Part shown: positions 1 to 64,000 of the stretch, piece after piece | Position numbering within the stretch: position 1 is the first letter of the stretch | How the letters are laid out: the number at the start of each line of letters is the position of its first letter | Assembly: GCA_965242985.1 (NCBI GenBank) | Contig: OZ251520.1 | Coordinates: forward strand, 860,492-924,491 | Source: an uncultured candidatus Porisulfidus sp. | GTDB taxonomy: Bacteria; Pseudomonadota; Gammaproteobacteria; Poriferisulfidales; Poriferisulfidaceae | DNA: 64,000 nt | Direction: 5' to 3' | Position numbers and translations under genes: made by a program | The notes under the pieces: model-generated | Told to the model about the DNA's origin: nothing | Databases searched by the model: none | The model's input: the letters and a program-made list of their open reading frames with translations, nothing else

Positions 1-7530: not shown

Positions 7531-10500
7531 TGTACAACAGCGCCAGCGACGTTCCGGACCTGACGTTCGAGGCGCGCAACACCGACGACGACACGGTCGG
7601 CCTGGTGCTGTCGAAGACCTCGGTGATGACCAGCGAGAACACCGCGGACCAAACCGTGAACCGGGACACGTTCACGGTGAAGCTGGGGTCGCAGCCGACG
7701 GCGGACGTGACCGTCGCCCTCATGAGCAGCGACACGGGCGAGGCGACGGTGAGCCCGTCGAGCCTGACGTTCACCATGACGACCTGGGACGCCGCGCAGA
7801 CGGTGACGGTGACCGGCGTGGACGACGCTTTGACGGACACCCCGCAGAACTACACGATCACGCTGAATCCGGCGAGCACGGGCGATACCGCCTACAACGC
7901 CTTGATGAACGTGACGGTGTCGGGGACGAACGCGGACGACGAGGCGCCGACGGCGTCGCTGACGCTGTCGAGCAGCGCGATCGCGGAGAACGGCGGCACG
8001 GCGACGGTGTCGGCGTCGCTGGACAGCGCGTCGACGGCGGCGACCACGGTGACGGTGCAGGCGGCGGCGGGCCTGTACACGGTGGTCGGGGGGAACACGA
8101 TCACGATCGCGGCGAGCGCGACGACCAGCGCGGACCGGGTGACGATCCGGGCGGTGGACGACCGGATCGAGAACAATCCGGCGCGGACGGGGCAGGTGAC
8201 GGCGTCGGTGAGCAACCCTTCGGCGCTGGGGGTGTCGAGCGCCACGGCGACGGCGGCGCTGACGCTGACGGACGACGACATGGCGGGGCTGGCGCTGACG
8301 GGGCTGCAGGCGGCGGACCCGAAAGCGACGCTGGCGGAGAACGGGACGGCGGTGTTCCGGGTGGCGCTGGCGAGCGCGCCGACGGCGGACGTGACGGTGG
8401 CGGCGTCGAGCAGTCCTTCCAGCGCGTGCTTGGTGTCGAAGGCGGGCGACGCGGCGCCGTCGGCGTCGACGACGCTGACGTTCACGTCCGGGAACTGGAG
8501 CGCGGCGCAGGCGGTGACGCTGACCGGCGTGCGCGACAATCTGGCGGCCGGCGGACGGGACTGCGCGGTCACGCTGGCGACGGCGAGCGCCGGCGCGGGC
8601 GGCGATGCGGTGTACCACAGCAACACCGAGGTGCCGGACCAGTCGTTCATGGCGCGGGTCACCGAGGTCGACGCGGTGGGCCTGGCGCTGTCGAAGACGT
8701 CGGTGGCGACCAGCGAGGACGGGACGTCGGACTCGTTCACGGTGGCGCTGCGGACGATCCCGTCGGACGACGTGACGGTGGCGCTCGCGGTCACGGGCGC
8801 CGCGGACGAGGTGATGCTGAGCGCGTCGAGCCTGACGTTCACCGCGACGACCTGGAACGCCGCGCAGACGGTGACGGCGACGGGGCAGGACGACGACGAC
8901 CTGGACCGGGCGCAGAACTATCAGATCGGCTTGTCGACGACCAGCAACGACGGGGATTACAGCGGCCTGACGGCGACGGTGTCGGGGACGAACCAGGACA
9001 ACGAGGCGCCGACGGTGACGCTGGAGCTGTCGCCGGCGTCGGTGGCGGAGGGTGGAACGGCGACGGTGACGGCGAGCTTGGATCGGGCGGTGGAGACGGC
9101 CACGGTGATCACGGTGTCGGCGGCGGCGGGGCCGGGCGCGGCGGGGTCGTTCCGGCTGAGTTCGAACCGGACGCTGACGGTGCCGGCGAATTCGCGCGCC
9201 AGCGAGGGCGAGGTGACCATCGCCGCGGTGGACGACGCGGTCGACGCGCCGGACAAGACGGTGCGGGTGCGGGGCGAGGTCGGCGCGAACGACTTGGGGA
9301 CGCTGGATCCGGCGCCGGTGACGCTGACGATCCGAGGACGACGAGGCGGCGCCGGAGGTGTCGCTGGCGCCGGCGTCGGCGGAGATCTGGGAGAGCGGGG
9401 CGGGGAGCCGGACCGACGGTGTCGGCGCGGCTGAGCCATCCGTCGAGCGCGGAGACGCGGATCACGGTGCGGTCGCTGCCGGGGGTGTACCGGGTGGTGG
9501 GGCTCGCCCCGGTTTCGGCGTCGCGGACGAGCGGCGCGGGCCGGTCGGCCGCGCTTGGAGACGAGGCAGACGGAAGGGGAAGCGGTGATCGTGATTCCGG
9601 CGCTGCGGACGACCAGCGACGACCGGGTGATCATCGAGGCGTTGGACGTGGCCGGCGCGGGGGCGGATCAAGAGGTCGAGATCCGGGCCACGGCGATCAA
9701 CAGCCAGGGCGTGGCGGCGCGGGCGCTCACGGCGGCGCTGACGGTGCTGGACGACGAGACGGCGTCGGCGTCGCTGGTGCTGGCGCCGGCGCGGGTGTCG
9801 GAGGGCGGGACGGCGCGGGTGTCGGCGGAGCTGCGCCGGGCGGTGGGGGCGGCGGTGACCGTGACCATCTCGGCGGCGCCGGGAGAAAACGCCACGGCAG
9901 AGGATTTCAGTTTGGGTTCGGAGCGGGTGCTGACGATCCCGGCGGGGCAGACGATCCAGCACGGGTTCGGCGTCGATCGCGACGCGGGACGACGAGACGG
10001 ACGCGCCGGACCGGACGGTGGCGGTGTCGGCGACGGCGGAGTCGTCGGCGGCGACGCGGACGCCGCAGCCGGCGCATGCTGACGATCGCGGACGACGACG
10101 AGACGCCGCAGGCCGCGTTGATCTTGATGCCGGCGGTGATCGGGCAGCGCGAGCCGAATAACGAGTCGACGGTGACGGCGACGCTGGAGCGGCCGTCGAG
10201 CGAGGCGACGACGATCACGGTGTCGGCGACGGGGACCGGCTTCGAGCAGCGCGGGACGACGCTGACGGTGGCGGCGGGGGCGACGACGAGCGCGGGCACG
10301 GTGAGGCTGATTGCGGAAAACGCCGGGGATCAGGCGCCGGACCGGGAGGTGATCGTGTCGGGGCGGGCGGCGAACGCGCACGCGATCGTGCAGCCGGCGG
10401 ACGCGACGCTGACCATCCGCAGCGGCGCCGGCTCGGAAGTGACGGAAGTGCTGCTGCCGGAGGCGGCGCGGGCGATGGCGGACAGCCGGGCGAGCGCGGT

Positions 10501-11767
10501 GCGGCGGCGGCTGGAAAGCGCGGACGCGGCGGCGGCGTCGGAACTGCCGGCGCTGACGGAGCTGCTGGCGAAGCACGGCCCGTCGGTTCAGGACGACTCG
10601 CTGGACTGGAAGAAGACGCTGGCGGGATCGTCGTTCACGCTGCCGCTGAACGCGGCCGGCGGCGATGCCGGCGGCGGCGGCATCACCGTCTGGGGGAGCG
10701 GGGACTACCGCGACCTGGACGGCGAGGCGCGCGGCGTGAAGTGGGACGGCGACGTGGTCAGCGCGCATCTCGGTCTGGACCGGAAACTGGCGAACGGCCT
10801 GCGGGTCGGCCTGGCGGCGTCGTGGTCGGAGGCGAAGTTCGACTACGACCACCGCGGCCTGACGGGCGAGTGGGAGCTGGAGATGGGCAGCGCGCAGCCG
10901 TACCTGGGCTGGACCACGCCGGGCGGCTTGGAGCTGTGGGCGTCGGCGGGCGCGGGCAGCGGCGAACTGGAGGTGACGGACGGCGGCGCGCGGGACACTT
11001 CGGACGCGGACATGCGGCTGGCGGCGGCCGGGGCGCGGGGGCCGCTGTACGAGACGGCAAGCGGGCTGCGGGTGTCGCTGCGCGGCGAGGCGCTGTATTC
11101 GAGCTTCGAGGTGGACGGCAACGGCGCGCGCATCCCGGGTTACACGGCGGACGTGAGCCGGCTGCGGCTGGCGCTGGAGGCGCGGCGGGACCGCGCGCTG
11201 GCGTCGGGGGCGCGGCTGTCGCCGCGGTTCGAGCTGGGGCTGCGTCACGACGGCGGCGACGGCGAGACCGGCGCGGGAGTGGAGCTGGGCGGCGGCGCGG
11301 AGTACGCGTCGGGCCGGCTGTCGGCGTCGGGCGGGGCGCGGGCGCTGGTGGCGAATTCGGACTACGACGAGTGGGGCGCGGACTTGGCGCTGGCGTACGC
11401 GCCGGGCGCGGACGGGCGGGGCTTCTCGTTCCGGCTGGCGCCGTCGTGGGGCGCGGCGCAGAGCGGCGGGCAGAAATTGTGGGAGCAGGGCGCGCCGGGG
11501 TTGAACGGCGCGGCCGAGGAGCCCGATGCAAGCGCGCGCCTGGAGGCGGAGTTGGGCTACGGGCTGAAGTCGCCGTGGAGCCGCGGGCTGCTGACGCTGA
11601 CGCTGGGCGGCGAGGCGGGCGAGGACGTGGGCGCGGCCTGCCGCCTGAAGGGCGCGGTGGCGCTGGACGCGACGGCGACGCTGGGTCTGGAGCTGGAAGT
11701 GCGCGATCCGCCGTCGGGCGGCGCCGAGCGCAGCCTGATGCTGACCGGCGAACTGCGCTTCTAGGCC

Positions 11768-11800
11768 CGCGCCGCTGTTCAGTGGCGGCTTCATGCTTTT
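11768..11800 (+). terminator. Putative intrinsic terminator after autotransporter gene 1
   Basis: gccgc-tgttcagtg-gcggc hairpin followed by ttcatgcttttt. Confidence 0.4.
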
Positions 11801-11967
11801 TGACCGCCCGCGCGACCGGACGCCGCGGCTGAATCCCGCCGGAAACCGGCCCGTTCGGGCCGATTCCGCGCCGGAGGAGCGCGGCCTGCCGGGGGCGATT
11901 CCAAGCCGTGTTATACTCTGACCCAGACCGCGCCGCCGGCGCGCCGGAAGATCAGGAGGGAATCCCC

Positions 11968-12573
11968 ATGGCCTCGACCGACTGGAGCCTGAAAGGCAAC
12001 TACTTCGAATCCTGCACCTGCGAACTCATCTGCCCCTGCATCTGCCTGCGTCCGCCGACTCCCGGCACCTGCACCGCGCTGCTCGGTTGGCACGTCGACG
12101 AGGGCCATCTGGACGGCACCCGGGTCGACGGCCTCAACGTCTCCATGTTCCTGCAGGCTCCCGGCCTGCTCACCGAAGGCAACTTCAAGGTCAGCGTCTA
12201 TGTCGACGAGCGCGCCGACGAGGCGCAGTACCAAGCGCTGTCGGAGCTCTACCAGGGCCAGCACGGCGGACACTTGGGCGTGGTCGCCAGCTTGGTCGGC
12301 GAAGTGGTGAGCGTCAAGCAGATGCCCATCGAATATTCCGTCGACGGCAAGGTGCGCAGCCTCAAGGTCGGCGACATCGCCAGCAGCCAGGTCACCGAGA
12401 TCGAGGGCGGCGACGGCGGCCCGGTGACGGTCAGCAATCCGCCGCTGGCCATCGCCCCCGGACACGACATCACCATCAGCACCACCGATCACGTGCGCTA
12501 CAACGACAACGGCATCCAGCACGAGCATCAGGGGACGGTCAGCTTGGCCTCCGCGTTCACCTATGCGCCCTGA
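11968..12573 (+). CDS. DUF1326 family protein
   Basis: MASTDWSLKGNYFESCTCELICPCI... is the characteristic DUF1326 N-terminus. Good RBS (aggagg) 7 nt upstream of the ATG. The ORF track starts 20 codons earlier. Confidence 0.65.
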   Translation: MASTDWSLKGNYFESCTCELICPCICLRPPTPGTCTALLGWHVDEGHLDGTRVDGLNVSMFLQAPGLLTEGNFKVSVYVDERADEAQYQALSELYQGQHGGHLGVVASLVGEVVSVKQMPIEYSVDGKVRSLKVGDIASSQVTEIEGGDGGPVTVSNPPLAIAPGHDITISTTDHVRYNDNGIQHEHQGTVSLASAFTYAP

Positions 12574-12625
12574 GCCGTCCGCCGCCGCGCACCCGCATAC
12601 CAATAACAATAAAATCTCTCTGCAA

Positions 12626-12655
12626 CTAAGGGTGCCGCAAGGCACCCTTGCTTTT
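12626..12655 (+). terminator. Rho-independent terminator
   Basis: aagggtgcc-gcaa-ggcaccctt followed by gctttt. Confidence 0.65.
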
Positions 12656-12663
12656 ATCTAGGC

Positions 12664-13281
12664 ATGGCCGCACCGCGTCCGTCTCCGGCGGCGGCGGCGG
12701 CCGGGCATCACCTGTTCACCCGCAACCCGCTGCGGCCGCCGTACCCGGCGCAGCTGCGCACGGCCGAGTTCGCGCTCGGCTGCTTCTGGGGCGCGGAGCA
12801 GCGCTTCTGGCAGCTGCCCGGGGTCTGGACCACCGCGGCCGGCTACGCCGCGGGCTCCGCGCCGGAGCCGAGCTACGAGGAGGTGTGCGCCGGGCAGACC
12901 GGGCACGCGGAGGCGGTGCGCGTGGTGTACGACCCCGGGCGGCTCGACTACGCGCAGCTGCTGGCCTGCTTCTGGGAGGGGCACGACCCGACCCAGGGCA
13001 TGCGCCAGGGCAACGACATCGGGACGCAGTACCGCTCCGGCCTGTACTGGGCGGACGCGGAGCAGGAGCGGCTGGCGCGGCGCAGCCGGGAGCTGTACCA
13101 GGCGGCGCTGGCGCGCGCCGGGCGCGGCGACATCACCACCGAAATGGCGCCCGCGGGGCCGTTCTGGTTCGCCGAGGACCTGCACCAGCAGTACCTCGGC
13201 CGGAACCCCGGCGGCTACTGCGGCCACGGCGGCTGCGGCGTGGCGTTCCCGCTGGCGGCGCTGCGCCGGGAAGCGGCGTGA
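12664..13281 (+). CDS. msrA: Peptide methionine sulfoxide reductase A
   Basis: GCFWGAE active-site motif and overall MsrA fold signature. Confidence 0.85.
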
Positions 13282-13655
13282 GCCGCCGCCGCGTCCGGCC
13301 GGCGGCGCTGGGGCTGGCGCTGCTGGGGCTCGGCGCCGCCGCCGACCTCCCGGCGCGCGACGCCGGCGGCGCCTACAAGGCGCGCGGCTTGGGGCTGGAC
13401 ACCTGCGTCAGCTTCCGCGACACCCCGGAGCCGGAGCGCGGCCCGTACTTCGGCTGGCTGGCGGGCTACCTCACCGCCTACAACTACCTGGTGCGCGACA
13501 CCTACAGCATCGCCGAGTACTCCAGCCTGGCCCGCACCAACGACTGGCTCGAGGGCTACTGCCGCGAACACCCGGAGCGGATGCTGCACGAGGCGGCGCG
13601 GCAGTTCGTCACCGAGCGCTACCGGATCCGCCTCAAGCGCGGCCCGGCGCGCTGA
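13278..13655 (+). CDS. Small secreted hypothetical protein
   Basis: GTG start overlapping the msrA stop (GTGA). Signal-peptide-like N-terminus [22 protein letters not shown] followed by a ~100-aa soluble domain. Frame is the 3' part of ORF 12648..13655. Confidence 0.4.
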
Positions 13656-13718
13656 CGCCGTGCTACGATTCCGGGACGATGCGCGCGCGCCCGTCCCCGT
13701 CCGCTGCCGGATTCCCCC

Positions 13719-14527
13719 ATGCCTAAGGTCGCCGCCGTGCAGATGGCCTCCGGGCCGAACTTCGACGCCAACCTGCTGGAGGCGGAGCGCCTGCTCGAGC
13801 AGGCCGCCGCGGCCGGCGCGCAGCTGGCGGTGCTGCCCGAGAACTTCGCCCTGATGGGCATGCAGGACCGCGACGTGCTGGACTACCGCGAGGACGACGG
13901 CGCGGGGCCGATCCAGCGCTTCATCGCCGAGCGCTGCCGCCGCCACCGGCTGTGGATCGTCGCCGGCACCATCCCGCTGCGCTGCGAGGACCCCGAGCGC
14001 CTGGCCGCCGCCTGCATGCTGTACGACGACCGCGGCGAGCGCGTCGCGCGCTACGACAAGATCCACCTGTTCGACGTCACCCTGGTCGGCAGCGGCGAGA
14101 GCTACAACGAATCCGCCACCGTGCGCCCGGGCCGCGAGGCGGTGGTGGCCGAGACGCCGTTCGGGCGGCTGGGGCTCGCGGTGTGCTACGACCTGCGCTT
14201 CCCGGAGCTGTTCCGGGCGCTGCTCGACCAGGGCGCGGAATTGCTGGCGCTGCCGGCGGCGTTCACCGCGGTGACCGGCAAGGCGCACTGGGAGAGCCTG
14301 CTGCGGGCGCGGGCGATCGAGAACCTCGCGCACCTGGTGGCCAGCGCCCAGGGCGGCTACCACCTGAACGGCCGCGAGACCCACGGCCACTCGATGATCC
14401 TCGACCCCTGGGGGCGCGTCCTGGGCCGGCGCGCGCACGGCGCCGGCGTGGTGACGGCGGAGCTGAGCCGCGCCGACCAGCAGCGGCTGCGCCGGACCTT
14501 TCCCTGCATTGAGAACCGGAAGCTGAC

Positions 14528-14546
<19 letters not shown>
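13719..14546 (+). CDS. Carbon-nitrogen hydrolase family protein (Nit/omega-amidase-like)
   Basis: AAVQMASGPNFDANL..., LPENF, CYDLRFPELFRAL motifs (E-K-C triad context). Conserved position upstream of tldD. Confidence 0.8.
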
Positions 14547-15977
<1,431 letters not shown>

Positions 15978-15988
<11 letters not shown>

Positions 15989-17315
15989 GGCGGCGCCGGC
16001 GCAGCGCCTCGAGGCGTGCGCGGCGCAGGCGCTGGAGGCGGCGCGCGCGGCGGGCGCCGACGCCGCCAAGGTGGCGCTCAACCAGGGCCAGGGCCGCGTG
16101 GTCGGGGTGCGCCTGGGGGAGCTGGAGACGATCGAGCACGAGCGCGAGCAGCAGTTCTCGGTGCGCGCCTACTGCGGCCGGCGCAGCGGCGCCGCCGGCA
16201 GCACCGACCTGACCCCGGAGGCGGTGGCGCGCACGGTGGCGGCGGCCTGCGCCATCGCCCGGCAGACCGAGGAGGACCCCGCGCAGGGCCTGCCGGAGCG
16301 GGACTGGCTGGCGTTCGACTACCCCGACCTGGAGCTGGAGCACCCCTGGGAGCTGGAGCCCGAAGCGGCGACCGGCCTCGCCCTCGAATGCGAGGACGCG
16401 GCGCGCGCGGACGCGCGCATCGCCAACTCCGAGGGCGCGCGCCTGACGACTTGGAGCGGCGTGCACATGGTCGCCAACAGCCTGGGCTTCCTCGGCCGCT
16501 GCCGGCGCAGCCAGCACAGCCTCAGTTGCTGCGTGGTGGCCGCCGGCGACGGCGCCCAGGAGCGCGACCACTGGTGGAGCGCGGCCTGCGACTGGCGCCG
16601 GCTGGAGGAGCCGGCCGCCGTCGGCCGCGCCGCCGCGGCGCGCGCCGCGCGCCGGCTGGGCGCCCGGCCGCTGAAGAGCCGCGCCGCGCCGGTGCTGTTC
16701 GAGGCGCCGCTGGCGTGCTCGCTGCTGGGGCACTTCGCCCACGCCGCCTCCGGCCCCGCGCTGTACCGCCAGGCTTCGTTCCTGCTCGGGCGCATGGACC
16801 AGCCGCTGTGGCCGCCGGGCTTCCGCCTGGTCGAGCGCCCGCTGGAGGCGGGCGGCGCCGCCAGCGCGCCGTTCGACGCCGACGGCGTGCGCACCCGGGA
16901 GCGGGCGGTGGTGGAGGACGGGGTGCTGCGGGGCTGGTTCCTCGGCACCTACGCGGCGCGCCGCCTGGGGCTCGAGCCGACCGGCAACGCCGGCGGCGTG
17001 CGCAACCTGATGCTGGAGACGGACGGCGAAGAGCTGCCGCCGGAGGAGCTGCTGCCGCGGCTCGGCCGCGGGCTGTGGGTGACCGAACTGCTGGGGCAGG
17101 GCGTCAACCCGGTCACCGGCGACTACTCCCGCGGCGCGGCCGGCTTCTGGGTCGAGAACGGCGAGATCGCGCACCCGGTGCACGAGATCACCATCGCCGG
17201 CTCCCTGCCGGACATGTACCGCGGCATCGCCGCGGTGGGCGCGGACCGCGACCGCCGCGGCAGCATGCAGTCCGGCTCGCTGCTGATCGAGCGCATGCAG
17301 ATCGCCGGCGCCTGA
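15978..17315 (+). CDS. pmbA: Metalloprotease PmbA/TldE
   Basis: Similarity to PmbA (SVRAYCGRRSGAAGSTDLTPEAVARTV...). Confidence 0.8.
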
Positions 17316-17384
17316 GCCCCGCGGCCCCGGGAACCGGGCCCGCAACGAGTTTTCCGGCTTTTTGGAAGCCGCGCATGGGGAAAT

Positions 17385-17500
17385 TAATTTCTCAAGCAAG
17401 AATTTATACGTAACATACGGATATCCATTAATATCCAGCAATTCCCCAGGGTGAAATCCAGCAATTCCGCAGGACAAAATCCAGCAATTCCGCAGGCTGC
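17385..17500. repeat. AT-rich intergenic element: 12-bp palindrome gaaattaatttc plus three 23-bp direct repeats of (a/t)aatccagcaattcc(g/c)cagg
   Basis: Read directly: ...atatccagcaattccccagggtgaaatccagcaattccgcaggacaaaatccagcaattccgcaggc... ~35% GC in a ~70% GC genome. Confidence 0.6.
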
Positions 17501-17607
17501 GGCAGCGGGGCTTGGAGGCCGCGTCCGCCGCTTGTCCGCTGGAACCGCCTGCGGATTTGAGCAAGCAGGCTCCCCGGCCGCGTCCGCGCCGCGGGCGCGG
17601 GCCGGCC

Positions 17608-18300
17608 TCAGCGCGCCGCCGCGCGCTCGTAGCGCGCCAGTTCCAGCCGCACCCGCTCGGCGCCGTCCTCGTAGCGCACGGTGCGCACCATCCACTGCCC
17701 GCGCGCGGGGTCGTGCCAGGTCAGGATGCGGCTGCCGCGCGCGTCGCCGCGCGTCCGCTCGAGCCGCCACGCCTCGAGCTCCTCGCCGGCCGCCTCGATG
17801 CGCTCCAGCGCCGGCGGGGAGAAGCGGTACACGCGCAGTTTCCCGCGCGACAGCACGCTGTAGTTGGGCGGCGTGCGCGGCAGGTCGCGCATCAGCCGCA
17901 GCGCCAGCGCCGCCGGGTCGAGCTGGCCCGCGCGCAGCGGCAGCGTCTCCGCGCCGCCGGGGCGCTCCACCCGCACCTGGGCGTTCGGCCAGTCGTAGAC
18001 GTAGCGGTACTCGCGGCCGCGGCCGGCGTCGCGGTAGAAGTACTCCAGCGGCCGCAGGTCGCCGCGGCGCACCGCGCCGCGCTCGGTGATCGCGCCGCGC
18101 CCGAAGCGCCGCGCCAGCCAGCTCGGGGCGGCCGCCGCCTCGTAGTCGATGCGCGCCGCGCCGCGGGCGACCGTCACCGTCACCTCGCCCGCGGCCATGC
18201 CGCGGTAGTACAGGTCGTAGACGGCGCGGGTGACGTCGGCCGCGGCCGGCGCCGGCAGCAGCGCCGCGGCCAGCGCGAGGCTAGAAGCGGTCCTCGGCAT
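17608..18300 (-). CDS. DUF3108 domain protein (periplasmic, signal peptide)
   Basis: Signal peptide MPRTASSLALAAALLPAPAAA and DUF3108-like beta-rich body. Conserved position downstream of purN. Confidence 0.6.
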   Translation of the reverse strand: MPRTASSLALAAALLPAPAAADVTRAVYDLYYRGMAAGEVTVTVARGAARIDYEAAAAPSWLARRFGRGAITERGAVRRGDLRPLEYFYRDAGRGREYRYVYDWPNAQVRVERPGGAETLPLRAGQLDPAALALRLMRDLPRTPPNYSVLSRGKLRVYRFSPPALERIEAAGEELEAWRLERTRGDARGSRILTWHDPARGQWMVRTVRYEDGAERVRLELARYERAAAR

Positions 18301-18928
18301 AGCGGTAGAACACCGGCTCGTCCAGCCGTTCGCCGTGCAGCCAGGCGGCGCCGTCGGCCATGCGCAGGGCGCCGATGCAGAACCACTCCACCGCCAGCGG
18401 GAAGATCTGGTGCTCCAGGCTCCGCACCCGCTCCTGCAGCCCGGCCTCGGTGGCGTCGCCGTCCCGCACCCGCAGCGAGGCCTGGATCACGCGCGGGCCC
18501 TCGTCCAGCGCGGCGGTGGCGAAGTGCACGGTCGGGCCGTGCTCCGGCTCGCCGGCCGCCAGCACCCGGCGGTGCGTGTGCTCGCCGGGGTAGGCCGGCA
18601 GCAGCGAGGGGTGGACGTTGAGGATGTGCCCGGCGCGGGCGTCGATGAACTCGGCGGTCAGCACGCGCATGTAGCCGGCCAGGCACACCAGCTCGATGTC
18701 GCGCCGGTCCAGGTACTCGGCCATGGCCCGGTCGCGCGCGGCGCGGTCCGGCTCCTCCACCGCGTGCGTCTCGATCCCGGCCGCCTGGGCGCGCTCCAGC
18801 GCGCGCGCGTCGGCGTGGTTGCTGAGCACGCAGACGATGCGGCCGCGGATGCGCCCGGCCTGGGTGGCATCGATCAGCGCCTGCAGGTTGCTGCCGTTGC
18901 CGGAGGCGAGCACCGCGATGGCGGTCAT
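18281..18928 (-). CDS. purN: Phosphoribosylglycinamide formyltransferase
   Basis: MTAIAVLASGNGSNLQALIDA... and HPSLLP motif. It is the C-terminal part of the artificially long ORF 18281..19768. Confidence 0.85.
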   Translation of the reverse strand: MTAIAVLASGNGSNLQALIDATQAGRIRGRIVCVLSNHADARALERAQAAGIETHAVEEPDRAARDRAMAEYLDRRDIELVCLAGYMRVLTAEFIDARAGHILNVHPSLLPAYPGEHTHRRVLAAGEPEHGPTVHFATAALDEGPRVIQASLRVRDGDATEAGLQERVRSLEHQIFPLAVEWFCIGALRMADGAAWLHGERLDEPVFYRYAEDRF

Positions 18929-19956
18929 GGCCGCGCCTCCGCGTACACCACCTCCGCGGGCCCCGCGCCCGGGACCACCTCGCCGATGACGCGCGCCGGC
19001 ATCCCGGCCGCGGTCAGTTCCGCCGCGAGCGGCTCGGCGTCGCCGGCGCGCGCCGCCGCCACCATGCCGATGCCGCAGTTGAACACGCGGCGCATCTCTT
19101 CCTCGCCGACCCGGCCGCGCTCGGCCAGCCAGTCGAAGAGCGCCGGACGTTCCCAGCTCGCGGGATCGATCGCCGCCCGCACCCCGTCCGGCAGCATGCG
19201 CGGGACGTTGCCGTCGAGGCCGCCGCCGGTGATGTGGGCGAGCGCCAGCACCCGCCCGGAATTGATGACTTTCATCAGGTATGGGACGTAAATGGTTGTG
19301 GGGACAAGAAGTTTCTCGATGATTTCCGGGTCGGGCTCCGGCAGGCCGTCGAGGATGTCGTGGACCAGCGAGTAGCCGTTGGCGTGCGCGCCGGAGGAAT
19401 CCAGCCCCAGCAGCAGGTCGCCGGCGGCGACCGGCTTCGGCAGCAGGCGCGCGCGCTCGGCCGCGCCGACGCAGAAGCCCGCCAGGTCGTAGTCGCCGGC
19501 GGCGTACAGCCGCGGCATCTCGGCGGTCTCGCCGCCGAGCAGGGCGCAGCCGGCCCGCCGGCAGCCGTCGGCGATGCCGCGCACCACCGCCTCGGCCGCC
19601 GCCACCTCGAGCTTGCCGCAGGCGTAGTAGTCCAGGAACAGCAGCGGGCGGGCGCCGTGGGTCAGGACGTCGTTGGCGCACATCGCCACCAGGTCGATGC
19701 CGATGGCGTCGTGGCGGCCCAGGCGCCGCGCCAGCAGCAGCTTGGTGCCGACGCCGTCGGCGCCGCACACCAGCACCGGCTCCTCGAGGCCGTCCGGCAG
19801 CCGGTACAGGCCGCCGAAGCCGCCGAGGCCGGCCAGCACGCCGGCATCGAAAGTGTCCCGCGCCAGCGGCCCGATGCGCCGCACCAGTTCCGCGCCGGCC
19901 TCGAGGTCGACGCCGGCGGCGCGGTAGCGGGAAGAGGCGGCGGTCGGTTCCGGCAT
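18925..19956 (-). CDS. purM: Phosphoribosylformylglycinamidine cyclo-ligase
   Basis: AGVDLEAG..., GGFGGLY, AIR-synthase-related domains. ATGA overlap with purN. Confidence 0.85.
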   Translation of the reverse strand: MPEPTAASSRYRAAGVDLEAGAELVRRIGPLARDTFDAGVLAGLGGFGGLYRLPDGLEEPVLVCGADGVGTKLLLARRLGRHDAIGIDLVAMCANDVLTHGARPLLFLDYYACGKLEVAAAEAVVRGIADGCRRAGCALLGGETAEMPRLYAAGDYDLAGFCVGAAERARLLPKPVAAGDLLLGLDSSGAHANGYSLVHDILDGLPEPDPEIIEKLLVPTTIYVPYLMKVINSGRVLALAHITGGGLDGNVPRMLPDGVRAAIDPASWERPALFDWLAERGRVGEEEMRRVFNCGIGMVAAARAGDAEPLAAELTAAGMPARVIGEVVPGAGPAEVVYAEARP

Positions 19957-20126
19957 GGGCGCGGGGGCGGCGGGCGCATTTTAACTGCGGCGCATCGGCC
20001 GGCCCAAGCCGGCGCGAATTATATAGGGCGGCAAGTCTGGTATGCTGAACCGTGCTTGGTCATCGCCGCGTGCGGCGGCCGGGACATCGCGGCGACCGCC
20101 GCCGCAAACTGCCGGGGAGAAGGCAA

Positions 20127-20387
20127 ATGGAAAGGGGAGCCGAAAACGATCTGGTGACCAAGGCGTTCCTTGCCCAGGCGCTGAGAGACTTGGAGCGGCA
20201 CATGGATCAGGGGGTGAGGGATTCCGTGAGCGATTCGGAGAAGCGCATGACTCAGCGCTTGGAGAGCACCATCGCCAACGCCCAAGCCAGAACCCTCAAC
20301 TGGATGGTCGCGATCTTTCTCGCGGCGACCGCGCTGGTCGGCACGTCCGTGGGCGTGTTCACCATGGTCGTGCTCGCGCGCTCCTGA
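20127..20387 (+). CDS. Small tail-anchored membrane protein (coiled-coil N-terminus, C-terminal TM)
   Basis: MERGAENDLVTKAFLAQALRDLERHMDQ...TLNWMVAIFLAATALVGTSVGVF. GGAG RBS upstream. Paralog of the next ORF. Confidence 0.45.
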   Translation: MERGAENDLVTKAFLAQALRDLERHMDQGVRDSVSDSEKRMTQRLESTIANAQARTLNWMVAIFLAATALVGTSVGVFTMVVLARS

Positions 20388-20409
20388 TTTGCCGCCCGTC
20401 GAAAGCCGG

Positions 20410-20634
20410 ATGGGATGCGATCCTGTTGCCGGGGCGCCTCTTGTCCGGGAGCCGGACAGCATTGAGAAGATTGTGGCCCGCTGCGGGGACCGCATGGCCT
20501 GCCGCATCGAGGAAATCATTGCCGAATCCCAAACCCAGATCGTCCGGTGGATGGTCGCGATCTTTCTCGCCTCGACCGCGCTGGTCGGCGCGGCCGTGAG
20601 CGCGCTCGTCCTGTTCCTGACCGGACGCCTCTAG
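20410..20634 (+). CDS. Small tail-anchored membrane protein, tandem paralog
   Basis: ...RMACRIEEIIAESQTQIVRWMVAIFLASTALVGAAV. The shared WMVAIFLA(A/S)TALVG TM segment with the upstream gene is the basis. Start uncertain (TTG 20389 / ATG 20410 / ATG 20491). Confidence 0.4.
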   Translation: MGCDPVAGAPLVREPDSIEKIVARCGDRMACRIEEIIAESQTQIVRWMVAIFLASTALVGAAVSALVLFLTGRL

Positions 20635-20707
20635 CGCCGCCGCCGGCCCGGCGGCCGGCCGCGGCCGTTTCTTATAATGGCGGCCCCGCACGCGTGGGGC
20701 CCGCGGC

Positions 20708-21265
20708 ATGGTGCAGCAGCTTCCGAACCTGATCAGCGTCCTGCGCCTGCTGCTGGTGCCGGGGTTCGCGCTGGTGCTGCTCGAGCAGCGCTTCGACGCG
20801 GCGCTGGCGCTGTTCCTGCTGATGGGCCTGTCGGACGGCCTCGACGGCTACCTGGCGCGGCGCCTGGACGCGGCCAGTTCGCTGGGCGCGGCGCTGGACC
20901 CGCTGGCCGACAAGGTCATGCTCATGACGGCGTTCGTGCTGCTCGGCCACCTGGAGCTGCTGCCCGCCTGGCTGGTGGTGCTGGCGGTGGGCCGCGACGT
21001 GCTGATCGTCGGCGGCGCGCTGCTGCTGTACCTGTTCCGCCCGGGCGGCATGGTGCGCACCGCGGCGATCGGCAAGGTCAACACTTTCCTGCAGATCGTG
21101 CTGGTGCTGGCGGTGCTGGCGCAGCAACTGCTGCCGCTGCCGCCGCTGGCGCTGGCGCAGGCCGCGCTGGTGGCGGGCGCGGCGGTCACCGCCGTCGCCA
21201 GCGGCCTGTGGTACGCGCTGGTCTGGAGCGGGCTGTCGGCGCGGCTGCGGGCGCTCGGCCGGTGA
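20708..21265 (+). CDS. CDP-alcohol phosphatidyltransferase family protein (PgsA-like)
   Basis: DGLDGYLAR(x)...G(x3)D(x3)D motif and multiple TM helices. Confidence 0.75.
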   Translation: MVQQLPNLISVLRLLLVPGFALVLLEQRFDAALALFLLMGLSDGLDGYLARRLDAASSLGAALDPLADKVMLMTAFVLLGHLELLPAWLVVLAVGRDVLIVGGALLLYLFRPGGMVRTAAIGKVNTFLQIVLVLAVLAQQLLPLPPLALAQAALVAGAAVTAVASGLWYALVWSGLSARLRALGR

Positions 21266-21963
21266 GCCAGCAGCTCCTGCCGCTCGGCGCCAATCCGCGG
21301 CACACGTTCGAGAACTTCTGCGCGGACCGGCCGGCCGCGGCGCTGGCCGCGCTGCGGGAGCTGCCGGAGCGCGGCGGCCTGCTGTGGCTGTGCGGCCCGC
21401 CGGGCGCGGGCAAGTCGCACCTGCTGCAGGCGGCCTGCCAAGACGCCCGCGCGGCCGGGCGCGCCGCGGCGTACCTGCCGCTGGCGCGGCGGGAGCTGGG
21501 GCCGCCGGCGCTGCGCAACCTGGAGCGGACGGCGCTGGTCTGCCTGGACGACCTCGACGCGGCGCTCGGCGACGCGGCCTGGGAGCGCGCGCTGTTCGCG
21601 CTGCTCAACCAGGCGCAGGCGAACGGCTCGGCGCTGGCGCTGGCGGCGCGCGCGCCGGCGGCGGACGCGCCGGCGGCGCTGCCGGACCTGCACTCGCGGC
21701 TGCGCGGGGCGGCCCTGTTCCGGCTGCGGCCGCTGGCGCCGGAGCGGCACCCGGAAGCGCTGCGCCGGCGCGCCCGCAGCCAGGGCTACGAGCTGTCGGC
21801 GGCGGCGGTGGCCTACCTGCAGAGCCGCGCCGACCGCGACCTGGGCACGCTGTGCCCGCTGCTCGACCGGCTGGAGGAGCGGGCCTTCCGCGAGCGCCGG
21901 AAACTGTCCGTGCCGCTGCTGCGCGAGCTGCTGGAGCGGGAGGACGGGGCGCGGGCACACTAG
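21262..21963 (+). CDS. hda: DnaA regulatory inactivator Hda
   Basis: GTG start overlapping the pgsA stop. Walker A GPPGAGKSHLLQAAC and DnaA-domain-III-like architecture. Classic position next to purM. Confidence 0.75.
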   Translation: MSQQLLPLGANPRHTFENFCADRPAAALAALRELPERGGLLWLCGPPGAGKSHLLQAACQDARAAGRAAAYLPLARRELGPPALRNLERTALVCLDDLDAALGDAAWERALFALLNQAQANGSALALAARAPAADAPAALPDLHSRLRGAALFRLRPLAPERHPEALRRRARSQGYELSAAAVAYLQSRADRDLGTLCPLLDRLEERAFRERRKLSVPLLRELLEREDGARAH

Positions 21964-21973
21964 CCGGCGGATC

Positions 21974-24631
21974 ATGCGCGGAAGACACCGGACGGGGGCC
22001 GCGGCGGCGGGGTTCTGCGCCGGCCTGGCGCTGGCGGGCGGCGCGCCGGGCGCGGCCGGGACGGCCGCGGCGGCCGAGGCGGTGGAGGAGATCCGGGTCA
22101 CCGGCTCGCGCCGCGCGCACCGCGCCGGCGGCGACACGCTGGCGCCGCTCGACATCCTCACGGCCCGCGACTTCGCCGCGCAGGGCCGCCGCGAGACCAC
22201 CGATATGCTGCGCGCGCTGATCCCGTCGTACAACGTAAGCGCGCAGCCGATCAACTCCGCCGCCACCCTGGTGCGCCCGGCCAACCTGCGCGGGTTGTCG
22301 CCGGATCAGACCCTGGTGCTGGTCAACGGCAAGCGCCGGCACCGGGCGGCGGCGATCACGTTCTTCGGCAGCGGCCTCGCCAACGGCGCGCAGGGGCCGG
22401 ACGTGGGCGCGATCCCGGCGATCGCCCTCAAGCGGGTCGAGGTGCTGCGCGACGGCGCCTCGGCGCAGTACGGCTCGGACGCCATCGCCGGGGTGCTCAA
22501 CTTCGTGCTGAAGGACGCGCCCGCCGGCGGCGAGGCGGCGGCGGAATTCGGCCGGACCTACGCCGGCGACGGCGAGCAGCGCCGCCTGGCCGGCAACGTC
22601 GGCCTGCCGCTCGGCGACTCCGGCTTCCTCAACCTGAGCGGCGAATGGCAGGACCGCAGCCCGACCGTGCGCAGCGTGCAGCGCGCCGACGCGCAGGCGC
22701 TGATCGACGCCGGCAACGCGGCCGTGGAGCGGCCGTACGCGCAGGTCTGGGGGCAGCCGGACCTGGACGACGACTGGAAGGGCTTCGCCAACCTGGCCGC
22801 CGCGCTCGGCGGCGGCGCCGAGTTCTACGCCTTCGGCAACCGCTCCGAGCGCGCCACCGAGGGCGGCTTCTACTTCCGCAGCCCGGACGACCGCGACGGC
22901 GTGTTCTCGACCGCCGCGGAATTGGGGGGAGTGGCCGTGCCGGCGCGCCTGGTCGGCGACCGGGAGCCGGGCAATGCCGCCGCCTGTCCCGGCGACGTGG
23001 TCATCGCGGCGCGGCTGAGCCCGGCGCAGCGCCAGGCGCTGGCCGCCGCCGGCATCGACCCCGCGGCGCGCGAGGCGCGGCGCCGGCGGGAGGTCGCGGC
23101 CGCCGCCGACTGCTTCCTGTTCAACGAGCGCTTCCCGGGCGGCTTCCGGCCGAAGTTCGGCGGCGAACTGACCGACCAAGCCGCGGTCGCCGGGGTGCGC
23201 GGGGAGTTGCCGGGCGGGCTGCGCTACGACCTGAGCGCGTCGCGCGGCGAGCACGAGATCGAGTTCTTCATGCGCGACTCCATCAATCCCAGCCTCGGGC
23301 CGGATTCGCCGGGCTCCTTCCGGCTCGGCTCCTACGCCCAGACCGAGCGGGGCCTGAACCTCGACCTGGCGTACCCGCTCGCCATCGACGCGTTCGCCTC
23401 GCCGGTGAACGCGGCCTTCGGCCTGGAGTGGCGCGAGGCGGAGTTCCAAGTGCGCCAGGGCGAGCCGGATTCCTGGCGCGCCGGGCCCTACGCGGAGCAG
23501 GGCTTCGGCATCGGCGCCAACGGCTTCTCGGGCTTCGGCCCGGCGGTCGCCGGCCGCTGGGAGCGCGGCAGCCGCGCGCGCTACCTGGACCTCGAGGGCG
23601 ACGTCGCGCCGGAACTGACGCTGGGCGCCGCGCTGCGCTGGGAGGACTTCGACGGCTTCGGCACCGCCGCCACCTGGAAGCTGTCCGGCCTGTACCGGCT
23701 GCATGAGGCGCTGCGCCTGCGCCTGAGCCGGCACACGGGCTTCCGCGCGCCGACCGTCGGCCAGCAGCGGGTCACCGACATCACCACCGCCTTCGCCCGG
23801 CGCGACGACGGCGTCCTGGCGCTGGTGCAGCGCGGCACCGTGCAGCCCGGCACGCCGCTGGCGCGGGCGCTCGGCGCCCGCGCGCTGCGCCCGGAGAAGT
23901 CCGATTCGTTCACCGCCGGCGCGCTCCTGGAGCTGGGCGCGGCGGAAGTCACGCTCGACTACTTCTACATCGCGGTCGACGACCGGGTCACCCAGTCCCG
24001 CAGCTTCGACTTGGCGCGGGAGACCGGGCCGGGGCGGGCGTTCGCGGACCGCGCCGCGCTGGACGCGGCGCGCGCCGCCTCCGGCCTTGCGGACAACACG
24101 GACCTGGTCAGCGTGCGCTACTTCGTCAACGACTTCGACACCCGCACCCGCGGCGCGGACCTGACGCTCCGGGCGCCGCTGGCGCTGGCGGGCGGCGGCG
24201 ACACCGAACTGACGCTGGCGGCCAACTGGACCAAGACCCGGGTGGTCCGCCGCGACCCGGCCACGGTCTCCGCCAAGCGGGTGGCGCAGCTGGAGCGCAG
24301 CCTGCCCCGGGTCCGCGGCCACGCCGCGCTGCGGCACGACGCCGAGCGCTGGCGCGCGCTGGCGCGCGTCCACTACTACGGCAACGCGCAGGAACACCAC
24401 GTCGACAGCGCCGACCACCTGTTCAAGCACGGCGCCGAGGTGACCGTCGACGTGGAGCTGGGCTGGCGCCCGCGGCCGGGCCTGGAGCTGGCGCTCGGCG
24501 CGGAGAACCTGTTCGACAACCTGCCGGACCGGAATCCCTACGCCCGCAACTGGGGCTCCAAGTACGCCGAGAACGCGCCCTACGGCACCCGCGGCGGCTT
24601 CTACTACCTGCGCGCGCGGCACGAATTCTGA
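21974..24631 (+). CDS. TonB-dependent receptor (paralog 1 of 3)
   Basis: Signal peptide; plug-domain motifs IRVTGSR, LRGLSPDQTLVLVNGKR; ~800-aa beta-barrel ending with the terminal aromatic ...YYLRARHEF. Confidence 0.85.
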   Translation: MRGRHRTGAAAAGFCAGLALAGGAPGAAGTAAAAEAVEEIRVTGSRRAHRAGGDTLAPLDILTARDFAAQGRRETTDMLRALIPSYNVSAQPINSAATLVRPANLRGLSPDQTLVLVNGKRRHRAAAITFFGSGLANGAQGPDVGAIPAIALKRVEVLRDGASAQYGSDAIAGVLNFVLKDAPAGGEAAAEFGRTYAGDGEQRRLAGNVGLPLGDSGFLNLSGEWQDRSPTVRSVQRADAQALIDAGNAAVERPYAQVWGQPDLDDDWKGFANLAAALGGGAEFYAFGNRSERATEGGFYFRSPDDRDGVFSTAAELGGVAVPARLVGDREPGNAAACPGDVVIAARLSPAQRQALAAAGIDPAAREARRRREVAAAADCFLFNERFPGGFRPKFGGELTDQAAVAGVRGELPGGLRYDLSASRGEHEIEFFMRDSINPSLGPDSPGSFRLGSYAQTERGLNLDLAYPLAIDAFASPVNAAFGLEWREAEFQVRQGEPDSWRAGPYAEQGFGIGANGFSGFGPAVAGRWERGSRARYLDLEGDVAPELTLGAALRWEDFDGFGTAATWKLSGLYRLHEALRLRLSRHTGFRAPTVGQQRVTDITTAFARRDDGVLALVQRGTVQPGTPLARALGARALRPEKSDSFTAGALLELGAAEVTLDYFYIAVDDRVTQSRSFDLARETGPGRAFADRAALDAARAASGLADNTDLVSVRYFVNDFDTRTRGADLTLRAPLALAGGGDTELTLAANWTKTRVVRRDPATVSAKRVAQLERSLPRVRGHAALRHDAERWRALARVHYYGNAQEHHVDSADHLFKHGAEVTVDVELGWRPRPGLELALGAENLFDNLPDRNPYARNWGSKYAENAPYGTRGGFYYLRARHEF

Positions 24632-24726
24632 ATCTCCGGGGCGATGCCGGAACTTCCGGGATTCCCGCCCCGCGCGCGTTCCGGTGCTACAATGGCGCGC
24701 CGTTTTTTTGAGAGGATTGCGGGCAT

Positions 24727-27403
24727 GAACCGAGGGCATTCCACCATCGAGAAGCTCGGCCTGGCGGGGCTGATTCCCGCCTTGGCCATCGCCGTTTCCG
24801 GCGCGCCCGCGCCCGCGGCCGGGGCCGAGGCGGACGAAATCGAGGAGATCAAGGTCACCGGCTCGCGCCGGGCGCACCGCACCGGCGGCGACACGCTGGC
24901 GCCGCTCGACATCATCTCCGGCAGCGATTTCTCGCGCCAGGGGCGCGGCGAGACCACCGACATGCTGCGCACGCTGATCCCGTCGTACAACGTCAACGCG
25001 CAGCCGATCAGCGACGCCGCCACGCTGATCCGGCCGGCCAACCTGCGCGGGCTGTCGCCGGACCAGACGCTGGTGCTGGTCAACGGCAAGCGCCGGCACC
25101 GCGCCGCGGTCATCAGCTTCCTCGGCGGCGGCGTCTCCTCGGGCGCGCAGGGGCCCGACGTCAGCGCCATCCCGGCGATCGCCCTGAAGCAGGTCGAGGT
25201 GCTGCGCGACGGCGCCTCGGCGCAGTACGGCTCGGACGCCATCGCCGGCGTGATCAACTTCGTGCTGCGGGACGAGGCCGACGGCGGGGTGGTGGAGACC
25301 AAGTTCGGGCAGACCTACTCGGGCGACGGCGAGCACCGGCAGCTGTCCGCCAACCTCGGCCTGCCGCTCGGCGGCGCCGGCTTCCTCAACCTGAGCGGCG
25401 ACTGGAAGGAGCGCGACCCGACCGTGCGCAGCGTCCAGCGCGCCGACGCGCGGGCGCTGCTCGCCGCCGGCAACGCCGACGTGGAGCAGCCCTACGCGCA
25501 GATCTGGGGCCAGCCGGACCTGAACGACGACTGGAAGGGCTTCGTCAACATGGCCGCCGCGCTCAGCGACGAGGCCGAGTTCTACGCCTTCGGCAACTAT
25601 TCCGAGCGGGAGACGGAGGGCGGCTTCTTCTTCCGCAACCCCGACAGCCGCGGCGGCGTCTTCTCGACCACCGCGGCGCTGGGCGGGGAGACGGGGCTGC
25701 CGGCGCGCCTGGTCGGCACCCGGCCGGGCAGCGGTTCCGCCTGTCCCGACGACGTGGTCATCGCGGCGCGGCTGAGCCCGGCGCAGCGCCAGGCGCTGGC
25801 CGCCGCCGGCATCGACCCCGCGGCGCACGAGGCGCAGCGCCGGCGCGAAATCGCGGCGGACGCCGGCTGCTTCCTGTTCAACGAGCGCTTCCCGGGCGGC
25901 TTCCGGCCGAAGTTCGGCGGCGACCTGACCGACGAGGCGCTGACGGCCGGCCTGCGCGGCGAGTTCGCCGGCGGGCTGAGCTACGACGTCAGCGTGTCCT
26001 ACGGCGAGAACGAGGCCGAGTTCTTCATCCGCGACACGATCAACGCCAGCCTCGGGCTGGCCACGCCGACCTCGTTCCGGCTCGGCTCCTACACGCAGAC
26101 CGAGGAGGGCCTCAACCTCGACTTCGTCTACCCGCTGACGATCGACGCGTTCGCCTCGCCGCTGAACGTGGCCGCCGGCCTGGAGTGGCGCAACGAGGAG
26201 TTCGAGGTGCGGCAGGGCGAGCCGGATTCCTGGCGCGCCGGGGACTACGCGCAGCAGGGCTTCGGCGTCGGCGCCAACGGCTTCTCCGGCTTCGGCCCGT
26301 CCAACGCCGGCAAGTGGGACCGCTCGAGCGAATCGCGCTACCTCGACCTCGAGGCGGACGTCCGCGAGGACCTGACGCTGGGCGCCGCGCTGCGCTGGGA
26401 GGACTTCGACGACTTCGGCACCACCACCACCTGGAAGCTGTCCGGCCTGTACCGGGTGCACGACCAGCTGCGGATGCGCGCCGCCTGGCACACCGGCTTC
26501 CGGGCGCCGACCGTCGGCCAGCAGAACATCACCAACCTGACCACCGCGTTCCAGGGCACGGCCCTGGTGCAGCGCGGCACCATCCGGCCGACCACGCCGC
26601 TGGCGCAGGCGCTGGGCGGCACGCCGCTGGAGCCGGAGAAATCCGACTCGTTCACGATCGGCGCGATCATGGACATCGCCGCGGCGGAGGTGACGCTGGA
26701 CTACTTCTACATCGCGGTGGACGACCGCATCCTGCAGACCCAGTCGTTCGTGCTGAGAGATTTGGTCGCCGGCAGCGGCGAGTGCGGAGGGAATGATCAA
26801 CCGGCCTGCGTCTGGGCCAATCAGGCGGCGCTGCAGGCGGCGCGGGAGGCGTCCGGCTTCGCCGCGAACCTGGATCTGAGCAACGTCCGCTTCTTCACCA
26901 ACGACTTCGACACCCGCACCCGCGGCCTCGACCTGGTGGCCACGATGCCGCTCGAGTTGCTGGACAGCGGCGATTCCGAGCTGACGGTGGCGGCCAACTG
27001 GACCAAGACCCGGGTCGTGCAGGCCGATCCCGATCTGGTCGACCAAAAGCGCATCGACCTGCTCGAGAAGAGCCTGCCGCGGTTCAAGGGCAACGCCACG
27101 CTGACGCACGACGCCGAGGACTGGCGGGCGCTGGTGCGCGCCAACTACTACGGCAACGCGTGGGAATACCACGTCGACTCGAACGACCTGCTGGTCAAGT
27201 ACGGCGCCGAGGTCACCTGGGATCTCGAGTTCGGCTACCGCCCGCTGCCGGAGCTGGAGCTGGTGCTGGGCGCCGACAACGTGTTCGACAACCGGCCGGA
27301 CGAGAATCCTTACGCCTTGATCGTCGGCTCGCGCTATCCCGAGAGCGCGGCCATGGGCAGTCAGGGCGGCTTCTACTACATGAAAGCGAGTTACGAATTC
27401 TGA
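24727..27403 (+). CDS. TonB-dependent receptor (paralog 2 of 3)
   Basis: ~85% aa identity with paralog 1 in the plug region; ends ...YYMKASYEF. Start set at MNRGH because the upstream ATG (24692) overlaps a TACAAT -10 box. Confidence 0.8.
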
Positions 27404-27417
27404 GGGGCGGGGCAGGC

Positions 27418-30162
27418 ATGGGGCCGGGCCGGCCGCCGCCGCGCCGCGCGCGCGGCGGCCTGTTGCTGGCGCTGACGGCCGCGGCCGCGGGCGGGCCGCC
27501 GGCGGCCGCGGCGGAGGCGGGCGCCGAAGCGCCGGAGGAGATCCGGGTGACCGGCTCGCGCCGGGCGGTGCGCTCCGCGGGCGACGCGCTGGCGCCGCTC
27601 GACATCATCTCCGGGGCCGACTTCTCGCGCCAGGGCGAGGGCGACACCAACAGCATGCTGCGCGCGCTGGTGCCCTCGTACAACGTCGGCGAGCACCCGA
27701 TCGACGACGGCGCCACGCTGGTGCGCCCGGCCAACCTGCGCGGCCTCGCGCCCGATCAGATGCTGGTGCTGGTCAACGGCAAGCGCCGGCACCGGGCGGC
27801 GGTGATCACGTTCTTCGGCGCCGGCGTCGCCGACGGCGCGCAGGGGCCGGACGTCAGCGCCATCCCGGCGATCGCCCTGAAGCAGGTCGAGGTGCTGCGC
27901 GACGGCGCCGCGGCGCAGTACGGCTCGGACGCCATCGCCGGGGTGCTCAACTTCGTGCTGAAGGACGCGCCCGCCGGCGGCGCGGTGGAGACCAAGCTCG
28001 GCCAGACCTATGCCGGCGACGGCGAGCAGCGGCAGCTGTCGGCCAACCTCGGCCTGCCGCTCGGCGACGGCGGCTTCCTCAACCTGAGCGGCGACTGGAA
28101 GGAGGTCGAGCCGACGGTGCGCAGCGTGCAGACCGACGGGGCGCGCAAGCTGCTCGCGGCGGGCCGCGACGGCGTCCGGCAGCCGTACGCGCAAATCTGG
28201 GGGCAGCCGGACATCCGCGACGACTGGAAGGGCTTCCTCAACCTGGCGGCGCCGCTGAGCGAACGCGCCGAGTTCTACGCGTTCGGCAACTACGCCGAAC
28301 GGGAGACGGAGGGCGGCTTCTACTTCCGCAACCCGGACGACCGCCCCGGCGCCTACCGCTGGGACGCGCCGACCGGCCGCGGCGGGGAGACGGCGAAGGC
28401 GCGCATCGTCGTCGACCTGACCGACGACGGCCGGGCCGACTGCCCCGCGGGCTCCGGCGTCAACGGCGCGGCGCCGGTCTACATCGCGGCCGAGCTGACC
28501 CCGGAGCAGGCGGCCCACCTGTTCCCCGGCCCGGGCGGCGGCGCGGCGGCGCTGGAGCGGGCGCGGGCTGCCGAGCGGGCGCAGCTGGCCCGGATCACGG
28601 GCCCGGGCAACGAGAACTGCTACATCCTCAACGAGCTGCTGCCGGACGGCTTCACGCCGCAGTTCGGCGGCGCGCTGAGCGACTACGCGCTGGCGGGCGG
28701 CGTCCGCGGCGAGCTCGAGGGCGGCCTGGCCTACGACCTCAGCGTGGCCAAGGGGCAGAACGCGGTGGACTTCTTCATCCGCGACACCGTCAGCACCAGC
28801 CTCGGCCCGGACACGCCGACCGCCTTCGAGCTCGGCTCCTACATCCAAGAGGAGGTCGACGTCAACCTCGACCTGAGCTACCCGCTGGAGGTGGCGGCGT
28901 TCGCCTCGCCGCTCAACGTCGCCGGCGGCTTCGAGTGGCGCGAGGAGCGCTTCGAGGTGCGCGCGGGCGAGCCCGATTCCTGGCGCGCCGACCGCTTCGT
29001 CGCCGCGCAGGGCTTAGGCGTCGGGGCCAACGGCTTCTCCGGCTTCGGCCCCGAGATCGCGGGCCGCTGGGACCGCTGGAACATCGCCCTGTACCTGGAC
29101 TTGGAGGCCGACGTCAGCGAGCGGCTGACGCTGGGCGGCGCGCTGCGCTGGGAGGATTTCAGCGACTTCGGCACCACCGCGAACTGGAAGCTGTCGGGCC
29201 TGTACCGGCTGACCGGCAACCTGCGCGTGCGCGGCTCCTACAACACCGGCTTCCGCGCGCCGACCGTCGGGCAGCAGCGGATCGCCAGCATCGTCACCGC
29301 TTTCGGCACCGGCGCCGGCGGGCAGACCTCGCTGACGCAGCGCGCCACCGTGCAGCCGACCTCGCCCCTGGCGGCGCCGCTGGGCGGGCGGGCCCTGGAG
29401 CCCGAGGAATCGGCGGCCTACGCGTTCGGCGTCGGTGCCGACCTGGGGCCGCTCGAATTGACGGCGGACTTCTTCGCCATCGAGGTGGAGGACCGCATCG
29501 CCCAGTCGCAGTCGTTCACGCTGAGCGACTTCGTCGCCGGCGGCCGCTGCGAGGCGGACGCCTCCTGCCTGTGGGCCGACCGCGCCGCGCTGCAGGCGGC
29601 CCGGGAGGCGTCCGGCTTCGGCCGCAACGCGGACCTGCAGCGGATCCGCTACTACCTGAACGCGTTCGACACCCGCACCCGGGGCCTCGACGTGGTGGCC
29701 TCCCTGCCGCTGGCGCTGCGCGCCGCCGGCGAGTCGGAGCTGGCGTTTGCCGGCAACTGGACCAAGACCGAGGTGGTGCGCCACGACCCCGGCGCCGTGA
29801 GCCGCAAGCGCATCGCGCAGCTGGAGAAGGGCCTGCCCCGGGTGCGCTTCAACGCCGCGCTGACGCACGCGGAGGGCGACTGGCGCGCGCTGCTGCGGGC
29901 CAACTACTACGGCCCCGTGCATCTGTTCCACGCCGACGACGCGAACAAGCCCCTGCAGTCCGGCGCCGAAGTCACCTGGGACGTGGAGTTCGGCTACCGC
30001 CCGGCGGCGGACCTGGAGCTGGTGTTCGGCGCCGACAACGTGTTCGACAACTACCCGGACCGGAATCCCTACGCCGGCGAGCACGGCTCCAAGTACCCGG
30101 AATACGGGCCCATGGGCACGGCCGGGGGCTTCTACTACCTGAAGGCGCGCTATGAATTCTAG
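27418..30162 (+). CDS. TonB-dependent receptor (paralog 3 of 3)
   Basis: MGPGRPPPRRARGGLLLALTAAAAG... signal, same plug motifs, ends ...YYLKARYEF. Confidence 0.8.
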   Translation: MGPGRPPPRRARGGLLLALTAAAAGGPPAAAAEAGAEAPEEIRVTGSRRAVRSAGDALAPLDIISGADFSRQGEGDTNSMLRALVPSYNVGEHPIDDGATLVRPANLRGLAPDQMLVLVNGKRRHRAAVITFFGAGVADGAQGPDVSAIPAIALKQVEVLRDGAAAQYGSDAIAGVLNFVLKDAPAGGAVETKLGQTYAGDGEQRQLSANLGLPLGDGGFLNLSGDWKEVEPTVRSVQTDGARKLLAAGRDGVRQPYAQIWGQPDIRDDWKGFLNLAAPLSERAEFYAFGNYAERETEGGFYFRNPDDRPGAYRWDAPTGRGGETAKARIVVDLTDDGRADCPAGSGVNGAAPVYIAAELTPEQAAHLFPGPGGGAAALERARAAERAQLARITGPGNENCYILNELLPDGFTPQFGGALSDYALAGGVRGELEGGLAYDLSVAKGQNAVDFFIRDTVSTSLGPDTPTAFELGSYIQEEVDVNLDLSYPLEVAAFASPLNVAGGFEWREERFEVRAGEPDSWRADRFVAAQGLGVGANGFSGFGPEIAGRWDRWNIALYLDLEADVSERLTLGGALRWEDFSDFGTTANWKLSGLYRLTGNLRVRGSYNTGFRAPTVGQQRIASIVTAFGTGAGGQTSLTQRATVQPTSPLAAPLGGRALEPEESAAYAFGVGADLGPLELTADFFAIEVEDRIAQSQSFTLSDFVAGGRCEADASCLWADRAALQAAREASGFGRNADLQRIRYYLNAFDTRTRGLDVVASLPLALRAAGESELAFAGNWTKTEVVRHDPGAVSRKRIAQLEKGLPRVRFNAALTHAEGDWRALLRANYYGPVHLFHADDANKPLQSGAEVTWDVEFGYRPAADLELVFGADNVFDNYPDRNPYAGEHGSKYPEYGPMGTAGGFYYLKARYEF

Positions 30163-30231
30163 GGGCGTTCCGCGCCGCGCCCAGCGCGCCCGGCGGTCCC
30201 GGCCGAAGCCGCCGGTGTCAGCCGCCGCTGG

Positions 30232-30454
30232 GGTATAATCCCGCCCGCTTTCGGACTGCAACCGCTTCAGTCCGCGAAGCGAACTGCGCCGAACTGTCTC
30301 ACTGACATGGAATATCCCGCCGCATCGGCCCTGAATCGCGCCTGCGCCGCGCGTGGTCCTATCGCGCGCAGCCCTAATACGGGGGGGGGGGTCTAAAAGC
30401 CTTTCCGCGCGCCGGACGTCCGGCGCTCCGGCCCGGCCGTCTCGGCCGGAACCG
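30232..30454 (+). promoter_or_regulatory. Leader/promoter module copy C (TATAAT 30234-30239, GC hairpin, G11 tract 30381-30391) upstream of the intact autotransporter
   Basis: Shares tataatcccgcccgctttc, ctgaatcgcg-hairpin, c(c/t)(g/t)aatac-Gn and tccgcgcgccgg blocks with copies A and B. Confidence 0.6.
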
Positions 30455-33400
30455 ATGACCGGCGCGCGTTGCGCGCGCGGGCTGGCGGCGGCGTTGCTGG
30501 CCGCGGCGCTGCTGCCGGCGTCGCCGGCGCAGGCGCAGCACCTCGCCTATCAGGTGACCCTGAGCAAGAGCGTGATCACCGAAGGCGAGTCGGTCACGGT
30601 GGGCCTGAGCTGCACCTCGTATTGCGGCAACAACTTGATAACAACCGGCGGCGCCCAGACGGAGACGACTACCAAGGCGGATATCGCGATCAGTCCCACC
30701 ACTTACAGCAACGTTACGCTGTCCAGCAACGTGCGGCTGACCATGAACTCGAACAATTCGAGCAACCCTTGGGCGGGCACGGTGACGATTTCGACCACGG
30801 TCGACACGGCGGACACCGGGCACAGGACGGTGACGGTATCGGGGACCCAAGACCGCACTGATCCAAACAACGCGTGGGCCGGGGTGGGTACCAGCGCCAT
30901 CACCTCGGCCACGCTGACGATTCTCGACGCCCAGGCGCCGCAGGTGACGGTGTCGCTGTCGCCGGCGACGATCAACGAGAGTGGCGGAACCATAACGACG
31001 GTGGTGCAGGCGACGGTGCCGACGGGCTCCGAGCCGACCACGGCTCTGGCGGTGACGCTGTCGGCGGCGCCGGTGAGTCCGGCGACGTCGGCGGATTTCA
31101 CGACGAGCTGGTCGGGAGCCACGACGACGTTGACGATTCCGGCGAACGGCACCACCAGCGGGCTCGCGTTGATCACGGCGGTGAACAACAACCTGGACGG
31201 CCCGGAGACCAAGCAGGTGACGGTGAGGGGAGCGGTGGCGACGACCGTCGACTACCGGTCCGGCTCCGCGACGCTGACGATCAACGACGACGACATGACG
31301 GACCTGACGGTGGACCACAGCGGCGGTTCGACCACGGTGGCGGAGGGTTCGACGGCGACGGACGATTTCGAGGTGAGCCTGGCGAGCCAGCCGCGGTCGG
31401 TGGTGCAGGTGGCGGTGTCGGTGGTGAATGACTCGGACGGCACCCGCGAGTGCGAGGCGTCGGTGGACGACGGCGCGAACTACATCGCGTCCGGCAGCAC
31501 GGGGACGCTGACGTTCGTGCCGACGGCCGGCGAAATTTCGGGAGCCCAGACGGCCCTGTGGAGCACGGGGCAGAGGGTGAGGGTGCGGAGCGTGGACGAT
31601 GCCGCGGACGACGACGACCAGACATGCACGGTGCGGCTGAACCCGGCCAGCGTGCCGGCCTCGGGCGATACCAGATACCACAATTTGGCCGATGTCGACG
31701 TGTCGGTGACCGTCACCGACAACGACGTGCAGCCGACGCTGGCGCTGACGCCGCCCGCGATCGACGAGAGCGGGATGAACAACCGGGCGACGGTGACGGC
31801 GACGCTGGCGGATCCCGCGGCGTCGCGGGTGACGCTCACGGTGTCGGCGGCGCCGGTGAGTCCGGCGGTGGCGGGCGATTACAGCCTGAGCGGGAGCACG
31901 CTGACGATCGCGTCGGGCGCGACGACCAGCACGGGGACGGTGACGATCACGGCGGTGGACAACGCCGTGGACGCGGCGAACAAGACGGTGACGGTGTCGG
32001 CGACGTCGTCGGGCGGGAACACGGTGGCGCCGGCGGACGCGACGCTGACGATCCGGGACGACGACGGGCCGGGCCTGGACTTGTCGCCGACCGCGCTGTC
32101 GGTGGCCGAGCCCGGGGAGGAGGGCTCGTTCGCGGTGAATCTGGCGTCGCAGCCGACGGCGGCCGTGACGGTGACGGCGTCGCGGCCGGCGGCGGACGGC
32201 ACGGAATGCGAAGTGAAGAGCGGCGCGGGCGCGTACGGCGCCTCGACGACGTTGACGTTCACGGCCTCCACTCCGGCCACCCTGTGGAGCGCGCCGCAAA
32301 CGGTGATGGTGCGGGCCATTGACGACCCCAGCGCTGATGCCGATCAGCCGTGCGATATCACGCTGTCGGTCAGCAGCACGGACACGAACTACAACACGCT
32401 GGGGGATGAGACGGTGTCGGTGACCGTGGTGGACGACGACACGGCGGGATTGACGCTGTCGAAGACCGAAGTGTCGACCAGCGAGGACGTCGCCGACGCG
32501 GCCGCGAACGCGGACGATTTCACGGTGCGCCTGGGGACGCTGCCATCGGCGGTCGTGACGATCGCGATCAGCAGCAGCGACACGGGCGAGGCGGCGGTTT
32601 CTCCAGCGAGCCTGAGGTTCGGGACGGCGGCGGACAACAGCGACCCCGCCAACCCGGTGTTCCTGTGGAGCGATCCGCGGACGGTGACGGTGACGGGCGT
32701 GGACGACAACGACCCGGACGGCTCGCGGGACTACACGATCACGCTGAATCCGAGCAGCACGGGCGACAGCGACTACGACGGCTTGGATGACGTGCTGGTG
32801 TCGGGCACGAACGAGGACGACGACGCAGTGACGGTGACGCTGTCGGTGTCGGCGGCGGACGGGCGGCTCGCGGAGGGCGAATCGGCGGCGGTGACGGCGC
32901 GCCTCGGCCGTTCGGTGGGGGCGGTGACGACGATCCGGGTGTCGGCGGCGGCGGGGACGGGCGCGTCGGCGGCGCACTTCCGGCTGAGCGAGAACCGGAC
33001 GCTGACGGTGGCGGCGGGGTCGACGGCGAGCACGGGGACGGTGACCATCACCGCGGTGGACGACGACGTGGACGGCCCGGAGACCCGGCAGGTGACGGTG
33101 TCGGGGTCGGCGAGCGGCGGCCAGAGGGCGCTGGATCCGGACTCCTTGACGCTGACGATCGCGGACGACGACGCGGCGCCGCGGGCGTCGCTGATCTTGA
33201 CGCCAGCGGCGATCGACGAGAGCGCGCCGGACAACGAGGCGCGGGTGACGGCGGCGCTGAGCCATCCCTCGAGCATGGCGACGACGGTGGCGGTGTCGGC
33301 CGCGGCCGGGGCGACGGTGGGCGCAGACAACGTCCTCTCGATCCCCGCGGGGGCGACGGCGAGCGCGGATGCGGTGACGCTGACGGCGGTGGACGACGAG

Positions 33401-34837
33401 GAGCAGACGCCGGACCGGGAGGTGGCGGTGTCGGGGCGGGCGCGGAACGCGCACGGCGTCGAGCAGCCGGCCGCGGTGACGCTGACCATCCGCGATGACG
33501 ACGGCGCGGAGGCGGTGACGGCGGTGCTGCTGCCGGAGGCGGCGCGGGCGATGGCGGACAGCCGGGCGGGCGCGGTGCGGCGGCGGCTGGAGAGCGCGGA
33601 CGCGGCGGAGGCGTCGGCGCCGCCGGCGCTGATGGCATTGCTGACGGAGCACGGCCCGTCGCTGCAGAAAGACGAACTGGACTGGAAGACGGCGCTGGCG
33701 GGGTCGTCGTTCGCGCTGCCGCTGAACGCGGCCGGCGAGAGCGGCGGCGGCGTGGCCGTGTGGGGAAGCGGCGACTACGCGAACTTGGACGGCGAGGCGC
33801 GCGGGGTGTCGTGGGACGGCGACGTCGTGAGCGCGCATCTCGGCTTGGACCGGAAACTGGCGAACGGTCTGCGCGTCGGCTTGGCGGCGTCGTGGTCGGA
33901 GGCGAAGTTCGACTACCGGCACGAGGGCCGCGAAGGCGAGTGGGAGCTGGAGATGACCAGCGCGCAGCCGTACCTGGGCTGGACGACGCCGGGCGGCTTG
34001 GAGTTGTGGGCCTCGGCGGGCGCGGGCAGCGGCGACCTGGAGATCGCCGCCGGCGGAACGGCGCGGGAGAAATCGGACGCGGACATGTGGCTGGCGGCGG
34101 CCGGGGCGCGGGGGCCGCTGCACGAGACGGAAAGCGGCTTGCAGGTGTCGCTGCGCGGCGAGGCGCTGTATTCGAGTTTCGAGGTGGACGGCAACGACGG
34201 GCGCATCCAGGCCTACACGGCGGACGCCTCAAGGCTGCGGCTGGCGCTGGAGGCGCGGCGGGACCGCGTGCTGGCGTCGGGGGCGCGGCTTTCGCCGCGG
34301 TTCGAGCTGGGGCTGCGGCACGACGGCGGCGACGGCGAGACCGGCGCGGGGGTGGAGCTGGGCGGCGGCGCGGAGTACGCGTCGGGCCGGCTGACGGCAT
34401 CGGGCGGGGCGCGGGTTCTGGCGGCGAATTCGGACTACGACGAGTGGGGCGCGGACTTGGCGCTGGCGTACGCGCCGGGCGCGGACGGGCGGGGCTTCTC
34501 GTTCCGGCTGTCGCCGTCGTGGGGTACTGCGCAGAGCGGCGCGCAAAAACTGTGGGAACAGGGCGCGCCGGGGCTGAGCGGCACTGCGGACGAGGCCGAC
34601 CTCGGCGGCCGCCTGGAGGCGGAGCTGGGCTACGGACTGAAGTCGCCGTGGAGCCGCGGGCTGCTGAGGCTGACGCTGGGCGGCGAAGCGGGCGAGGACG
34701 CGGGCGCGGCCTGCCGCCTGAAAGGCGCGGTGGCGCTGGACGCGACGGCCAGCCTGGGGCTGGAGCTGGAGGTGCGCGACCCGCCGTCGGGCGGCGCCGA
34801 GCGCAGCCTGATGGCGACCGGCGAACTGCGCTTCTAG
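30455..34837 (+). CDS. Giant Calx-beta-repeat autotransporter (intact)
   Basis: Signal peptide MTGARCARGLAAALLAAALLPASPAQA. About 12 Calx-beta-like ~100-aa repeats (…TLTI(R/A)DDD…). C-terminal ~420-aa autotransporter beta-domain (WGSGDY..., terminal F). C-terminal 500 aa ~85% identical to the gene-1 tail. Confidence 0.8.
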   Translation: MTGARCARGLAAALLAAALLPASPAQAQHLAYQVTLSKSVITEGESVTVGLSCTSYCGNNLITTGGAQTETTTKADIAISPTTYSNVTLSSNVRLTMNSNNSSNPWAGTVTISTTVDTADTGHRTVTVSGTQDRTDPNNAWAGVGTSAITSATLTILDAQAPQVTVSLSPATINESGGTITTVVQATVPTGSEPTTALAVTLSAAPVSPATSADFTTSWSGATTTLTIPANGTTSGLALITAVNNNLDGPETKQVTVRGAVATTVDYRSGSATLTINDDDMTDLTVDHSGGSTTVAEGSTATDDFEVSLASQPRSVVQVAVSVVNDSDGTRECEASVDDGANYIASGSTGTLTFVPTAGEISGAQTALWSTGQRVRVRSVDDAADDDDQTCTVRLNPASVPASGDTRYHNLADVDVSVTVTDNDVQPTLALTPPAIDESGMNNRATVTATLADPAASRVTLTVSAAPVSPAVAGDYSLSGSTLTIASGATTSTGTVTITAVDNAVDAANKTVTVSATSSGGNTVAPADATLTIRDDDGPGLDLSPTALSVAEPGEEGSFAVNLASQPTAAVTVTASRPAADGTECEVKSGAGAYGASTTLTFTASTPATLWSAPQTVMVRAIDDPSADADQPCDITLSVSSTDTNYNTLGDETVSVTVVDDDTAGLTLSKTEVSTSEDVADAAANADDFTVRLGTLPSAVVTIAISSSDTGEAAVSPASLRFGTAADNSDPANPVFLWSDPRTVTVTGVDDNDPDGSRDYTITLNPSSTGDSDYDGLDDVLVSGTNEDDDAVTVTLSVSAADGRLAEGESAAVTARLGRSVGAVTTIRVSAAAGTGASAAHFRLSENRTLTVAAGSTASTGTVTITAVDDDVDGPETRQVTVSGSASGGQRALDPDSLTLTIADDDAAPRASLILTPAAIDESAPDNEARVTAALSHPSSMATTVAVSAAAGATVGADNVLSIPAGATASADAVTLTAVDDEEQTPDREVAVSGRARNAHGVEQPAAVTLTIRDDDGAEAVTAVLLPEAARAMADSRAGAVRRRLESADAAEASAPPALMALLTEHGPSLQKDELDWKTALAGSSFALPLNAAGESGGGVAVWGSGDYANLDGEARGVSWDGDVVSAHLGLDRKLANGLRVGLAASWSEAKFDYRHEGREGEWELEMTSAQPYLGWTTPGGLELWASAGAGSGDLEIAAGGTAREKSDADMWLAAAGARGPLHETESGLQVSLRGEALYSSFEVDGNDGRIQAYTADASRLRLALEARRDRVLASGARLSPRFELGLRHDGGDGETGAGVELGGGAEYASGRLTASGGARVLAANSDYDEWGADLALAYAPGADGRGFSFRLSPSWGTAQSGAQKLWEQGAPGLSGTADEADLGGRLEAELGYGLKSPWSRGLLRLTLGGEAGEDAGAACRLKGAVALDATASLGLELEVRDPPSGGAERSLMATGELRF

Positions 34838-34966
34838 GCGCGGGCGAACCGGCCGGCGGGGCGTCCGCCGCCCGGAGCGAGCCGGCGCGCCGGAATCCGG
34901 AATCCGCCGGCGTGACGCGCGGAATTGACAGCCGCCCGCCCGGCGGTGCACAATACGCGCCCGCGT

Positions 34967-35042
<76 letters not shown>

Positions 35043-35114
35043 CGAACTGGCCGCTGACCCGCCCGCGGGGCCGCGGCCCGACGACATTTTCCCGGACGGC
35101 GGGACGAGACGCCC

Positions 35115-35795
35115 ATGAGCACCATCGATTTCGACCTGCATGCGCGGCCGCGCGCGCAGACCGGCAGCGCCGCGATGCGGCGGCTGCGCCGCGCCGGCAA
35201 GGTGCCGGGCGTGGTCTACGGCGCCGGCGGCGGCGCCACGGCCATCGCCTTGGCGCACAAGGAGCTGGCGCGCCACTTGGAGCACGAGAGCTTCTATTCG
35301 CACATCCTGACCCTGCACTTGGACGGCGGCCAGGAGCAGGTGGTGCTGCGCGGCGTGCAGCGCCACCCGGTGCGCGCCGAGGTGCTGCACGTCGACCTGT
35401 TGCGGGTGCGCCGGGACGAGAAGATCCGCATGCTGGTGCCGCTGCACTTCCTCGGCGAGGACGAGGCGCCGGGCGTGCGCCAGCAGAGCGGCCTGGTGAG
35501 CCACCTGATGACCGAGGCCGAAGTGTCCTGCCTGCCGTCGCAGCTGCCGGAATTCCTGCCGGTGGACGTGTCCGGGCTGCACATCGGCGAGCCGGTGCAC
35601 CTGTCGGCGCTGGAGCTGCCGGAGGGGGTGGAGCTGGTCGCCCTCGAGCACGGCCAGGATCCCGCCGTCGTGATCATCAACGTCCGCCGCGAGCAGATCG
35701 AGCCGGAGGAAGAGGAGGCCGCCGCGGACGAAGAGGCGGAGGCTGAGGAGCAGGCGGACGGCGAGGCGGCCGATTCCGACGCGCAGGAATCCTGA
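35115..35795 (+). CDS. rplY: 50S ribosomal protein L25 / general stress protein Ctc
   Basis: L25/Ctc N-domain plus acidic C-terminal tail. Confidence 0.85.
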   Translation: MSTIDFDLHARPRAQTGSAAMRRLRRAGKVPGVVYGAGGGATAIALAHKELARHLEHESFYSHILTLHLDGGQEQVVLRGVQRHPVRAEVLHVDLLRVRRDEKIRMLVPLHFLGEDEAPGVRQQSGLVSHLMTEAEVSCLPSQLPEFLPVDVSGLHIGEPVHLSALELPEGVELVALEHGQDPAVVIINVRREQIEPEEEEAAADEEAEAEEQADGEAADSDAQES

Positions 35796-35808
35796 CTCGG
35801 CCCGGATC

Positions 35809-36408
35809 ATGACGGCTCCGGGCGACGCGGTTCGGCTGGTCGCGGGCCTGGGCAATCCCGGCGCCCGCTACGCGGACACCCGGCACAACGCCGGCGCTTG
35901 GTGGGCGCGGCTGCTGGCCGAGCGCGCCGGCGCGGCGCTGCAGGCGTCCCGCGCCGCCGGCGGCGCGACCGCCGTGCTGGATTTGGCCGGCGTCCCGCTG
36001 CGCCTGCTGGTGCCGGCCGCCTACGTCAACGTCAGCGGCGCCCCGGTCGCGGCCGCCTGCCGCTACTACCGCATTCCGCCGGCCGCCCTGCTGGTCGCGC
36101 ACGACGACATCGACCTGCCGTGCGGCGCGGTGCGGCTCAAGTTCGGCGGCGGCTCCGGCGGCCACAAGGGCCTGCGCGACGTGGCGCGGCTGCTGGGGCC
36201 GGAGTTCTGGCGGCTGCGGCTGGGGGTCGGCCGCCCCGAGCGCGCCGCGCAGGTGGAGGCGTACGTGCTGCGCGCGCCGGCGGCGGCCGAGCGCGCCCGG
36301 ATCGACGCGGCGCTGGCGCGCGCCGCGGCCGAATTGCCGGCGCTGGCGCGCGGCGAGCGCGAGGCGGTCATGAACCGGCTGCACGGGCCGGAGCCGGAGG
36401 CGGCGTGA
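35809..36408 (+). CDS. pth: Peptidyl-tRNA hydrolase
   Basis: LVAGLGNPGARYADTRHNAG... signature. Confidence 0.9.
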   Translation: MTAPGDAVRLVAGLGNPGARYADTRHNAGAWWARLLAERAGAALQASRAAGGATAVLDLAGVPLRLLVPAAYVNVSGAPVAAACRYYRIPPAALLVAHDDIDLPCGAVRLKFGGGSGGHKGLRDVARLLGPEFWRLRLGVGRPERAAQVEAYVLRAPAAAERARIDAALARAAAELPALARGEREAVMNRLHGPEPEAA

Positions 36409-37499
36409 GCCTGCGCTGCGGCATCGTCGGCCTGCCCAACGTCGGCAAATCGACGCTGTTCAACGCGCTGACCCAAGCCGGCGCCGCGGCCGCGAACTAT
36501 CCGTTCTGCACCATCGAGCCGAACCTGGGCGCGGTGCCGGTGCCGGATCCGCGCCTGGACGAGCTGGCGCGGCTCGCCGGCTCGGCGCGGACGCTGCCGG
36601 CGACGGTGGAGTTCGTCGACATCGCCGGGCTGGTCGCCGGCGCCTCGCGCGGCGAGGGCCTCGGCAACCAGTTCCTCGCGCACATCCGCGAGGCCGACGC
36701 GGTGGCGCAGGTGGCGCGCTGCTTCGACGACCCGGACATCGCGCACGTGGACGGCTCGGTGGATCCGGCGCGCGACTGCGAGACGGTGCTCACCGAGCTG
36801 CTGCTGGCGGACCTGGGCACGGTCGAGCGCGCCTTGGAGCGGCTGCGCCGCCAGGCCAAGGCCGGCGACAAGGAGGCGCGGGCGCGGGGCGAGCGGCTGG
36901 AGCAGGTGCGCGGCGGGCTCGACGCGGGGACGCCGGCGCGCGCGCAGGAGCTGGATGAGGCGGGCGCGGCGGCGATCCGCGACCTGTGCCTGCTGACCGC
37001 CAAGCCGATGCTGTACATCGCCAACGTCGGCGAGGCGGAGCGCGGCGGCGGCGGCGCGGCGTTCGGCGCGCTCGCGGACTACGCCGCCGGGAAAGGCGGC
37101 GAGGTGGTGCCGGTGTGCGCGGCGCTGGAGGCGGAGCTGGCGCAGCTGGACGGCGGCGACCGGGCCGAGTTCCTGGCCGACCTGGGGCTCGAGGCGCCCG
37201 GCCTCGACCGGGTGGTCCGGGCCGGCTACCGGCTGCTGGACCTGCGCACCTACTTCACCGCCGGGCCGAAGGAGGCGCGCGCCTGGAGCATCCGCAGCGG
37301 CATGTGCGCGCCGCAGGCGGCCGGGACGATCCACACCGACTTCGAGCGCGGCTTCATCTGCGCCGAGGTGATCGCCTACGAGGACTATCTCGTCTGCGGC
37401 GGCGAGGCGGCGGCGCGCGCCGCCGGCAAGTGCCGCGCCGAGGGCCGGGAATACGAGGTGCGGGAAGGGGACGTGATCCACTTCCGCTTCAACGTCTGA
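36405..37499 (+). CDS. ychF: Ribosome-binding ATPase YchF
   Basis: GTG start overlapping the pth stop. CGIVGLPNVGKSTLFNALT P-loop. pth-ychF synteny. Confidence 0.85.
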   Translation: MSLRCGIVGLPNVGKSTLFNALTQAGAAAANYPFCTIEPNLGAVPVPDPRLDELARLAGSARTLPATVEFVDIAGLVAGASRGEGLGNQFLAHIREADAVAQVARCFDDPDIAHVDGSVDPARDCETVLTELLLADLGTVERALERLRRQAKAGDKEARARGERLEQVRGGLDAGTPARAQELDEAGAAAIRDLCLLTAKPMLYIANVGEAERGGGGAAFGALADYAAGKGGEVVPVCAALEAELAQLDGGDRAEFLADLGLEAPGLDRVVRAGYRLLDLRTYFTAGPKEARAWSIRSGMCAPQAAGTIHTDFERGFICAEVIAYEDYLVCGGEAAARAAGKCRAEGREYEVREGDVIHFRFNV

Positions 37500-37528
37500 G
37501 GACGCCGCCCGCCGCCGGCCGTCCGGTG

Positions 37529-38143
37529 CTAGCGGCGCCCGCCTTCCCGGATCCGCGCCGGCAGGGAAAGGCACTGCCGGGCGCGGTCTTTCCCGATCAG
37601 GGCGAGCGTTTTCTCGTGGTATTCCTCGGGAACTTTCATGCGTCCCAGGCGCAGGGCGTTGTAGACGGCTTGCGCTTGTCCCCCGCGGCCGAGGGCGGTT
37701 TCCGCCTGCCGGCAGGTCAGGATGTCCATCGTGCTCGCCGTCGGCAGGCGCGGGAAGCGTTCCCTGCAGATCCTCAGGCCCTTGCTTTCGTCGATCACCG
37801 CCGCCCCGCCGCGTTCCAGCGCGCAAGCGATGACGGCGGCTTCGCCGTCGTCTAAGGATCTTTCGGTCAGGTCGTTGAAGTGCCGCAGGCCGATTTCTCT
37901 CAAGGCCGCGACTGCGAGCATTCCCCGTTTCGTCCAAGCGGGAAAATCGCTGGCGCGCACTGCGCCCTTTTCTTGTCCCACCTCGAATTCCTGCAGCACC
38001 TCTTCGACGATCATGAGGATGCCCGGCAACGCCGCCAGAAGTTCCTCGAAGCTTCCCGTCGCGCAGAGATTGATGAGGACGCTGGTGTCGACGACCAGCG
38101 GCCCCGCGAAGTCAGGCAGCGAGTTCCAGCGCGTCATCCGCAT
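37529..38143 (-). CDS. PIN-domain protein (putative toxin/RNase)
   Basis: LVVDTSVLINL N-terminal PIN motif. 32-nt overlap with the upstream XRE/ImmA gene. Confidence 0.6.
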   Translation of the reverse strand: MRMTRWNSLPDFAGPLVVDTSVLINLCATGSFEELLAALPGILMIVEEVLQEFEVGQEKGAVRASDFPAWTKRGMLAVAALREIGLRHFNDLTERSLDDGEAAVIACALERGGAAVIDESKGLRICRERFPRLPTASTMDILTCRQAETALGRGGQAQAVYNALRLGRMKVPEEYHEKTLALIGKDRARQCLSLPARIREGGRR

Positions 38144-39287
38144 CCCCTCGTTCGGCTTCCATGCCGATCAGCATGTCGCGCAATTCGATGCGCTTGAGGT
38201 TCAGCAGGCGCGCCAGTTGCCCCTCGCTCAGTAGTTCTTTCTCCCACGCCTCCAGCGCCATCAATCCGAGGCGCAACGGAACGATGCGGTCCGCGTCCGT
38301 CTTGATCGCGTTCTCCGCAGCAAGGTCATTGGCAATTTCCCGAGCCGGTTCGCTGCCGCCGCTGGCGCTTTCCGTGAACCACTTCCAAGTGCCGACCGGG
38401 GCCAGCGAAAGTTCTTCGAGCTGCAGCGCCATCGCTTCCGGCGGCACGCCGAATTCGCTCGCCAGCAGCGCGACATGCTGTCGCGTGAGTTTCGACATCC
38501 CTGCTACGGTCTGGCGGAACTGGCGTTCCATCGCCCGCAGCGGCATCAGGAAAGTCTTGGCGAACGCGTCGGCGTAGCGTCCCGGCCGCGAAGCGTCGCG
38601 GCCGTTCCGGTACAGCACGTCCGGCTGCCGCCGGTTCGACACGAAATGCCCCAGTTCGCGGGCGCAGGCGAACGCGCGCCGGTCCGGCGGGTGGTTCGCG
38701 TTCAGGAGCAGGCAGCCGCCGACCCGTTCGCGGTAGGCGAACAGCCCGGACAGCCGGGTGTCGATCCGCCGCGTATGGACGCGCATGCCGAATTCCAGTT
38801 TCAGAACGGCTTCCGGGTCGCGCACCGGCGCCATGCCGAGGCCCAGCCGCTGCCGGAGCTCGGTGGCATCTTCCGCGGCTTGGGCGCGCACGTCCGCGCC
38901 GGCCAACAGCGGCCGTTCCGGCGGCGCGCTGTGCGCGTGCTCGATGCCCAGCACGTTCTCCAGTTCCGCTTCCGCCTGCACCAGCACCGTCAGCAGTTTG
39001 GCCGCTTCGTGCGCTTGGCGGTCCCGGGGCGCGTGCCGACGGAACTCGGAGATCAGGTCGACATGCACCGCTTCGGCGCGTCGCAGAGCGTTGACCGATG
39101 TCTGGTACAGCCGCGCCAATTGCTGGAGTTCCGCCAGTTGGATGCGGCGCCGGCCCTGTTCAATGGCGACCAGGGTCGTGCGCGCGACCCGGATGCGGGC
39201 CGCCGCGTCCGCCTGCGTGATTTGCTCCGCTTCCCGGGCGCAGCGCAGCCGGGCGCCGAGCTCCTCGGGGGTGATGGGGGAATGCAT
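38112..39287 (-). CDS. XRE-family HTH + ImmA/IrrE-type zinc metallopeptidase fusion protein
   Basis: N-terminal HTH (LRCAREAEQITQADAAARIRVARTTLVAIEQGRR), central HEXXH-like ARELGHFV (DUF955/ImmA). Start taken at MHSPIT; the ORF track extends further upstream to 39491. Confidence 0.6.
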   Translation of the reverse strand: MHSPITPEELGARLRCAREAEQITQADAAARIRVARTTLVAIEQGRRRIQLAELQQLARLYQTSVNALRRAEAVHVDLISEFRRHAPRDRQAHEAAKLLTVLVQAEAELENVLGIEHAHSAPPERPLLAGADVRAQAAEDATELRQRLGLGMAPVRDPEAVLKLEFGMRVHTRRIDTRLSGLFAYRERVGGCLLLNANHPPDRRAFACARELGHFVSNRRQPDVLYRNGRDASRPGRYADAFAKTFLMPLRAMERQFRQTVAGMSKLTRQHVALLASEFGVPPEAMALQLEELSLAPVGTWKWFTESASGGSEPAREIANDLAAENAIKTDADRIVPLRLGLMALEAWEKELLSEGQLARLLNLKRIELRDMLIGMEAERGDADDALELAA

Positions 39288-39489
39288 GCGCGGTCCCTTG
39301 CAGTTGATGTCAGGATAGATGCAGGAAGAATCATAACATGTTGGAAAAACGCGGGTATCAGGGAAACCGCCGCAGTACGCCGAGTGTTCCGCATCCTCGC
39401 GGCGGCGCGTCATGTCGGAGTCCTGCGGAGTCTGATCCCGCGGCAGCTGGTATGCTGGAATCCCATCCTCGGAGACCACGCGGAAGAGC

Positions 39490-39984
39490 ATGTCCGTCTA
39501 TTTCGTGCGGGCCAAATCCGGCCGGCTGTTTTCGGCGTTCATGGAGCGGGGCGTCGTCGCGCTGGGCGGACTTACCGATGCGCCCGACATCGGCGACCTG
39601 CGGCGGCACCTGGATAGCCGCGAGGCTTTGTGCGCGCGCGTCCGGGAATGGAGTCCGAATCGAGGGAAGCGCGAGACGAACTACACGACCCGGGTCCTGT
39701 GGCTGCTGGCGGGGGAAATGCAGGTCGGAGACTGGGCGCTGACGTACGACGGGCAGGGTTCCTACGCGCTCGGCGCAGTCACCGGCGAGTACCGGTATGA
39801 GCCGGCATGGGATGAAGAGCCGTTGCGCCACCCGCATGCGCGGGACGTGGCTTGGCGGGAGGAGCGGATTCCGCGGGCGGCGCTGTCGTCGCAGACGCAA
39901 CAGGAGCTGAGTCGGCACGATTCCATCATCGGGCTGAACTACGCGGCGAGCCGCGAGGTCTTGGAGCGGGCGGGCGCGGCCTGA
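39490..39984 (+). CDS. Hypothetical protein (164 aa), divergent from the ImmA-like gene
   Basis: ORF with no family assignable by eye (MSVYFVRAKSGRLFSAFMERGVVALGG...). Confidence 0.35.
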   Translation: MSVYFVRAKSGRLFSAFMERGVVALGGLTDAPDIGDLRRHLDSREALCARVREWSPNRGKRETNYTTRVLWLLAGEMQVGDWALTYDGQGSYALGAVTGEYRYEPAWDEEPLRHPHARDVAWREERIPRAALSSQTQQELSRHDSIIGLNYAASREVLERAGAA

Positions 39985-40017
39985 TCCCCGGCGGCGGCGT
40001 CCCAGTCCGTTCGCTGG

Positions 40018-40056
40018 TATGATGAATGCCGGAAGCGGGCCGGACAGCCGCCGCCT
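40018..40056 (+). repeat. Direct repeat, left copy (duplicated rnpB promoter/5' end, attL-like)
   Basis: gtatgatgaatgccggaagcgggccggacagccgccgcct. Its counterpart at 42009-42047 is ctatgatgcctgccggaagcgggccggacagccgccgcct. Confidence 0.65.
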
Positions 40057-40227
40057 TGGAAGTTGGCCGCAATGGAAAGCGTAAAGCCGGGGTGTTCCAG
40101 ATGTCTGCTTTTTCGCGTCCGGGGAAAACAATTCATTTTGGAGTCTCGAACTGAGGATCTGCTCAAGAATTTCAGTGTGAAATCTGAATTGCCTGATGGG
40201 AAAACCTCTTCCCATCAATAGCATTAG

Positions 40228-41247
40228 ATGACGAAGACGATTCTCAATGCTATGAGTGAGAGCAGCCAGAAAGCTTTGTTTCCTGCCCCTAGCAAGGAAG
40301 GAGCGGAAAGTGGCGACGTGCAAAGTGAAGACGAGTTCGGTGGCTTGTGGACGGAAGTCAAGTTGGATATCGTGGAGAAGTACTTGAAAGCGTATACGAC
40401 TGCTCTGAAGTGGAGGCCACGCCGGGATCGGCCTTTCAAACTTCTGTATATCGATGCTTTTGCAGGGTCAGGATGGATCGTGCAAGACGATCCGGACAAT
40501 CCGGGAGCAAAACGCTTGATTTCTGGTTCAGCGGATCGTGCTGCGCAGGTAGACGACAAACCCTTCGATAGGTTGATCTTTGTTGAAAAAAACCCCCGCC
40601 GGTGTGGGAAACTGGAAGATATCAGAGCCAGATACCACCATCATCGGAATATAGAGATATATCAGGATGATGCAAACTTGTTCTTGAAAAACTTGCGGGA
40701 AGATTGGCGCAATTGTCGTGGTGTGTTATTTCTTGATCCATATGCTGTGGAGGTCGAGTGGTCCACGATAGAGAAGATTGCTGGATACCGCGCTCTTGAC
40801 GTTTGGATTCTTTTTCCTATTCATGCAGTTGTGCGAATGCTGAATCGAGACCAGATGCCGGAGGAGCATTTGAGAGAAAAACTTACGCAATTCTTTGGTA
40901 ATAAAAGTTGGGAGCGTCTCTACCAATTGGCCTATCAGTATGTTCTTTTGGGAGAAGAAGATATTCAAGAAATAGTCTATAGAGAACAAGGCGTTGATGC
41001 GTTAATAAACGTATACCGTGATAATTTAAGAAATCTGTTTGGGCCCAGACTTTTGGAACAATCCAAGAGGTTGGGTAGTTCGAGCAACCCACACTTATTT
41101 GAACTTTTCTTTTGTGCTGGCAGTCTAAGTGAGAGGGCAATAAGAGCCTCGTTTACAATTGCGCGCCATCTTATCAATACTATTGGTAATGGGAATCAAC
41201 CTGCGCGGGATCGTGTTTCTGCAACGATGGATTTGCTGAGCCAATAG
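40228..41247 (+). CDS. TcmP-like (three-Cys-motif partner) protein with Rossmann/methyltransferase-like D-x-F-x-G-x-G motif
   Basis: [12 protein letters not shown] motif. Low-GC gene (~47%). Sits immediately upstream of a Gp37/Gp68 gene, as is characteristic for TcmP. Confidence 0.5.
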
Positions 41248-41269
41248 AATAACTGCCCGGATTATCGCT

Positions 41270-41989
41270 ATGTCTACCGTTTCTAGCATCGAATGGACGG
41301 ATGTCACTTGGAACCCGGTGACGGGTTGTACGAAGGTTAGTCACGGCTGCAGACACTGTTACGCGGAACAGATGGCCCGTCGGTTGCGGGCCATGGGAGT
41401 GGAGAAGTACCGTAACGGGTTTGCGGTGACGGAGCATCCCGAGGTGCTTCGTGATCCGCTGACTTGGCGTAAGCCGCGTTTGGTATTCGTTAACTCCATG
41501 TCGGATTTGTTCCACGAGTCTGTTTCTACTAGTTTCATCGAGGAGGTGTTCCGCGTGATGAACCAAGCGTCTCGGCACACATTCCAGGTCTTGACCAAGC
41601 GGCCGGAGCGGGTTGTGGATTTGAATCGCCAGTTGCGCTGGACCTCCAACATTTGGTTGGGTACGTCGATCGAATCGGAGCGTTGGATAGATCGCTTGAC
41701 ATTGCTGAGGCGGATCGACGCTCACACGAAATTCCTGTCGCTGGAGCCGTTGCTTGGGCCGCTATCGAGCCTAGACCTGAGGGGCGTGGACTGGGTGATT
41801 GTCGGTGGAGAATCGGGTCCGGGGGCGCGTCCGATGGAGGCAGACTGGGCGCGTGAGATCCGCGATCAGTGCCTTGCTGCAGATGTGCCATTCTTCTTCA
41901 AGCAGTGGGGAGGTGTGGTCAAGAAGCGGTCCGGCCGCGAATTAGACGGGAGGACTTGGGATCAACAGCCGGCGTTCGCGGGTGCCTAG
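41270..41989 (+). CDS. Phage Gp37/Gp68 family protein (DUF5131, three-Cys motif)
   Basis: [27 protein letters not shown] (C-x6-C-x2-C), ...WLGTSIE..., FFKQWGG are typical of PF07505. Confidence 0.6.
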
Positions 41990-42008
41990 AATGCGTGCTC
42001 TTGGAGTC

Positions 42009-42047
42009 TGATGCTATGATGCCTGCCGGAAGCGGGCCGGACAGCCG
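42009..42047 (+). repeat. Direct repeat, right copy (native rnpB promoter/5' end, attR-like)
   Basis: See 40018-40056. Confidence 0.65.
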
Positions 42048-42365
42048 CCGCCTGCGGGCGGAGGAAAGTCCGGGCTCCACAGGGCGGGATGCCAGGCAAC
42101 ACCTGGGGGGCGCGAGCCCACGGCCAGTGCCACAGAAAACATACCGCCGGGCGCAGGCCCGGTAAGGGTGAAAAGGTGCGGTAAGAGCGCACCGCGCGGC
42201 TGGCAACAGGCGCGGCAGGGTAAACCCCATCCGGAGCAAGACCCAATAGGGGGGCGATCGCGTGGCCCGCGCGGCTCCCGGGTAGGTCGCTAGAGCGGGG
42301 CGGCGACGTCCCGCCCAGATGAATGGCTGTCCTCGACAGAACCCGGCTTACAGGCCCGCTTCCCC
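42028..42365 (+). ncRNA. rnpB: RNase P RNA, bacterial type A
   Basis: Collinear with E. coli M1 RNA: gaagc.ggacag..gccgc, GGAGGAAAGTCCGGGCTCCA, GGTAAGGGTGAAA..GTGCGGTAAGAGCGCACC, ACAGAACCCGGCTTA. Confidence 0.85.
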
Positions 42366-42480
42366 TCGCCCCGGCAGTGGAGATTTCCTCCGCCCCCGTC
42401 CGGCTCCGGAATCCGAACTTTCTATAAATATGATTATATAACATATAAATAACTGGAATACATAAGAGGTTGTTTAGTGT

Positions 42481-42556
42481 ATTGATTTTTTAAAAAAGTG
42501 GTATAAAATGGCGGCCTGTGGAAATTTGTGGCACAAGGTGCCGCAGGGGACGCCGC
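42481..42556 (+). promoter_or_regulatory. Pmra promoter (TTGATT-N17-TATAAA) with downstream GTGG repeats resembling an MraZ operator
   Basis: attgattttttaaaaaagtggtataaaatgg followed by GTGG...GTGG...GTGG. Lies in a 25%-GC block. Confidence 0.55.
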
Positions 42557-42557
42557 C

Positions 42558-43007
42558 TTGTACCGGGGATCCTGTTTGCTCACGGTGGACGACAAGGGCC
42601 GCATCGCGGTGCCGACCCGATTCCGCGATCTGATCCAGAAGGAGTGCAAGGGCCGCATGGTGGCGACCATGTATTTCGAGCGCGGAGTCGGCATCTTCCC
42701 CTGGCCGGCCTGGAAGCAGCTCGAGCTGAACTTGCAGAAGATGTCCGACGCCCGGCCGGCGGAGCGCGCGCTGCGCGAGATGCTGCTCGGCCACGCCGAA
42801 GACCGGCAGCTCGACAGCCAGGGCCGGCTGCTGCTGGCGCAGGCGCTGCGCCGGCACGCGGGGATCGAGCGCGAGGCGCAGCTGATCGGGCAGGGCGACA
42901 AGCTGGTGCTGTGGTCGCGCTCGGTGGCGGAGCGGCGCTTCGAACAGTGGGACCAAGCCTTCGCCGAACCCGACCTGTCCGGGACGCTCGGCAACATCAC
43001 GCTCTGA
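42558..43007 (+). CDS. mraZ: Transcriptional regulator MraZ
   Basis: LYRGSCLLTVDDKGRIAVPTRFR aligns to the E. coli [23 protein letters not shown]. A TTG start is proposed at 42558; the ORF track starts at GTG 42528. Confidence 0.8.
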   Translation: MYRGSCLLTVDDKGRIAVPTRFRDLIQKECKGRMVATMYFERGVGIFPWPAWKQLELNLQKMSDARPAERALREMLLGHAEDRQLDSQGRLLLAQALRRHAGIEREAQLIGQGDKLVLWSRSVAERRFEQWDQAFAEPDLSGTLGNITL

Positions 43008-43010
43008 GCG

Positions 43011-43928
43011 GTGGCCGACGCGCATGAACCGGTCCTGGCGCGCGAGGCTATCGACCGGCTGGCCGTGCGCCCCGGCGGGCGCTACGTCGACGCCACCTAC
43101 GGCCGCGGCGGCCACGCCCGGCGCATTCTCGAGCGGCTGGACGGAAGCGGCCGGCTGTGGGTGGCGGACCGCGACCCGGAGGCCTGCGCCCACGCCCGCG
43201 GCGCGCTGGGCGGCGACCCGCGCGTGGCGGTGGTGGAGGACTCGTTCGTGAACCTGCCGCGCGTCCTGGCGGGCGCCGCGCCCGCGCGCGGCCTGGACGG
43301 GCTGCTGCTGGACCTGGGCGTGTCGTCGGCGCAGCTGGACGCGCCGGAGCGCGGCTTCAGCTTCCGCCGCGACGGCCCGCTCGACATGCGCATGAGCCGC
43401 CGCGGGCCGACCGCCGCCGACTGGCTCGCCCGGGCGCCGGCGCGGGAGATCGCCGGCGTGCTGAAGAAGTTCGGCGAGGAGCGCCGCGCCGCGCGCATCG
43501 CCCGCGCCATCGTCGCCGCGCGCGCCGAGGCCCCGCTCGCCACCACCGCGCGGCTGGCGGCGGTGATCGCCGCGGCCGCGCCGTCCGCCGGGGCGCGGCT
43601 ACATCCCGCGACCCGCAGCTTCCAGGCCATCCGCATCTTCCTCAACCGCGAGCTCGAGGAGCTCCGGGCGCTGCTGGCGGCGGCGCCGGGGCTGCTCGCC
43701 GCGGGCGGCCGCCTGGCCGTCATCAGCTTCCACTCGCTGGAGGACCGGCTGGTCAAGCGCTTCCTGCGCGAGCGCGCGGAGCCGCCCGCGGTCTCCCGCC
43801 ACCGCCCGGCGCCGGATTTCCGGCCGGAGTTCGAGGTCTTCCCGCTGCTGCGGCCCGGCGCGGCCGAGGTCGCCGCCAATCCGCGGGCGCGCTCGGCGCG
43901 CCTGCGCGCCGCCCGGAGGCTGGCGTGA
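43011..43928 (+). CDS. rsmH: 16S rRNA (cytosine1402-N4)-methyltransferase
   Basis: HEPVL..., DATYGRGGH, DLGVSS motifs. Confidence 0.85.
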   Translation: MADAHEPVLAREAIDRLAVRPGGRYVDATYGRGGHARRILERLDGSGRLWVADRDPEACAHARGALGGDPRVAVVEDSFVNLPRVLAGAAPARGLDGLLLDLGVSSAQLDAPERGFSFRRDGPLDMRMSRRGPTAADWLARAPAREIAGVLKKFGEERRAARIARAIVAARAEAPLATTARLAAVIAAAAPSAGARLHPATRSFQAIRIFLNRELEELRALLAAAPGLLAAGGRLAVISFHSLEDRLVKRFLRERAEPPAVSRHRPAPDFRPEFEVFPLLRPGAAEVAANPRARSARLRAARRLA

Positions 43929-44191
43929 GCCGCGCCGCCGCCTGGGGGCTGCTGCTGCTGCTCAACTTCGCGGCCGGCGCCGCGGTCGTCTACGCCAAGC
44001 ATTCCAGCCTCGCGCTGTTCCGCGACCTGCAGCGCGAGCGCCAGGCGTACCACCGCCTGCAGACCGACTGGGGCCGGCTGCTGCTGGAGCGCGGCGCGCT
44101 GGCCGCCTATCCGCGCATCGAGGAATTGGCCGCGGCCCGCCTCGGCATGCGCCGCCCGGAGCTGTCCGCCGTGGAGCTGGCGCGGCCGTGA
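43925..44191 (+). CDS. ftsL: Cell division protein FtsL
   Basis: GTG start in GTGA overlap with rsmH. ~88-aa single-TM protein with a coiled coil, in the canonical dcw position. Confidence 0.7.
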   Translation: MSRAAAWGLLLLLNFAAGAAVVYAKHSSLALFRDLQRERQAYHRLQTDWGRLLLERGALAAYPRIEELAAARLGMRRPELSAVELARP

Positions 44192-45894
44192 CCGGGCGCC
44201 GCCCGAATGTCCGCTACGCCTGGCGCCGCCGGGCGGTCGCCGGCGTCCTGCTGCTGGCGATGCTGGGCCTGGCCGGCCGCGCCGCGCAGCTGCAGTTCGC
44301 CGAGCGCGAGTTCCTGCAGTCGCAGGGCGACAGCCGCCAGCAGCGCACGGTGCCGATCCCCGCGCACCGCGGCATGCTGCTGGACCGCGACGGCGAGCCG
44401 CTGGCGGTCAGCACGCCGGTGGAATCGGTGTGGGCCGAGCCCGCCCGGCTGCTGCAGGCGGGCGCGGGCCTGGAGCGGCTGGCGCGCGCGCTGGCGCTGT
44501 CCGCGCCGGAACTGCGCCGCCGCCTCGCCGCCCGGCGCGACCGGCAGTTCCTGTACCTGCGCCGCCAGGTGGCGCCGCGCCTGGCCGAGCAGGTGCGCGC
44601 GCTGCGCGTCCCCGGCGTGCACCTGCAGACCGAGTACCGCCGCTACTACCCGATGGGCGCCGCCGCCGCCCAGGTGCTCGGCACCACCGACATCGACGAC
44701 CGCGGCCGCGAAGGGCTGGAGCTGTCCTACGACGGCGAGCTGCGCGGGCGCGCCGGCCGCCAGCGCGTGCGCCAGGACCGCCACGGCCGGGTCATCCACG
44801 AGCTGCAGCAGCTGCGCGCGCCCAAGCACGGGCGCAACCTGCGCCTGTCGCTGGACCGCGGCCTGCAGTACTTCGCCTACCGCGACCTGGAGCGCGCGGT
44901 GCGCGAACACCGCGCCCGCGCCGGCGTGCTGGTGCTGCTCGACGCGGTCACCGGCGAGGTGCTGGCGCTGGTCCAGGCGCCGTCGTTCAATCCCAACGAC
45001 CGCGCCGGGGCGCGGGCGGAGCAGCGCCGCAGCCGCGCCGTGACCGACCTGTACGAGCCCGGCTCGGTGATCAAGCCCTTCACCGTGCTGGCGGCGCTGA
45101 TGAGCGGCGAGTACGCGGCGGACAGCCGCATCGACACCGCGCCCGGCTCCTGGGTGATCGACGGCCACCGCATCCGCGACGTGCGCAACTTCGGCGAGCT
45201 GGACCTGGCGGGCGTGCTGATCAAGTCCAGCAACGTCGCCGCGGCGCGGCTGGCGCTCGCGGTGCCGGCCCCGCAGTGGTGGGGCGTGCTCGACGGCCTC
45301 GGCTTCGGCCAGGAGCTGGCCACCGATTTTCCCGGCGCCGCGGTCGGCGTGCTGCGCCCGCCGGAGGCGTGGATGCGCATGGACCAGGCCGGGCTGGGCT
45401 ACGGCTACGGGCTGTCGGCGACGCCGCTGCACCTGGCGCAGGCGTTCGCCGTGCTGGCCAACCGCGGCGTGCGCCACGCGCCGAACTTCCGCGCCCGGCC
45501 GGCGGCTGGCGGGCGGCGGGTGCTGCCGCCGGAGCAGTGCGCGCGGGTGCTCGGCATGCTGGAGCGGGTGGCCCGCGCCGGCGGCACCGCCTGGCGCGCC
45601 CGGCTGCCGGGCTACACGGTGGCGGCCAAGACCGGCACCGTGCGCAAGCTGACCGAAAGCGGCTATTCCGACCGCCGCCACGTGGCGATGATCGCCGGCA
45701 TCGTGCCGGCGCGCCACCCGCGGCTGGTGATGCTGGTGCTGATCGACGAGCCGCAGGGCGGGCGCTACTACGGCGGCGAGGTCGCCGCGCCGGTGTTCCA
45801 GCGGGTCGCTTGGGAGGCGGTGCGGGTGCTGAACATTCCGCCGGACGATCCGGGCCTGCAGGCCGCGGCGCCGGGCGGGGGGGAAGCCGGATGA
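44188..45894 (+). CDS. ftsI: Peptidoglycan D,D-transpeptidase FtsI (PBP3)
   Basis: N-terminal TM anchor, PBP dimerisation domain, SxxK-type (SVIK), SSN and KTG motifs. Confidence 0.9.
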   Translation: MTGRRPNVRYAWRRRAVAGVLLLAMLGLAGRAAQLQFAEREFLQSQGDSRQQRTVPIPAHRGMLLDRDGEPLAVSTPVESVWAEPARLLQAGAGLERLARALALSAPELRRRLAARRDRQFLYLRRQVAPRLAEQVRALRVPGVHLQTEYRRYYPMGAAAAQVLGTTDIDDRGREGLELSYDGELRGRAGRQRVRQDRHGRVIHELQQLRAPKHGRNLRLSLDRGLQYFAYRDLERAVREHRARAGVLVLLDAVTGEVLALVQAPSFNPNDRAGARAEQRRSRAVTDLYEPGSVIKPFTVLAALMSGEYAADSRIDTAPGSWVIDGHRIRDVRNFGELDLAGVLIKSSNVAAARLALAVPAPQWWGVLDGLGFGQELATDFPGAAVGVLRPPEAWMRMDQAGLGYGYGLSATPLHLAQAFAVLANRGVRHAPNFRARPAAGGRRVLPPEQCARVLGMLERVARAGGTAWRARLPGYTVAAKTGTVRKLTESGYSDRRHVAMIAGIVPARHPRLVMLVLIDEPQGGRYYGGEVAAPVFQRVAWEAVRVLNIPPDDPGLQAAAPGGGEAG

Positions 45895-47357
45895 CGCGCG
45901 CGCGGCCGCTGTCGGAACTGCTCGCGGGCTACGCGCCGGCGCCGGCCGGCTGCGCGGTGCGCGGCGTGCGCTGCCGCAGCGCCGAGATCCGCCCGGGCGA
46001 ACTGTTCGCGGCCTGCGCGGGCCGGCGCGCGCACGGCCTCGCGGGCCTGGCCGAGGCGCTGCGCCGGGGCGCGGCGGCGGTGGCGTACGAACCCGGCCCG
46101 GGCGCGGCCGCGCCGGCGGCGGCGGTGCCGTGCATCGCGGTGCCGGACCTGTCGCGGCGCCTGGGCGAGATCGCGGCGCGCTTCTTCGACCGGCCGTCGC
46201 GGGCGCTGTCGGTGATCGGCGTCACCGGCACCGACGGCAAGACCTCGACCGCGCACTTGGCGGCGCAGCTGCTGCGCGCGCTGCAGCGCGGCTGCGGCCT
46301 GATCGGCACCCTGGGCGCGGGCGCGCCGGAGGCGCTGCGCCCGACCGGCATGACCACCCCGGACGCGGCGCGGCTGCAGGCGGAGCTGCATCGGATGGTG
46401 CGCCGCCGCGCCGCCTACGCCGTGCTGGAGGTGTCCTCGCACGCGCTCGACCAGCGCCGCTGCGACGCGGTGCGCTTCGACGCCGCGGTGTTCACCACTC
46501 TCGGCCGCGACCACCTGGAATACCACGGCGGCGCCGAACGCTACGCCGCCGCCAAGCGCCGGCTGTTCGCCGAGCTGCGCCCGCGGCGGGCGGTGCTGAA
46601 CGTCGACGACCCGTTCGGGCGCGCGCTCGCGGCCGAACTCGCGCCGGCGCTGGAGGTGCGCCGCTGCGCGCTGGACGCCGACGCCGACGAGACCGCGCGC
46701 GACATCGCCGCGACGCCGGAAGGATTGGCATTCACCTGGCGCTGCGGCGAGCGCGAGGAGCGCGTGCGCGTCCCGGGCCTGTACGGCCGCTTCAACGTCG
46801 TCAACCTGCTGCTGGCGGCGGCGGCGGTGCGGGCCTGCGGCCTGCCGGCGGCGGCGGTGGGGCGCGCCATGGCCGCCTGCGCTCCGGCGCCGGGGCGCCT
46901 CGAGCGCTTCGGCCCGCCGGCGCGGCCGGTGTTCGTCGACTACGCGCACACCGCCGAGGCCCTGGCCGCGGCGCTGGACGCGCTGCGCGCGCATTTCGGC
47001 CGGCCGGTGCACTGCGTGTTCGGCGCCGGCGGCGAACGCGACCGCGGCAAGCGCCCGCGGATGGCGGCCGCGGCCGAGCGCGGCGCGGCGCGGCTGACCC
47101 TGACCGACGACAACCCCCGCGGCGAGGAGCCGCGGCGGATCTTCGCCGACCTCCGCGCGGGATTGAGGCGGCCGGAGCGCGCGCGGCTGCTGCCCGACCG
47201 GGCGGCCGCCATCGCCCGGGCGGTGGCGGAGCGGGCCCCGGACGAAGTGGTGCTCATCGCCGGGCGCGGACACGAGACCGAACAGCACGCGGCCGCGGGG
47301 CCGCGGCCGTTCTCGGACCGCGCCGCGGTGCGGGCGGCGCTGGCGGCGGCGGCGTGA
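45891..47357 (+). CDS. murE: UDP-N-acetylmuramoyl-L-alanyl-D-glutamate--2,6-diaminopimelate ligase
   Basis: ATGA overlap with ftsI. GVTGTDGKTST P-loop, Mur ligase domains. Confidence 0.85.
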   Translation: MTRARPLSELLAGYAPAPAGCAVRGVRCRSAEIRPGELFAACAGRRAHGLAGLAEALRRGAAAVAYEPGPGAAAPAAAVPCIAVPDLSRRLGEIAARFFDRPSRALSVIGVTGTDGKTSTAHLAAQLLRALQRGCGLIGTLGAGAPEALRPTGMTTPDAARLQAELHRMVRRRAAYAVLEVSSHALDQRRCDAVRFDAAVFTTLGRDHLEYHGGAERYAAAKRRLFAELRPRRAVLNVDDPFGRALAAELAPALEVRRCALDADADETARDIAATPEGLAFTWRCGEREERVRVPGLYGRFNVVNLLLAAAAVRACGLPAAAVGRAMAACAPAPGRLERFGPPARPVFVDYAHTAEALAAALDALRAHFGRPVHCVFGAGGERDRGKRPRMAAAAERGAARLTLTDDNPRGEEPRRIFADLRAGLRRPERARLLPDRAAAIARAVAERAPDEVVLIAGRGHETEQHAAAGPRPFSDRAAVRAALAAAA

Positions 47358-48697
47358 TGCGGCTCGCGGAACTGGCCGAGTGGTGCGGCGGCGAGTTGGC
47401 CGGCGCCGACGGCCCGGTGCGGGGCGCGGGCATCGATTCGCGCGCGCTGCCGGCGGGCGCGCTGTTCGTCGCGCTGCGCGGCGAGCGCCGCGACGGCCAC
47501 GACTTCGCGGCCGACTGCGCGGACCGCGCCGCCGGCTGCCTGGTGGGCAGGCGGCTGGCGCTCGACGTCCCGCAGATCGTGGTCGCGGATCCGGCGGCCG
47601 CGCTGCAGCAGATCGCGGCGCGCTGGCGGACGCGCCTGCGCGCGCGGGTGGCGGCGGTGACCGGCAGCAACGGCAAGACCACCGTCAAGGAGATGACGCG
47701 CGCGGTGCTGGCGGCGGCCGGCCGCTGCGCCGCCTCGCCCGGCAACTGGAACAACCACCTGGGCGTGCCGCTGGCGCTGCTCGGCGTCGCCGCGGACGAC
47801 GACTACGCGGTGCTGGAGCTGGGCGCGAACCATCCCGGCGAAATCGCCCGGCTCGCGGCCTGGGCGCGCCCGGACGCGGCCGCGGTGACCTGCGCCGCCG
47901 AGGCGCACCTGGAGGGCTTCGGCGACCTCGACGGGGTGGCCGCGGCGAAGGCGGAGATCTACGCCGGCCTGGGCGCGGACGGCGTGGCGGCGGTCAACGC
48001 CGACGACCGCTACGCGGACTACTGGCGCGGCCGCGCCGCGCCGCGGCGGGTGATCGACTTCGGCGCGGCGCCCGGCGCCGCGGTGCGGGCGCAAGCGGAC
48101 GGCGGCGAACTGGAGCTCGCCTGCGGCGGCGAGGCGGCGCGCATCGGCTGGCCGCTCGCGGGCGCGCACAACGCCCTCAACGCCGCCTGCGCGGTGGCGC
48201 TCGGCGTGGGGCTGGGCGTCGGCTTCCGCGCCGCGGCCGCGGCGCTCGCCGGCTTCGAGCTGCCGGTCGCGGGGCGGCTGCGCTTCGCGCGCGGCCCCGG
48301 CGGCGCGCGCCTGATCGACGACAGCTACAACGCCAACCCCGGCTCGTTCCGGGCCGCCATCGACGTGCTCGCCGGGCAGGCCGCCGAGACCTGGCTGGTG
48401 ATGGGCGAGATGCGCGAACTCGGCGCCGCCAGCGACGCCTGCCACGCGGACGTGGCGCGCTACGCGCGCGCCGCCGGGGTGGGGCGGCTGCTGGCGCTCG
48501 GCCCCCAGGCCGAACGCTGCGCCCGCGCCTTCGGCGCCGGCGGCGAGGCCTGCGCCGGCGTCGAGCAGGCCGCCGCCGTGCTGCGGCGGGAACTGCGCGC
48601 CGGCTGCGCGGTGCTGGTCAAGGGCTCGCGCGCGGCGCGGCTGGAGCGGCTGGTGGCGCGGCTCGCGGAGCCGGAGGAGGCCGCCCATGCTGCTTGA
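47357..48697 (+). CDS. murF: UDP-N-acetylmuramoyl-tripeptide--D-alanyl-D-alanine ligase
   Basis: [15 protein letters not shown]-loop. Dcw order. Confidence 0.85.
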
Positions 48698-49763
48698 CCT
48701 GTTCGTCTGGCTGGAGCAGTACGACCCGGGGTTCTCGGTGTTCCGCTACCTGACCGTGCGCGGCATCGCGGCGCTGCTGACCGCGCTCGGCATCGCGCTG
48801 CTGATCGGGCCCGCGGCGATCCGCCAGCTGAGCGCGCGGCGCATCGGCGAGACCATCCGCGGCGACGGCGTCGCCGCGCACCAGGCCAAGCGCGGCACGC
48901 CGACCATGGGCGGGCTGCTGATCCTGCTCGCGCTGTGCGGCTCGGTGCTGCTGTGGGGCTCCTGGGACAACCGCTACCTGTGGGTGCTGCTGGCCACCAC
49001 CGCGGCGTTCGCCGCGATCGGCGCGCTGGACGACTTCTGGAAGCTGCGCTCGCGCCGCGGCATCCGCGCGCGCACCAAGTTCCTGCTGCAGGCGGCGGCC
49101 GGCGCGGCGGTCGGCTGGGCGCTGTACGCCACCGCCGTCGACCCGGTCGAGACGCGCCTGCTGCTGCCGGTGTTCAAGGAGTGGCACTTCGACCTCGGGC
49201 CGTGGTTCGTGCCGCTGGCGGCGTTCATGCTGGTGCTGATGAGCAACGCGGTCAACCTCACCGACGGCCTCGACGGCCTGGCGGTGATGCCGGTGGTGCT
49301 GATCGCCGGCGGGCTCGCGGTGTTCGCCTACGCCATCGGCCACAGCGAGTTCTCCGCCTACCTCGGCATCGCGCACGTGCCGCAGGCCGGCGAGATGATC
49401 GTCTACTGCGCGGCGCTGGTCGGCGCCGGCCTCGGCTTCCTCTGGTTCAACACCTATCCCGCGCAGGTGTTCATGGGCGACCTGGGCGCGCTCGCCACCG
49501 GCGCCGCGCTCGGCGCGGTGGCGGTGATCCTGCGCCAGGAGATCGTGCTGCTGGTCATGGGCGGCGTGCTGATGATGGAGATCCTCTCGGTGGTGCTGCA
49601 GGTCGCCTCGTTCCGCCTCACCGGCCGGCGCATCTTCGCCATGGCGCCGCTGCACCACCACTTCGAGCTGCGCGGCTGGCCCGAGCCGCGCATCGCCGTG
49701 CGCTTCTGGATCATCACCCTGATCCTGGTGCTGGTCGGCCTCGCCACCCTGAAGATCCGCTGA
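48687..49763 (+). CDS. mraY: Phospho-N-acetylmuramoyl-pentapeptide-transferase
   Basis: [12 protein letters not shown]..., [13 protein letters not shown] motifs. Confidence 0.9.
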
Positions 49764-49776
49764 GGCCGCCGCCGCC

Positions 49777-51114
49777 ATGCACGCCGCCGCCGCCGTCCGC
49801 ACCATGGTCGTGGGCCTGGGCGCCACCGGGCTGTCGGTGGCGCGCCACCTGCGGCGGCGCAACGAGCCGTTCACCGTCTGGGACCGCGCCCCGCGGGCGG
49901 ACGCGCTGGCGCGGCTGCGCGCGGAGTGGCCGGAGGCGCCGGTGCGCTGCGGCGAGCTCGACCCGGCCGAGTTCCGCGGCGCCGACACCGTCATCGTCAG
50001 CCCCGGCGTGGCGCTCGACCACCCGGCGCTGGCCGCGGCCCGCGCCGCCGGCGCGCAGGTCTACGGCGACATCGAGCTGTTCGCGCACGAGGCCAACGCG
50101 CCGGTGCTCGGCGTCACCGGCAGCAACGGCAAGAGCACCGTCACCCGGCTCGCGGCGCACCTGCTCGAGGGGCTCGGGCGCCGGGTCTGCTGCGGCGGCA
50201 ACCTCGGCCCGCCGGCGCTGTCGCTGCTGCGCGAGCCGGCGCCGGACGCCTACGTGCTCGAGCTGTCGAGCTTCCAGCTCGCGGCCACCGAGACCCTGCA
50301 TTGCCGCGCCGCGGCGATGCTCAACCTAAGCCCCGACCACCTCGACCGCCACGGCGACTTCGCCGCCTACCGCGCCGCCAAGCAGCGCCTGTACCGGCGC
50401 GCCGAGCTCGCGGTGTTCAACCGCGGCGACGCCGACACCCGGCCGCCGGCGGGGGCGCGCGCGGTGGGCTTCGGCCTGGACGCGCCGCGGCGCGGCGACG
50501 ACTTCGGCGTGCGCGAGCACGACGGCGCGGACTGGTTCTGCCAGGGCCGGCGGCGGCTGCGGCCGTGCGCCGAACTGCCGCTGCCCGGCCGCCACAACCG
50601 CGCCAACGCGCTGGCCGCGCTGGCGCTCGCCTGGGCGCACGGCGCGGAGCCCGCCGCGGCGGCCGCGCATCTCGGCGATTTCTCCGGCCTGCCGCACCGC
50701 CTGCAGCGGCTGGCGGCGCCCGGCCGCATCGCCTGGTACGACGATTCCAAGGCCACCAATCCGGACGCGCTGGCGGCGGCGCTGGCGGCCTTCGACGAGC
50801 CCTGCGTGCTGATCGCGGGCGGCCGCGCCAAGCCGGACGACTACGCCCGCGTGCGCGGCGCGCTGGCGCGGCACGCGCGCGCCGCGGTGCTGATGGGGGA
50901 GGCGGCGGCGGCGCTGGCGCGGGCCTGGGACGGCGCCGCGGAGCTGCGCGTGGTCGACGGCATGGACGCGGCGGTGGCCGCCGCCCGCGAGCTCGCCGCG
51001 CCCGACGGGCGCGTGCTGCTGTCGCCCGGCTGCGCCAGCTTCGACCGCTACGCCGGCTACGCCGAGCGCGGCCGGGACTTCGCGCGCGCGGTGCGCGCGG
51101 GAGGCGCGGCGTGA
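49777..51114 (+). CDS. murD: UDP-N-acetylmuramoylalanine--D-glutamate ligase
   Basis: GVTGSNGKSTV P-loop, Mur ligase. Real start may be the internal MVVGLG. Confidence 0.85.
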   Translation: MHAAAAVRTMVVGLGATGLSVARHLRRRNEPFTVWDRAPRADALARLRAEWPEAPVRCGELDPAEFRGADTVIVSPGVALDHPALAAARAAGAQVYGDIELFAHEANAPVLGVTGSNGKSTVTRLAAHLLEGLGRRVCCGGNLGPPALSLLREPAPDAYVLELSSFQLAATETLHCRAAAMLNLSPDHLDRHGDFAAYRAAKQRLYRRAELAVFNRGDADTRPPAGARAVGFGLDAPRRGDDFGVREHDGADWFCQGRRRLRPCAELPLPGRHNRANALAALALAWAHGAEPAAAAAHLGDFSGLPHRLQRLAAPGRIAWYDDSKATNPDALAAALAAFDEPCVLIAGGRAKPDDYARVRGALARHARAAVLMGEAAAALARAWDGAAELRVVDGMDAAVAAARELAAPDGRVLLSPGCASFDRYAGYAERGRDFARAVRAGGAA

Positions 51115-52250
51115 CCCGGCGCGCGCCGCCCCTGGACCTGCTGGCCGCGGCCATGCTGCTGGCGCTCGGCCTGGTGGTCATGATGTCGGCCTCGATCGAG
51201 CTGTCGCTGCGCGCCGCCGGCGACCCGCTGCACTACTTCCGGCGGCAGCTGCTGTACGCCGCGCTCGGCGGCCTCGCCATGCTGCTGCTGGCGCAGGTGC
51301 CGCTCGCCGCGCACCGGCGGCTGGCGAAGCTCTACGGCCTGGGCGCGCTGGCGCTGCTGGCGGCGGTGCTGCTGCCGGGCGTCGGCGTGGCGGTGAACGA
51401 GGGCCAGCGCTGGCTGGAGTTCGGGGCGCTGCGCTTCCAGCCCTCGGAGCTGGCCAAGCCGGCGCTGCTGGTGTGGCTCGCCGCCCACCTGACGCAGCAC
51501 GCGGAGGAGGTCCAAAGCGGCCTGCGCGGCCTGCTGCCGGCGCTCGGCATGACCGCGCTGGTGGCGCTGCTGCTGGTGCTGGAGCCGGATTTCGGCACCG
51601 CCTGCGTGGTGGCGGCCACCGCGCTCGGCGTGATCTTCCTGTGCGGCGGGCCGCTGCGCGCGCTGTTCGGCTGCGCCGCGGCCGGCGCGGTCGCGCTCGG
51701 CGGGCTGGCGGTGGCGGCGCCGTACCGCCTGCTGCGCATCCAGTCGTTCCTCGATCCCTGGGCCGAGCCTTTCGGCAGCGGCTACCAGCTGACCCAGTCG
51801 CTGATCGCCATCGGCAGCGGCGGCCTGTTCGGGCAGGGCTTGGGCGACGGCGTGCAGAAGCACTTCTACCTGCCGGAGATGCACACCGACTTCGTGTTCG
51901 CGGTGGCGGCGGAGGAGCTGGGGCTGTTCGGCGCCGCGCTGATCGTGGTTCTGTTCGGGCTGTTCGCGCTCGGCGCGTTGCGCGCCGCCCGCCGGGCGCA
52001 GGAGGCGGAGCAGGACTTCGCGGCCGCGATCGCCTGCGGCGTCGGCCTGTGGATCGGCCTGCAGGCGTTCGTCAACATCGCGGTGAACATGGGCGCGCTG
52101 CCGACCAAGGGCCTGACGCTGCCGTTCATGAGCGCCGGCGGCAGCTCGCTGGTGGCGGCGTTCGCCGGGCTCGGCCTGCTGTGGCGGGTGCACCGGGAGC
52201 TGGACCGCGGCGCGCGCGGCGCGCGGCGGCGGGAGCGGCGGCCGGCATGA
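51111..52250 (+). CDS. ftsW: Peptidoglycan glycosyltransferase FtsW
   Basis: GTGA overlap with murD. SEDS-family polytopic membrane protein in dcw position. Confidence 0.85.
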   Translation: MTRRAPPLDLLAAAMLLALGLVVMMSASIELSLRAAGDPLHYFRRQLLYAALGGLAMLLLAQVPLAAHRRLAKLYGLGALALLAAVLLPGVGVAVNEGQRWLEFGALRFQPSELAKPALLVWLAAHLTQHAEEVQSGLRGLLPALGMTALVALLLVLEPDFGTACVVAATALGVIFLCGGPLRALFGCAAAGAVALGGLAVAAPYRLLRIQSFLDPWAEPFGSGYQLTQSLIAIGSGGLFGQGLGDGVQKHFYLPEMHTDFVFAVAAEELGLFGAALIVVLFGLFALGALRAARRAQEAEQDFAAAIACGVGLWIGLQAFVNIAVNMGALPTKGLTLPFMSAGGSSLVAAFAGLGLLWRVHRELDRGARGARRRERRPA

Positions 52251-53320
52251 ACGCGGCGCGCCCGATCCTGATCCTGGCCGGCGGCACCGGCGGGCACGTG
52301 TTCCCGGCGCTGGCGGTGGCCCGGGAATTGCGCCGGCGCGGCGCGGCGGTGCTCTGGGTCGGCACGCCGCGCGGCCTGGAGGCGCGGGTGGCGCCGGCCG
52401 CGGGCTTCCCGTTCGAGACCCTGGCGCTGCGCGCCCCCGGCCGGCCGGGCGCGGCCGGCGTCCTGCGCGCGCTGCCGCGGCTGGCGCTCGCGGTGCTGCG
52501 CGGCCTGCGGCTGCTGGCGGCGCACCGGCCCGCCTCGGCGCTCGGCATGGGCGGCTACGCGTCCGCGCCCGGGGCGCTGGCCGCGGTGCTGCGCCGGGTG
52601 CCGCTGGCGGTGCACGAGCAGAACGCCCGCGCCGGCCTCGCCAACCGGCTGCTGGCGCGCCTGGCCGCCCGCACCCTGACCGGCTTCGCCCGGGTCGAGG
52701 GGCTGCGCCCGGGCTACGAGCACGTCGGCAACCCGGTGCGCGGCGAACTCTGCCGCCCGCCCGCGCCGGTGGACGCCGCGCCGCGGCGGCTGCGGCTGCT
52801 GGTGGTCGGCGGCAGCCAGGGCGCGCGCTTCCTCAACCGCGCCGCGCCCGCGGCGCTGCGGGAACTGCCGCCCGAAGAGCGTCCCGAGGTCTGGCACCAG
52901 CACGGCGCCGGCGACGATGCGGCGGCGGTCCGCGCGCGCTACCCGGACGGCGCCGGGGCGCGGCTGTCCGCCTTCATCGACGACATGGGCGCGGCCTACG
53001 CCTGGGCCGACCTGGTGCTGGCGCGCGCCGGCGCCGGCACGCTGGCGGAACTGGCCTGCGCGGGGCGCGCCGCGCTGCTGGTGCCGTACCCGCACGCGGC
53101 CGCGGACCACCAGGCCGAGAACGCGCGCCGCCATGCGGCGGCGGGCGCGGCGCGGACGCTGGCGCAGGCGGAATGCACGCCGGCGCGGCTCGGCGCCGCG
53201 CTGCGCGAACTGGGCGCGGATCGCGCGCGCCTGCGGCGCATGGGCGCGGCCGCCGCGGCGCTGGCGCGGCCGCGCGCCGCCGCGGACGTGGCCGAGCGGC
53301 TGCTGGAGCTGGCGGCGTGA
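52247..53320 (+). CDS. murG: UDP-N-acetylglucosamine--N-acetylmuramyl-(pentapeptide) pyrophosphoryl-undecaprenol N-acetylglucosamine transferase
   Basis: ILAGGTGGHVFPALAVA N-terminus. Confidence 0.9.
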   Translation: MNAARPILILAGGTGGHVFPALAVARELRRRGAAVLWVGTPRGLEARVAPAAGFPFETLALRAPGRPGAAGVLRALPRLALAVLRGLRLLAAHRPASALGMGGYASAPGALAAVLRRVPLAVHEQNARAGLANRLLARLAARTLTGFARVEGLRPGYEHVGNPVRGELCRPPAPVDAAPRRLRLLVVGGSQGARFLNRAAPAALRELPPEERPEVWHQHGAGDDAAAVRARYPDGAGARLSAFIDDMGAAYAWADLVLARAGAGTLAELACAGRAALLVPYPHAAADHQAENARRHAAAGAARTLAQAECTPARLGAALRELGADRARLRRMGAAAAALARPRAAADVAERLLELAA

Positions 53321-54747
53321 ACCCGGCCCTCGCGCGCCACCTGCTGCGCCGCGTGCGGCGGGTGCACTTCGTCGGCGTCGGCGGCGCCGGCATGAGCGGC
53401 ATCGCCGAGATGCTGCTGGCGCTCGGCTACGAGGTGTCGGGCAGCGACCTGCGGGACAACGAGCAGACGCGCCGCCTGCGCGAGCTGGGCGCGCGCGTCG
53501 AGCGCGGCCACCGGGCGGCGGCCGTGGCCGGCAGCGACGTGGCGGTGGTCTCCTCGGCGGTGCCCGCCGACAACCCGGAGCTGGCGGCGGCGCGCGCGGC
53601 GCGCATCCCGGTGATCCCGCGCGCGGCGATGCTGTGCGAGCTGATGCGCTTCCAGTTCGGCATCGCGGTGGCCGGCGCCCACGGCAAGACCACCACCACC
53701 TGCCTGATCGCGCACCTGCTGGCGGCGGCCGGGATGGCGCCGAGCCGCGTGGTCGGCGGCCGCGTCCGCCACGACCCCGCGCACGCCGCGCTCGGCGAAG
53801 GCGACATCCTGGTGTGCGAGGCGGACGAGAGCGACGGCTCGTTCCTGCACCTGAGCCCGATGCTGGCGGTGGTGACCAACATCGACAACGACCACCTGGT
53901 CAACTACGGCGGCGACATGGCCAGGCTGGAGGCGGCCTACTTCGAGTTCCTGCGCAACCTGCCGTTCTACGGCCTGGCGGTGCTGTGCGCGGACGATCCC
54001 CGGGTGGCCGCGCTCGCGGCGCGCCTGAACTGCCCGACGCTGTCCTACGGCCTGACCGCGCCGGCCGACGTGACCGCCGACGCCGTGCGCGCCGAGGCCG
54101 GCGGCAGCGCCTTCACGCTGCGCTTCGCGGACGGCGCGCCGCCGATCGCGGTGCGGCTGCCGCTGCCGGGCCGCCACAACGTGCAGAACGCGCTGGCGGC
54201 GGCGGCGGTGGCGCGCGACCTGGGCGCGGAGCCGGCGGCGATCGCCGCGGGCCTCGCGGACTTCGCCGGCATCGCGCGGCGCTTCGAGGTGCGCGGCGAG
54301 CTGCCGGGGCTGCCGGGCAGCGTGTGGGTCGACGACTACGGCCACCACCCGGCGGAGCTGGAGGCGACGCTGGCGGCGGCGCGCGCGGCCTGGCCCGGGC
54401 GGCGCCTGGTGCTGGCCTTCCAGCCGCACCGCTACACCCGCACCCGCGACCTGCACGAGCGCTTCGTGACCGCGCTCGGCGGCGCCGACGAGCGGCTGCT
54501 GCTGGACGTGTACCCAGCCGGCGAGGCGCCGCTGCCGGGCGCGGACAGCGACGCGCTGGCGCGCTCGCTCGCGGCCGCCGGCGCGCCCGCGGCGCGCGCC
54601 GCGGACGAAGACGAGATGCATGCGCGGCTGGCCGGACTGCTGGCGCCGGGCGACGTGCTGCTGACCATGGGCGCGGGCAGCATCGAGCAGTGGGCGGCGG
54701 CGCTGCCGCAGCGGCTGGCGCGGCGGCGGGAGGCGGCGGGCGGATGA
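53317..54747 (+). CDS. murC: UDP-N-acetylmuramate--L-alanine ligase
   Basis: GTG start overlapping the murG stop. VHFVGVGGAGMSGIAE, GAHGKTTTT motifs. Confidence 0.85.
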   Translation: MNPALARHLLRRVRRVHFVGVGGAGMSGIAEMLLALGYEVSGSDLRDNEQTRRLRELGARVERGHRAAAVAGSDVAVVSSAVPADNPELAAARAARIPVIPRAAMLCELMRFQFGIAVAGAHGKTTTTCLIAHLLAAAGMAPSRVVGGRVRHDPAHAALGEGDILVCEADESDGSFLHLSPMLAVVTNIDNDHLVNYGGDMARLEAAYFEFLRNLPFYGLAVLCADDPRVAALAARLNCPTLSYGLTAPADVTADAVRAEAGGSAFTLRFADGAPPIAVRLPLPGRHNVQNALAAAAVARDLGAEPAAIAAGLADFAGIARRFEVRGELPGLPGSVWVDDYGHHPAELEATLAAARAAWPGRRLVLAFQPHRYTRTRDLHERFVTALGGADERLLLDVYPAGEAPLPGADSDALARSLAAAGAPAARAADEDEMHARLAGLLAPGDVLLTMGAGSIEQWAAALPQRLARRREAAGG

Positions 54748-55628
54748 ACGCGCGGACGGCCGGACGCGAGCGGCACGCGGTGCCGATGGCGGAGCTCACC
54801 ACCTGGCGCTGCGGCGGCGCGGCGGACACGGTGTACGCGCCCGCGGACGTCGATGACCTGTGCGCCTACCTGGCGCGGCTGCCGGCGGCGGCGCCGGTGC
54901 TGTGGCTCGGGCGCGGCAGCAACGTGCTGGCCCGCGACGGCGGCGTGCGCGGCGTGGTGATCCGGCTGCAGGAGCGCTTCGCGCGGATCGCGGTCGAGCC
55001 GCCGCGCGCCGACGCCCAGGGCGGCGCGCCGTGCGCGCGGCTGGCGGCCGAGACCGCGGCCGCCGGCCTCGGCGGGCTGGAGTTCCTGGCCGGCATCCCG
55101 GGCACCGTCGGCGGCGCGCTGGCGATGAACGCGGGCGCGGCCGGCGGCGAGACCTGGGAGACGGTGGAATCGATCGAGACCGTCGACCGGCGCGGGCGGC
55201 GGCACGTGTTCCGGGCGGCCGACATCGACGCCGGCTACCGCGCGGTCGCGCTGCCGCCGGGGCACGGCGTGATCGCCGGGCGCTTCCGGCTGCGGGCCGA
55301 CCCCGACCCCGCGGCGCCGCGGCGGCGCATCCGCGAGCAGATGGAGCGGCGCCGGCAAACCCAGCCGGTGGCGCAGCCGAGCAGCGGCTCGGTGTTCCGC
55401 AACCCGCCGGACGGCCACGCCGCGGCCCTGATCGAGGCCAGCGGCCTCAAGGGCTGCCGCATGGGCGGCGCCGAGGTCAGCCGCCGGCACGCCAACTTCA
55501 TCGTCACCGAGCCCGGCGCCCGGGCCCGCGACGTGGAGAACCTGATCGAGCACGTGCGCGGCGTGGTGGAGCGCGACAGCGGCGTGCGCCTGGAGCTGGA
55601 AGTGCGCATCCTGGGGGAGGCGGCGTGA
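54744..55628 (+). CDS. murB: UDP-N-acetylenolpyruvoylglucosamine reductase
   Basis: ATGA overlap with murC. FAD-binding PCMH-type domain motifs (GGAADTVY..., LGRGSNVL). Confidence 0.85.
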   Translation: MNARTAGRERHAVPMAELTTWRCGGAADTVYAPADVDDLCAYLARLPAAAPVLWLGRGSNVLARDGGVRGVVIRLQERFARIAVEPPRADAQGGAPCARLAAETAAAGLGGLEFLAGIPGTVGGALAMNAGAAGGETWETVESIETVDRRGRRHVFRAADIDAGYRAVALPPGHGVIAGRFRLRADPDPAAPRRRIREQMERRRQTQPVAQPSSGSVFRNPPDGHAAALIEASGLKGCRMGGAEVSRRHANFIVTEPGARARDVENLIEHVRGVVERDSGVRLELEVRILGEAA

Positions 55629-56554
55629 GCGCGCGGCCGGGCCCGGTGGCGGTGCTGATGGGCGGCTGGTCCGCCGAGCGGCCGATCTCGCTGCTGTCCG
55701 GCGCCTGCGTCCGCGAGGCGCTGGCGGCGCGCGGCGTGCCCGCCGAGGCGGTCGACCTGCGCGCCCCGGAGGACTTGGCGGCGGCCGGGCTCGGGCGCTA
55801 CGCCTGCGCCTTCCTCGCCCTGCACGGCGAAGGCGGCGAGGACGGCACGGCGCAGCAGGCGCTGGACCGGCGCGGGCTGCCGTACACCGGCAGCGGCGCG
55901 GAGGCGTCGCGGCGCTGCTTCGACAAGCTGGCAGCCAAGCGGCGCTGGGCGGCGGCGGGCGTGCCGACGCCGCCGGCCGCGGAACTCGACGCGGGCGCCG
56001 ACGCGGCGGCGCAGGCGGCCGCGCTGGGGCTGCCGCTGATGGTCAAGCCGGTGGCCCAGGGCTCGAGCCTGGGCGCGGCGCCGGTGCGGCGCATGGAGCA
56101 GCTGGCGGCGGCGGCGGCCGCGGCGCGCCGCTACGGCGACCGGGTGATGCTGGAGCGCCTGGTGGAGGGCCGCGAGTACACGGTCGGCATCCTCGGCGAC
56201 GCGGCGCTGCCGATGATCCGGCTGCGCGCCGCCGGCGAATTCTTCGACTACCGCGCCAAGTACGAGGCGTCCGACACCCGCTACGACATCCCCTGCGGGC
56301 TGCCGGAGGCGATGGAGAGCGAGCTGCGCGACCTGGCGCTGGCCGCGTTCCGCAGCACCGGCGCGAGCGGCTACGGCCGGGTCGACCTGATGCTGGACGA
56401 ATTGGACCGGCCCTGGCTGCTGGAGGTCAACACGCTGCCGGGCCTGCGCCGCGACAGCCTGCTGCCGAAGGCGGCGCGCGCGGCCGGGATCGAATACGAG
56501 GAGCTGGCGCTGCGCCTGCTGGCGACCGCGCAGGCGGCGGAGGCGGCGGCGTGA
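55625..56554 (+). CDS. ddl: D-alanine--D-alanine ligase
   Basis: GTGA overlap with murB. VAVLMGGWSAERPISLLSG, ATP-grasp motifs. Confidence 0.85.
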   Translation: MSARPGPVAVLMGGWSAERPISLLSGACVREALAARGVPAEAVDLRAPEDLAAAGLGRYACAFLALHGEGGEDGTAQQALDRRGLPYTGSGAEASRRCFDKLAAKRRWAAAGVPTPPAAELDAGADAAAQAAALGLPLMVKPVAQGSSLGAAPVRRMEQLAAAAAAARRYGDRVMLERLVEGREYTVGILGDAALPMIRLRAAGEFFDYRAKYEASDTRYDIPCGLPEAMESELRDLALAAFRSTGASGYGRVDLMLDELDRPWLLEVNTLPGLRRDSLLPKAARAAGIEYEELALRLLATAQAAEAAA

Positions 56555-57234
56555 TCCGGCGCGGCCTGCTGTGGGGCGGGGCGGCGGCGCTGGCGGCGGC
56601 CGGCCTGGTCCACGCCTACGCCTGGGCCGCCGCGCCCGGCCGGCTGCCGGTGCGCGCGGTGCACGTGCACGGCGCGCTCGAGCGGCTGGACGCCGCCGCG
56701 CTGCGGGCGGCGATCGCGGCGCAGCTGTCCGGCAGCATGCTGACCCAGGACATCGCCGCGCTGCGCCGGCGGCTGGAGGCGGAGCCCTGGGTGCGCAGCG
56801 CGCGCGTGCGGCGGCGCTGGCCGGACGCGCTGGCGGTCGAGATCGCCGAGCAGCGGCCGGCGGCGCGCTGGGAGGCCGGCGGCCTGCTGAACGAGCGCGG
56901 CGAGCGCTTCCGGCCGCCCGGCGCGGAGCGCCTCGAGCTGGTGCGCCTGGCGGGCGCCCCGGGGCGCGAGGCGGCGCTGATGCGGACCCTCGGCCGGGTG
57001 CGGACGCTGCTCGGCCCGCGCGGGCTCGAGGCGCGCCGCCTGGCGGAATCGCCGCGCCGCACGCTGACCCTGGAGCTGGCCTCCGGCACCCGGCTGACGC
57101 TCGGCCGCGAGCGGCCGCTGGCGCGCCTGGCGCGCTGGCTGCGCTACCGCGCGCCGCGGGCGGGCGGCCCCCCGGCCGCGGTCGACCTGCGCTACCCGAA
57201 CGGCTTCGCGGAACGCCGCATCCACCCGTCCTGA
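56551..57234 (+). CDS. ftsQ: Cell division protein FtsQ
   Basis: GTGA overlap with ddl. Single N-terminal TM, POTRA-like region. Dcw position. Confidence 0.75.
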   Translation: MIRRGLLWGGAAALAAAGLVHAYAWAAAPGRLPVRAVHVHGALERLDAAALRAAIAAQLSGSMLTQDIAALRRRLEAEPWVRSARVRRRWPDALAVEIAEQRPAARWEAGGLLNERGERFRPPGAERLELVRLAGAPGREAALMRTLGRVRTLLGPRGLEARRLAESPRRTLTLELASGTRLTLGRERPLARLARWLRYRAPRAGGPPAAVDLRYPNGFAERRIHPS

Positions 57235-57255
57235 ATTCGTCATGAGGAGCAAGCG

Positions 57256-58545
57256 ATGAGCAATCAACACGCCGCGGCGCTGCCGCGGGAAACCGAATGG
57301 GCCGGCCTCTGGGGCCGGCTGAGCGCGCGCTTCGGCCGGCGCAGCCCGGACCCGGAGCTGACGGTGGCGCTGGACATCGGCACGTCCAAGATCGCGGTGC
57401 TGGTGGCGCGGCGCGACGACGACGGCGAACTGACCCTCGAGGGCTTCGGCTCGGCGCGCTCGCGCGGCCTGAAGGCCGGCAAGGTGGTCAACATCGAGCA
57501 GACCGTGGAATCGATCCACCGGGCGGTGTCCGAGGCCGAGAGCATGGCCGACTGCAGCATCGCCGGCGTCAACGTCAGCATCGCCAGCAGCCACGTCCGC
57601 AGCCTCAACGCCAGCGGCGCGATCCCGGTGCGCGAGAGCGAGATCACGCCGGCGGTGGTGGAGCGCGTGATCGACGCGGCCAGCGCGGTGAAGCTGAACG
57701 ACGACCAGCGCATCCTGCACGTGCTGCCGCAGGAGTACGCGATCGACGACCAGTACGGCATCCTCGCGCCGCTCGGCATGTCGGGCGTGCGCCTGGACGC
57801 CAAGGTGCACCTGGTGCTGGTCGGCGCCAGCGCCTGGCACAACCTGGTGCGCTGCGTGCAGCGCTGCGGGCTGCGGGTCGAGCACCTGGTGCTCGAGCAG
57901 CTGGCCTCGGGCAACGCGGTGCTGATGCCGGACGAGGCCGACCTGGGCGTGTGCCTGATCGACATCGGCGGCGGCACCTCGGACCTGGCGGTGCACCACC
58001 ACGGCGGCATCCGCCACACCGCCACCATCCCGATCGCCGGCGACCACGTCAACCGCGACATCGCGGTGGCGTGCAGCACCCGCGTCGAGGACGCCGAGCA
58101 GATCAAGATCGAGCACGGCAGCGCGGCGCACGCGCCGGACGGCGAGGACCGCGCCATCGAGGTGCCGGGGCTGGGCGGGCGCCCGCCCGCGCAGCTGCAG
58201 AGCACGGTGCTGGTGGACATCATCCGCGCCCGCTACGGCGAGCTGTTCGAGCTGGTCAACGACGAGCTGCGCCGCAGCGGCTGGTACGACTGCATCGAGG
58301 GCGCCGGGCTGGTGCTGACCGGCGGCGGCGCCATGCTCCCCGGGCTCGACCAGCTGGCCGAGGAGATCTTCAACCGGCCGGTGCGGGTCGGCGGCGCGCA
58401 CGGCGTGCGCTGCCGCGACGAGCGCTTCGCCAAGCCGCTGTACGCCACCGGCATCGGCCTGCTGACCTACCGCGACGCGGCGCGCCCGGGCCCGCAGGCC
58501 GGGGCCCAGGGCTCGTGGCTGCGCGCCCTGCGCGAATGGATCTGA
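57256..58545 (+). CDS. ftsA: Cell division protein FtsA
   Basis: Actin-like ATPase motifs (ALDIGTSKIAVLVA, DIGGGTSD). Confidence 0.9.
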   Translation: MSNQHAAALPRETEWAGLWGRLSARFGRRSPDPELTVALDIGTSKIAVLVARRDDDGELTLEGFGSARSRGLKAGKVVNIEQTVESIHRAVSEAESMADCSIAGVNVSIASSHVRSLNASGAIPVRESEITPAVVERVIDAASAVKLNDDQRILHVLPQEYAIDDQYGILAPLGMSGVRLDAKVHLVLVGASAWHNLVRCVQRCGLRVEHLVLEQLASGNAVLMPDEADLGVCLIDIGGGTSDLAVHHHGGIRHTATIPIAGDHVNRDIAVACSTRVEDAEQIKIEHGSAAHAPDGEDRAIEVPGLGGRPPAQLQSTVLVDIIRARYGELFELVNDELRRSGWYDCIEGAGLVLTGGGAMLPGLDQLAEEIFNRPVRVGGAHGVRCRDERFAKPLYATGIGLLTYRDAARPGPQAGAQGSWLRALREWI

Positions 58546-58591
58546 ACCGAACCCCAATCACCCACCCACAGGCAACCACCAGGAGCACATC

Positions 58592-59905
58592 ATGACTCTA
58601 CTCAACGAAGCCGGGCAGCCGGCGCCCAAGCCGCCGGCCGAGGCCGACGCCGAGATCCCCTTCGCGCCGGTGCAGCCGGACTGCGAAGACGCCCGGATCA
58701 AGGTGATCGGCGTCGGCGGCGGCGGCGGCAACGCCACCCAGCGCATGGCGGACGTGGAGATCGACAACGTCGACTTCATCTGCGTCAACACCGACGCCCA
58801 GGCGCTGCGCAACATGCGCGTCGGCCAGCGCGTGCAGATCGGCCGCGAGACCACCAAGGGCCTCGGCGCCGGCGCCACGCCGGAGCGCGGCCGGGCGGCC
58901 GCGGAGGAGAGCCTGGAGGTGCTGGCCGGACTGGTCGAGGGCACCGACATGCTGTTCGTCACCGCCGGCATGGGCGGCGGCACCGGCACCGGCGCGGCGC
59001 CGGTGATCGCCCGCCTGGCGCGCGAGCGCGACGTGCTCACGGTGGCGGTGGTCACGCGGCCGTTCGAGTTCGAGGGCGAGCGCCGGCGGCGCATCGCCGA
59101 GGAGGGCATCGAGGCGCTGCGCGAGCACGTCGATTCGCTGATCACGATCCCCAACGACCGGCTCATCTCCGAGCTCGGCCCGGACCTGAGCCTGGAGCAG
59201 GGCTTCGCCGAGGCCGACAACGTGCTGTACGGCGCGGTGCGCGGCATCTCCGACCTGATCGTCCGTCCCGGCATGATCAACGTCGACTTCGCCGACGTGC
59301 GCACGGTGATGGCGCAGAAGGGGCTGGCGATGATGGGCACCGGCACCGCCCGCGGCGAGACCCGCGCGCAGGAGGCGACCGAGCAGGCCATCAGCAGCCG
59401 GCTGCTGGACGAGGTCGAGATCAGCGACGCCCGCGGCATGCTGGTCAACGTCACCACCAACCGCAGCCTGACCATGCACGAGTTCAAGGTCATCGGCGAC
59501 CTGCTGAAGCCGCTGTGCGCGGGCGAGGCGACGCTGGTGATGGGCACCGCGTGCAGCGACGAGATCGGCGACGCCCTGCAGGTGACCATCGTGGTGGCCG
59601 GCTACGCCGGCGGCGAGGAGGAGGAGCAGGCGCCGGCCGCGGCGGCCGCGCCCGCGCCCGCCCGGGCCGCGGCGCCCGGGGTGCGCACCGTCAGCCTCGA
59701 CAGCGCCCGCGACCGGCTGGCCCGCGCCAGCCGCGCCGAGCGCACCGCGGAGCGGAGCGCCGAGCGCAAGCCGGCCCCGGCCGCGGCCGAGGCCGAGCCG
59801 GCGCCGGCCGAGGCCCTGGCGGTGGAGGGCAACCTCGCCCGCCGGGCGGGCGGCCCGGGGCAGGGCTTCGACATTCCCGCGTACCTGCGCAAGCAGCACG
59901 ACTGA
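58592..59905 (+). CDS. ftsZ: Cell division protein FtsZ
   Basis: GVGGGGGNA tubulin signature, long C-terminal linker, terminal DIPAYLRKQ peptide. Confidence 0.95.
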
Positions 59906-60014
59906 GCATGGGAACGCGCGCCCGCGGATGGCAAAACCGGCGGTTTTCTGTAATAATGAGCCGCCGGAGAGGCCCGGCGGGCGCGTCCGCCCCCCTGACC
60001 CACGGGAATCCAGC

Positions 60015-64000: not shown

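Follow-up and report, generated by a model that had tools for sequence, protein, structure and literature searches.

Type Va autotransporters such as AIDA-I, pertactin and Ag43 are characterised by an N-terminal signal peptide, a large repetitive passenger, a C-terminal β-domain (PF03797) and a terminal aromatic residue, and the passengers of the well-studied members are usually β-helices. Frameshifted or phase-variable autotransporter genes are known from Bordetella, Neisseria, Haemophilus and Rickettsia (sca genes). Two patterns occur in these genes: one or two lesions, typically in tracts of a homopolymer or a short repeat, and scattered decay marked by stop codons and raised dN/dS.

Here, a stretch of 64,000 nucleotides (the window) from contig OZ251520.1 of an uncultured candidatus Porisulfidus sp. 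was analysed. It contains an autotransporter gene of about 7 kb on the + strand (gene 1; start at 4722 or 4746, stop at 11764). The locus resembles the cases described in pathogens in that a surface-protein gene is frameshifted while a paralog is intact. It differs from them by having five +1 insertions outside repeats within 745 bp and no other decay. The locus probably represents one gene of about 2340 codons for a classical (type Va) autotransporter, with five spurious 1-base insertions in two adjacent repeat units (9332-10077).

Domain organisation of gene 1 and its paralogs

The N-terminus of gene 1, judged by eye only, consists of a basic stretch, a hydrophobic core (ALLALPLLFAAGPAGA) and then HT. 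At the other end, the 3' part (10079-11764, + strand, frame 2) encodes the last repeat, a linker and the autotransporter β-domain. It matched PF03797 with 36.3 bits (cutoff 26) at about 10688-11302, contained no internal frameshift or stop, and ended with ...SLMLTGELRF directly followed by the stop codon. An intact paralog in the window (30353-34837, + strand; 1494 aa) matched PF03797 with 44.6 bits and likewise ended in an aromatic residue (...LMATGELRF); the two repeat units corresponding to 9333-10078 of gene 1 are missing from this paralog. At least three paralogs of gene 1 are carried by the genome. The third, P0003, is located on the same contig; its 3' end is a frameshifted reading of the last β-strand, which appears to have been lost by a change of 1 nt.

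The intact relative P0121 comprises putative signal peptide, passenger, PF03797 and terminal aromatic residue in a single chain of 2333 aa. Passenger and barrel thus share one polypeptide in this 93% identical relative, and they also do so in the window sequence minus five bases. As deposited, by contrast, gene 1 departs from the type Va organisation in that passenger and barrel lie in different frames, separated by five frame changes and a stop codon at 9434.

A further difference from the well-studied type Va proteins is found in the passenger, which is built of Ig-like β-sandwich units of about 105-115 aa resembling Calx-beta or LapA repeats. The first-pass annotation had named these units Calx-beta, a designation with some support at the level of the fold only. 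An AlphaFold2 model of one unit was a β-sandwich (pLDDT 91), and its best whole-domain matches in the PDB (Foldseek) were to CBD1 of CALX/NCX1 (3ead, 2dpk; TM 0.60-0.67, E only about 1e-3 to 2e-3), with many other Ig-like folds scoring similarly. All Pfam matches to these families were weak and below the gathering score: (i) the best score for PF03160 (Calx-beta), from the paralog, was 18.7 bits where the cutoff is 27; (ii) the LapA-type family PF20579 reached 20-22 bits against 27; (iii) a Pfam profile search of the frameshifted segment gave no match to PF03160. The two families PF03160 and PF03797 are combined in many database homologs, and this architecture is not new.

Frame changes in the passenger region

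Three-frame translation and a homology-free GC3 frame plot agreed in locating five changes of the coding frame (coordinate mod 3) between 9332 and 10077, all of them +1. A cluster of at least four or five frameshifts had been reported for this region in the first-pass annotation, and the cluster is real. The deposited sequence holds ORFs at 4653-9434, 9358-9588, 9555-10082 and 6956-11764; the ORFs quoted earlier and the frame-0 stop at 9434 are among these features. A frame-1 stretch at 9955-10075 (SSTGSASIATRDDETDAPDRTVAVSATAESS...) had been left out of the list of frames, and the frame-0 ORF, while ending at 9434, continues for 25 residues past the quoted ...RGRRGGAG. Homology to P0121 could be followed through every frame.

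The features of the region, all on the + strand, are arranged as follows. The 5' part (4722-9332, frame 0) encodes a long putative signal peptide and most of the passenger with its Ig-like (Calx-beta-like) repeats. Gene calling in the source placed the start of P0134 (1570 aa) at ATG 4722; this call continues out of frame until the stop codon at 9434. ATG 4746 is the same start as in P0121. The first extra base (9332-9335; ATC-CGAG-GAC, GAG or CGG in relatives) changes frame 0 to 1; at most this one of the five could be read as a single C doubled. It is followed by a frame-1 passenger piece (9334-9414; EDDEAAPEVSLAPASAEIWESGAGSRT) that was recognised by translation and in the GC3 plot. The second extra base (9415-9418; GACG, GAG or ACG in relatives) changes frame 1 to 2 and precedes a frame-2 piece (9419-9558; VSARLSHPSSAETRITVRSLPGVYRVVG...RSAALG). 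At the third (9559-9560; GG-A-G ACG, GGG ACG or GGG GCG in relatives), where three window-specific substitutions lie no more than 5 nt away, frame 2 changes to 0. The subsequent frame-0 piece (9561-9953; TRQTEGEAVIVIP...AALTVLDDETASASLVL...RVLTIPAGQT) is the one for which the source's gene caller proposed P0135 (165 aa, 9585-10082). The fourth extra base (9954; ACG-A-TCC) changes frame 0 to 1 and leads into the frame-1 stretch at 9955-10075 (SSTGSASIATRDDETDAPDRTVAVSATAESSAATRTPQPA). The fifth (10076-10077; CA-T-G, CAG in L006 and GCG in L001) changes frame 1 to 2 and makes ATG 10076, which was taken as the start of P0001 by the source's gene caller.

Frame 0 meets its stop codon at 9432-9434, and deletion of the five bases resulted in a stop-free full-length ORF (the corrected sequence). 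In a search of about 15 billion proteins, the gene fragments P0134, P0135 and P0001 came from a single contig. Frame compensation was considered and rejected: three +1 steps regain frame 0 at 9561, yet the reading would have to pass the stop codon at 9432-9434, and all five steps together (+5) still put the barrel in a different frame.

Five points placed uniformly in the 7019-nt CDS would span 745 nt or less with P = 5.8e-4. At the density of the segment, 9.1 further events were expected in the downstream 1.7 kb and none was seen (P = 1e-4). All five events are 1-nt insertions, none of them within a run of three or more identical bases or a short tandem repeat, and the five sites share neither a motif nor a simple-sequence repeat. 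Window-specific substitutions amounted to 14 in 732 columns of the segment (1.9%) compared to 12 in 533 (2.3%) and 25 in 622 (4.0%) in the flanks. The dN/dS ratio was 0.62 in the segment, 0.59 and 0.60 in the flanking passenger DNA, and 0.19 in the barrel when compared with L006. On the branch leading to the window, the ratio of indels to substitutions was 5:14 in the segment as opposed to 0:90 elsewhere (Fisher P = 1e-4).

The scattered lesions, raised dN/dS and excess of lineage-specific substitutions that mark a neutrally decaying pseudogene were not found in gene 1. Gradual decay of the gene is contradicted, given that there is no excess of substitutions, that dN/dS is similar to the flanks, that no stop codon is left in the corrected sequence, that the β-barrel and about 50 other genes are clean, and that the spectrum comprises only +1 events outside homopolymers. 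The tract could also have been imported from a decayed copy, but this was rejected because no excess of window-specific substitutions was seen. Composition or predicted DNA structure was rejected as a cause, since the segment matches the clean barrel in GC content, GC skew and G-run density and its DNA folding gave a z-score of -0.64.

Relatives and sibling contigs

Gene 1 was compared with two close relatives from long-read metagenomes, L001 and L006, the latter being an intact gene (2333 aa) with 93% nucleotide identity. Both are shorter than the window by a single base at every one of the five sites; L006 keeps the frame at all of them and L001 at four. The five insertions are the only indels of a length not divisible by three in the 7.0-kb CDS relative to L001 and L006, and none of them is present in any relative. 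Segment 9332-10077 is collinear unit for unit with both genes, from which it differs only at individual bases and by a pair of small in-frame indels, and L001 and L006 differ from each other at each of the five sites. Across the segment, which is intermediate between the two, the window sequence turns from L001-like to L006-like. Long mosaic tracts were observed upstream of the segment in the window compared with the relatives; they show that real recombination also yields such allele switches. A runs test of allele sharing was uninformative, since plain three-way divergence also gives random alternation.

A scan of a genome collection gave no match with the barrel and at most 61% identity with the neighbouring TldD. 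In the JGI metagenomes, neither a protein scan nor a conserved 42-mer found a match. When the corrected segment was used in a protein search, the only matches had 38-46% identity because close relatives sit in clusters whose representatives are without this region.

The frame steps of the sibling contigs were also exclusively +1, with 12 of 12 in L002 (1x coverage), 13 of 13 in L004 (3.2x) and one of one in L001. Including the window, 31 of 31 frame steps are +1 and all are situated in passenger DNA; other genes on the L001, L002 and L004 contigs are intact. The frameshift of L001 itself results from a change of GGG to GGGG, and the frame of L003 is broken by a run of 13 G. Several insertions in L002 occur in perfectly matching context and resemble read-level errors more closely than the outcome of allele merging. 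L005 and L087, with about 70% identity, were too divergent for calibrating the error type.

L001, L002 and L006 originate from the same sample, and the contig of one relative (ERZ26050812:ctg28279_13x_c) is listed as 'ENA+NCBI'. The relatives belong to the ENA analysis ERZ26050812, and the contig of the window is probably of the same project. The contig names of the relatives look like metaMDBG output. On account of these names, the contig of the window would have been built by such a pipeline; its reads may be heterogeneous at the segment. In metaMDBG, each read is assigned to one contig, strains are filtered by abundance, and 500-nt windows are polished with a SPOA partial-order consensus (PMC11392814).

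Origin of the insertions

The five insertions are likely to be a mixed-allele consensus artefact of long-read metagenome assembly. The passenger stretch would vary among co-occurring strains, and reads of two slightly different alleles, each in frame, may have been piled into shared polishing windows. A difference of the alleles at neighbouring bases would be encoded by the partial-order alignment as an insertion plus a deletion, and at equal allele weights the heaviest-path consensus would run the longer way via both optional nodes. The longer route would therefore add an extra base and never omit one. Insertions only, located at adjacent-base differences between alleles, are what was found: five of five sites are variable and five of five are insertions.

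Gene-fragmenting indel errors and racon/SPOA-type consensus over collapsed strains are treated in three papers (PMC12007338, PMC11392814, PMC8302730). Gene 1 resembles the long-read indel errors in that one gene is split into several ORFs (P0134, P0135 and P0001) and that the split is confined to one assembly, with no counterpart in close relatives. With racon/SPOA-type consensus it shares the restriction to insertions, as an equal-weight partial-order consensus yields them. The usual long-read errors, however, occur genome-wide and favour homopolymers, whereas those of gene 1 are packed in 745 bp of a strain-variable gene, outside homopolymers.

Allele merging was simulated with our own re-implementation of partial-order alignment and heaviest-bundle consensus rather than the original software, run with racon scoring on the alleles L001 and L006. 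A 1:1 merge gave 14-15 single-base insertions and no deletion in 9300-10100. Elsewhere in the gene the number was 0-6, with 1-2 per 500 nt in the barrel. The output equalled the window exactly at sites 1 and 2 (two of five), and it also contained an extra base in the codon affected by site 5, with another about 5 nt from site 4; the three other sites would need alleles outside those observed. A 2:1 mix of L001 and L006 gave no insertions, and scoring with match 5, mismatch -4 and gap -8, presumably the SPOA default, gave only 1-2. The simulated effect thus requires racon-like scoring and alleles of almost equal weight. The predicted insertions outnumber those of the window about threefold, and at the remaining predicted positions the window sequence shows no insertion.

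Other observations also weigh against the artefact. The window is flawless over its remaining 63 kb, so that the cause must be very local; the earlier statement that every other gene is clean held wherever it was checked, in about 50 genes. Further, the frameshifts of L001, L003 and P0003 could mean that the family is truly being inactivated in nature. The first-pass annotation had left the choice between decay of one of two paralogs and mis-assembly of a repetitive region. A cause on the assembly side is the better supported, but neither repeat collapse nor gradual decay fits.

If the insertions are an artefact of consensus, the organism carries an undamaged gene and the significance is mainly cautionary. 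The three database 'proteins' (1570, 165 and 562 aa) would, in that case, be pieces of one autotransporter of about 2340 aa. Runs of +1 insertions outside homopolymers and limited to strain-variable genes may be the fingerprint of an error class in long-read metagenomes, which could be used to flag false pseudogenes among surface-protein genes.

It is rather unlikely that gene 1 is a genuine pseudogene of very recent origin, with the insertions present in the DNA of the organism, the autotransporter dead in the strain, and too little time elapsed for further lesions. The deposited sequence does read this way and the remaining window is high-quality consensus; loss of surface proteins is common, and the family is disrupted elsewhere, as seen in the last β-strand of P0003, the +1 of L001 and the 13-G tract of L003. 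Real insertions would make gene 1 an ordinary, freshly inactivated adhesin-like gene. Hits after the first one are neutral, however, and should scatter, in conflict with the downstream region, where none of the 9.1 expected events was seen. Five indels to 14 substitutions far exceed neutral decay, with neither the substitution rate nor dN/dS raised, and none of the five insertions is common to any relative. Bacterial mutation spectra are biased to deletions and simple repeats, and five 1-nt insertions out of five, all outside homopolymers, are unlike them.

Repeat-driven collapse or a mis-join of similar units or paralogs, by which a scrambled stretch would be left, is very improbable. The passenger consists of repeated units in a genome with at least three paralogs, and the switch from L001-like to L006-like sequence across the segment is as expected of a chimeric join, but real recombination can produce such switches too, as in the upstream mosaic tracts, and no unit is lost, gained or reordered relative to L001 and L006. 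The description of the region as highly repetitive did not stand up at the DNA level: the best non-self match in the window reached 72% across 153 nt, exact matches were no longer than 18 nt, and no tandem array was detected (TRF). An error in the consensus at the level of single bases is favoured over collapse because the segment is collinear, nothing is missing or duplicated, and its DNA is non-repetitive. The short repeat CTGACGATC is found close to three of the insertion sites; short exact repeats of this kind were considered as assembly-graph nodes and rejected, 9-10 nt being too short to matter.

We give little credence to a biological mechanism acting on the passenger, such as phase variation, programmed +1 frameshifting or insertion-biased local hypermutation. 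The uniform direction of the 31 frame steps in passenger DNA of four contigs is in its favour, as is the long poly-G tract of L003, which is of a type used in contingency loci. The five sites of gene 1, however, have no homopolymer or short tandem repeat that would mark a contingency locus. A conserved shift site for programmed frameshifting was not found either, and with L006 in frame at five sites and L001 at four there is nothing conserved to decode. Frame 0 stops at 9432-9434, composition and predicted DNA structure are those of the clean barrel, and allele merging alone gives an insertion-only pattern. That the insertions are real, owing to passenger-restricted insertion-biased mutation in an uncultured high-GC gammaproteobacterial lineage or to a cell that tolerates single extra bases in these genes, is likewise highly unlikely, but is kept as a reading because the frame steps of four independent contigs, 31 out of 31, are all +1 and all in the passenger.

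Reading frame of autotransporter gene 1

Gene 1 (plus strand, start codon at 4722 or 4746, stop at 11764) encodes a type Va autotransporter with a passenger built of Ig-like units, each about 105–115 aa long. Its C-terminal piece scored 36.3 bits against the Pfam autotransporter beta-domain (cutoff 26) and terminates in GELRF. A second, intact copy at 30353-34837 of the window (plus strand) shares both features. An AlphaFold2 model of one passenger unit (pLDDT 91) yielded a beta-sandwich with the Calx-beta domains of CALX and NCX1 as best whole-domain structure matches (TM 0.60–0.67, E about 2e-3); scores of the Pfam Calx-beta and LapA repeats against the passenger units were all below threshold. 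As many database homologs pair these domains with PF03797, the domain architecture of gene 1 was already known. Residues 772–936 of the intact paralog aligned to 8853-9332 and residues 934–1107 to 10079-10597. The 745-bp segment in between (approximately 9332-10077) represents two repeat units beyond those of the paralog.

Spurious long ORFs occur everywhere in the window because of its G+C content of 73.8%, and the coding frame was therefore followed by two independent methods. In a three-frame translation of 9000-10400, repeat-unit sequence shifted from frame 0 to 1, 2, 0, 1 and 2. A plot of third-position G+C, which is homology-free, placed frame changes at about 9330, 9420, 9520-9560, 9950 and 10070. 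All five steps are +1. Gene 1 is read in a single frame from the start codon to 9332 and again from 10079 to the stop codon. Frame tracking and the alignment of relatives thus confirmed the frameshift cluster reported in the first-pass annotation, which now comprises exactly five single-base insertions. The statement that the other genes are clean also held: all those checked (Lnt, MsrA, TldD, PmbA, PurN, PurM, PgsA, three TonB-dependent receptors, a cell-wall/division cluster and others) were full length.

Searching proteins with the barrel piece of gene 1 returned P0001 (562 aa), the gene call of the source itself, on a 1,877,398-bp contig deposited at NCBI and ENA, as well as close relatives from long-read metagenomes. 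Contig L001, which carries P0002 (ENA ERZ26050812 ctg28143_10x_l), aligned to 6792-11772 at 91% identity. Contig L006 (ctg25126_4x_l, same sample) encodes P0121, an uninterrupted protein of 2333 aa from the 90% cluster of P0001; its gene was 93.4% identical to 4625-11769. In a three-way alignment, each of the five frame changes coincided with one single base that the window has in excess of both relatives: site 1 at 9332-9335 (ATC-CGAG; GAG/CGG in relatives), site 2 at 9415-9418 (GACG; GAG/ACG), site 3 at 9559-9560 (GGAG-ACG; GGG-ACG/GGG-GCG), site 4 at 9954 (ACG-A-TCC in the window) and site 5 at 10076-10077 (CATG; CAG/GCG). At none of the sites does the inserted base lie within a run of at least three identical bases; at most one of them, site 1, might be taken for the doubling of a single C. 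The five insertions are the only frame-disrupting indels across the 7.0-kb CDS (all others, of 42, 27, 6, 3, 3 and 3 nt, are multiples of three), and their deletion in silico gave a stop-free, full-length ORF. L001 is in frame at four of the five sites and, at a distance of ten bases from site 4, has an extra G of its own (GGG to GGGG).

The 42-nt in-frame insertion relative to L006 (4851-4892) lies in a long signal-peptide region (AAVPARSTPARALP). It overlaps a tRNA-Gly call at 4820-4890 that was made by ARAGORN, not by Rfam; this call is probably a false positive.

Gene decay, repeat collapse and biological frameshifting as possible alternatives

Substitutions were polarised with the sequences of the window, L001 and L006. 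In the segment, the window branch had acquired 14 substitutions in 732 columns (1.9%; 2.3% and 4.0% in the two flanks), fewer than the 27 and 33 changes on the L001 and L006 branches. Between window and L006, dN/dS was 0.62 for the segment, close to the passenger on either side (0.59 and 0.60), with the barrel at 0.19. The ratio of indels to substitutions was 5:14 in the segment versus 0:90 elsewhere (Fisher P = 1e-4), and the probability of five uniform events falling within at most 745 of 7019 nt was 6e-4. The event density of the segment predicts nine further events for the downstream 1.7 kb, where none was seen (P = 1e-4). Because of these figures, the non-homopolymer contexts and the intact state of the other genes, slow neutral decay does not fit; the annotation had offered genuine decay of one paralog as one option. 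If real, the lesions would be very recent and strangely local; such a very recent inactivation of gene 1 we consider unlikely.

The second option, collapse in a highly repetitive region, was contradicted at the DNA level. The best non-self match of the segment in the window was 72% over 153 nt, exact matches did not exceed 18 nt, and Tandem Repeats Finder reported nothing for the segment. This low repetitiveness and the collinearity of the segment with both L001 and L006 speak against collapse or reordering here, and we give repeat collapse very little credence. A biological frameshifting or hypermutation mechanism is likewise highly improbable; no unusual DNA structure was predicted in the segment, which equals the clean barrel in G+C, GC skew and G-run density. 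For the same reason composition was rejected as the cause of the restriction to the passenger.

Probable consensus errors in a strain-variable passenger

The five insertions probably arose as a consensus artefact where a long-read metagenome assembly covers a strain-variable stretch. Among about 15 billion proteins, the gene calls covering pieces of gene 1 (P0134, 1570 aa; P0135, 165 aa; P0001) were on one contig only, and in that collection no independent assembly repeated the frameshifts. A more distant relative, P0010, is encoded on ERZ26050812:ctg28279_13x_c, a circular 1.83-Mb contig listed as 'ENA+NCBI' and derived from the same sample as L001, L002 and L006. The contig of the window probably stems from the same project, whose contig names resemble metaMDBG output. 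In metaMDBG, abundance serves to filter strain variants, every read goes to its one best contig, and contigs are polished in 500-nt windows, each receiving an SPOA partial-order-alignment consensus of read fragments (PMC11392814).

The same pattern was found in other contigs. The passengers of autotransporter homologs on L002 (1x coverage, positions 1-2540) and L004 (3.2x coverage, another sample, positions 1-3300) contain 12 and 13 +1 frame steps, respectively, with intact barrels and neighbouring genes. Seven of the 12 steps in L002 were mapped as single-base insertions against the intact paralog of the window, mostly doublings of the neighbouring base and several in perfectly matching context. 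Including the window (five) and L001 (one), 31 of 31 frame steps were +1. What sets the passenger apart from the barrel is its variability between strains. Judged from sequence comparison, the passenger appears to be a recombining mosaic; the segment, itself intermediate between both relatives, lies where the resemblance of the window shifts from L001 to L006.

Allele merging was simulated with a partial-order aligner and heaviest-bundle consensus rule, in our own re-implementation rather than the original software, using the real in-frame L001 and L006 alleles as input. When merged 1:1 with racon-type scoring (3, -5, -4), they produced 14–15 single-base insertions and no deletions in 9300-10100, versus 0–6 insertions elsewhere in gene 1 and 1–2 per 500 nt in the barrel despite about 9% divergence. 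The consensus reproduced the window exactly at site 1 (GCTGACGATCCGAGGACGACGAGGC) and site 2 (CCGGACCGACGGTGTCGGCG). One extra base each was also placed in the site 5 codon and roughly 5 nt away from site 4. Merging at 2:1 gave no such errors, and a higher gap penalty gave few insertions. For alleles that differ at adjacent bases (GAG, CGG), two gaps would score better than two mismatches, and at tied weights the path via both optional nodes would win, giving CGAG. Allele merging explains the direction and location of the errors and two exact sequences, not everything: three of the five sites would need alleles that were not observed, and the simulation predicted more insertions than are present. 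The L002 insertions in perfectly matching context look more like single-read errors surviving low depth. On both accounts the consensus, rather than the organism, would carry the fault.

Other observations

Homology of gene 1 to L001 and L006 (91–93% identity) ends about 120 nt upstream of the start codon and 5 nt past the stop, the flanking genes are unrelated, and long tracts within the gene switch between L001-like and L006-like. Alternating tracts and unrelated flanks suggest that strains or paralogs have exchanged sequence by recombination or gene conversion. Small-gene arrays encoding the NHase_alpha domain (nitrile-hydratase-like leader peptide) adjoin the homologs on L001 (180-587, 7943-8341) and L002 (4851-8103); none flanks gene 1 in the window. 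On L003, another metagenome scaffold, a 13-G run (9899-9911) disrupts the frame of the homolog within a repeat unit that is also frameshifted in gene 1; the run may be either a tract for phase variation or an artefactual poly-G. A third paralog on the contig outside the window, P0003 (978 aa), ends in '...LELAVRDPKRARPSAA' and not in '...RDPxxGAAERSLMATGELRF'. As this tail is the normal end in a shifted frame, a 1-nt change near the 3' end appears to delete the last beta-strand, making P0003 the second frameshifted family member in this assembly.

A low-G+C island (37600-42600; down to 40% in a 74% genome) adjoins the RNase P RNA gene (42029-42366) and is probably acquired DNA. It contains an HTH and ImmA/IrrE-type peptidase gene (38112-39491, minus strand) and ORFs without family match (39358-40323, 40228-41247). 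Of three tandem TonB-dependent receptor genes (21974-30162; 885, 919 and about 920 aa), all of which encode complete Plug and barrel domains, the first two share a frame and are 12 nt apart. The best match of TldD among species-representative genomes was only 61% identical (Gammaproteobacteria MAGs, Steroidobacteraceae, Chromatiaceae), so that collection lacks a closely related sequenced representative of the source lineage. Methanofuran/H4MPT-type genes are represented in the window by 4-HFC-P synthase (1571-2347).

Follow-up and report, generated by a model that had tools for sequence, protein, structure and literature searches.

The stretch of DNA analysed here, 64 kb in all and called the window below, contains a 292-bp spacer (17316-17607) between two convergent genes. 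These are pmbA (15978..17315, plus strand), which ends at 17315 and encodes PmbA_TldD domains (E 4.7e-62), and the DUF3108 gene (17608..18300, minus strand; Pfam E 2.2e-10), which ends at 17608; both flank an inserted element and lie outside it. The spacer begins with a GC-rich left edge (17316..17345, plus strand), followed by an AT-rich block (17346..17429, plus strand), three direct repeats (17430-17498) and a GC-rich filler (17499..17600). A sequence-only reading of this DNA had given the region a GC content of about 35%. This figure fits the core (37% at 17360-17440; 44% at 17346-17498) but not the whole spacer, which has 62% GC because 17499-17607 is 80% GC; the window as a whole has 74%.

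The AT-rich block does carry the perfect 12-bp palindrome reported in that reading, GAAATTAATTTC at 17380-17391. Shuffling the AT-rich stretch 5000 times gave a palindrome as long in 132 cases, and GAAATTAATTTC is only mildly unusual there. The three 23-bp direct repeats were likewise confirmed, with start-to-start spacings of 23 and 23. Unit 1 spans 17430..17452 (core CAATTCCCCAG, 17439-17449), unit 2 spans 17453..17475 (core CAATTCCGCAG, 17462-17472) and unit 3 spans 17476..17498 (core CAATTCCGCAG, 17485-17495), all on the plus strand, and the 13-mer ATCCAGCAATTCC is identical in all three. A search for further copies had been proposed; within the 64-kb window, ATCCAGCAATTCC with up to two mismatches occurs four times, against 0.47 expected, and none of 100 shuffles reached four. 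The statement that this is not a CRISPR array also stands, as the units abut head to tail with only ~12 nt between cores, and the unique spacers of similar length that mark a CRISPR array are missing between the repeats at 17430-17498.

By eye, the left edge shows a short inverted repeat, rich in GC, with TTTT behind it (17351-17354), a possible terminator of pmbA; the consensus scan of the spacer region called no promoter and no terminator, this candidate included. The filler region contains an imperfect hairpin, with arms at 17485-17508 and 17536-17559, as well as an inverted partial copy of the repeat core at 17548-17559.

The pmbA/DUF3108 junction in relatives

Relatives of the locus were found by a protein search with PmbA and form a small clade in metagenome assemblies, four contigs of which were compared. 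Exact look-ups of the PmbA and DUF3108 proteins of the window gave no record. In the genome contigs, the PmbA search gave, among the matches listed, only relatives of ~50% identity. The contig L081, from a sister strain, encodes a PmbA 98% identical to that of the window, and its locus is collinear with the window. By blastn, L081 1-4510 corresponds to window 12988-17495, the block with pmbA, at 97.7% identity, and L081 5806-7291 corresponds to window 17601-19086, the block with the DUF3108 gene, at 98.25%. The left block therefore ends in unit 3 (window 17495, L081 4510), and homology resumes at 17601, to the right of the filler. Between the two blocks, L081 has 1295 bp (4511-5805) with a gene for a 415-aa AAA_14/DUF4143 protein, while the window has 105 bp.

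In L081, the same AT-rich block with its palindromic element and the three repeats stand directly upstream of this ATPase-nuclease gene. Unit 1 of the window is homologous to unit 1 of L081 (core CAATTCAACAG) and unit 2 to unit 2 (core CAATTTCACAG), with homology stopping in unit 3. The 80% GC filler at 17499..17600 stands where L081 has the -10 element, the region of the start codon and the ATPase ORF of 1.25 kb, and no homologue of the L081 ATPase was found within the 64-kb window. The earlier reservation that the repeats might not be conserved in related genomes does not hold, as L081 has them, with the AT-rich block, in the same place.

The junction differs in the other relatives. In L082 (PmbA 91% identical) the site is empty: the two stop codons are 9 bp apart, and the GC-rich left edge is missing as well. 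In L083 and L109 (PmbA 90%) the junction holds three small ORFs in tandem, each of ~112 aa and with weak matches of the nitrile-hydratase-leader (NHLP) kind. Being empty in one relative and filled with other cargo in two more, the junction between pmbA and the DUF3108 gene is a cargo hot spot. A regulatory array had been thought unexpected between convergent genes; this oddity is accounted for by the third gene, which is present at the junction in L081 and has been lost from the window genome. With moderate confidence, we explain the repeats and the AT-rich patch as the orphaned 5' control region of a horizontally acquired AAA_14/DUF4143 gene, the repeat units being the operator sites of that gene.

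In Pfam, the protein encoded in L081 hits AAA_14 at E 1.9e-22 and DUF4143 at E 5.7e-43, while HTH matches over residues 221-264 are weak. It also matches PDLC04790 (E 5.6e-145), the PADLOC model for the candidate phage-defence system PDC-S01. DUF4143 has been placed in the PD-(D/E)XK nuclease superfamily (PMC3424549). Among the defence candidates of prokaryotes, PDC-S01 is reported to rank fourth in frequency and to be still unvalidated (PMC12988326); a clone of the coding sequence only gave no protection against T4, T5 or T7 (bioRxiv 10.1101/2024.09.26.614923). The family has been described as a protein only (PMC12988326; bioRxiv 10.1101/2024.01.29.577857).

No relatives of the ATPase were found by sequence among solved structures, nor in NCBIfam. 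An AlphaFold2 model was built on P0121, a protein 98% identical to the L081 ATPase (mean pLDDT 76, pTM 0.72). The N-terminal ATPase core is followed in the model by helices at 215-227, 235-242 and 246-258 and then by a beta wing, and the predicted elements at 215-258, together with this wing, fit a winged helix; an alpha/beta C-terminal domain comes after this part. Foldseek neighbours of the model, all with low TM-scores, include Apaf-1/CED-4/STAND ATPases, Orc1/Cdc6 on origin DNA, the archaeal ATPase PAB2304, MalT and Can2-type nucleases. Across 40 homologues, Walker A, DE, E343-V344-D345...K360 and several basic residues of the wing are invariant. Judged from the model, the ATPase-nuclease looks like a DNA binder.

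Arrays upstream of AAA_14/DUF4143 genes

Homologues of the ATPase with 81-84% identity (L084/85, L086/87 and L088) are found in three other contexts, unrelated to one another: behind an N6/N4 methylase, behind a HipA toxin pair and behind a patatin/DncV-like CBASS cluster. With L081 they make up class A, which comprises four independent loci only. Going towards the gene, a class A upstream region has a palindromic, AT-rich element, then TATAACATAT and ATTTATTAAT and then three units with a period of 23, which TAnCAT and CATGGGC separate from the start codon; the unit cores are CAATTTCACAG at -95, -72 and -49 relative to the ATPase gene. The AT-rich block of the window aligns upstream of the gene in L081, L084, L086 and L088, including the conserved TAACATA (17411-17417) and ATTAAT (17427-17432), and is thus the upstream block of the lost gene's control region. 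AT-rich palindromic elements are found at the equivalent place in these four loci, with sequences that differ from GAAATTAATTTC. The GC-rich left edge aligns with L081 and loosely with the other class A loci (CCGGGCC...).

More distant homologues, of 42-67% identity and in some cases down to ~34-41%, have three to five units with a period of 22-23 and the core CAAnTGGACG (class B). These cores lie at -95, -72, -49, -26 and -3, and CAAwTnnAC is common to the cores of both classes. Such arrays were found on plasmids of Azotobacter, Spartinivicinus, Agrobacterium, Rhodoferax, Novosphingobium, Rhizobium and Marinobacter and also in metagenome loci, so that array and gene travel together through hosts of several proteobacterial classes. 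Intact units are present, for example, in Azotobacter salinestris KACC 13899 (plasmid NZ_CP045303) and on Spartinivicinus ruber pB. For a homologue on a Sulfitobacter plasmid, an array is visible by eye only. The surroundings of the ATPase units, viewed in 12 contexts, contain only unrelated TA, CBASS, restriction-modification or IS genes. Viral contigs contained neither a relative of the ATPase nor the class A array pattern, phage records gave only proteins of 25-33% identity, in uncultured gut phage contigs, and a plasmid blastn search with the control module gave no match.

Periodicity was assessed in the 130 nt upstream of the gene. The best self-similarity lag was 23 in 17 of 22 loci and 22 in four, and for 15 of the 21 loci with either lag at most one of 300 shuffles was as good. 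With a position-weight matrix that left out the locus under test, the best three-site array lay directly upstream of the ATPase and on the same strand in 21 of the 22 loci, scoring 16-48 bits; since the sites were hand-picked, leaving one out guards only partly against circularity. Twenty of these 21 upstream arrays scored above 19.3 bits, the maximum over both strands of 1.3 Mb of unrelated control loci. Positions relative to the gene depend in part on start codons that, in some metagenomic loci, were set by hand from tblastn coordinates. The period of 22-23 is missing upstream of homologues with 34% identity or less (Thermus, Octadecabacter, Nitrosomonas, Runella and Moraxella), and the array is therefore a feature of a subfamily and not of all DUF4143 genes. 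The homologues of Thermus JL-18, Runella and Moraxella have inverted repeats at the start codon instead.

We found no description of a cis repeat array at PDC-S01-type genes in the literature searched and, as far as that search shows, it has not been described before. The kind of element is familiar, as a direct-repeat operator array with iteron-like autoregulation; its tie to PDC-S01-type genes is what the papers searched do not mention.

The arrays overlap the start of the gene. In six class B loci (L092-L097), the last unit, caaATGgacg, contains the start codon itself. Five of 13 loci have a TAnnnT hexamer whose end lies 5-10 nt upstream of the start codon, where the background rate is 3.2% (P = 3.5e-5), and L094 and L095 have TGTAAT or TCTAAT instead, 6 nt upstream. 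Thus, at least 7 of the 13 loci have a -10-like hexamer placed for a leaderless transcript, which suggests that array promoters may produce leaderless or nearly leaderless mRNAs. In L093-L095 and L097, TTGACA, TTGATA or TTGAAT stands one unit further upstream, so that the repeat core would occupy the spacer between -35 and -10; both promoter elements are putative, being assigned by pattern matching. The class A loci follow the same apparent logic, shifted by one unit: a conserved TAnCAT comes directly after unit 3 and is followed by CATGGGC, the reverse complement of the GCCCATG at the start codon. No convincing -35 was found in the class A units of the four independent loci.

We infer from this arrangement that a protein binds the units. 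They would form head-to-tail binding sites, spaced by about two turns of the helix, that cover the promoter of the gene itself, with one site in the -35/-10 spacer, one or two upstream and one on the start of both transcription and translation. Because the sites lie over the promoter, their occupancy would control transcription, by repression or by activation, and would so set the expression of a potentially toxic nuclease gene. The binder would most probably be the encoded ATPase, acting through its winged helix and perhaps cooperatively, as an ATP-dependent oligomer. It is the simplest candidate because the array travels with one gene and, in the contexts compared, no gene other than the ATPase is conserved beside it. 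Motif variants track the protein phylogeny, which would be expected from co-inheritance as well as from co-evolution and is therefore not proof that the ATPase is the binder. Co-variation between winged-helix residues and the repeat core was set aside as a line of evidence; class-specific residues exist but are confounded with phylogeny. Of the candidates put forward in the sequence-only reading, a protein-binding site is the one retained: the units are most plausibly such sites, which in the homologues lie on the promoter and start codon of the ATPase-nuclease gene.

The same features could instead belong to a plasmid-like or satellite replicon, with the units as iterons, the AAA+/winged-helix protein as an Orc1/Cdc6- or Rep-like initiator and the window copy as a dead origin. 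Phasing of 22-23 bp is typical of the iterons of RK2, R6K and P1, and three phased direct repeats of period 23 fall within the ~17-23 bp expected of iterons. Moreover, the class A repeats adjoin an AT-rich block of ~100-170 bp, the protein model has Orc1/Cdc6-DNA and STAND neighbours, and many homologues are plasmid-borne. However, no rep, par or mobilisation gene adjoins the array within ~1-3 kb on either side in 12 contexts, the window region likewise has no initiator or partition gene, no DnaA box was found near 17316-17607, and the carrier plasmids have replicons of their own. Class B arrays in GC-rich hosts lack the AT-rich block and sit on the -10 and start codon of the gene. The protein has a nuclease motif that is conserved and, at the E-value given above, matches the model of a defence candidate. 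We consider a replicon origin improbable. The earlier proposal of a remnant replication or partition site of an integrated element survives in its first half, since comparison with L081 identifies a remnant of horizontally acquired DNA; the replication or partition role is not supported by the evidence just listed. As a description of the shape of the array, "iteron-like" is fair.

The units could also be where a transposase binds one end of a mobile element, like the sites in the ends of Tn7 or Mu, given multiple direct sites of 22-23 bp near one boundary of an inserted segment and a variable junction. Against this, the inserted unit contains no transposase or integrase, no matching inverted end was found 3' of the ATPase gene, comparison with the empty site of L082 reveals no target-site duplication, and the viral contigs gave no match. 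The position of the array is fixed to the start codon and not to the insertion boundary, and we regard this origin as extremely improbable.

A small RNA gene had been another candidate. Such a gene would be transcribed from the AT-rich stretch, which is promoter-like and lies upstream, into an RNA of ~130 nt that would include all three repeats and terminate at the hairpin (17485-17559) and UUUG. The long imperfect hairpin is indeed followed by GAUUUG and folds with an MFE of -54.7 kcal/mol (z-score -1.86; 8 of 200 shuffles folded as well). The hairpin, however, lies in filler specific to the window and is missing from L081 and all intact copies. In the homologous loci, -10 hexamers and start codons overlap the repeats, and an alignment fold of four intact upstream regions gave only -6.3 kcal/mol, with a covariation term of -0.81 and the repeats unpaired. 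The Rfam scan that had been proposed as a check (Rfam 15) found no match at the gathering threshold, the sole hit being a chance miRNA match (mir-207, E 0.75), and the consensus scan had called neither a promoter nor a terminator. With no conserved structure, a small RNA is a very improbable explanation of the region.

State of the window copy

TAnCAT, CATGGGC and the ATPase ORF of class A are not present in the window, which has 105 bp of GC-rich DNA there instead; the position of TAnCAT reads CAGCGG. In this genome the -10, the start region and the whole ORF have been replaced by this DNA. No significant similarity was found between the 105-bp filler and the L081 unit, local alignment scores being equal to those of shuffles. 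On the same grounds, a by-eye alignment of the filler with the start of the L081 ORF was rejected.

The control module of the window is 80.8% identical to that of L081, while at third codon positions tldD, pmbA and the DUF3108 gene diverge between the two by only 2.3-3.4%. Of the 35 differences in the module, 27 have G or C in the window and A or T in L081. When changes were polarised with outgroups, 13 fell in the window lineage, 11 of them from AT to GC, and three in the L081 lineage. If third positions are assumed to be near 95% GC, A/T sites would flip ~19 times faster than G/C sites; this rough rate argument suggests that the GC-ward change is what release from constraint would produce.

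The array itself retains its period of 23 and the CAATT half of the core, but the conserved AC has become GC or CC in all three units. It scores 8.4 bits with the family matrix, against the control maximum of 19.3 bits. At the same time, the units are more alike than in intact loci (mean pairwise identity 0.84 vs 0.62-0.77), and units 2 and 3 have two changes relative to L081 in common and none that is private. This likeness does not fit pure neutral decay and points to probable concerted evolution of the units; conversion or slippage between tandem units can explain it.

Unit likeness could alternatively mean that the array still functions and binds or titrates a protein whose gene lies beyond the 64 kb, either an AAA_14/DUF4143 paralogue or some other DNA-binding protein. 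The exact common 13-mer, the elevated unit identity and the two substitutions shared by units 2 and 3 would all agree with this; in addition, PDC-S01 genes are often multi-copy within a genome, and some plasmids have two matching places. Yet divergence from L081 is alike in the array (~16%), the AT-rich block (~23%) and the left edge (~17%), and being equally high across the module it gives no sign of extra constraint on the units. The A of the core, invariant in the family, is lost in all three units, the matrix score is below the control noise, and slippage or conversion homogenises tandem repeats without selection. We think continued function rather unlikely. As the promoter and the gene are gone, the window array is most likely a decaying relic.

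Significance and known systems

For the window genome, the result is a modest one: the array would be the scar of a defence-island gene lost from a cargo hot spot, and it shows the fast GC-ward drift of AT-rich foreign DNA in a genome of 74% GC. For the PDC-S01 subfamily, an array on the promoter and start codon provides a predicted recognition sequence for the winged helix and a predicted autoregulatory circuit, and gives grounds for assaying PDC-S01 function with the native upstream region in place.

The array might do more than regulate. It could be a platform for head-to-tail assembly of the AAA+/winged-helix/nuclease protein, like that of Orc1/Cdc6 or Rep proteins on their sites, and PDC-S01 activity would then depend on it. 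The nuclease might then be held on its own promoter and released or activated on infection, or the platform might even serve local replication. We judge such a platform unlikely; if it exists, constructs with the coding sequence only would misreport PDC-S01, and orphan arrays could titrate paralogous proteins.

Among known systems, the closest connection is to PDC-S01 itself, as the L081 gene that owns the control region matches PDLC04790 and combines AAA_14 with DUF4143 (COG1373); the window differs in having the upstream region only and no gene. The second comparison is with iteron autoregulation. The promoter of P1 RepA lies inside the incC iterons, and here, too, head-to-tail sites about two helical turns apart lie over the promoter of the gene for the putative binder. 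In contrast to those systems, nothing here indicates a role in replication, there are no DnaA boxes, and the protein fuses AAA+, winged-helix and nuclease parts and is not a Rep of the RepA, TrfA or pi type.

Archaeal Orc1/Cdc6 proteins are similar in having an AAA+ core followed by a winged helix, as predicted by the model here, and 2qby is among the top Foldseek matches. In both cases the gene adjoins its repeated sites and, in class A, an AT-rich tract. The resemblance is limited by TM-scores of ~0.23 and 13% identity, by the extra nuclease domain and by the arrangement of the sites, which are direct repeats on a promoter here and inverted boxes flanking the unwinding element there.

The C proteins of restriction-modification systems are small, separate HTH dimers whose operators are inverted repeats. 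The likeness is conceptual: operators stand before a mobile nuclease defence gene and would delay or limit its expression after transfer. The arrays described here have three to five direct repeats and no separate regulator gene. Finally, STAND activators of the MalT type bind direct-repeat boxes upstream of promoters through a LuxR-type HTH and regulate other operons. They share with the present system a nucleotide-driven oligomeric ATPase and asymmetric direct sites that adjoin or overlap the -35 region, putative in our case, and 8bob is a fold neighbour of the model; the sites described here, in contrast, belong to the protein's own gene.

The pmbA / DUF3108 junction and its contents

The convergent pmbA / DUF3108 junction serves as a hot spot for cargo in this lineage. 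In the window it spans 17313-17610 and holds the relic array of three 23-bp direct repeats; in L081, a contig of a 98%-related strain, it holds the PDC-S01 unit, a repeat array upstream of an AAA_14/DUF4143 ATPase-nuclease gene (4331-5813), and in the relative L082 it is empty, with 9 bp at 6341-6351. In two further relatives, L083 (junction at 2178-4013) and L109 (3727-5380), the site is occupied by three paralogous ORFs in tandem, each about 110-114 aa long (2416-3991 and 3936-5354, respectively). Matches of these ORFs to the nitrile hydratase alpha chain are weak (E 3e-4 to 0.02), and they resemble ribosomal natural product leader peptides of the NHLP type. No maturation enzyme for them was seen in the flanks retrieved.

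The tldD and pmbA genes lie in tandem at 14528-17315 of the window, with an 11-nt overlap, and a CN_hydrolase gene precedes the pair, as it does in L081, L082 and L109. The order CN_hydrolase-tldD-pmbA is the conserved native context. Elsewhere in the window, an RNase P RNA of bacterial class A (311 bits) was mapped to 42029-42366 and a tRNA gene to 34967-35039.

Filler and repeat units

The ATPase gene is replaced in the window by a filler of 105 bp and 80% GC (17496-17600). An inverted partial repeat core, CCTGCGGATTTG, lies inside it at 17548-17559, along with a direct repeat, GGCCGCGTCCGC, with copies at about 17518 and 17576. One possibility is that the filler arose by a fold-back event during the deletion.

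The 3-5 nt immediately 5′ of the repeat cores are identical within a locus and differ between loci, the variants being TGTA, CCGT, CCGA and TCCAG. This was observed for the window array (17430-17498) and for those of three class B loci, the more distant homologues with the core CAAnTGGACG (L095, 1944-2025; L096, 2431-2489; L092, 2408-2489). Such locus-specific nucleotides are a signature of concerted evolution or local unit duplication.

The ATPase start codon

In the class A intact units, CATGGGC lies about 26 nt upstream of, and is the reverse complement of, the start-codon sequence GCCCATG (L081, 4523-4551; L084, 2975-3003; L086, 2975-3003; L088, 3031-3060). The pair, with 7-nt arms around some 15 nt of loop, could either mask the AUG at the mRNA level or serve as a palindromic operator; covariation is almost nil, with four sequences only.

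For six class B loci (L092-L097), the last repeat (caaATGgacg) contains the start codon itself. A -10-like hexamer was found 6-9 nt upstream of the start in these loci and in L107, so leaderless ATPase mRNAs are predicted for all seven.

Finally, inverted repeats adjoin the start codon of the distant DUF4143 ATPase genes (27-34% identity) of Thermus JL-18 (L113), Runella (L117) and Moraxella (L118), and the 23-nt period is absent from the 60 nt before their starts. The Thermus repeat reads CTGAATGA-cta-TCATTCAG, and the Moraxella palindrome is about 45 nt long. These arrangements suggest that other DUF4143 ATPase subfamilies use a different operator type.

Follow-up and report, generated by a model that had tools for sequence, protein, structure and literature searches.

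Gene order and protein features behind hda

Three genes for TonB-dependent transporters (TBDTs), here called T1, T2 and T3, lie on the + strand of the window, which is the whole stretch of 64,000 nucleotides analysed. T1 (21974..24631) encodes 885 aa, T2 (24725..27403) encodes 892 aa and T3 (27418..30162) encodes 914 aa. The last is the earliest-branching paralogue in our tree. All three are intact, and each presents the Pfam domains Plug and TonB_dep_Rec_b-barrel. A previous sequence-only reading of this DNA had described three head-to-tail receptors of about 890 aa, separated by 15-95 bp. Both observations hold, with measured gaps of 93 nt (T1-T2) and 14 nt (T2-T3). The start of T2 is probably ATG 24725, which has a GAGAGGA ribosome-binding site and gives an 892-aa product identical to database protein P0001. 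Likewise, T3 probably starts at ATG 27418 (914 aa, as in P0022), and the upstream GTG 27160 of the ORF list was not preferred.

Two + strand genes precede the array. The first gene of the unit encodes a CDP-alcohol phosphatidyltransferase (pgsA-like; 20708..21265; Pfam PF01066, E = 1.2e-32). The second is a homologue of the DnaA-inactivation ATPase gene hda (21262..21963), identified by Pfam Hda_lid (E = 4e-14) and by its frame plot. The GTG start of hda overlaps the preceding stop by 4 nt, and T1 follows after 10 nt. The array is anchored downstream of hda in every relative, and the position of the pgsA-like gene is identical across all of them. An autotransporter gene follows T3. If it begins at ATG 30455, the start of a good signal peptide, the gap is 292 nt and holds a G11 tract at 30381-30391, as the earlier estimate of a gap of about 290 bp with a G-tract had anticipated. 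The ORFs of the window that were scanned with Pfam have housekeeping roles otherwise, and comprise lnt, tldD/pmbA, purMN, hda, the dcw cluster and secA. Genes for Fur, ECF sigma/anti-sigma, TonB or ExbBD are absent among the Pfam-scanned ORFs of the window, in agreement with the former statement that no regulator, TonB/ExbBD or substrate-processing gene is nearby. A minus-strand ORF of 1855 aa (21605-27172) and other antisense ORFs were discarded. They are artefacts of a high-GC sequence with few stops, and the GC3 signal is missing from their frames.

The plug matches PF07715 with E values of 4.3e-17 (T1), 3.3e-16 (T2) and 7.4e-15 (T3), all exceeding the gathering score. The predicted structure is a 22-strand beta-barrel enclosing the plug (pLDDT 89.2). 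By inspection, the N-termini are rich in Ala, Gly and Leu, as signal peptides are, and the three proteins end in EF. The plug and C-terminal motifs reported before are present, and we observed EEI(R/K)VTGSR, LRGL(S/A)PDQ(T/M)LVLVNGKR and a final YEF or HEF. T1 shows the full set: signal peptide, TonB-box-like EEIRVTGSR, plug, barrel and C-terminal HEF. The segment EEI(R/K)VTGSRR, which comes roughly 5-8 residues after the mature N-terminus, is by resemblance a putative TonB box. With plug, 22-strand barrel, signal peptide, putative TonB box and C-terminal Phe all found, T1-T3 belong to the TBDT superfamily.

A TATAAT box (20673..20678, + strand) lies 30 nt upstream of the pgsA-like gene. It is the probable promoter of a unit running through hda into T1. 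The window contains 7 copies of this hexamer where 0.3 would be expected, and a TATA(AT)-type box occupies the equivalent place in the assemblies L002 and L071. Since hda ends 10 nt before T1, the latter has no room for a promoter of its own; in L071 the two genes even overlap by 4 nt. A promoter of T1 could be inside hda. The T1-T2 spacer contains the extended -10 box TGCTACAAT (24685..24693, + strand), the probable promoter of T2-T3. Within it is the TACAAT (24688-24693) already noticed in front of the second copy, which proves to be a conserved promoter-like box. The pattern TGnTAnAAT is rare in this DNA of 75% GC (3 observed in the window against 0.14 expected), and the box is kept before the T2-type copy in L002, L070, L071, L076 and L077. 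We infer from these boxes two transcription units, with T1 on the pgsA-like/hda transcript and T2-T3 served by their own extended -10 promoter. A scan of 20000-31000 with the sigma-70 consensus gave no promoter match. A 'terminator' proposed by the scanner at 24684-24698 was not taken as such; its place is ahead of the start of T2, after the TACAAT box. The region 3' of T3, once folded, had no hairpin better than those of shuffled sequences.

Age of the copies and loss of T1'

The sequence-only reading described the copies as highly similar, with about 85% identity in the plug. This is correct for the plug, although the measured identity is slightly lower (78-83%). It is not for the whole length, where T1 and T2 share 70%, T2 and T3 63-65%, and T1 and T3 60-61%. 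Conversely, the orthologues of each copy are 82-93% identical across five assemblies (L002, L070, L071, L076 and L077), with 83-89% for T1. In a neighbour-joining tree on distances, not maximum likelihood, every array copy falls in one clade (100/100 bootstraps). Inside it, a given copy clusters with its orthologues from the five assemblies and not with the neighbouring copies. On this tree and these identities, the duplications predate the divergence of the window organism from its sequenced relatives. As judged from the sequences, an uncharacterised TBDT subfamily has expanded in this lineage to give the array, as gene families commonly do.

The bacteria that carry the array are related, with small (~1.9 Mb) and very GC-rich genomes. 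A comparison of copy number among relatives, proposed in the sequence-only reading, gives 0, 1+1, 3 or 4 receptors at the hda site. A genome of Candidatus Porisulfidus (L073), the nearest relative with a name, has none downstream of hda. In the intermediate relative L074, an FMN reductase gene separates two receptors, which are the sister group of the array clade (100/100). Three copies are present in the window, L002, L070 and L077, and four in L071 and L076. The fourth paralogue type, T1', branches below all T1 orthologues. In L077 the spacer retains a degraded 3' relic resembling GFYYARAR...EF. Furthermore, the T1-T2 spacer of the window can be aligned to the one that separates T1' and T2 in L076. 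From the tree and these spacers, T1' is as old as the other paralogues and was deleted in the window lineage. We also asked whether the deletion had turned T1 into a chimera of T1 and T1'. This was rejected: T1 is T1-type end to end, except for a T2-derived patch.

These data bear on the proposal, made from the sequence alone, of a recent tandem amplification selected for uptake capacity. The genes are indeed adjacent, co-oriented and tightly spaced, with similar plugs. However, the copies differ at 30-40% of residues, the paralogue types form separate clades older than the related lineages, and the copy number fell in the window. Selection for gene dosage is extremely improbable because the copies are old and diverged, each has its own orthologues, and T1' has been lost. 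The data speak neither for nor against antigenic diversification, the alternative given in the same reading. It had also been considered that the triplet might be a strain-specific duplication of a single receptor with siderophore-type neighbours. The triplet is not confined to one strain, and no siderophore genes were found at the orthologous or homologous loci examined. So, the recent amplification gives way to a dated, stepwise history at one site, with zero, 1+1, four and then three receptors. A single ancestral gene just 3' of hda would have undergone serial tandem duplication with the branching order (T3,(T2,(T1,T1'))). The later deletion of T1' would then have left three copies in the window lineage.

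The copies might also be redundant. In a small symbiont-type genome that evolves slowly, relaxed selection would let them linger by chance while they are lost one after another. T1' is already gone in several assemblies, and the DN/DS between orthologues (0.30-0.58) is not very low, a value hard to interpret with third codon positions of about 97% G+C, which compress DS. Nevertheless, the remaining copies are free of stops and frameshifts in all six assemblies, although the proteins have diverged by 11-18%. The plug and the family-invariant residues are kept, and a genome of this size is expected to drop 8 kb of useless DNA. We consider redundancy decidedly unlikely.

Surface loops and a gene-conversion tract in L3

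The differences among the three proteins are not uniform. Identical positions amount to 72% in the plug, 55% in the strands and 47% in the surface loops. The most diverged loops, L3, L4, L8 and L10, have only 26-38% of positions identical in all three copies. In the predicted structure L3 is the largest surface loop (97 residues, two helices). It is flanked by a cysteine pair that is nearly invariant (at least 90% of 56 aligned sequences).

The longest exact match between T1 and T2 is the core of a T2-to-T1 gene-conversion tract. It consists of 77 nt at 22993..23069 (+ strand), identical to 25750-25826. The converted region, about 22960-23170, encodes part of L3 according to the loop assignment from the predicted structure. 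In this segment T1 shows T2-type characters, with 89-92% identity to T2 types compared with 67-70% to T1 orthologues. It is the only conversion tract found. Exact plug matches between T1 and T3 (72 nt) and between T2 and T3 (60 nt) were rejected as conversion, as strong protein constraint and the extreme GC3 can give rise to them.

This pattern could suggest an array for surface variation, in which varied loops evade phage, host recognition or bacteriocins and conversion shuffles them. The loops are the most divergent parts, and the tract falls between the near-invariant cysteines of L3. Signals between strains are mixed for T1, which in L077 is only 83% identical to that of the window (T2 93%, T3 90%). 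The lineage also has G11-G15 tracts before other surface-protein genes. Against this reading, there is a single tract, and the window shows no homopolymer or repeat switch ahead of T1-T3. Orthologous loops are well kept between assemblies: for loops of more than 6 residues (L2-L5, L7-L11), the within-type invariance is 0.66-0.87. Moreover, surface loops diverge faster than the rest as a normal pattern in any TBDT family. We regard surface variation as rather unlikely.

We favour, as the probable explanation, that T1-T3 are functional TBDTs from serial tandem duplication, with several copies kept for split ligand roles. Each protein would bind its ligand through the surface loops. TonB-ExbBD, assumed to be encoded elsewhere in the genome, would power the movement of the ligand beyond the plug, to the periplasm. 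The copies would be kept for related but different ligands, or for different affinities, and not for dosage. Such a division of labour is our guess from the conservation pattern, with conserved plugs and diverged L3, L4, L8 and L10. A bolder version, to which we give little credence, considers that this gammaproteobacterial lineage is related to the sponge-associated Candidatus Porisulfidus. The array would then be a symbiosis importer set for distinct host or community compounds new to TBDTs. One copy would be wired to the hda transcript so that uptake tracks the cell cycle, and conversion in L3 would tune ligand or surface specificity.

Substrate class and comparison with known receptors

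No curated family points to a substrate class, in line with the sequence-only reading, which had named none. The best NCBIfam scores of T1-T3 are all far under the cut-offs. TonB-B12 (TIGR01779 / PRK10641) gives 68-83 bits with a cut-off of 599.7, and TonB-siderophore 34-50 bits with a cut-off of 223.5. The siderophore and haem families (TIGR01783, TIGR01785/6 and the FepA/CirA equivalogs) reach 34-76 bits at best with cut-offs of 223-1200. The search for Fur or riboswitch motifs upstream of 21974, suggested by the sequence-only reading, came out negative. For the Fur box, the region 19957-22100 gives 11/19 at best and the T1-T2 spacer 8/19. Upstream of 58 homologues, the match does not exceed 14/19 to the 19-nt consensus, which is enterobacterial and would overlook an operator of divergent sequence. 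With Rfam at gathering thresholds, the window yields only RNase P RNA and one tRNA, with no cobalamin or other riboswitch.

Other classes of receptor leave no signature either. T1-T3 consist of Plug and barrel only in Pfam, with the putative TonB box directly after the signal peptide. The STN signalling domain is absent from them, and no ECF sigma/anti-sigma pair, as found with FecA/FpvA-type transducers, is present among the scanned ORFs of the window. The adjacent SusD/RagB gene and the carboxypeptidase-regulatory-like N-terminal domain of SusC/RagA-type proteins were not found. We called and clustered the ORFs at 67 homologous loci, and no partner gene is conserved across them. No cluster of neighbours extends to more than 11 of the 67, and such clusters belong to single lineages. 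Halieaceae have puuA/puuB-like genes, Steroidobacter has a flavin amine oxidase, and Porisulfidus has a membrane protein with an unannotated ORF of about 220 aa. ABC importer, siderophore synthesis or haem genes are not conserved beside the homologues at these loci.

The proteins could still be classical metal-chelate or cofactor receptors (siderophore, haem or cobalamin), with the regulator or operator elsewhere or too divergent. The nearest structures and the best sub-threshold NCBIfam matches are BtuB, Cir, PirA/PfeA and haem receptors. In the databases the homologues have no more specific name than 'TonB-dependent receptor (plug domain-containing protein)' or, in some sources, 'iron complex outermembrane receptor protein', the latter a generic label. 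However, the scores, the Fur and riboswitch searches and the neighbouring genes all speak against it, and the likeness to solved receptors is mostly plug. We consider this quite unlikely. Because there is no Fur box, riboswitch, NCBIfam match near its cut-off or conserved partner gene, we regard a Fur-controlled siderophore, cobalamin and a SusD-type glycan as improbable ligands.

The locus draws attention to a widespread, wholly uncharacterised TBDT subfamily. Three or four diverged copies kept in such a small genome point to a family that matters to its bearer, and one on which a search for substrates could reasonably focus. The understanding of the mechanism of TonB-dependent transport is unchanged, and the practical value is modest.

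The nearest solved TBDTs are BtuB, Cir, PfeA/FepA/PirA and ShuA from E. coli, Pseudomonas, Acinetobacter and Shigella, with only 11-22% identity over the aligned part. The sequence matches are mainly confined to the plug. Compared with these chains, T1-T3 are about 150-300 residues longer and include the long L3, and their locus lacks a Fur box, a riboswitch and a cognate ABC system.

A precedent for many TonB-dependent receptor paralogues in one genome, and for receptors of this type that carry nutrients other than iron complexes, comes from a study of Xanthomonas and other bacteria of aquatic habitats (Blanvillain et al. 2007, PMC1790865). The receptors described there lie in carbohydrate-utilisation loci with enzymes and regulators. 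In contrast to those loci, T1-T3 have no partner genes and form a single tight array behind hda in a small genome. The literature searched on Porisulfidus, LS-SOB sponge symbionts and tandem TonB-dependent receptor paralogues held nothing specific to the T1-T3 family.

At least 7,999 significant TonB-dependent receptor homologues exist, and the best outside the lineage are 48-57% identical among the matches listed. Homologues of the same subfamily (37-60% identity) come from Kordiimonas, Maricaulaceae, Halieaceae, Steroidobacter, Microbulbifer, Candidatus Thioglobus, Opitutaceae and Candidatus Porisulfidus. Those outside the array are full-length and share the near-invariant residues of T1-T3, among them the two cysteines flanking L3. 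In 66 of 67 loci the homologue stands alone, and its neighbours differ from lineage to lineage, whereas T1-T3 stand as a tandem array.

Three diverged receptor genes behind hda

The region 21974-30162 contains three plus-strand genes, T1, T2 and T3, with products of 885, 892 and 914 amino acids. In each product, Pfam identifies a Plug domain and a TonB-dependent receptor barrel, and their membership of the TonB-dependent transporter (TBDT) superfamily is secure. The sequence-only reading had described this array, and the motifs it quoted are found in the sequence. The probable starts are ATG 21974, ATG 24725 (preceded by GAGAGGA) and ATG 27418. The database protein matching T2 (P0001) is 100% identical, and those matching T1 (P0013) and T3 (P0022) have the same lengths. 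All three are on one 1,877,398-bp contig. The window is about 75% G+C, with 93-99% G+C at third positions of coding frames.

The gaps measure 10 nt from the stop of hda (DnaA-inactivation ATPase homologue) to T1, 93 nt between T1 and T2, and 14 nt between T2 and T3. So, the short spacing reported between the copies holds. The most probable start of the autotransporter gene is ATG 30455, and a typical signal peptide begins there. This leaves 292 nt after T3, close to the gap of about 290 bp described before, with a TATAAT at 30234 and the expected G tract (G11, 30381-30391).

The copies had been called highly similar. This is true for the plug only (78-83% identity), since whole-length protein identity is 70% for T1/T2, 63-65% for T2/T3 and 60-61% for T1/T3. 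The plug is the most constrained portion of any TBDT.

Origin and age of the array

The array occupies the same site in the relatives, 3' of purN-purM, a divergent pgsA-like gene (CDP-alcohol phosphatidyltransferase) and hda. There are three copies in the window and in assemblies L002, L070 and L077, four in L071 and L076, and at least two in the stretch fetched from L075. For each window copy, every relative has one counterpart at 82-93% identity, and the other copies reach just 54-70%.

We built a neighbour-joining receptor tree with 100 bootstraps. All array copies form a single clade (100/100), in which four paralogue types split in the order (T3,(T2,(T1,T1'))). Their sister group (100/100) consists of two receptors at the hda locus of an intermediate relative, L074. 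There, hda is followed by one receptor, an FMN-reductase gene and the second receptor beyond. By TldD (72% identity), the nearest named relative is a Ca. Porisulfidus chromosome (taken as L030/OZ220480.1). It has the same flanks, with the FMN-reductase gene directly 3' of hda and no receptor. Therefore, receptor number at the hda site forms a series: zero in the Ca. Porisulfidus chromosome, one plus one in L074 and four in the clade, with three left in the window.

In the tree, T1' splits off before the T1 orthologues diverge from one another, and the three-copy genomes must therefore have lost it. The 189-nt T1-T2 spacer of L077 retains a degraded GFYYARAR...EF-like relic, and the window T1-T2 spacer can be aligned to the one between T1' and T2 in L076. 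Both support this loss. The orthologue and paralogue pattern, the tree and the T1' loss indicate that the duplications are old relative to the sampled lineages. A recent tandem amplification, as proposed earlier, is rejected by the phylogeny and copy numbers (three to four across relatives): orthologues share 82-93% identity against 60-70% for paralogues, and the paralogue types lie in separate branches.

A T1 segment (approximately 22960-23170) resembles T2. At its core, 77 nt match T2 exactly (22993-23069 = 25750-25826). The segment does not have the two-codon insertion found in all T1 orthologues, and it shares 89-92% identity with T2 types but 67-70% with T1 orthologues. We read it as a T2-to-T1 gene conversion.

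All array copies are intact in six assemblies. The dN/dS values are 0.30-0.58 for orthologues and 0.75-0.88 for paralogues, both overestimates because dS is compressed by extreme codon bias. The array thus arose behind hda through a stepwise series of old tandem duplications, in a small-genome, very GC-rich gammaproteobacterial lineage. Since then it has gone from four copies to three and undergone one gene conversion.

The source and its relatives are on contigs of about 1.88-1.91 Mb, one with a "_c" suffix that may mean circular. Ca. Porisulfidus is the nearest named relative by synteny too, and the name is attached to sponge metagenomes. A genome so small with about 75% G+C is unusual. This combination may deserve separate study. 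The DUF1326 gene, single in the window (11908-12573) and in three tandem copies in L075 (5552-8063), is another small tandem family of varying copy number.

Expression signals and surrounding DNA

AT-rich promoter hexamers are informative because they are very rare in this DNA. TATAAT occurs 7 times (0.3 expected) and TGnTAnAAT 3 times (0.14 expected). One TATAAT lies 30 nt 5' of the pgsA-like gene. This gene and hda share 4 nt, and 10 nt separate the end of hda from T1; in L071, hda and T1 overlap by 4 nt. From the box position and this spacing, T1 is probably read from the pgsA-like/hda transcript. A promoter-like box had been reported before the second copy. It is present (TGCTACAAT, 24685-24693), and each of the five relatives keeps a version of it (TGCTACAAT, TGCTATAAT or TGATATAAT) ahead of its T2-type copy, with a conserved GGAGAGGA-type ribosome-binding site 3' of the box. 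Thus, T2-T3 look like a second transcription unit. The L074 gap between hda and its single receptor has CTACAAT.

We looked for a regulator or substrate clue. The best Fur-box matches to the enterobacterial consensus were 11/19 upstream of the pgsA-like/hda/T1 unit, 8/19 in the T1-T2 spacer and at most 14/19 upstream of 58 homologues. Rfam found no riboswitch in the window. For Fur boxes and riboswitches, the suggested motif search upstream of the array was negative. The scanned window ORFs are housekeeping genes. Among them we found no STN signalling domain, SusD or ABC importer and, as already noted, no TonB/ExbBD, Fur or ECF gene.

The window has 3 G/C runs of at least 8 nt, against about 40 predicted by simple base composition. 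All are G11-G12 tracts (4601-4612, 4796-4807, 30381-30391). They belong to the leaders of the gene at 4653-9434 and of the autotransporter gene, both very large surface-protein genes, and they come after TATAAT-type boxes. A G11 tract about 70 nt 5' of the equivalent large gene is kept in L076 (21057-21067) and L077 (15687-15697). A G15 tract (20122-20136) precedes the second receptor gene of L074. Such tracts may serve the lineage's surface-protein genes as a leader element or in phase variation.

The purM/pgsA-like intergenic region (19957-20707) is about 750 nt long; in L002 and L071 it measures 59-85 nt. The additional DNA is lower in GC and has two small ORFs with near-identical C-terminal hydrophobic tails (...WMVAIFLA(A/S)TALVG...). 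L076 has one 99-aa ORF at this site; 110-114-aa ORFs near it in L071 and L075 are possibly related. The upstream side is otherwise constant among relatives, and the downstream side varies. From 30163 the window has the autotransporter, a tRNA and L25-pth-ychF. L077 (15466 onward) has a 1588-aa protein and then an AapJ-like amino-acid ABC system, which follows directly in L002 and L070 (15460 onward), and L071 (15451 onward) has prfB-lysS-sdh. Therefore, the array end is a synteny breakpoint. Further on, a low-GC island (37600-42000; minimum 40% at 40900-41199) adjoins the RNase P RNA gene (42029-42366). It has a DUF5131 (phage Gp37/Gp68-like) gene (41270-41989), a minus-strand HTH and M78 peptidase (ImmA/IrrE-like) gene (38112-39491) and ORFs with no Pfam match. 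The island is probably the product of horizontal transfer or what remains of a prophage.

Fold, working model and relation to known transporters

The AlphaFold model of T2, built on 56 homologues (pLDDT 89.2, pTM 0.87), has a plug, 22 strands and 11 outer loops. Loop L3 (residues 299-395) has a pair of helices, with a cysteine that is nearly invariant across the family on either side. The conversion tract is predicted to fall in the largest surface loop.

As the most likely working model, we favour three diverged importers, with moderate confidence. T1, T2 and T3 would each import related but distinct non-siderophore ligands with energy from TonB, and their expression would come from two units without a sensor. 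Their identity as TBDTs and the old age of the duplication are far surer than this model as a whole. The division of labour among them is much less certain.

T1-T3 could not be assigned to any characterised TBDT subfamily. Theirs is a widespread orphan family, with at least 7,999 significant homologues; among the matches listed, the best outside the lineage are 48-57% identical. We compared 67 loci from GTDB species representatives that carry homologues at 37-60% identity. All but one have a single copy, and the neighbour genes vary between lineages. The positions identical in all three window copies are 72% in the plug, 55% in the strands and 47% in the outer loops (26-38% in loops L3, L4, L8 and L10). 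This gradient is compatible with different ligand specificities, without proving them, and plug over strands over loops is the usual pattern of conservation in TBDTs.

Follow-up and report, generated by a model that had tools for sequence, protein, structure and literature searches.

Between ychF and rnpB in an uncultured candidatus Porisulfidus sp. lie two overlapping genes, one encoding an XRE-type helix-turn-helix (HTH) domain fused to an ImmA/IrrE-like protease domain and the other a PIN-domain protein. Does this pair form a module in which a protease releases a toxin, and is it a defense system of a new kind? The preliminary description, made from the sequence alone, regarded the pair as a candidate toxin-antitoxin or abortive-infection module. 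We followed up this proposal in the 64,000-nucleotide stretch of contig OZ251520.1 containing the pair (hereafter, the window), in six related contigs and across the wider protein family.

Domain organization of the two proteins

Both open reading frames (ORFs) were recovered from the ORF listing on the minus strand, at the coordinates originally given for them. Gene A (38112-39287, minus strand) encodes a 391-aa putative antitoxin and autorepressor that consists of an XRE-type HTH domain, an M78 (ImmA/IrrE) fold and a small C-terminal helical domain. The start is placed at the ATG at 39287, which has AAGGGA 6 nt upstream and agrees with the alignment of homologs. A longer form of the ORF (start 39491, 459 aa) was rejected: it lacks a ribosome-binding site, and the alignment of homologs begins at the 39287 ATG, leaving the additional 68 aa unmatched. 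The fusion of an XRE HTH to an ImmA/IrrE domain is borne out by Pfam, with the HTH (aa 9-69; 39081..39263, minus strand) matching HTH_31 (6e-10) and HTH_3 (3e-9), and the M78 fold (aa ~133-308; 38364..38891, minus strand) matching Peptidase_M78 (PF06114; 5e-16; aa 165-290). The C-terminal extension, put at ~150 aa in the preliminary description, measures ~100 aa beyond the Pfam M78 match and comprises the last part of the M78 fold, a disordered, flexible linker (aa 310-329; 38301..38360, minus strand; low confidence, pLDDT <50) and a three-helix domain (aa 338-379; 38151..38276, minus strand) that resembles UPF0175 and is proposed to bind and neutralize the PIN protein.

Among the PADLOC profiles, protein A matches RmrA (6e-17), capP (1e-14) and PDC-M69B; the RmrA matches involve 14 profiles, the best (5.9e-17) spanning aa 80-363 in the numbering of the 459-aa ORF. 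With the NCBIfam spr1629 model, the score of 22 bits is far short of the cutoff, 335. Sequence searches of the PDB with A and B yielded nothing past generic HTH proteins, CapP and the unpublished entry 9vzy, and no homolog of A was found in a phage collection of 50,697 records.

Gene B (37529..38137, minus strand) encodes a 202-aa putative RNase toxin, with a VapC-like PIN domain (aa ~14-140) followed by a conserved helical C-terminal extension of ~60 aa. An alternative start at ATG 38143 would give 204 aa; the ATG at 38137 is better spaced from its GAGGGG and is the one annotated in database entry P0001. The 32-nt overlap with A reported previously holds from the first of these ATGs (38143) and amounts to 26 nt from ATG 38137. 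Assignment of B to the PIN proteins is based on its predicted fold and conserved motifs, and on these grounds the earlier placement of a PIN gene here stands. The AF2 model has a pLDDT of 89.7, and the top 50 Foldseek matches in the PDB are nearly all PIN folds, mostly VapC toxins (probability 0.93-1.00, TM-target 0.55-0.70), with the COG2405 representative, 2mdt, ranking only 36th. All PIN acidic residues, namely D17, E50, D96/D97, E99 (DDGEA) and D116, are present in the window protein, and at every one of these positions conservation extends to at least 75 of 78 aligned family members, although the close homologs P0002 and P0003 have substitutions at the otherwise nearly invariant D96/D97. 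Profile matches are weaker: Pfam PIN (PF01850) remains below threshold (E 0.025, 15.6 bits, cutoff 23.6) and is matched weakly by 8 of 31 homologs, and a profile of B detects VapC15 in the PDB at only E 0.18. PF11848 (DUF3368) is listed for the window protein and all 33 homologs at E <=1e-5 in a precomputed Pfam table built with newer models, and is absent from 31 B members at E up to 1 in hmmscan against our local Pfam copy. PADLOC assigns B to PDC-S70 (3.5e-12). A housekeeping PIN of the YacP/NYN type was rejected on the basis of the fold matches, which are VapC toxins, and the accessory nature of the gene, which is lost in relatives.

Loss of the zinc site

The zinc site of M78 metallopeptidases is formed by an HEXXH motif and a downstream Glu, and protein A of the window lacks this combination. 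The segment ARELGHFV, previously described as HEXXH-like, is indeed present, but its core, R210-E-L-G-H214 as read from the sequence (38646..38660, minus strand), is R-E-x-x-H rather than the family consensus H-E-x-x-H, and the position of the third zinc ligand is occupied by Gly236 (codon 38580..38582, minus strand; SRPG-RYAD in the window versus SREE-RYAN in the family). The degenerate motif aligns with HExxH...E..NA of 9vzy, a solved XRE-M78 protein. Within the family, the first motif position is His in 81 of 84 members, with Arg found only in the window and in the related contigs L002 and L003, and the third-ligand position is Glu in 82 of 84, with Gly only in the window and L002. Close homologs display the motif variants RELGH, RALGH and RELGR. 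Given the loss of the first His and of the third ligand (Glu to Gly), the protease of the window is, judging from its sequence, very probably dead. The view of A as an ImmA-type protease switch thus does not hold for this copy, which has lost two of its three zinc ligands, with further active-site residues lost in relatives; annotating the "HEXXH-like" motif as a "protease switch" would mis-annotate a dead enzyme.

Selection and the identity of the C-terminal domain

Across the related contigs, overall omega (NG86) is 0.30-0.56 for A and 0.29-0.48 for B; these are rough estimates in a genome of 74% GC with few sites, where ychF itself has an omega of 0.24-0.40. Within A, purifying selection is strongest on the C-terminal domain, with omega of ~0.11 in the clade and ~0.09 between two PIN-less genomes. 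For the linker, a nearly neutral value of ~0.85 was obtained in the clade, alongside ~0.3-0.4, the level also seen for the M78 and HTH regions; with values of ~0.3-0.4, not 1, the dead protease domain therefore retains some function. The constraint on the C-terminal domain in PIN-less genomes would not be expected if its sole job were to neutralize a PIN protein encoded in cis.

The C-terminal domain resembles UPF0175 (PF03683) at aa 342-373, with E-values of 1e-3 to 4e-3 and 17-19 bits for the window protein, below the gathering score of 27.9; taken together, the matches score 16-21 bits. The same region matches UPF0175 in 96 of 111 homologs of A (E up to 0.01; best 1.8e-6), with the gathering score never reached in our scans. 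When a profile of the domain was searched against 1.84 billion representatives, 257 matches were obtained, many of them short and likely fragments. Those short proteins that were scanned match UPF0175 below threshold only, so that homology with UPF0175 stays suggestive.

A conserved putative promoter and operator region

Upstream of A, a putative promoter and operator (39307..39344, minus strand) contains two CTGACAT-type repeats 31 nt apart. In the six relatives, these are the sole conserved blocks in an otherwise diverged intergenic region, and they are kept in the PIN-less relatives as well. In the window, the distal repeat is degenerate (CCAACAT, followed by TGTTATGAT), and because this operator/-35 repeat is mutated, expression of the pair is uncertain. 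A scan of the region for sigma-70 consensus sequences gave no matches. Family-wide, TTGACA-T-TGTCA ... CTGACAT is found ahead of the first gene of the cassette in 63 of 80 loci, compared with 2 of 5090 background windows; the TGACA-N-TGTCA palindrome overlaps the -35 element in 63 of 80 loci and is a putative operator for A, with the family sequence TTGACATTGTCAG.

Decay of the pair in relatives and the neighboring island

The pair occupies the same ychF-rnpB site in relatives, whose YchF proteins are 93-97% identical. The preliminary description held that conservation of the pair in all relatives would speak against it; A is indeed syntenic and intact in all six related contigs, but B is intact in only four, truncated in one and deleted in one. 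The PIN protein of L002 is cut to aa 1-67 with a frameshift, and a remnant corresponding to aa 2-15 is left in L003. In four independent relatives, at dS ~0.2-0.35, neither ORF is shortened, and omega stays far under 1. The clade constitutes a natural decay series, in which the zinc site was probably lost first and then the toxin, while the antitoxin gene and promoter persist.

Divergent from A is a 164-aa DUF8426 ORF (39490..39984, plus strand) that resembles the N-terminal part of PADLOC PDC-S02 (2.4e-16; profile positions 5-137 of 334). It is present in the related contigs L084, L085 and L087 and deleted in L086, L002 and L003; its GC3 of 0.84 is like that of A and B, and it is part of the same old accessory islet. 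By contrast, the low-GC TcmP/DUF5131 island (40057-42011), flanked by 42-nt direct repeats, is absent from the relatives that retain the pair at the ychF-rnpB site. The island is a later insertion specific to the window, and the pair predates and is independent of it; the possibility that the pair is cargo of the rnpB island was rejected on the same grounds. The proximity of a mobile island had been taken as a defense-island context; this adjacency is coincidental, and the island is a red herring for the reading of the pair.

The family and its association with Qat-like genes

Among the species representatives of GTDB, tblastn confirms at least 395 loci of the family. The two genes lie side by side in 76 of the 77 loci that could be assessed, which come from many phyla, so that the layout is that of a type II toxin-antitoxin system, with a putative antitoxin gene located directly upstream of and overlapping the putative toxin gene and with the pair conserved. 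An intact HEXXH is present, for example, in the A protein of the Thauera sp. Sel9 cassette (L081; 5983-7170), and L012 and L016 are examples of intact cassettes made up of A and B alone. Homologs of B are carried on 26 plasmids, and in individual loci, a set of anecdotal cases, homologous pairs adjoin genes for restriction-modification, AbiE, Fic and HigB.

In 67 of 80 loci, A and B are preceded by QatB-like and QatC-like genes. The QatC-like gene of these relatives matches the NCBIfam QatC model (7.5e-34; 117 bits against an equivalog cutoff of 280) and has the SxGxDS and CGxCxxC..RR motifs; the QatB-like gene, which lies ahead of the QatC-like gene, encodes 196 aa with a strictly conserved N-terminus, MSDGP, which recalls the conserved N-terminal tail of QatB. 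Neither the QatC-like nor the QatB-like gene, nor remnants of either, were found in the window or the six related contigs by jackhmmer and tblastn. One conceivable reading, which we advance tentatively and consider rather unlikely, is that the family constitutes an undescribed Qat-like defense cassette, composed of a QatB-like substrate, a QatC-like enzyme of the QueC family, an XRE-M78-UPF0175-like protease/antitoxin and a PIN toxin, in which the protease would be controlled by modification of a protein at its N-terminus and would in turn set the PIN nuclease free. The clade of the window would then represent a natural dissection of the cassette, with the Qat half and the protease activity lost; the constraint kept on the C-terminal domain of A where the PIN is gone would imply a second, toxin-independent role for this domain, e.g., in immunity against incoming cassettes or in DNA binding. 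The intact family brings together an XRE-M78 protein with a UPF0175-like, putatively toxin-binding tail, a PIN of putative COG2405 type and a pair of QatB/QatC-like genes, a connection not found in the literature searched, which also yielded no mention of the four-gene cassette. It is this intact cassette, not the window copy, that is worth experimental testing.

Interpretation

The locus is best read, with a probability of about 60%, as a copy, resident for a long time and by now partly decayed, of a mobile two-gene toxin-antitoxin-like module that is widespread. The proposal of a toxin-antitoxin module in the class that combines an HTH-protease with a toxin is supported by the PADLOC matches, the near-universal adjacency of the pair and the defense-rich neighborhoods of its homologs. 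Because the protease "switch" has no zinc site and modules of this kind are already widespread, the locus represents the decay of an already known type of system rather than a novel form of defense. In such a module, B would act as a VapC-like PIN ribonuclease toxin and A as its three-part partner: the XRE HTH would repress the operon at TGACA-type operators overlapping the promoter, the UPF0175-like three-helix domain would bind and neutralize the PIN protein, and the M78 metallopeptidase would, in intact members, be the trigger, with a signal leading to cleavage of A, most plausibly in the linker preceding the C-terminal domain or after the HTH, and the toxin being freed or derepressed. In the window and its clade, where the zinc site is gone, the two genes would form at most a simple type II toxin-antitoxin or addiction pair in a "locked" state rather than a protease-gated switch. 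With the trigger dead, the toxin would become dispensable, consistent with the frameshifted or missing PIN gene in relatives that still carry A. The clade thus offers a concrete case of how protease-type toxin-antitoxin modules may be disarmed or domesticated.

The persistence of A could also signify domestication, whereby A is kept for a host function, either as a transcription factor with a pseudo-peptidase sensor or scaffold (cf. the XRE-DUF955 proteins PrpR and RamB) or as an immunity protein ("anti-addiction") that would counter related PIN toxins arriving from elsewhere, with B as a dispensable passenger on its way out. That A is intact in all six related contigs, with B and the DUF8426 neighbor variably lost, that the C-terminal domain remains under strong purifying selection between PIN-less genomes, and that the promoter/operator blocks are kept in these relatives are all consistent with domestication. 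However, in the regions compared, CTGACAT sites were seen upstream of A itself only, and A is not known to control a regulon; retention of A may merely reflect recent loss of B; and the PIN-less lineages are still eroding the active site (RALGH, RELGR), with no new conserved motif, and we accordingly regard domestication as improbable, if worth keeping in mind.

Still less credible is a working protease-gated toxin-antitoxin or abortive-infection module, in which a stress or phage signal would activate the ImmA-type protease of A and release the PIN RNase. The PADLOC matches to RmrA, capP, PDC-M69B and PDC-S70, the intact and overlapping ORFs, the occurrence of family members in defense-rich neighborhoods and on conjugative plasmids, and the matches of window neighbors to the PADLOC candidates PDC-S02 and PDC-M41 would all be compatible with such a module, but the replacement of two of the three zinc ligands (R210, G236) that are kept outside the clade, the loss of further catalytic residues and of the toxin in relatives, the absence of A homologs from the phage records, and the greater age of the pair and its independence from the adjacent island argue against it. 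At the other extreme, the two genes might be neutral remnants still free of disabling mutations, with neither protein being useful. The lost zinc site, the mutated distal promoter/operator repeat in the window, the loss of the PIN protein in L002 and L003, the D96/D97 substitutions in P0002 and P0003, and omega values above those typical of housekeeping genes point in this direction, yet full-length ORFs with omega well below 1 in four independent relatives, the strong constraint on the C-terminal domain of A and the retention of all invariant PIN residues in the window B make a functionless relic quite doubtful.

Comparison with known systems

Modules combining XRE-COG2856 proteins with PIN proteins, including COG2405, have been described computationally (PMC2701414, PMC5499597, PMC10440598). 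Makarova et al. 2009 (PMC2701414) and Matelska et al. 2017 (PMC5499597) predicted XRE-COG2856 + PIN "three-component" toxin-antitoxin modules, the latter listing COG2405/DUF3368 PINs among the partners, and in NetFlax (PMC10440598), PIN-like toxins are attached to the ImmA/Rosmer node; the class has been read as antitoxin-protease plus toxin (PMC2701414, PMC5499597, PMC10440598, RosmerTA preprint). The preliminary statement that the pair is not a canonical named system is thus half true, the combination having already been catalogued computationally. As in those modules, the gene for a fused XRE HTH/Zn-peptidase-fold protein immediately precedes a VapC-group PIN gene and overlaps it. Unlike the two-domain upstream proteins of these papers, A has a third, UPF0175-like domain behind a flexible linker, the window copy is devoid of the first His of HEXXH and the Glu ligand, and most family members belong to a four-gene cassette with QatB-like and QatC-like genes. 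UPF0175 (COG2886) has been reported exclusively beside COG2405 PINs (PMC5499597); our pair resembles such pairs in the PIN subfamily, according to the precomputed Pfam data, and in the C-terminal 40 aa of A, which resemble the UPF0175 HTH core (profile positions 22-55), but in our case, the UPF0175-like unit forms the end of an XRE-M78 fusion of 391 aa and not a small protein of its own, and the similarity is sub-threshold.

RosmerTA (RmrT/RmrA; Millman et al. 2022 preprint; Ernits et al. 2023, PMC10440598; RipAB/spr1630-1629, PMC12795458), a group of anti-phage toxin-antitoxin systems, shares with the pair an antitoxin composed of an XRE HTH and an ImmA-type Zn-peptidase, in keeping with the RmrA profile matches of A, whereas the tested Rosmer toxins, the membrane-depolarizing RmrT and the DnaN-targeting RipA, are unrelated to PIN, and the zinc site is degenerate in the window. 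In CapP/CapH (CBASS regulators), ImmA/ImmR and IrrE/DdrO, the protease and the repressor are separate proteins that control transcription of other genes, and the HEXXH motif is intact; in the window, by contrast, the protease fold and the repressor are fused and toxin-paired, and the active site is lost. Finally, the anti-phage system QatABCD, which has a QatB-QatC core (PMC13279940, PMC13376578, PMC13329287), is approached by distant relatives only, in which QatC-like and QatB-like genes precede A and B. The window and its clade differ from QatABCD in having neither of these genes, and the family as a whole differs in that the XRE-M78 protein and the PIN protein stand in place of QatA and QatD.

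Domain organization of the overlapping gene pair

Gene A (38112-39287, minus strand; 391 aa) encodes an XRE-HTH domain fused to an M78 (ImmA/IrrE) domain, the putative antitoxin, and gene B (37529-38137, minus strand; 202 aa), convergent with plus-strand ychF (end at 37499), encodes the putative PIN toxin. The homologues of A align from the Met encoded at 39287, which has AAGGGA six nt ahead of its ATG, and GAGGGG lies six nt ahead of the B start at 38137, the start also found in database entry P0001; initiation at the ATG at 38143 would yield 204 aa. The previously reported overlap of the A stop with the B start is confirmed, amounting to 26 nt from ATG 38137 and 32 nt from ATG 38143.

Pfam profiles HTH_31 (6e-10), HTH_3 (3e-9) and Peptidase_M78 (5.4e-16, aa 165-290) match A. 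An AlphaFold2 model based on 111 homologues (pLDDT 83.6, pTM 0.79) predicts the HTH at aa 7-69, helical linkers, an M78 fold up to about aa 308, a disordered segment at aa 310-329 and a three-helix domain at aa 338-379. This C-terminal domain weakly matches UPF0175 (PF03683; aa 342-373, E 1e-3 to 4e-3), as does the equivalent region in 96 of the 111 homologues (best E 1.8e-6), all below the Pfam gathering score, and a C-terminal profile search of 1.84 billion representatives recovered no clear stand-alone UPF0175 proteins. Because UPF0175 is reported to occur exclusively beside COG2405 PINs (Matelska et al., PMC5499597), the tail of A is a natural candidate for the toxin-binding part. Among PDB sequences, the family profile scores best (E 8e-9) with 9vzy chain A (393 aa), an XRE-M78 fusion of known structure and of the same length class.

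The sequence of B gives only a marginal PIN match (PF01850, E 0.025) and no significant hit in the PDB. In its AlphaFold2 model (pLDDT 89.7), the predicted fold retrieves almost exclusively PIN-fold proteins among the top 50 Foldseek PDB matches, mostly VapC toxins, including VapC4, VapC15, Shigella VapC and SSO1118 (2mdt). Residues D17, E50, D96/D97, G98-E99-A100, D116 and K119 show little or no variation across the B family and are all present in the window, with substitutions at D96/D97 in two close homologues (P0002 and P0003); the PIN assignment is based on predicted fold and retained motifs, the sequence match itself being marginal. A conserved helical extension of ~60 aa follows the PIN core and terminates in C-x-S-L-P. 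All B homologues carry a precomputed DUF3368 (PF11848) annotation; a scan with an older Pfam copy gives no such match.

The zinc site of A is degraded

The preliminary description read ARELGHFV as HEXXH-like; the motif is in fact R-E-L-G-H, with the first His replaced by Arg. Across 84 family members (the window and 83 loci), this position is His in 81, the exceptions being the window (RELGH) and two related contigs, L002 (RALGH) and L003 (RELGR). The downstream Glu ligand (motif SREE-RYAN) is retained in 82 of 84 members and is Gly in the window and L002, an assignment consistent with the alignment to 9vzy (HExxH ... E..NA). Having lost two of three zinc ligands, the A protein of the window is very unlikely to act as a canonical metallopeptidase, judging from established M78 and zincin chemistry. 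PADLOC links A to RmrA (6e-17), capP (1e-14) and PDC-M69B (3e-11) and B to PDC-S70 (3.5e-12). For this copy, the protease switch proposed earlier is not supported, given the loss of zinc ligands.

Family distribution and a four-gene cassette

A word-indexed search found more than 2,400 A homologues, nearly all full length (390-394 aa), and at least 395 loci were confirmed among GTDB species representatives. The best 80 of these, 47-56% identical to the window protein, come from Acidobacteriota, Alpha-, Beta- and Gammaproteobacteria, Binatia, Entotheonella, Planctomycetota, Nitrospinota and others. Of 77 assessable loci, 76 have a B homologue that overlaps the 3' end of A. B homologues reside on 26 plasmids, 14 of them conjugative, and no A homologue was found in 50,697 phage records. 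Among the neighborhoods, that of L001 has HigB and MazE at a type I restriction-modification locus, that of L081 a Fic/PDC-S24 gene, and that of L088 AbiE and AbiJ beside a T4SS.

In 67 of the best 80 loci, for instance L081 4017-7771 (Thauera sp. Sel9) and, among the 66 others, L001 2892-6657, two further genes, Y and X, lie ahead of A-B in the same orientation. X (~460 aa) is QatC-like (NCBIfam QatC 7.5e-34, PADLOC QatC 7e-30, Pfam QueC 2e-7), with motifs SEGLDS and CGICAACMLRR; Y (~196 aa) has no family match. About nine loci are A-B alone with HEXXH intact. A distant member from a Candidatus Binatia MAG (L043 5761-10187) carries Y together with an A whose HEXXH is intact and has no PIN homologue within 3 kb downstream, an independent case of toxin loss. 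Neither the window nor its six related contigs contain traces of X or Y.

A TTGACA-T-TGTCA palindrome lies upstream of the first cassette gene in 63 of these 80 loci versus 2 of 5,090 background windows, at ~40-110 nt (L004-L083). It covers a consensus -35 and is followed by an AT-rich -10 region and, ~30 nt downstream of the palindrome, CTGACAT. The putative operator layout fits autorepression by the HTH of A. In the window clade the family operator is eroded: the region upstream of A has diverged save two CTGACAT blocks spaced 30-31 nt, the distal (39338-39344) reading CCAACAT in the window and the proximal (39307-39313) CTGACAT.

Locus history and selection

Six related metagenomic contigs, with YchF proteins 93-97% identical, carry A at the ychF-rnpB site. 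B is intact in four (L084-L087) and reduced to aa 1-67 with a frameshift in L002 and to aa 2-15 in L003, so that conservation in relatives, considered earlier, is seen for A in all six and for B only in part. A DUF8426 ORF transcribed in the direction away from A (39490-39984, plus strand, 164 aa; precomputed Pfam) is variably deleted, being kept in L084 and L085, partial in L087, whose contig starts inside it, and lost in L086, L002 and L003. Its match to the ~334-position PADLOC PDC-S02 profiles is confined to their N-terminal 137 positions, and a type II REase model gives a weak match.

A low-GC insertion of ~2 kb (40057-42011) encodes TcmP (40228-41247) and a DUF5131/Gp37-Gp68-type protein (41270-41989), which match PADLOC PDC-M41A and M41B. 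Imperfect direct repeats of 42 nt (40015-40056 and 42012-42053, 93% identical) lie on either side of it, and the right-hand copy extends into the 5' end of rnpB (42029-42366). Absent from L002, L003, L084 and L086, the insertion is recent and site-specific at rnpB; L084 and L086 carry the pair at the ychF-rnpB site without it, which undercuts the suggested defence-island link. GC3 (A, B and DUF8426, 0.81-0.84; core genes, 0.91-0.97; TcmP, 0.46) supports a probable earlier acquisition of A-B and a recent one of the island. Elsewhere in the window, a 1,494-aa ORF (30353-34837, plus strand) with many T/V/D-rich, possibly Calx-beta-like repeats has a C-terminal region with GELRF at its end, which hints at an autotransporter-type outer-membrane domain; just downstream lies tRNA-Ala(GGC) (34967-35042).

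Within the clade, Nei-Gojobori omega is 0.30-0.56 for A, 0.29-0.48 for B and 0.24-0.40 for ychF, whose dS is strongly suppressed. Across A, omega is 0.41 for the HTH, 0.34 for the linker, 0.42 for M78, 0.85 for the flexible linker and 0.11 for the C-terminal domain, and 0.09 for the latter between the two PIN-less genomes (L002 and L003). Rough as they are, given high GC and few sites, these values mark the C-terminal domain as the probable functional core of A.

Interpretation and relation to known systems

We favor, at a probability of roughly 60%, a "locked" or decaying toxin-antitoxin pair with a dead protease, the ancestor of which would have been a mobile module, protease-gated when intact. 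This model does not fully explain the C-terminal constraint that persists in PIN-less genomes. A domesticated regulator or immunity role for A, a gene present in all six relatives, is a less likely reading. It is improbable that A-B still works as a defence switch, the zinc site of A being degraded. A pure relic, to which the truncated B copies might point, seems just as improbable, since the omega estimates, albeit rough, oppose pure pseudogene drift.

The earlier statement that the pair is not a canonical named system is only partly right: the pair belongs to a known class, one already predicted by Makarova 2009 (PMC2701414), Matelska 2017 (PMC5499597) and NetFlax 2023 (PMC10440598). In its four-gene form, the cassette resembles a Qat-type core with a putative protease/PIN arm attached. 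The Qat literature examined mentions no peptidase or PIN partners, no description of Y-X-A-B was found in the Qat or QueC literature examined, and one Qat paper found only ~34% of QatC-cluster genes with qatA or qatD. The strictly conserved N-terminus of Y (MSDGPxxSL.M...W) is reminiscent of QatB of the QatABCD system, a protein whose conserved N-terminal tail enters the QatC active site (PMC13279940). The module class of the window pair is, in turn, related to both RosmerTA and RipAB.

Follow-up and report, generated by a model that had tools for sequence, protein, structure and literature searches.

The stretch of DNA analyzed here, 64,000 nucleotides in all (the window), contains between ychF and rnpB a region crowded with accessory genes. 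Nearest to ychF is block A (37502 to 39997, 67% GC), a separate and older accessory block that precedes the native rnpB promoter and whose gene content varies among relatives; on the basis of family matches, it encodes a PIN-like DUF3368 protein (37529-38143, minus strand), an HTH_XRE plus Peptidase_M78 protein (38112-39491, minus strand) and a DUF8426 protein (39490-39984, plus strand). The remaining features are all on the plus strand. A left repeat (40015 to 40056) is followed by an untranslated leader (40057 to 40227) with 82.5% identity to the corresponding sequence of L001, a contig from a sister lineage. Next come tcmP (40228 to 41247) and, beginning 22 nt 3' of it on the same strand, a DUF5131 (Gp37/Gp68) gene (41270 to 41989). 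An island-specific spacer of 22 nt (41990 to 42011), differing from the 12-nt spacer of L001, leads from the DUF5131 stop codon to the right repeat (42012 to 42053), which overlaps the functional gene for a bacterial class A RNase P RNA, rnpB (42029 to 42366; RF00010, 311.3 bits, full length, model positions 1-367). The database copy of TcmP (P0001) starts at 40252 and has 331 residues.

An accessory island at rnpB

The unique part of the island (40057-42011) is 50.4% GC, with a minimum of 0.40 in 300-nt windows, against 73.8% for the whole window and 73-77% for the flanks. The initial annotation of this locus gave about 47% and about 70% for island and surroundings, and while those figures need correction, the foreign composition it described is confirmed. 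The island locus is the sole stretch below 60% GC in the window, where one 500-nt window at 5001 reaches 0.63. The GC3 values of the two island genes are 0.46 and 0.70, compared with 0.96 for the core genes, and their dN/dS ratios are 0.19 and 0.08; both genes are, judging from these ratios, under purifying selection.

Relatives for comparison were obtained through protein look-ups. Neither the MraZ protein nor a pattern of the rnpB promoter and 5' end gave a match in the genome collection, and the same pattern was absent from JGI metagenomes; these collections do not contain the lineage. The closest named relatives of the YchF protein are 66% identical (Inmirania, Thioalkalivibrio). Among the relatives examined, only the window and L001/L002 have the tcmP/DUF5131 pair at rnpB. 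Five related contigs (L004, L012, L014, L015 and L016) have an rnpB site without the pair, which identifies the pair as accessory DNA and bears out the earlier proposal of foreign DNA at the 5' end of rnpB. The gene order is ychF-rnpB-mraZ in L004 and L014 and DUF8426-rnpB in L015 and L016, while the HTH/M78 gene is present in L012 and L017. These contents differ among genomes that are 92-99% identical in ychF. The ychF-rnpB spacer is a variable accessory-gene hotspot, with the tcmP and DUF5131 cassette as its rightmost occupant. Block A has PADLOC matches of its own (PDC-S70, RmrA/CapP-like and PDC-S02-like). None of the five open reading frames between ychF and rnpB (37529-41989) matches a recombinase family, in agreement with the initial annotation.

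We considered the possibility that no insertion took place at all, the two genes being either ancestral residents of the locus or the product of a chimeric assembly. The same genes do occupy an identical site in two lineages, but the island is present in three independent assemblies (the window, L001 and L002) and is therefore no assembly artefact. Ancestral residence must contend with the five relatives that lack the pair at an otherwise colinear locus, with a GC content of 50% against 74%, and with TcmP homologues that come from unrelated contexts, the closest other one being 51% identical. We regard this explanation as very improbable, and the empty sites and the composition are our grounds for rejecting it.

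Origin of the direct repeat

The two copies of the direct repeat (40015-40056 and 42012-42053) are 42 nt long, agree at 39 of 42 positions and are spaced 1997 nt apart. Inside them is an exact core of 29 nt (40028-40056 and 42025-42053), which occurs twice in the window; none of 100 shuffles gave two matches. A repeat of about 38 bp had been noted at 40018-40056 and 42009-42047, and it is real, although longer than proposed and with its second copy some 6 nt farther right. No third, degenerate copy that might mark a boundary of block A was found in the window at up to three mismatches. Since the RF00010 match begins at 42029, the repeat takes in an extended -10 box (TGnTATGAT), a spacer and the initial 25 nt of rnpB. 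In its left copy the promoter allele is that of the island-free site of L004 (TGGTATGAT), where the upstream flank is also identical, and the right copy, on the working gene, has a different allele (TGCTATGAT). The right copy had been taken for the genuine promoter and start of rnpB; it does form the start of the working gene, but the native allele is on the left, so the roles of the two copies are reversed.

A consensus promoter scan did not call either repeat promoter, as neither has a -35 box. No plus strand terminator was predicted in the leader (40057-40227), and the upstream promoter could consequently read into tcmP and DUF5131; the left repeat promoter is predicted to drive both genes.

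Within the window alone, an exact 29-nt core with differing arms has exactly the appearance of attL and attR, and the repeat had been described as a classic att duplication. Comparison with the sister lineage does not bear that description out. In L001, positions 9504-9723 (220 nt) align to positions 1-367 of RF00010 (73.5 bits, E 6e-21), and the left copy in L001/L002 is a decayed, internally deleted duplicate of the whole of rnpB. This pseudo-rnpB includes a 152-nt stretch, 94% identical to the intact copy, that begins 20 nt 5' of rnpB, and a 3' relic, colinear with the intact gene at about 62% identity, that extends about 20 nt beyond the gene end. The 3' relic on its own had no match to the Rfam covariance models at E <= 10; its origin from rnpB is supported by the full-length covariance model alignment and by a shuffle test, in which its alignment score of 36 (shuffles, 19.2 +/- 2.7) was attained by 1 of 1000 shuffles. 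The window lacks 287 nt of the L001 left copy (L001 9530-9816), and the 42-nt repeat is thus the deletion stump of an rnpB duplicate. We also considered a role for the pseudo-rnpB as a functional mini-RNase P or regulatory RNA, and rejected it: the universally conserved P4 strand has uncompensated G-to-A and C-to-T changes (CCGGGC to CCAAGC), and the sequence is deleted in the window.

The left boundary of the duplication falls between -17 and -20 in each of the two lineages, which argues for a single origin of the architecture. On balance, we lean toward the explanation that the cassette was placed between tandem rnpB copies in one old event, after which the upstream copy decayed, and that the pair is a SAM-dependent module. 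The originating event is reconstructed from the two island-bearing lineages. The duplicated unit would have begun near -20, immediately before the extended -10 box, and ended some 20 nt beyond the 3' end of the gene. If a circular DNA that carried the cassette and a copy of rnpB had integrated by one homologous (Campbell-type) crossover, such a product would be expected with no need for an integrase; neither a circular form nor a donor of the cassette was seen in the sequences examined. The redundant upstream copy would then have decayed, L001 retaining 220 nt of it, and a further 287-nt deletion in the window would have spared just the promoter and the gene's initial 25 nt; paired with the beginning of the working gene, this stump would make up the 42-nt repeat. 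The retained upstream promoter would be positioned to transcribe tcmP and DUF5131, with the downstream promoter copy serving rnpB. Island-free relatives may never have been occupied or may have lost the cassette, a loss that could come about when the long repeats recombine with each other or when the flanking DNA serves for homologous replacement.

A competing explanation sees the cassette as a miniature site-specific integrative element, or as what is left of a larger one, inserted by integrase-mediated recombination at the core of about 29 nt in the 5' end of rnpB, with the element supplying a replacement promoter and 5' end and the integrase acting in trans or since lost. Besides the resemblance of the core and its diverged arms to attL and attR, the restored target, the clean empty sites and the right promoter allele, which differs from both the left allele and the L004 empty site, are all as such an element would leave them. 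The ychF-rnpB interval, however, has no recombinase, and there is no second low-GC stretch in the window. L001 has a whole-gene pseudo-rnpB where a short attL is expected, with the window as its deletion derivative. The L001 left copy also matches the allele of its island-free sister L015, upstream flank included, and since both L001 copies bear this native allele, the duplicated sequence would be the host's own and not a mimic carried in by an element. Nor does the pair seem to be directed to rnpB in general: flanking repeats of a comparable kind are absent at L005-L007, neither rnpB at the gathering threshold nor any other relevant RNA gene was found near the pair in L005-L009, and more than 40 other TcmP-DUF5131 loci show no link to rnpB. 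The earlier remark that rnpB is an unusual integration target holds to the extent that we found no precedent for it in the searchable literature. We consider integrase-mediated insertion unlikely.

The amount of divergence suggests another possibility, namely that the island alleles of the window and L001 were acquired separately, or were re-imported from distant relatives by homologous recombination in the flanks (ychF or block A on one side, rnpB-mraZ on the other), the cassette being a passively exchanged hotspot allele. The island dS between the window and L001 is 0.57-0.65, 5-6 times the core dS of 0.08-0.12, and divergence is highest beside the island and drops with distance (77.6% identity in the rnpB-mraZ spacer, dS 0.18 in mraZ, about 0.10 in rsmH and ftsI). 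L004 and the window are 98.9% identical in ychF but 94.8% across rnpB-mraZ, and island-bearing and island-free genomes interleave in the ychF identity matrix. Over all genes, however, dS climbs as GC3 drops, so that the low core dS may reflect constraint on GC3. The rnpB-mraZ spacer, native and AT-rich, has diverged as much as the island itself, and we therefore did not treat dS as decisive in dating the island against the core. The common duplication boundary would still demand a single origin of the architecture, and separate import concerns the spread of the cassette and not its origin, which makes it compatible with insertion between tandem rnpB copies. As an account of the two alleles, we find it doubtful.

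Apart from the history of this island, the locus carries a caution for island-calling: what looks like a short att repeat at an RNA gene may turn out to be the worn-down end of a duplicated gene, revealed here only by comparison with a sister lineage. It also indicates that rnpB, an essential ribozyme gene, tolerates a swap of its promoter-proximal context.

The TcmP-DUF5131 pair

The family assignments made previously for both proteins held up in profile searches, well above the respective cut-offs. TcmP matches TIGR04474 (three-Cys-motif partner protein) at 153.5 bits over profile positions 2-253 of 263, where the cut-off is 53 bits, and the DUF5131 protein matches PF07505 at 339.7 bits over profile positions 2-243 of 243, where the gathering threshold is 28.9 bits, as well as PHROG 2045 at 333.7 bits. 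TcmP had no Pfam sequence match, and neither protein significantly matched a solved structure in sequence searches of the PDB; hits of the island proteins to the MOC1 resolvase and alpha-haemolysin (E 0.04-0.8) were dismissed as noise. Both families are large, with at least 3,267 matches for TcmP and at least 8,000 for DUF5131. The DUF5131 protein is highly conserved, the best 120 of its matches being 71-77% identical.

The predicted TcmP model has the Rossmann-like seven-strand fold of class I SAM-dependent methyltransferases, most like that of RlmJ. The IDAFAGSG motif and the cysteine cluster to which the initial annotation drew attention both fall in invariant columns of the homologue alignments. 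In TcmP these are Y66, D68-A69-F70-A71-G72 and G74 (YxDAFAGxG, motif I-like); at the position of motif IV, L161-D162-P163 is also invariant and is followed by F or Y, so that the second proline is absent and the motif is DP(F/Y), not DPPY. In DUF5131 all three cysteines of C20-X6-C27-X2-C30 are invariant, in a variant arrangement that does not match the canonical radical SAM CX3CX2C. The DUF5131 model is nevertheless a radical-SAM barrel, a partial TIM-barrel with a GGE SAM-binding motif (G179-G180-E181), and its nearest fold is spore photoproduct lyase (SPL). The family has been placed in the radical SAM superfamily, beside the SPL cluster (PMC9477430).

That the pair is recurrent had been suggested before, and we agree: DUF5131 adjoins TcmP in 38 of 39 viral loci and in all of the bacterial and plasmid loci inspected, including L001, L002, L005-L009 and L011. 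In L010, the TcmP neighbor is annotated simply as "radical SAM protein." TcmP and DUF5131 thus appear to form an obligately linked, two-enzyme SAM-dependent module. By its profile matches to the PDC-M41 A and B models (240.7 bits, E 7.7e-72, and 384.4 bits, E 4.3e-116), the pair is already catalogued in PADLOC as the candidate phage-defence system PDC-M41 (also PDC-M30). Neighbors at other TcmP-DUF5131 loci include DNA methyltransferases, BREX genes and toxin-antitoxin genes. We found no experimental test of phage protection by PDC-M41 or PDC-M30 in the literature, and for DUF5131, TcmP, PDC-M41/M30 and Gp37Gp68 nothing beyond mentions in database listings.

Taken together, the family and PADLOC matches, the predicted folds, the invariant motifs, the linkage, the defence-gene neighbors elsewhere and the radical SAM listing point to a defence or modification role, the likeliest being that the pair covalently modifies nucleic acid as part of phage defence or of a counter-defence. 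A role in nucleic-acid modification had been suggested for this locus previously, and a SAM-dependent function would be consistent with the folds predicted here. A bolder proposal, which we offer as speculation and think improbable as a whole, is that the pair is a new immune or anti-immune module in which an SPL-like radical-SAM enzyme and an RlmJ-like partner act jointly on DNA or RNA, and which has in this lineage spread without a recombinase, using a captured rnpB promoter and 5' end both as a homology arm to guide RecA-dependent insertion and as a source of strong, constitutive expression. The pair is widespread, tightly linked and strongly constrained, and radical-SAM chemistry with a methyltransferase-fold partner could reveal a new nucleic-acid modification; the locus described here offers a minimal, stand-alone example, and the predicted promoter would probably express it constitutively.

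Comparison with known systems

RlmJ/YhiR, class I SAM-dependent N6-adenine RNA methyltransferases, resemble the TcmP model in fold, but identity is just 16-17%, TcmP lacks the second proline of their motif IV, and TcmP alone bears an added C-terminal alpha/beta region and is always paired with DUF5131. SPL is a DNA-repair enzyme. With other small radical-SAM enzymes (RadicalSAM.org Megacluster 5) it is the closest fold to the DUF5131 model, yet the two share 13% sequence identity, SPL has CX3CX2C where DUF5131 has CX6CX2C, and SPL, unlike DUF5131, does not need a TcmP partner. A restriction-modification system requires a nuclease and a DNA methyltransferase; profile searches detected no nuclease domain in the two-gene cassette, and DNA methyltransferase genes occur only at other loci. 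An accompanying methyltransferase or nuclease gene is present at L006, L007 and L011, in contrast to the window. The genes of PDC-M41 are adjacent and co-directional, as here, and in the window they sit among other defence-like genes, those of block A; PDC-M41 and PDC-M30 are computational candidates.

As for the architecture, islands that target tRNA and tmRNA genes, and their integrase-less derivatives (CIME-type remnants), resemble the window island in that they occupy an essential gene for a small structured RNA, are flanked by direct repeats of one end of that gene, leave it functional and have empty sites in close relatives. They differ in the target, which is rnpB here, and in duplicating the 3' end of the gene where the window repeat is of the 5' end; the window repeat moreover derives from a whole-gene duplicate, and the window island has no integrase. 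Of the features that define a site-specific integrative island, the window island has an unoccupied site in relatives, while an integrase is lacking and the repeats are not limited to a crossover core. The products of Campbell-type single crossovers, as made by suicide plasmids, have two direct homologous copies around the insert, as here, and are able to recombine the insert out; the likeness is an inferred one, and at this locus one of the copies has decayed and been partly deleted.

Direct repeats at rnpB in two lineages

The RNase P RNA gene of the window (rnpB, class A, 42029-42366, + strand) matches RF00010 at full length with 311 bits. A 42-nt direct repeat at 40015-40056 and 42012-42053 (39 of 42 positions identical, spacing 1997) spans, as read from the sequence, from the TG of an extended -10 box (TGnTATGAT) to rnpB nucleotide 25; the promoter it contains is not called by a consensus promoter scan because it has no -35 box. 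The window has two occurrences of the 29-nt exact core and no third; none of 100 shuffles contained two matches. The initial annotation recognized both copies, with the second set about 6 nt too far left, at 42009-42047. The unique DNA between the copies (40057-42011) has 50.4% GC, against 73.8% for the whole window, and the locus is the only stretch of the window below 60% GC, one 500-nt window at 5001 falling to 0.63. Genes are ordered tRNA-Ala, rplY, pth, ychF, an accessory block (block A), left repeat, tcmP, DUF5131, rnpB, mraZ, rsmH, ftsL, ftsI, murE, murF. That no integrase is present, as had been noticed earlier, is borne out by family searches, in which none of the five accessory ORFs of block A and the island matched a recombinase.

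Taken alone, the window agrees with insertion at rnpB by an integrase, leaving an att duplication. That model does not fit the sister lineage. The database holds one other close TcmP allele (80% identity; the next best homologue has 51%), located on L001, a 46-kb metagenome scaffold in which rplY through ftsI, with block A and both island genes among them, follow the same order as in the window; a 2.2-kb contig, L002, is identical to it across the full L002 length. The left repeat of L001 (9504-9723) matches positions 1-367 of the RNase P model (73.5 bits, E 6e-21), large internal segments being deleted. From 20 nt upstream of rnpB, a 152-nt stretch shares 94% identity with the intact copy (11750-11901); similarity then drops abruptly, to be followed by a colinear relic, about 62% identical, of the rnpB 3' end. 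This relic, which corresponds to the region of the P4 and P1 3' strands and extends about 20 nt beyond the gene end, is too weak for the covariance model when searched alone, and its local alignment score is 36, where dinucleotide shuffles gave 19.2 +/- 2.7 and one in 1000 of them reached 36. Most of the changes that set the left copy apart are G-to-A or C-to-T, and the universally conserved P4 strand CCGGGC has become CCAAGC without compensation; the left copy is an rnpB pseudogene.

The alignment of the window with L001 jumps from 40057 (L001 9529) to 40060 (L001 9817), so the window lacks 287 nt that are present in L001. The window's 42-nt repeat thus looks like the remnant of a duplicated rnpB after a 287-nt deletion, and the "classic att duplication" of the initial annotation is not supported; we consider the integrase model an unlikely rival.

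The ychF-rnpB spacer in relatives

Seven further loci were reached through close YchF homologues together with a MraZ cluster member. Between ychF and mraZ, L004 (ychF 98.9% identical to the window over 538 nt) and L014 (YchF 88% identical in protein to the window's) have rnpB only; L016 (88%) has DUF8426 and rnpB; L015 (92%) has a 283-aa ORF, DUF8426 and rnpB; and L012 (93%) has HTH/M78, a DUF8426 3' relic and rnpB. L017 (98%) has HTH/M78 and rnpB, its contig ending at rnpB +151. The L013 locus (89%) is rearranged, and neither rnpB nor mraZ lies near it; Calx-beta-repeat giants, interrupted by an rve transposase gene, directly follow ychF, and at about 10640-10670, also downstream of ychF, there is a perfect C13-AATAA-G11 hairpin-like tract. 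The tcmP-DUF5131 pair is found at this locus only in the window and L001/L002, which makes the pair accessory and marks the ychF-rnpB spacer as a variable hotspot. Comparison with empty sites in related genomes, suggested previously, upholds the island as an addition, the pair being absent from L004, L012, L014, L015 and L016.

L004 and the window's left copy have the promoter allele cgcTGGTATGATGAATGCCG in common, upstream flank included, so it is the left copy that agrees with an island-free site; the right copy had been taken for the genuine promoter. The right copy carries TGCTATGATGCCTGCCG; with ccgggccgg upstream, this allele is the native promoter of L015, the island-free sister of L001 (97.3% in ychF). 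In L001 the TGCTATGATGCCTGCCG allele with upstream ccgggccgg stands at both copies, and L001 therefore displays a true duplication of its own sequence. In both island-bearing lineages the left boundary of the duplication lies at -17 to -20, a shared position that argues for a single originating event.

A further and older accessory block, block A (37502-39997, 67% GC), separates ychF from the native rnpB promoter and comprises a PIN-like DUF3368 gene (PADLOC PDC-S70), an HTH_XRE + Peptidase_M78 gene (RmrA/CapP-like in PADLOC) and DUF8426, whose match to PDC-S02 models is confined to their N-terminal ~137 residues. Relatives have none of these, DUF8426 only, HTH/M78 only, or all three, so the spacer behaves as a defence-gene hotspot. 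A GC-rich inverted repeat brackets the block (GGACGCCGCCCGCCGCCGG at 37501-37519 on the left, CCGGCGGCGGCGTCC at 39986-40000 on the right), and the empty site of L004 has a short hairpin, GGGGCG-GATCT-CGTCCC, after the ychF stop codon; it looks as if block A was inserted into the loop of a putative ychF terminator. The HTH/M78 gene (38112-39491, - strand) has a longest ORF of 459 aa, and its orthologues in L001, L012 and L017 have 390-391 aa; the first ~68 codons, which overlap the DUF8426 start on the opposite strand, are probably untranslated. Elsewhere in the window, a 1494-aa ORF (30353-34837) has repeated Thr/Ala/Asp-rich units and a C-terminal region that by eye resembles an autotransporter beta-domain. 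ARAGORN calls two tRNA-Gly genes (4820-4890 and 63657-63752, one of them 96 nt long), which may be false positives or atypical genes; Rfam at gathering threshold gives only tRNA-Ala at 34967-35039.

Between the window and L001, core genes have dS of 0.08-0.12 (mraZ 0.18), dN/dS of 0.39-0.52 and GC3 of 0.91-0.97; the corresponding values are 0.28-0.46, 0.34-0.39 and 0.79-0.86 for block A, 0.57, 0.19 and 0.46 for TcmP, and 0.65, 0.08 and 0.70-0.74 for DUF5131. The 5-6-fold excess of dS in the island over the core could reflect separate histories. Since dS climbs steadily with falling GC3, and the native AT-rich rnpB-mraZ spacer (42367-42527) diverges from L001 as much as the island leader does (77.6% and 82.5% identity), island and core may instead have co-diverged since a common ancestor. 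Divergence is raised beside the island and lower with distance, and L004 and the window are 98.9% identical in ychF and 94.8% across rnpB-mraZ, as would be expected if hotspot alleles were exchanged by homologous recombination. In mraZ (42528-43007), dS and dN are both roughly double those of neighbouring core genes, and core levels return in rsmH and ftsI.

The tcmP-DUF5131 pair

The co-directional genes tcmP (40228-41247) and DUF5131 (41270-41989) score 153.5 bits with TIGR04474 (cut-off 53) and 339.7 bits with PF07505 (cut-off 28.9), in keeping with the families first assigned to them; a Pfam search gave no match for TcmP. In PADLOC the two proteins match the A (240.7 bits) and B (384.4 bits) models of the candidate defence system PDC-M41, and DUF5131 also matches PDC-M30B. 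The pair belongs to the already catalogued families TIGR04474, PF07505 and PDC-M41; a literature search found no experimental work on it. Both genes are intact in the window and L001, and their dN/dS (0.19 for TcmP, 0.08 for DUF5131) places them under purifying selection.

TcmP is predicted to have a class I SAM methyltransferase fold (pLDDT 82.9, pTM 0.81), with Y66, D68-A69-F70-A71-G72 and G74 invariant at the motif I site after strand 1, and L161-D162-P163, followed by F or Y, invariant at the motif IV site after strand 4. The second proline of DPPY is absent, which leaves it uncertain whether TcmP is catalytically competent. The DUF5131 model (pLDDT 80.5) is a predicted radical-SAM-type barrel in which C20, C27 and C30 (CX6CX2C) and G179-G180-E181 are invariant; DUF5131 is Megacluster 5-2 in RadicalSAM.org, adjoining the SPL cluster (PMC9477430).

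Linkage of the two genes is nearly universal: DUF5131 adjoins TcmP in 38 of the 39 TcmP loci of viral contigs, and also at six bacterial or plasmid loci (L005-L009 and L011); at L010 the neighbour is annotated merely as "radical SAM protein". Large N6_N4 or class I DNA methyltransferases share an operon with the pair at L006, L007 and L011, and further neighbours include toxin-antitoxin pairs (at L006) and BREX genes (at L010). Of 50,697 phage records, 179 contain DUF5131, at times adjoining a DNA methyltransferase; TcmP is present in 5 phage records and 12 of 72,556 plasmid records. None of the other TcmP-DUF5131 loci examined has rnpB near the pair, so the rnpB location is not inherent in the pair. 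Judged by fold, motifs and neighbourhood, the best functional reading of the pair would be a two-enzyme SAM-dependent nucleic-acid modification module in phage-host conflict.

Most pairs in the viral contigs (L018-L056) are convergent, their 3' ends overlapping, and many viral pairs sit a few kb or less from the contig end; the window's subfamily and L006-L009 instead have both genes in one direction, with almost no gap. Upstream of the pair in L006, two copies of the leader and 5' region of an N6_N4 DNA methyltransferase gene stand 4.2 kb apart with 93-98% identity (1154-1453 and 5319-5618, also 1-262 and 4385-4645), which could be a cassette-swapping or phase-variable methyltransferase arrangement.

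Origin of the architecture

The most likely origin is a single homologous crossover by a circular molecule carrying an rnpB segment, which would leave two direct copies of the whole segment flanking foreign DNA and would need no integrase. That a surviving insertion must give rnpB a promoter would explain why the duplicated unit starts immediately to the left of the minimal promoter. No terminator is predicted between the upstream promoter copy and tcmP, towards which it points, so the cassette is probably expressed from an rnpB promoter. Loss of the island by recombination between the 152-nt repeats would restore a clean single rnpB, as in L015, and the window's repeat, now just 29 nt exact, should stabilise the island.

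The insertion architecture is unusual and instructive, and the puzzle of an att site without an integrase largely dissolves; the pair already figures among defence candidates, and its function is testable. In outcome the island resembles those of the tRNA/tmRNA type, since the target is an RNA gene that stays preserved, repeats flank the insert and empty sites exist, but it differs in their defining features, as there is no integrase here and the repeats exceed a crossover core.
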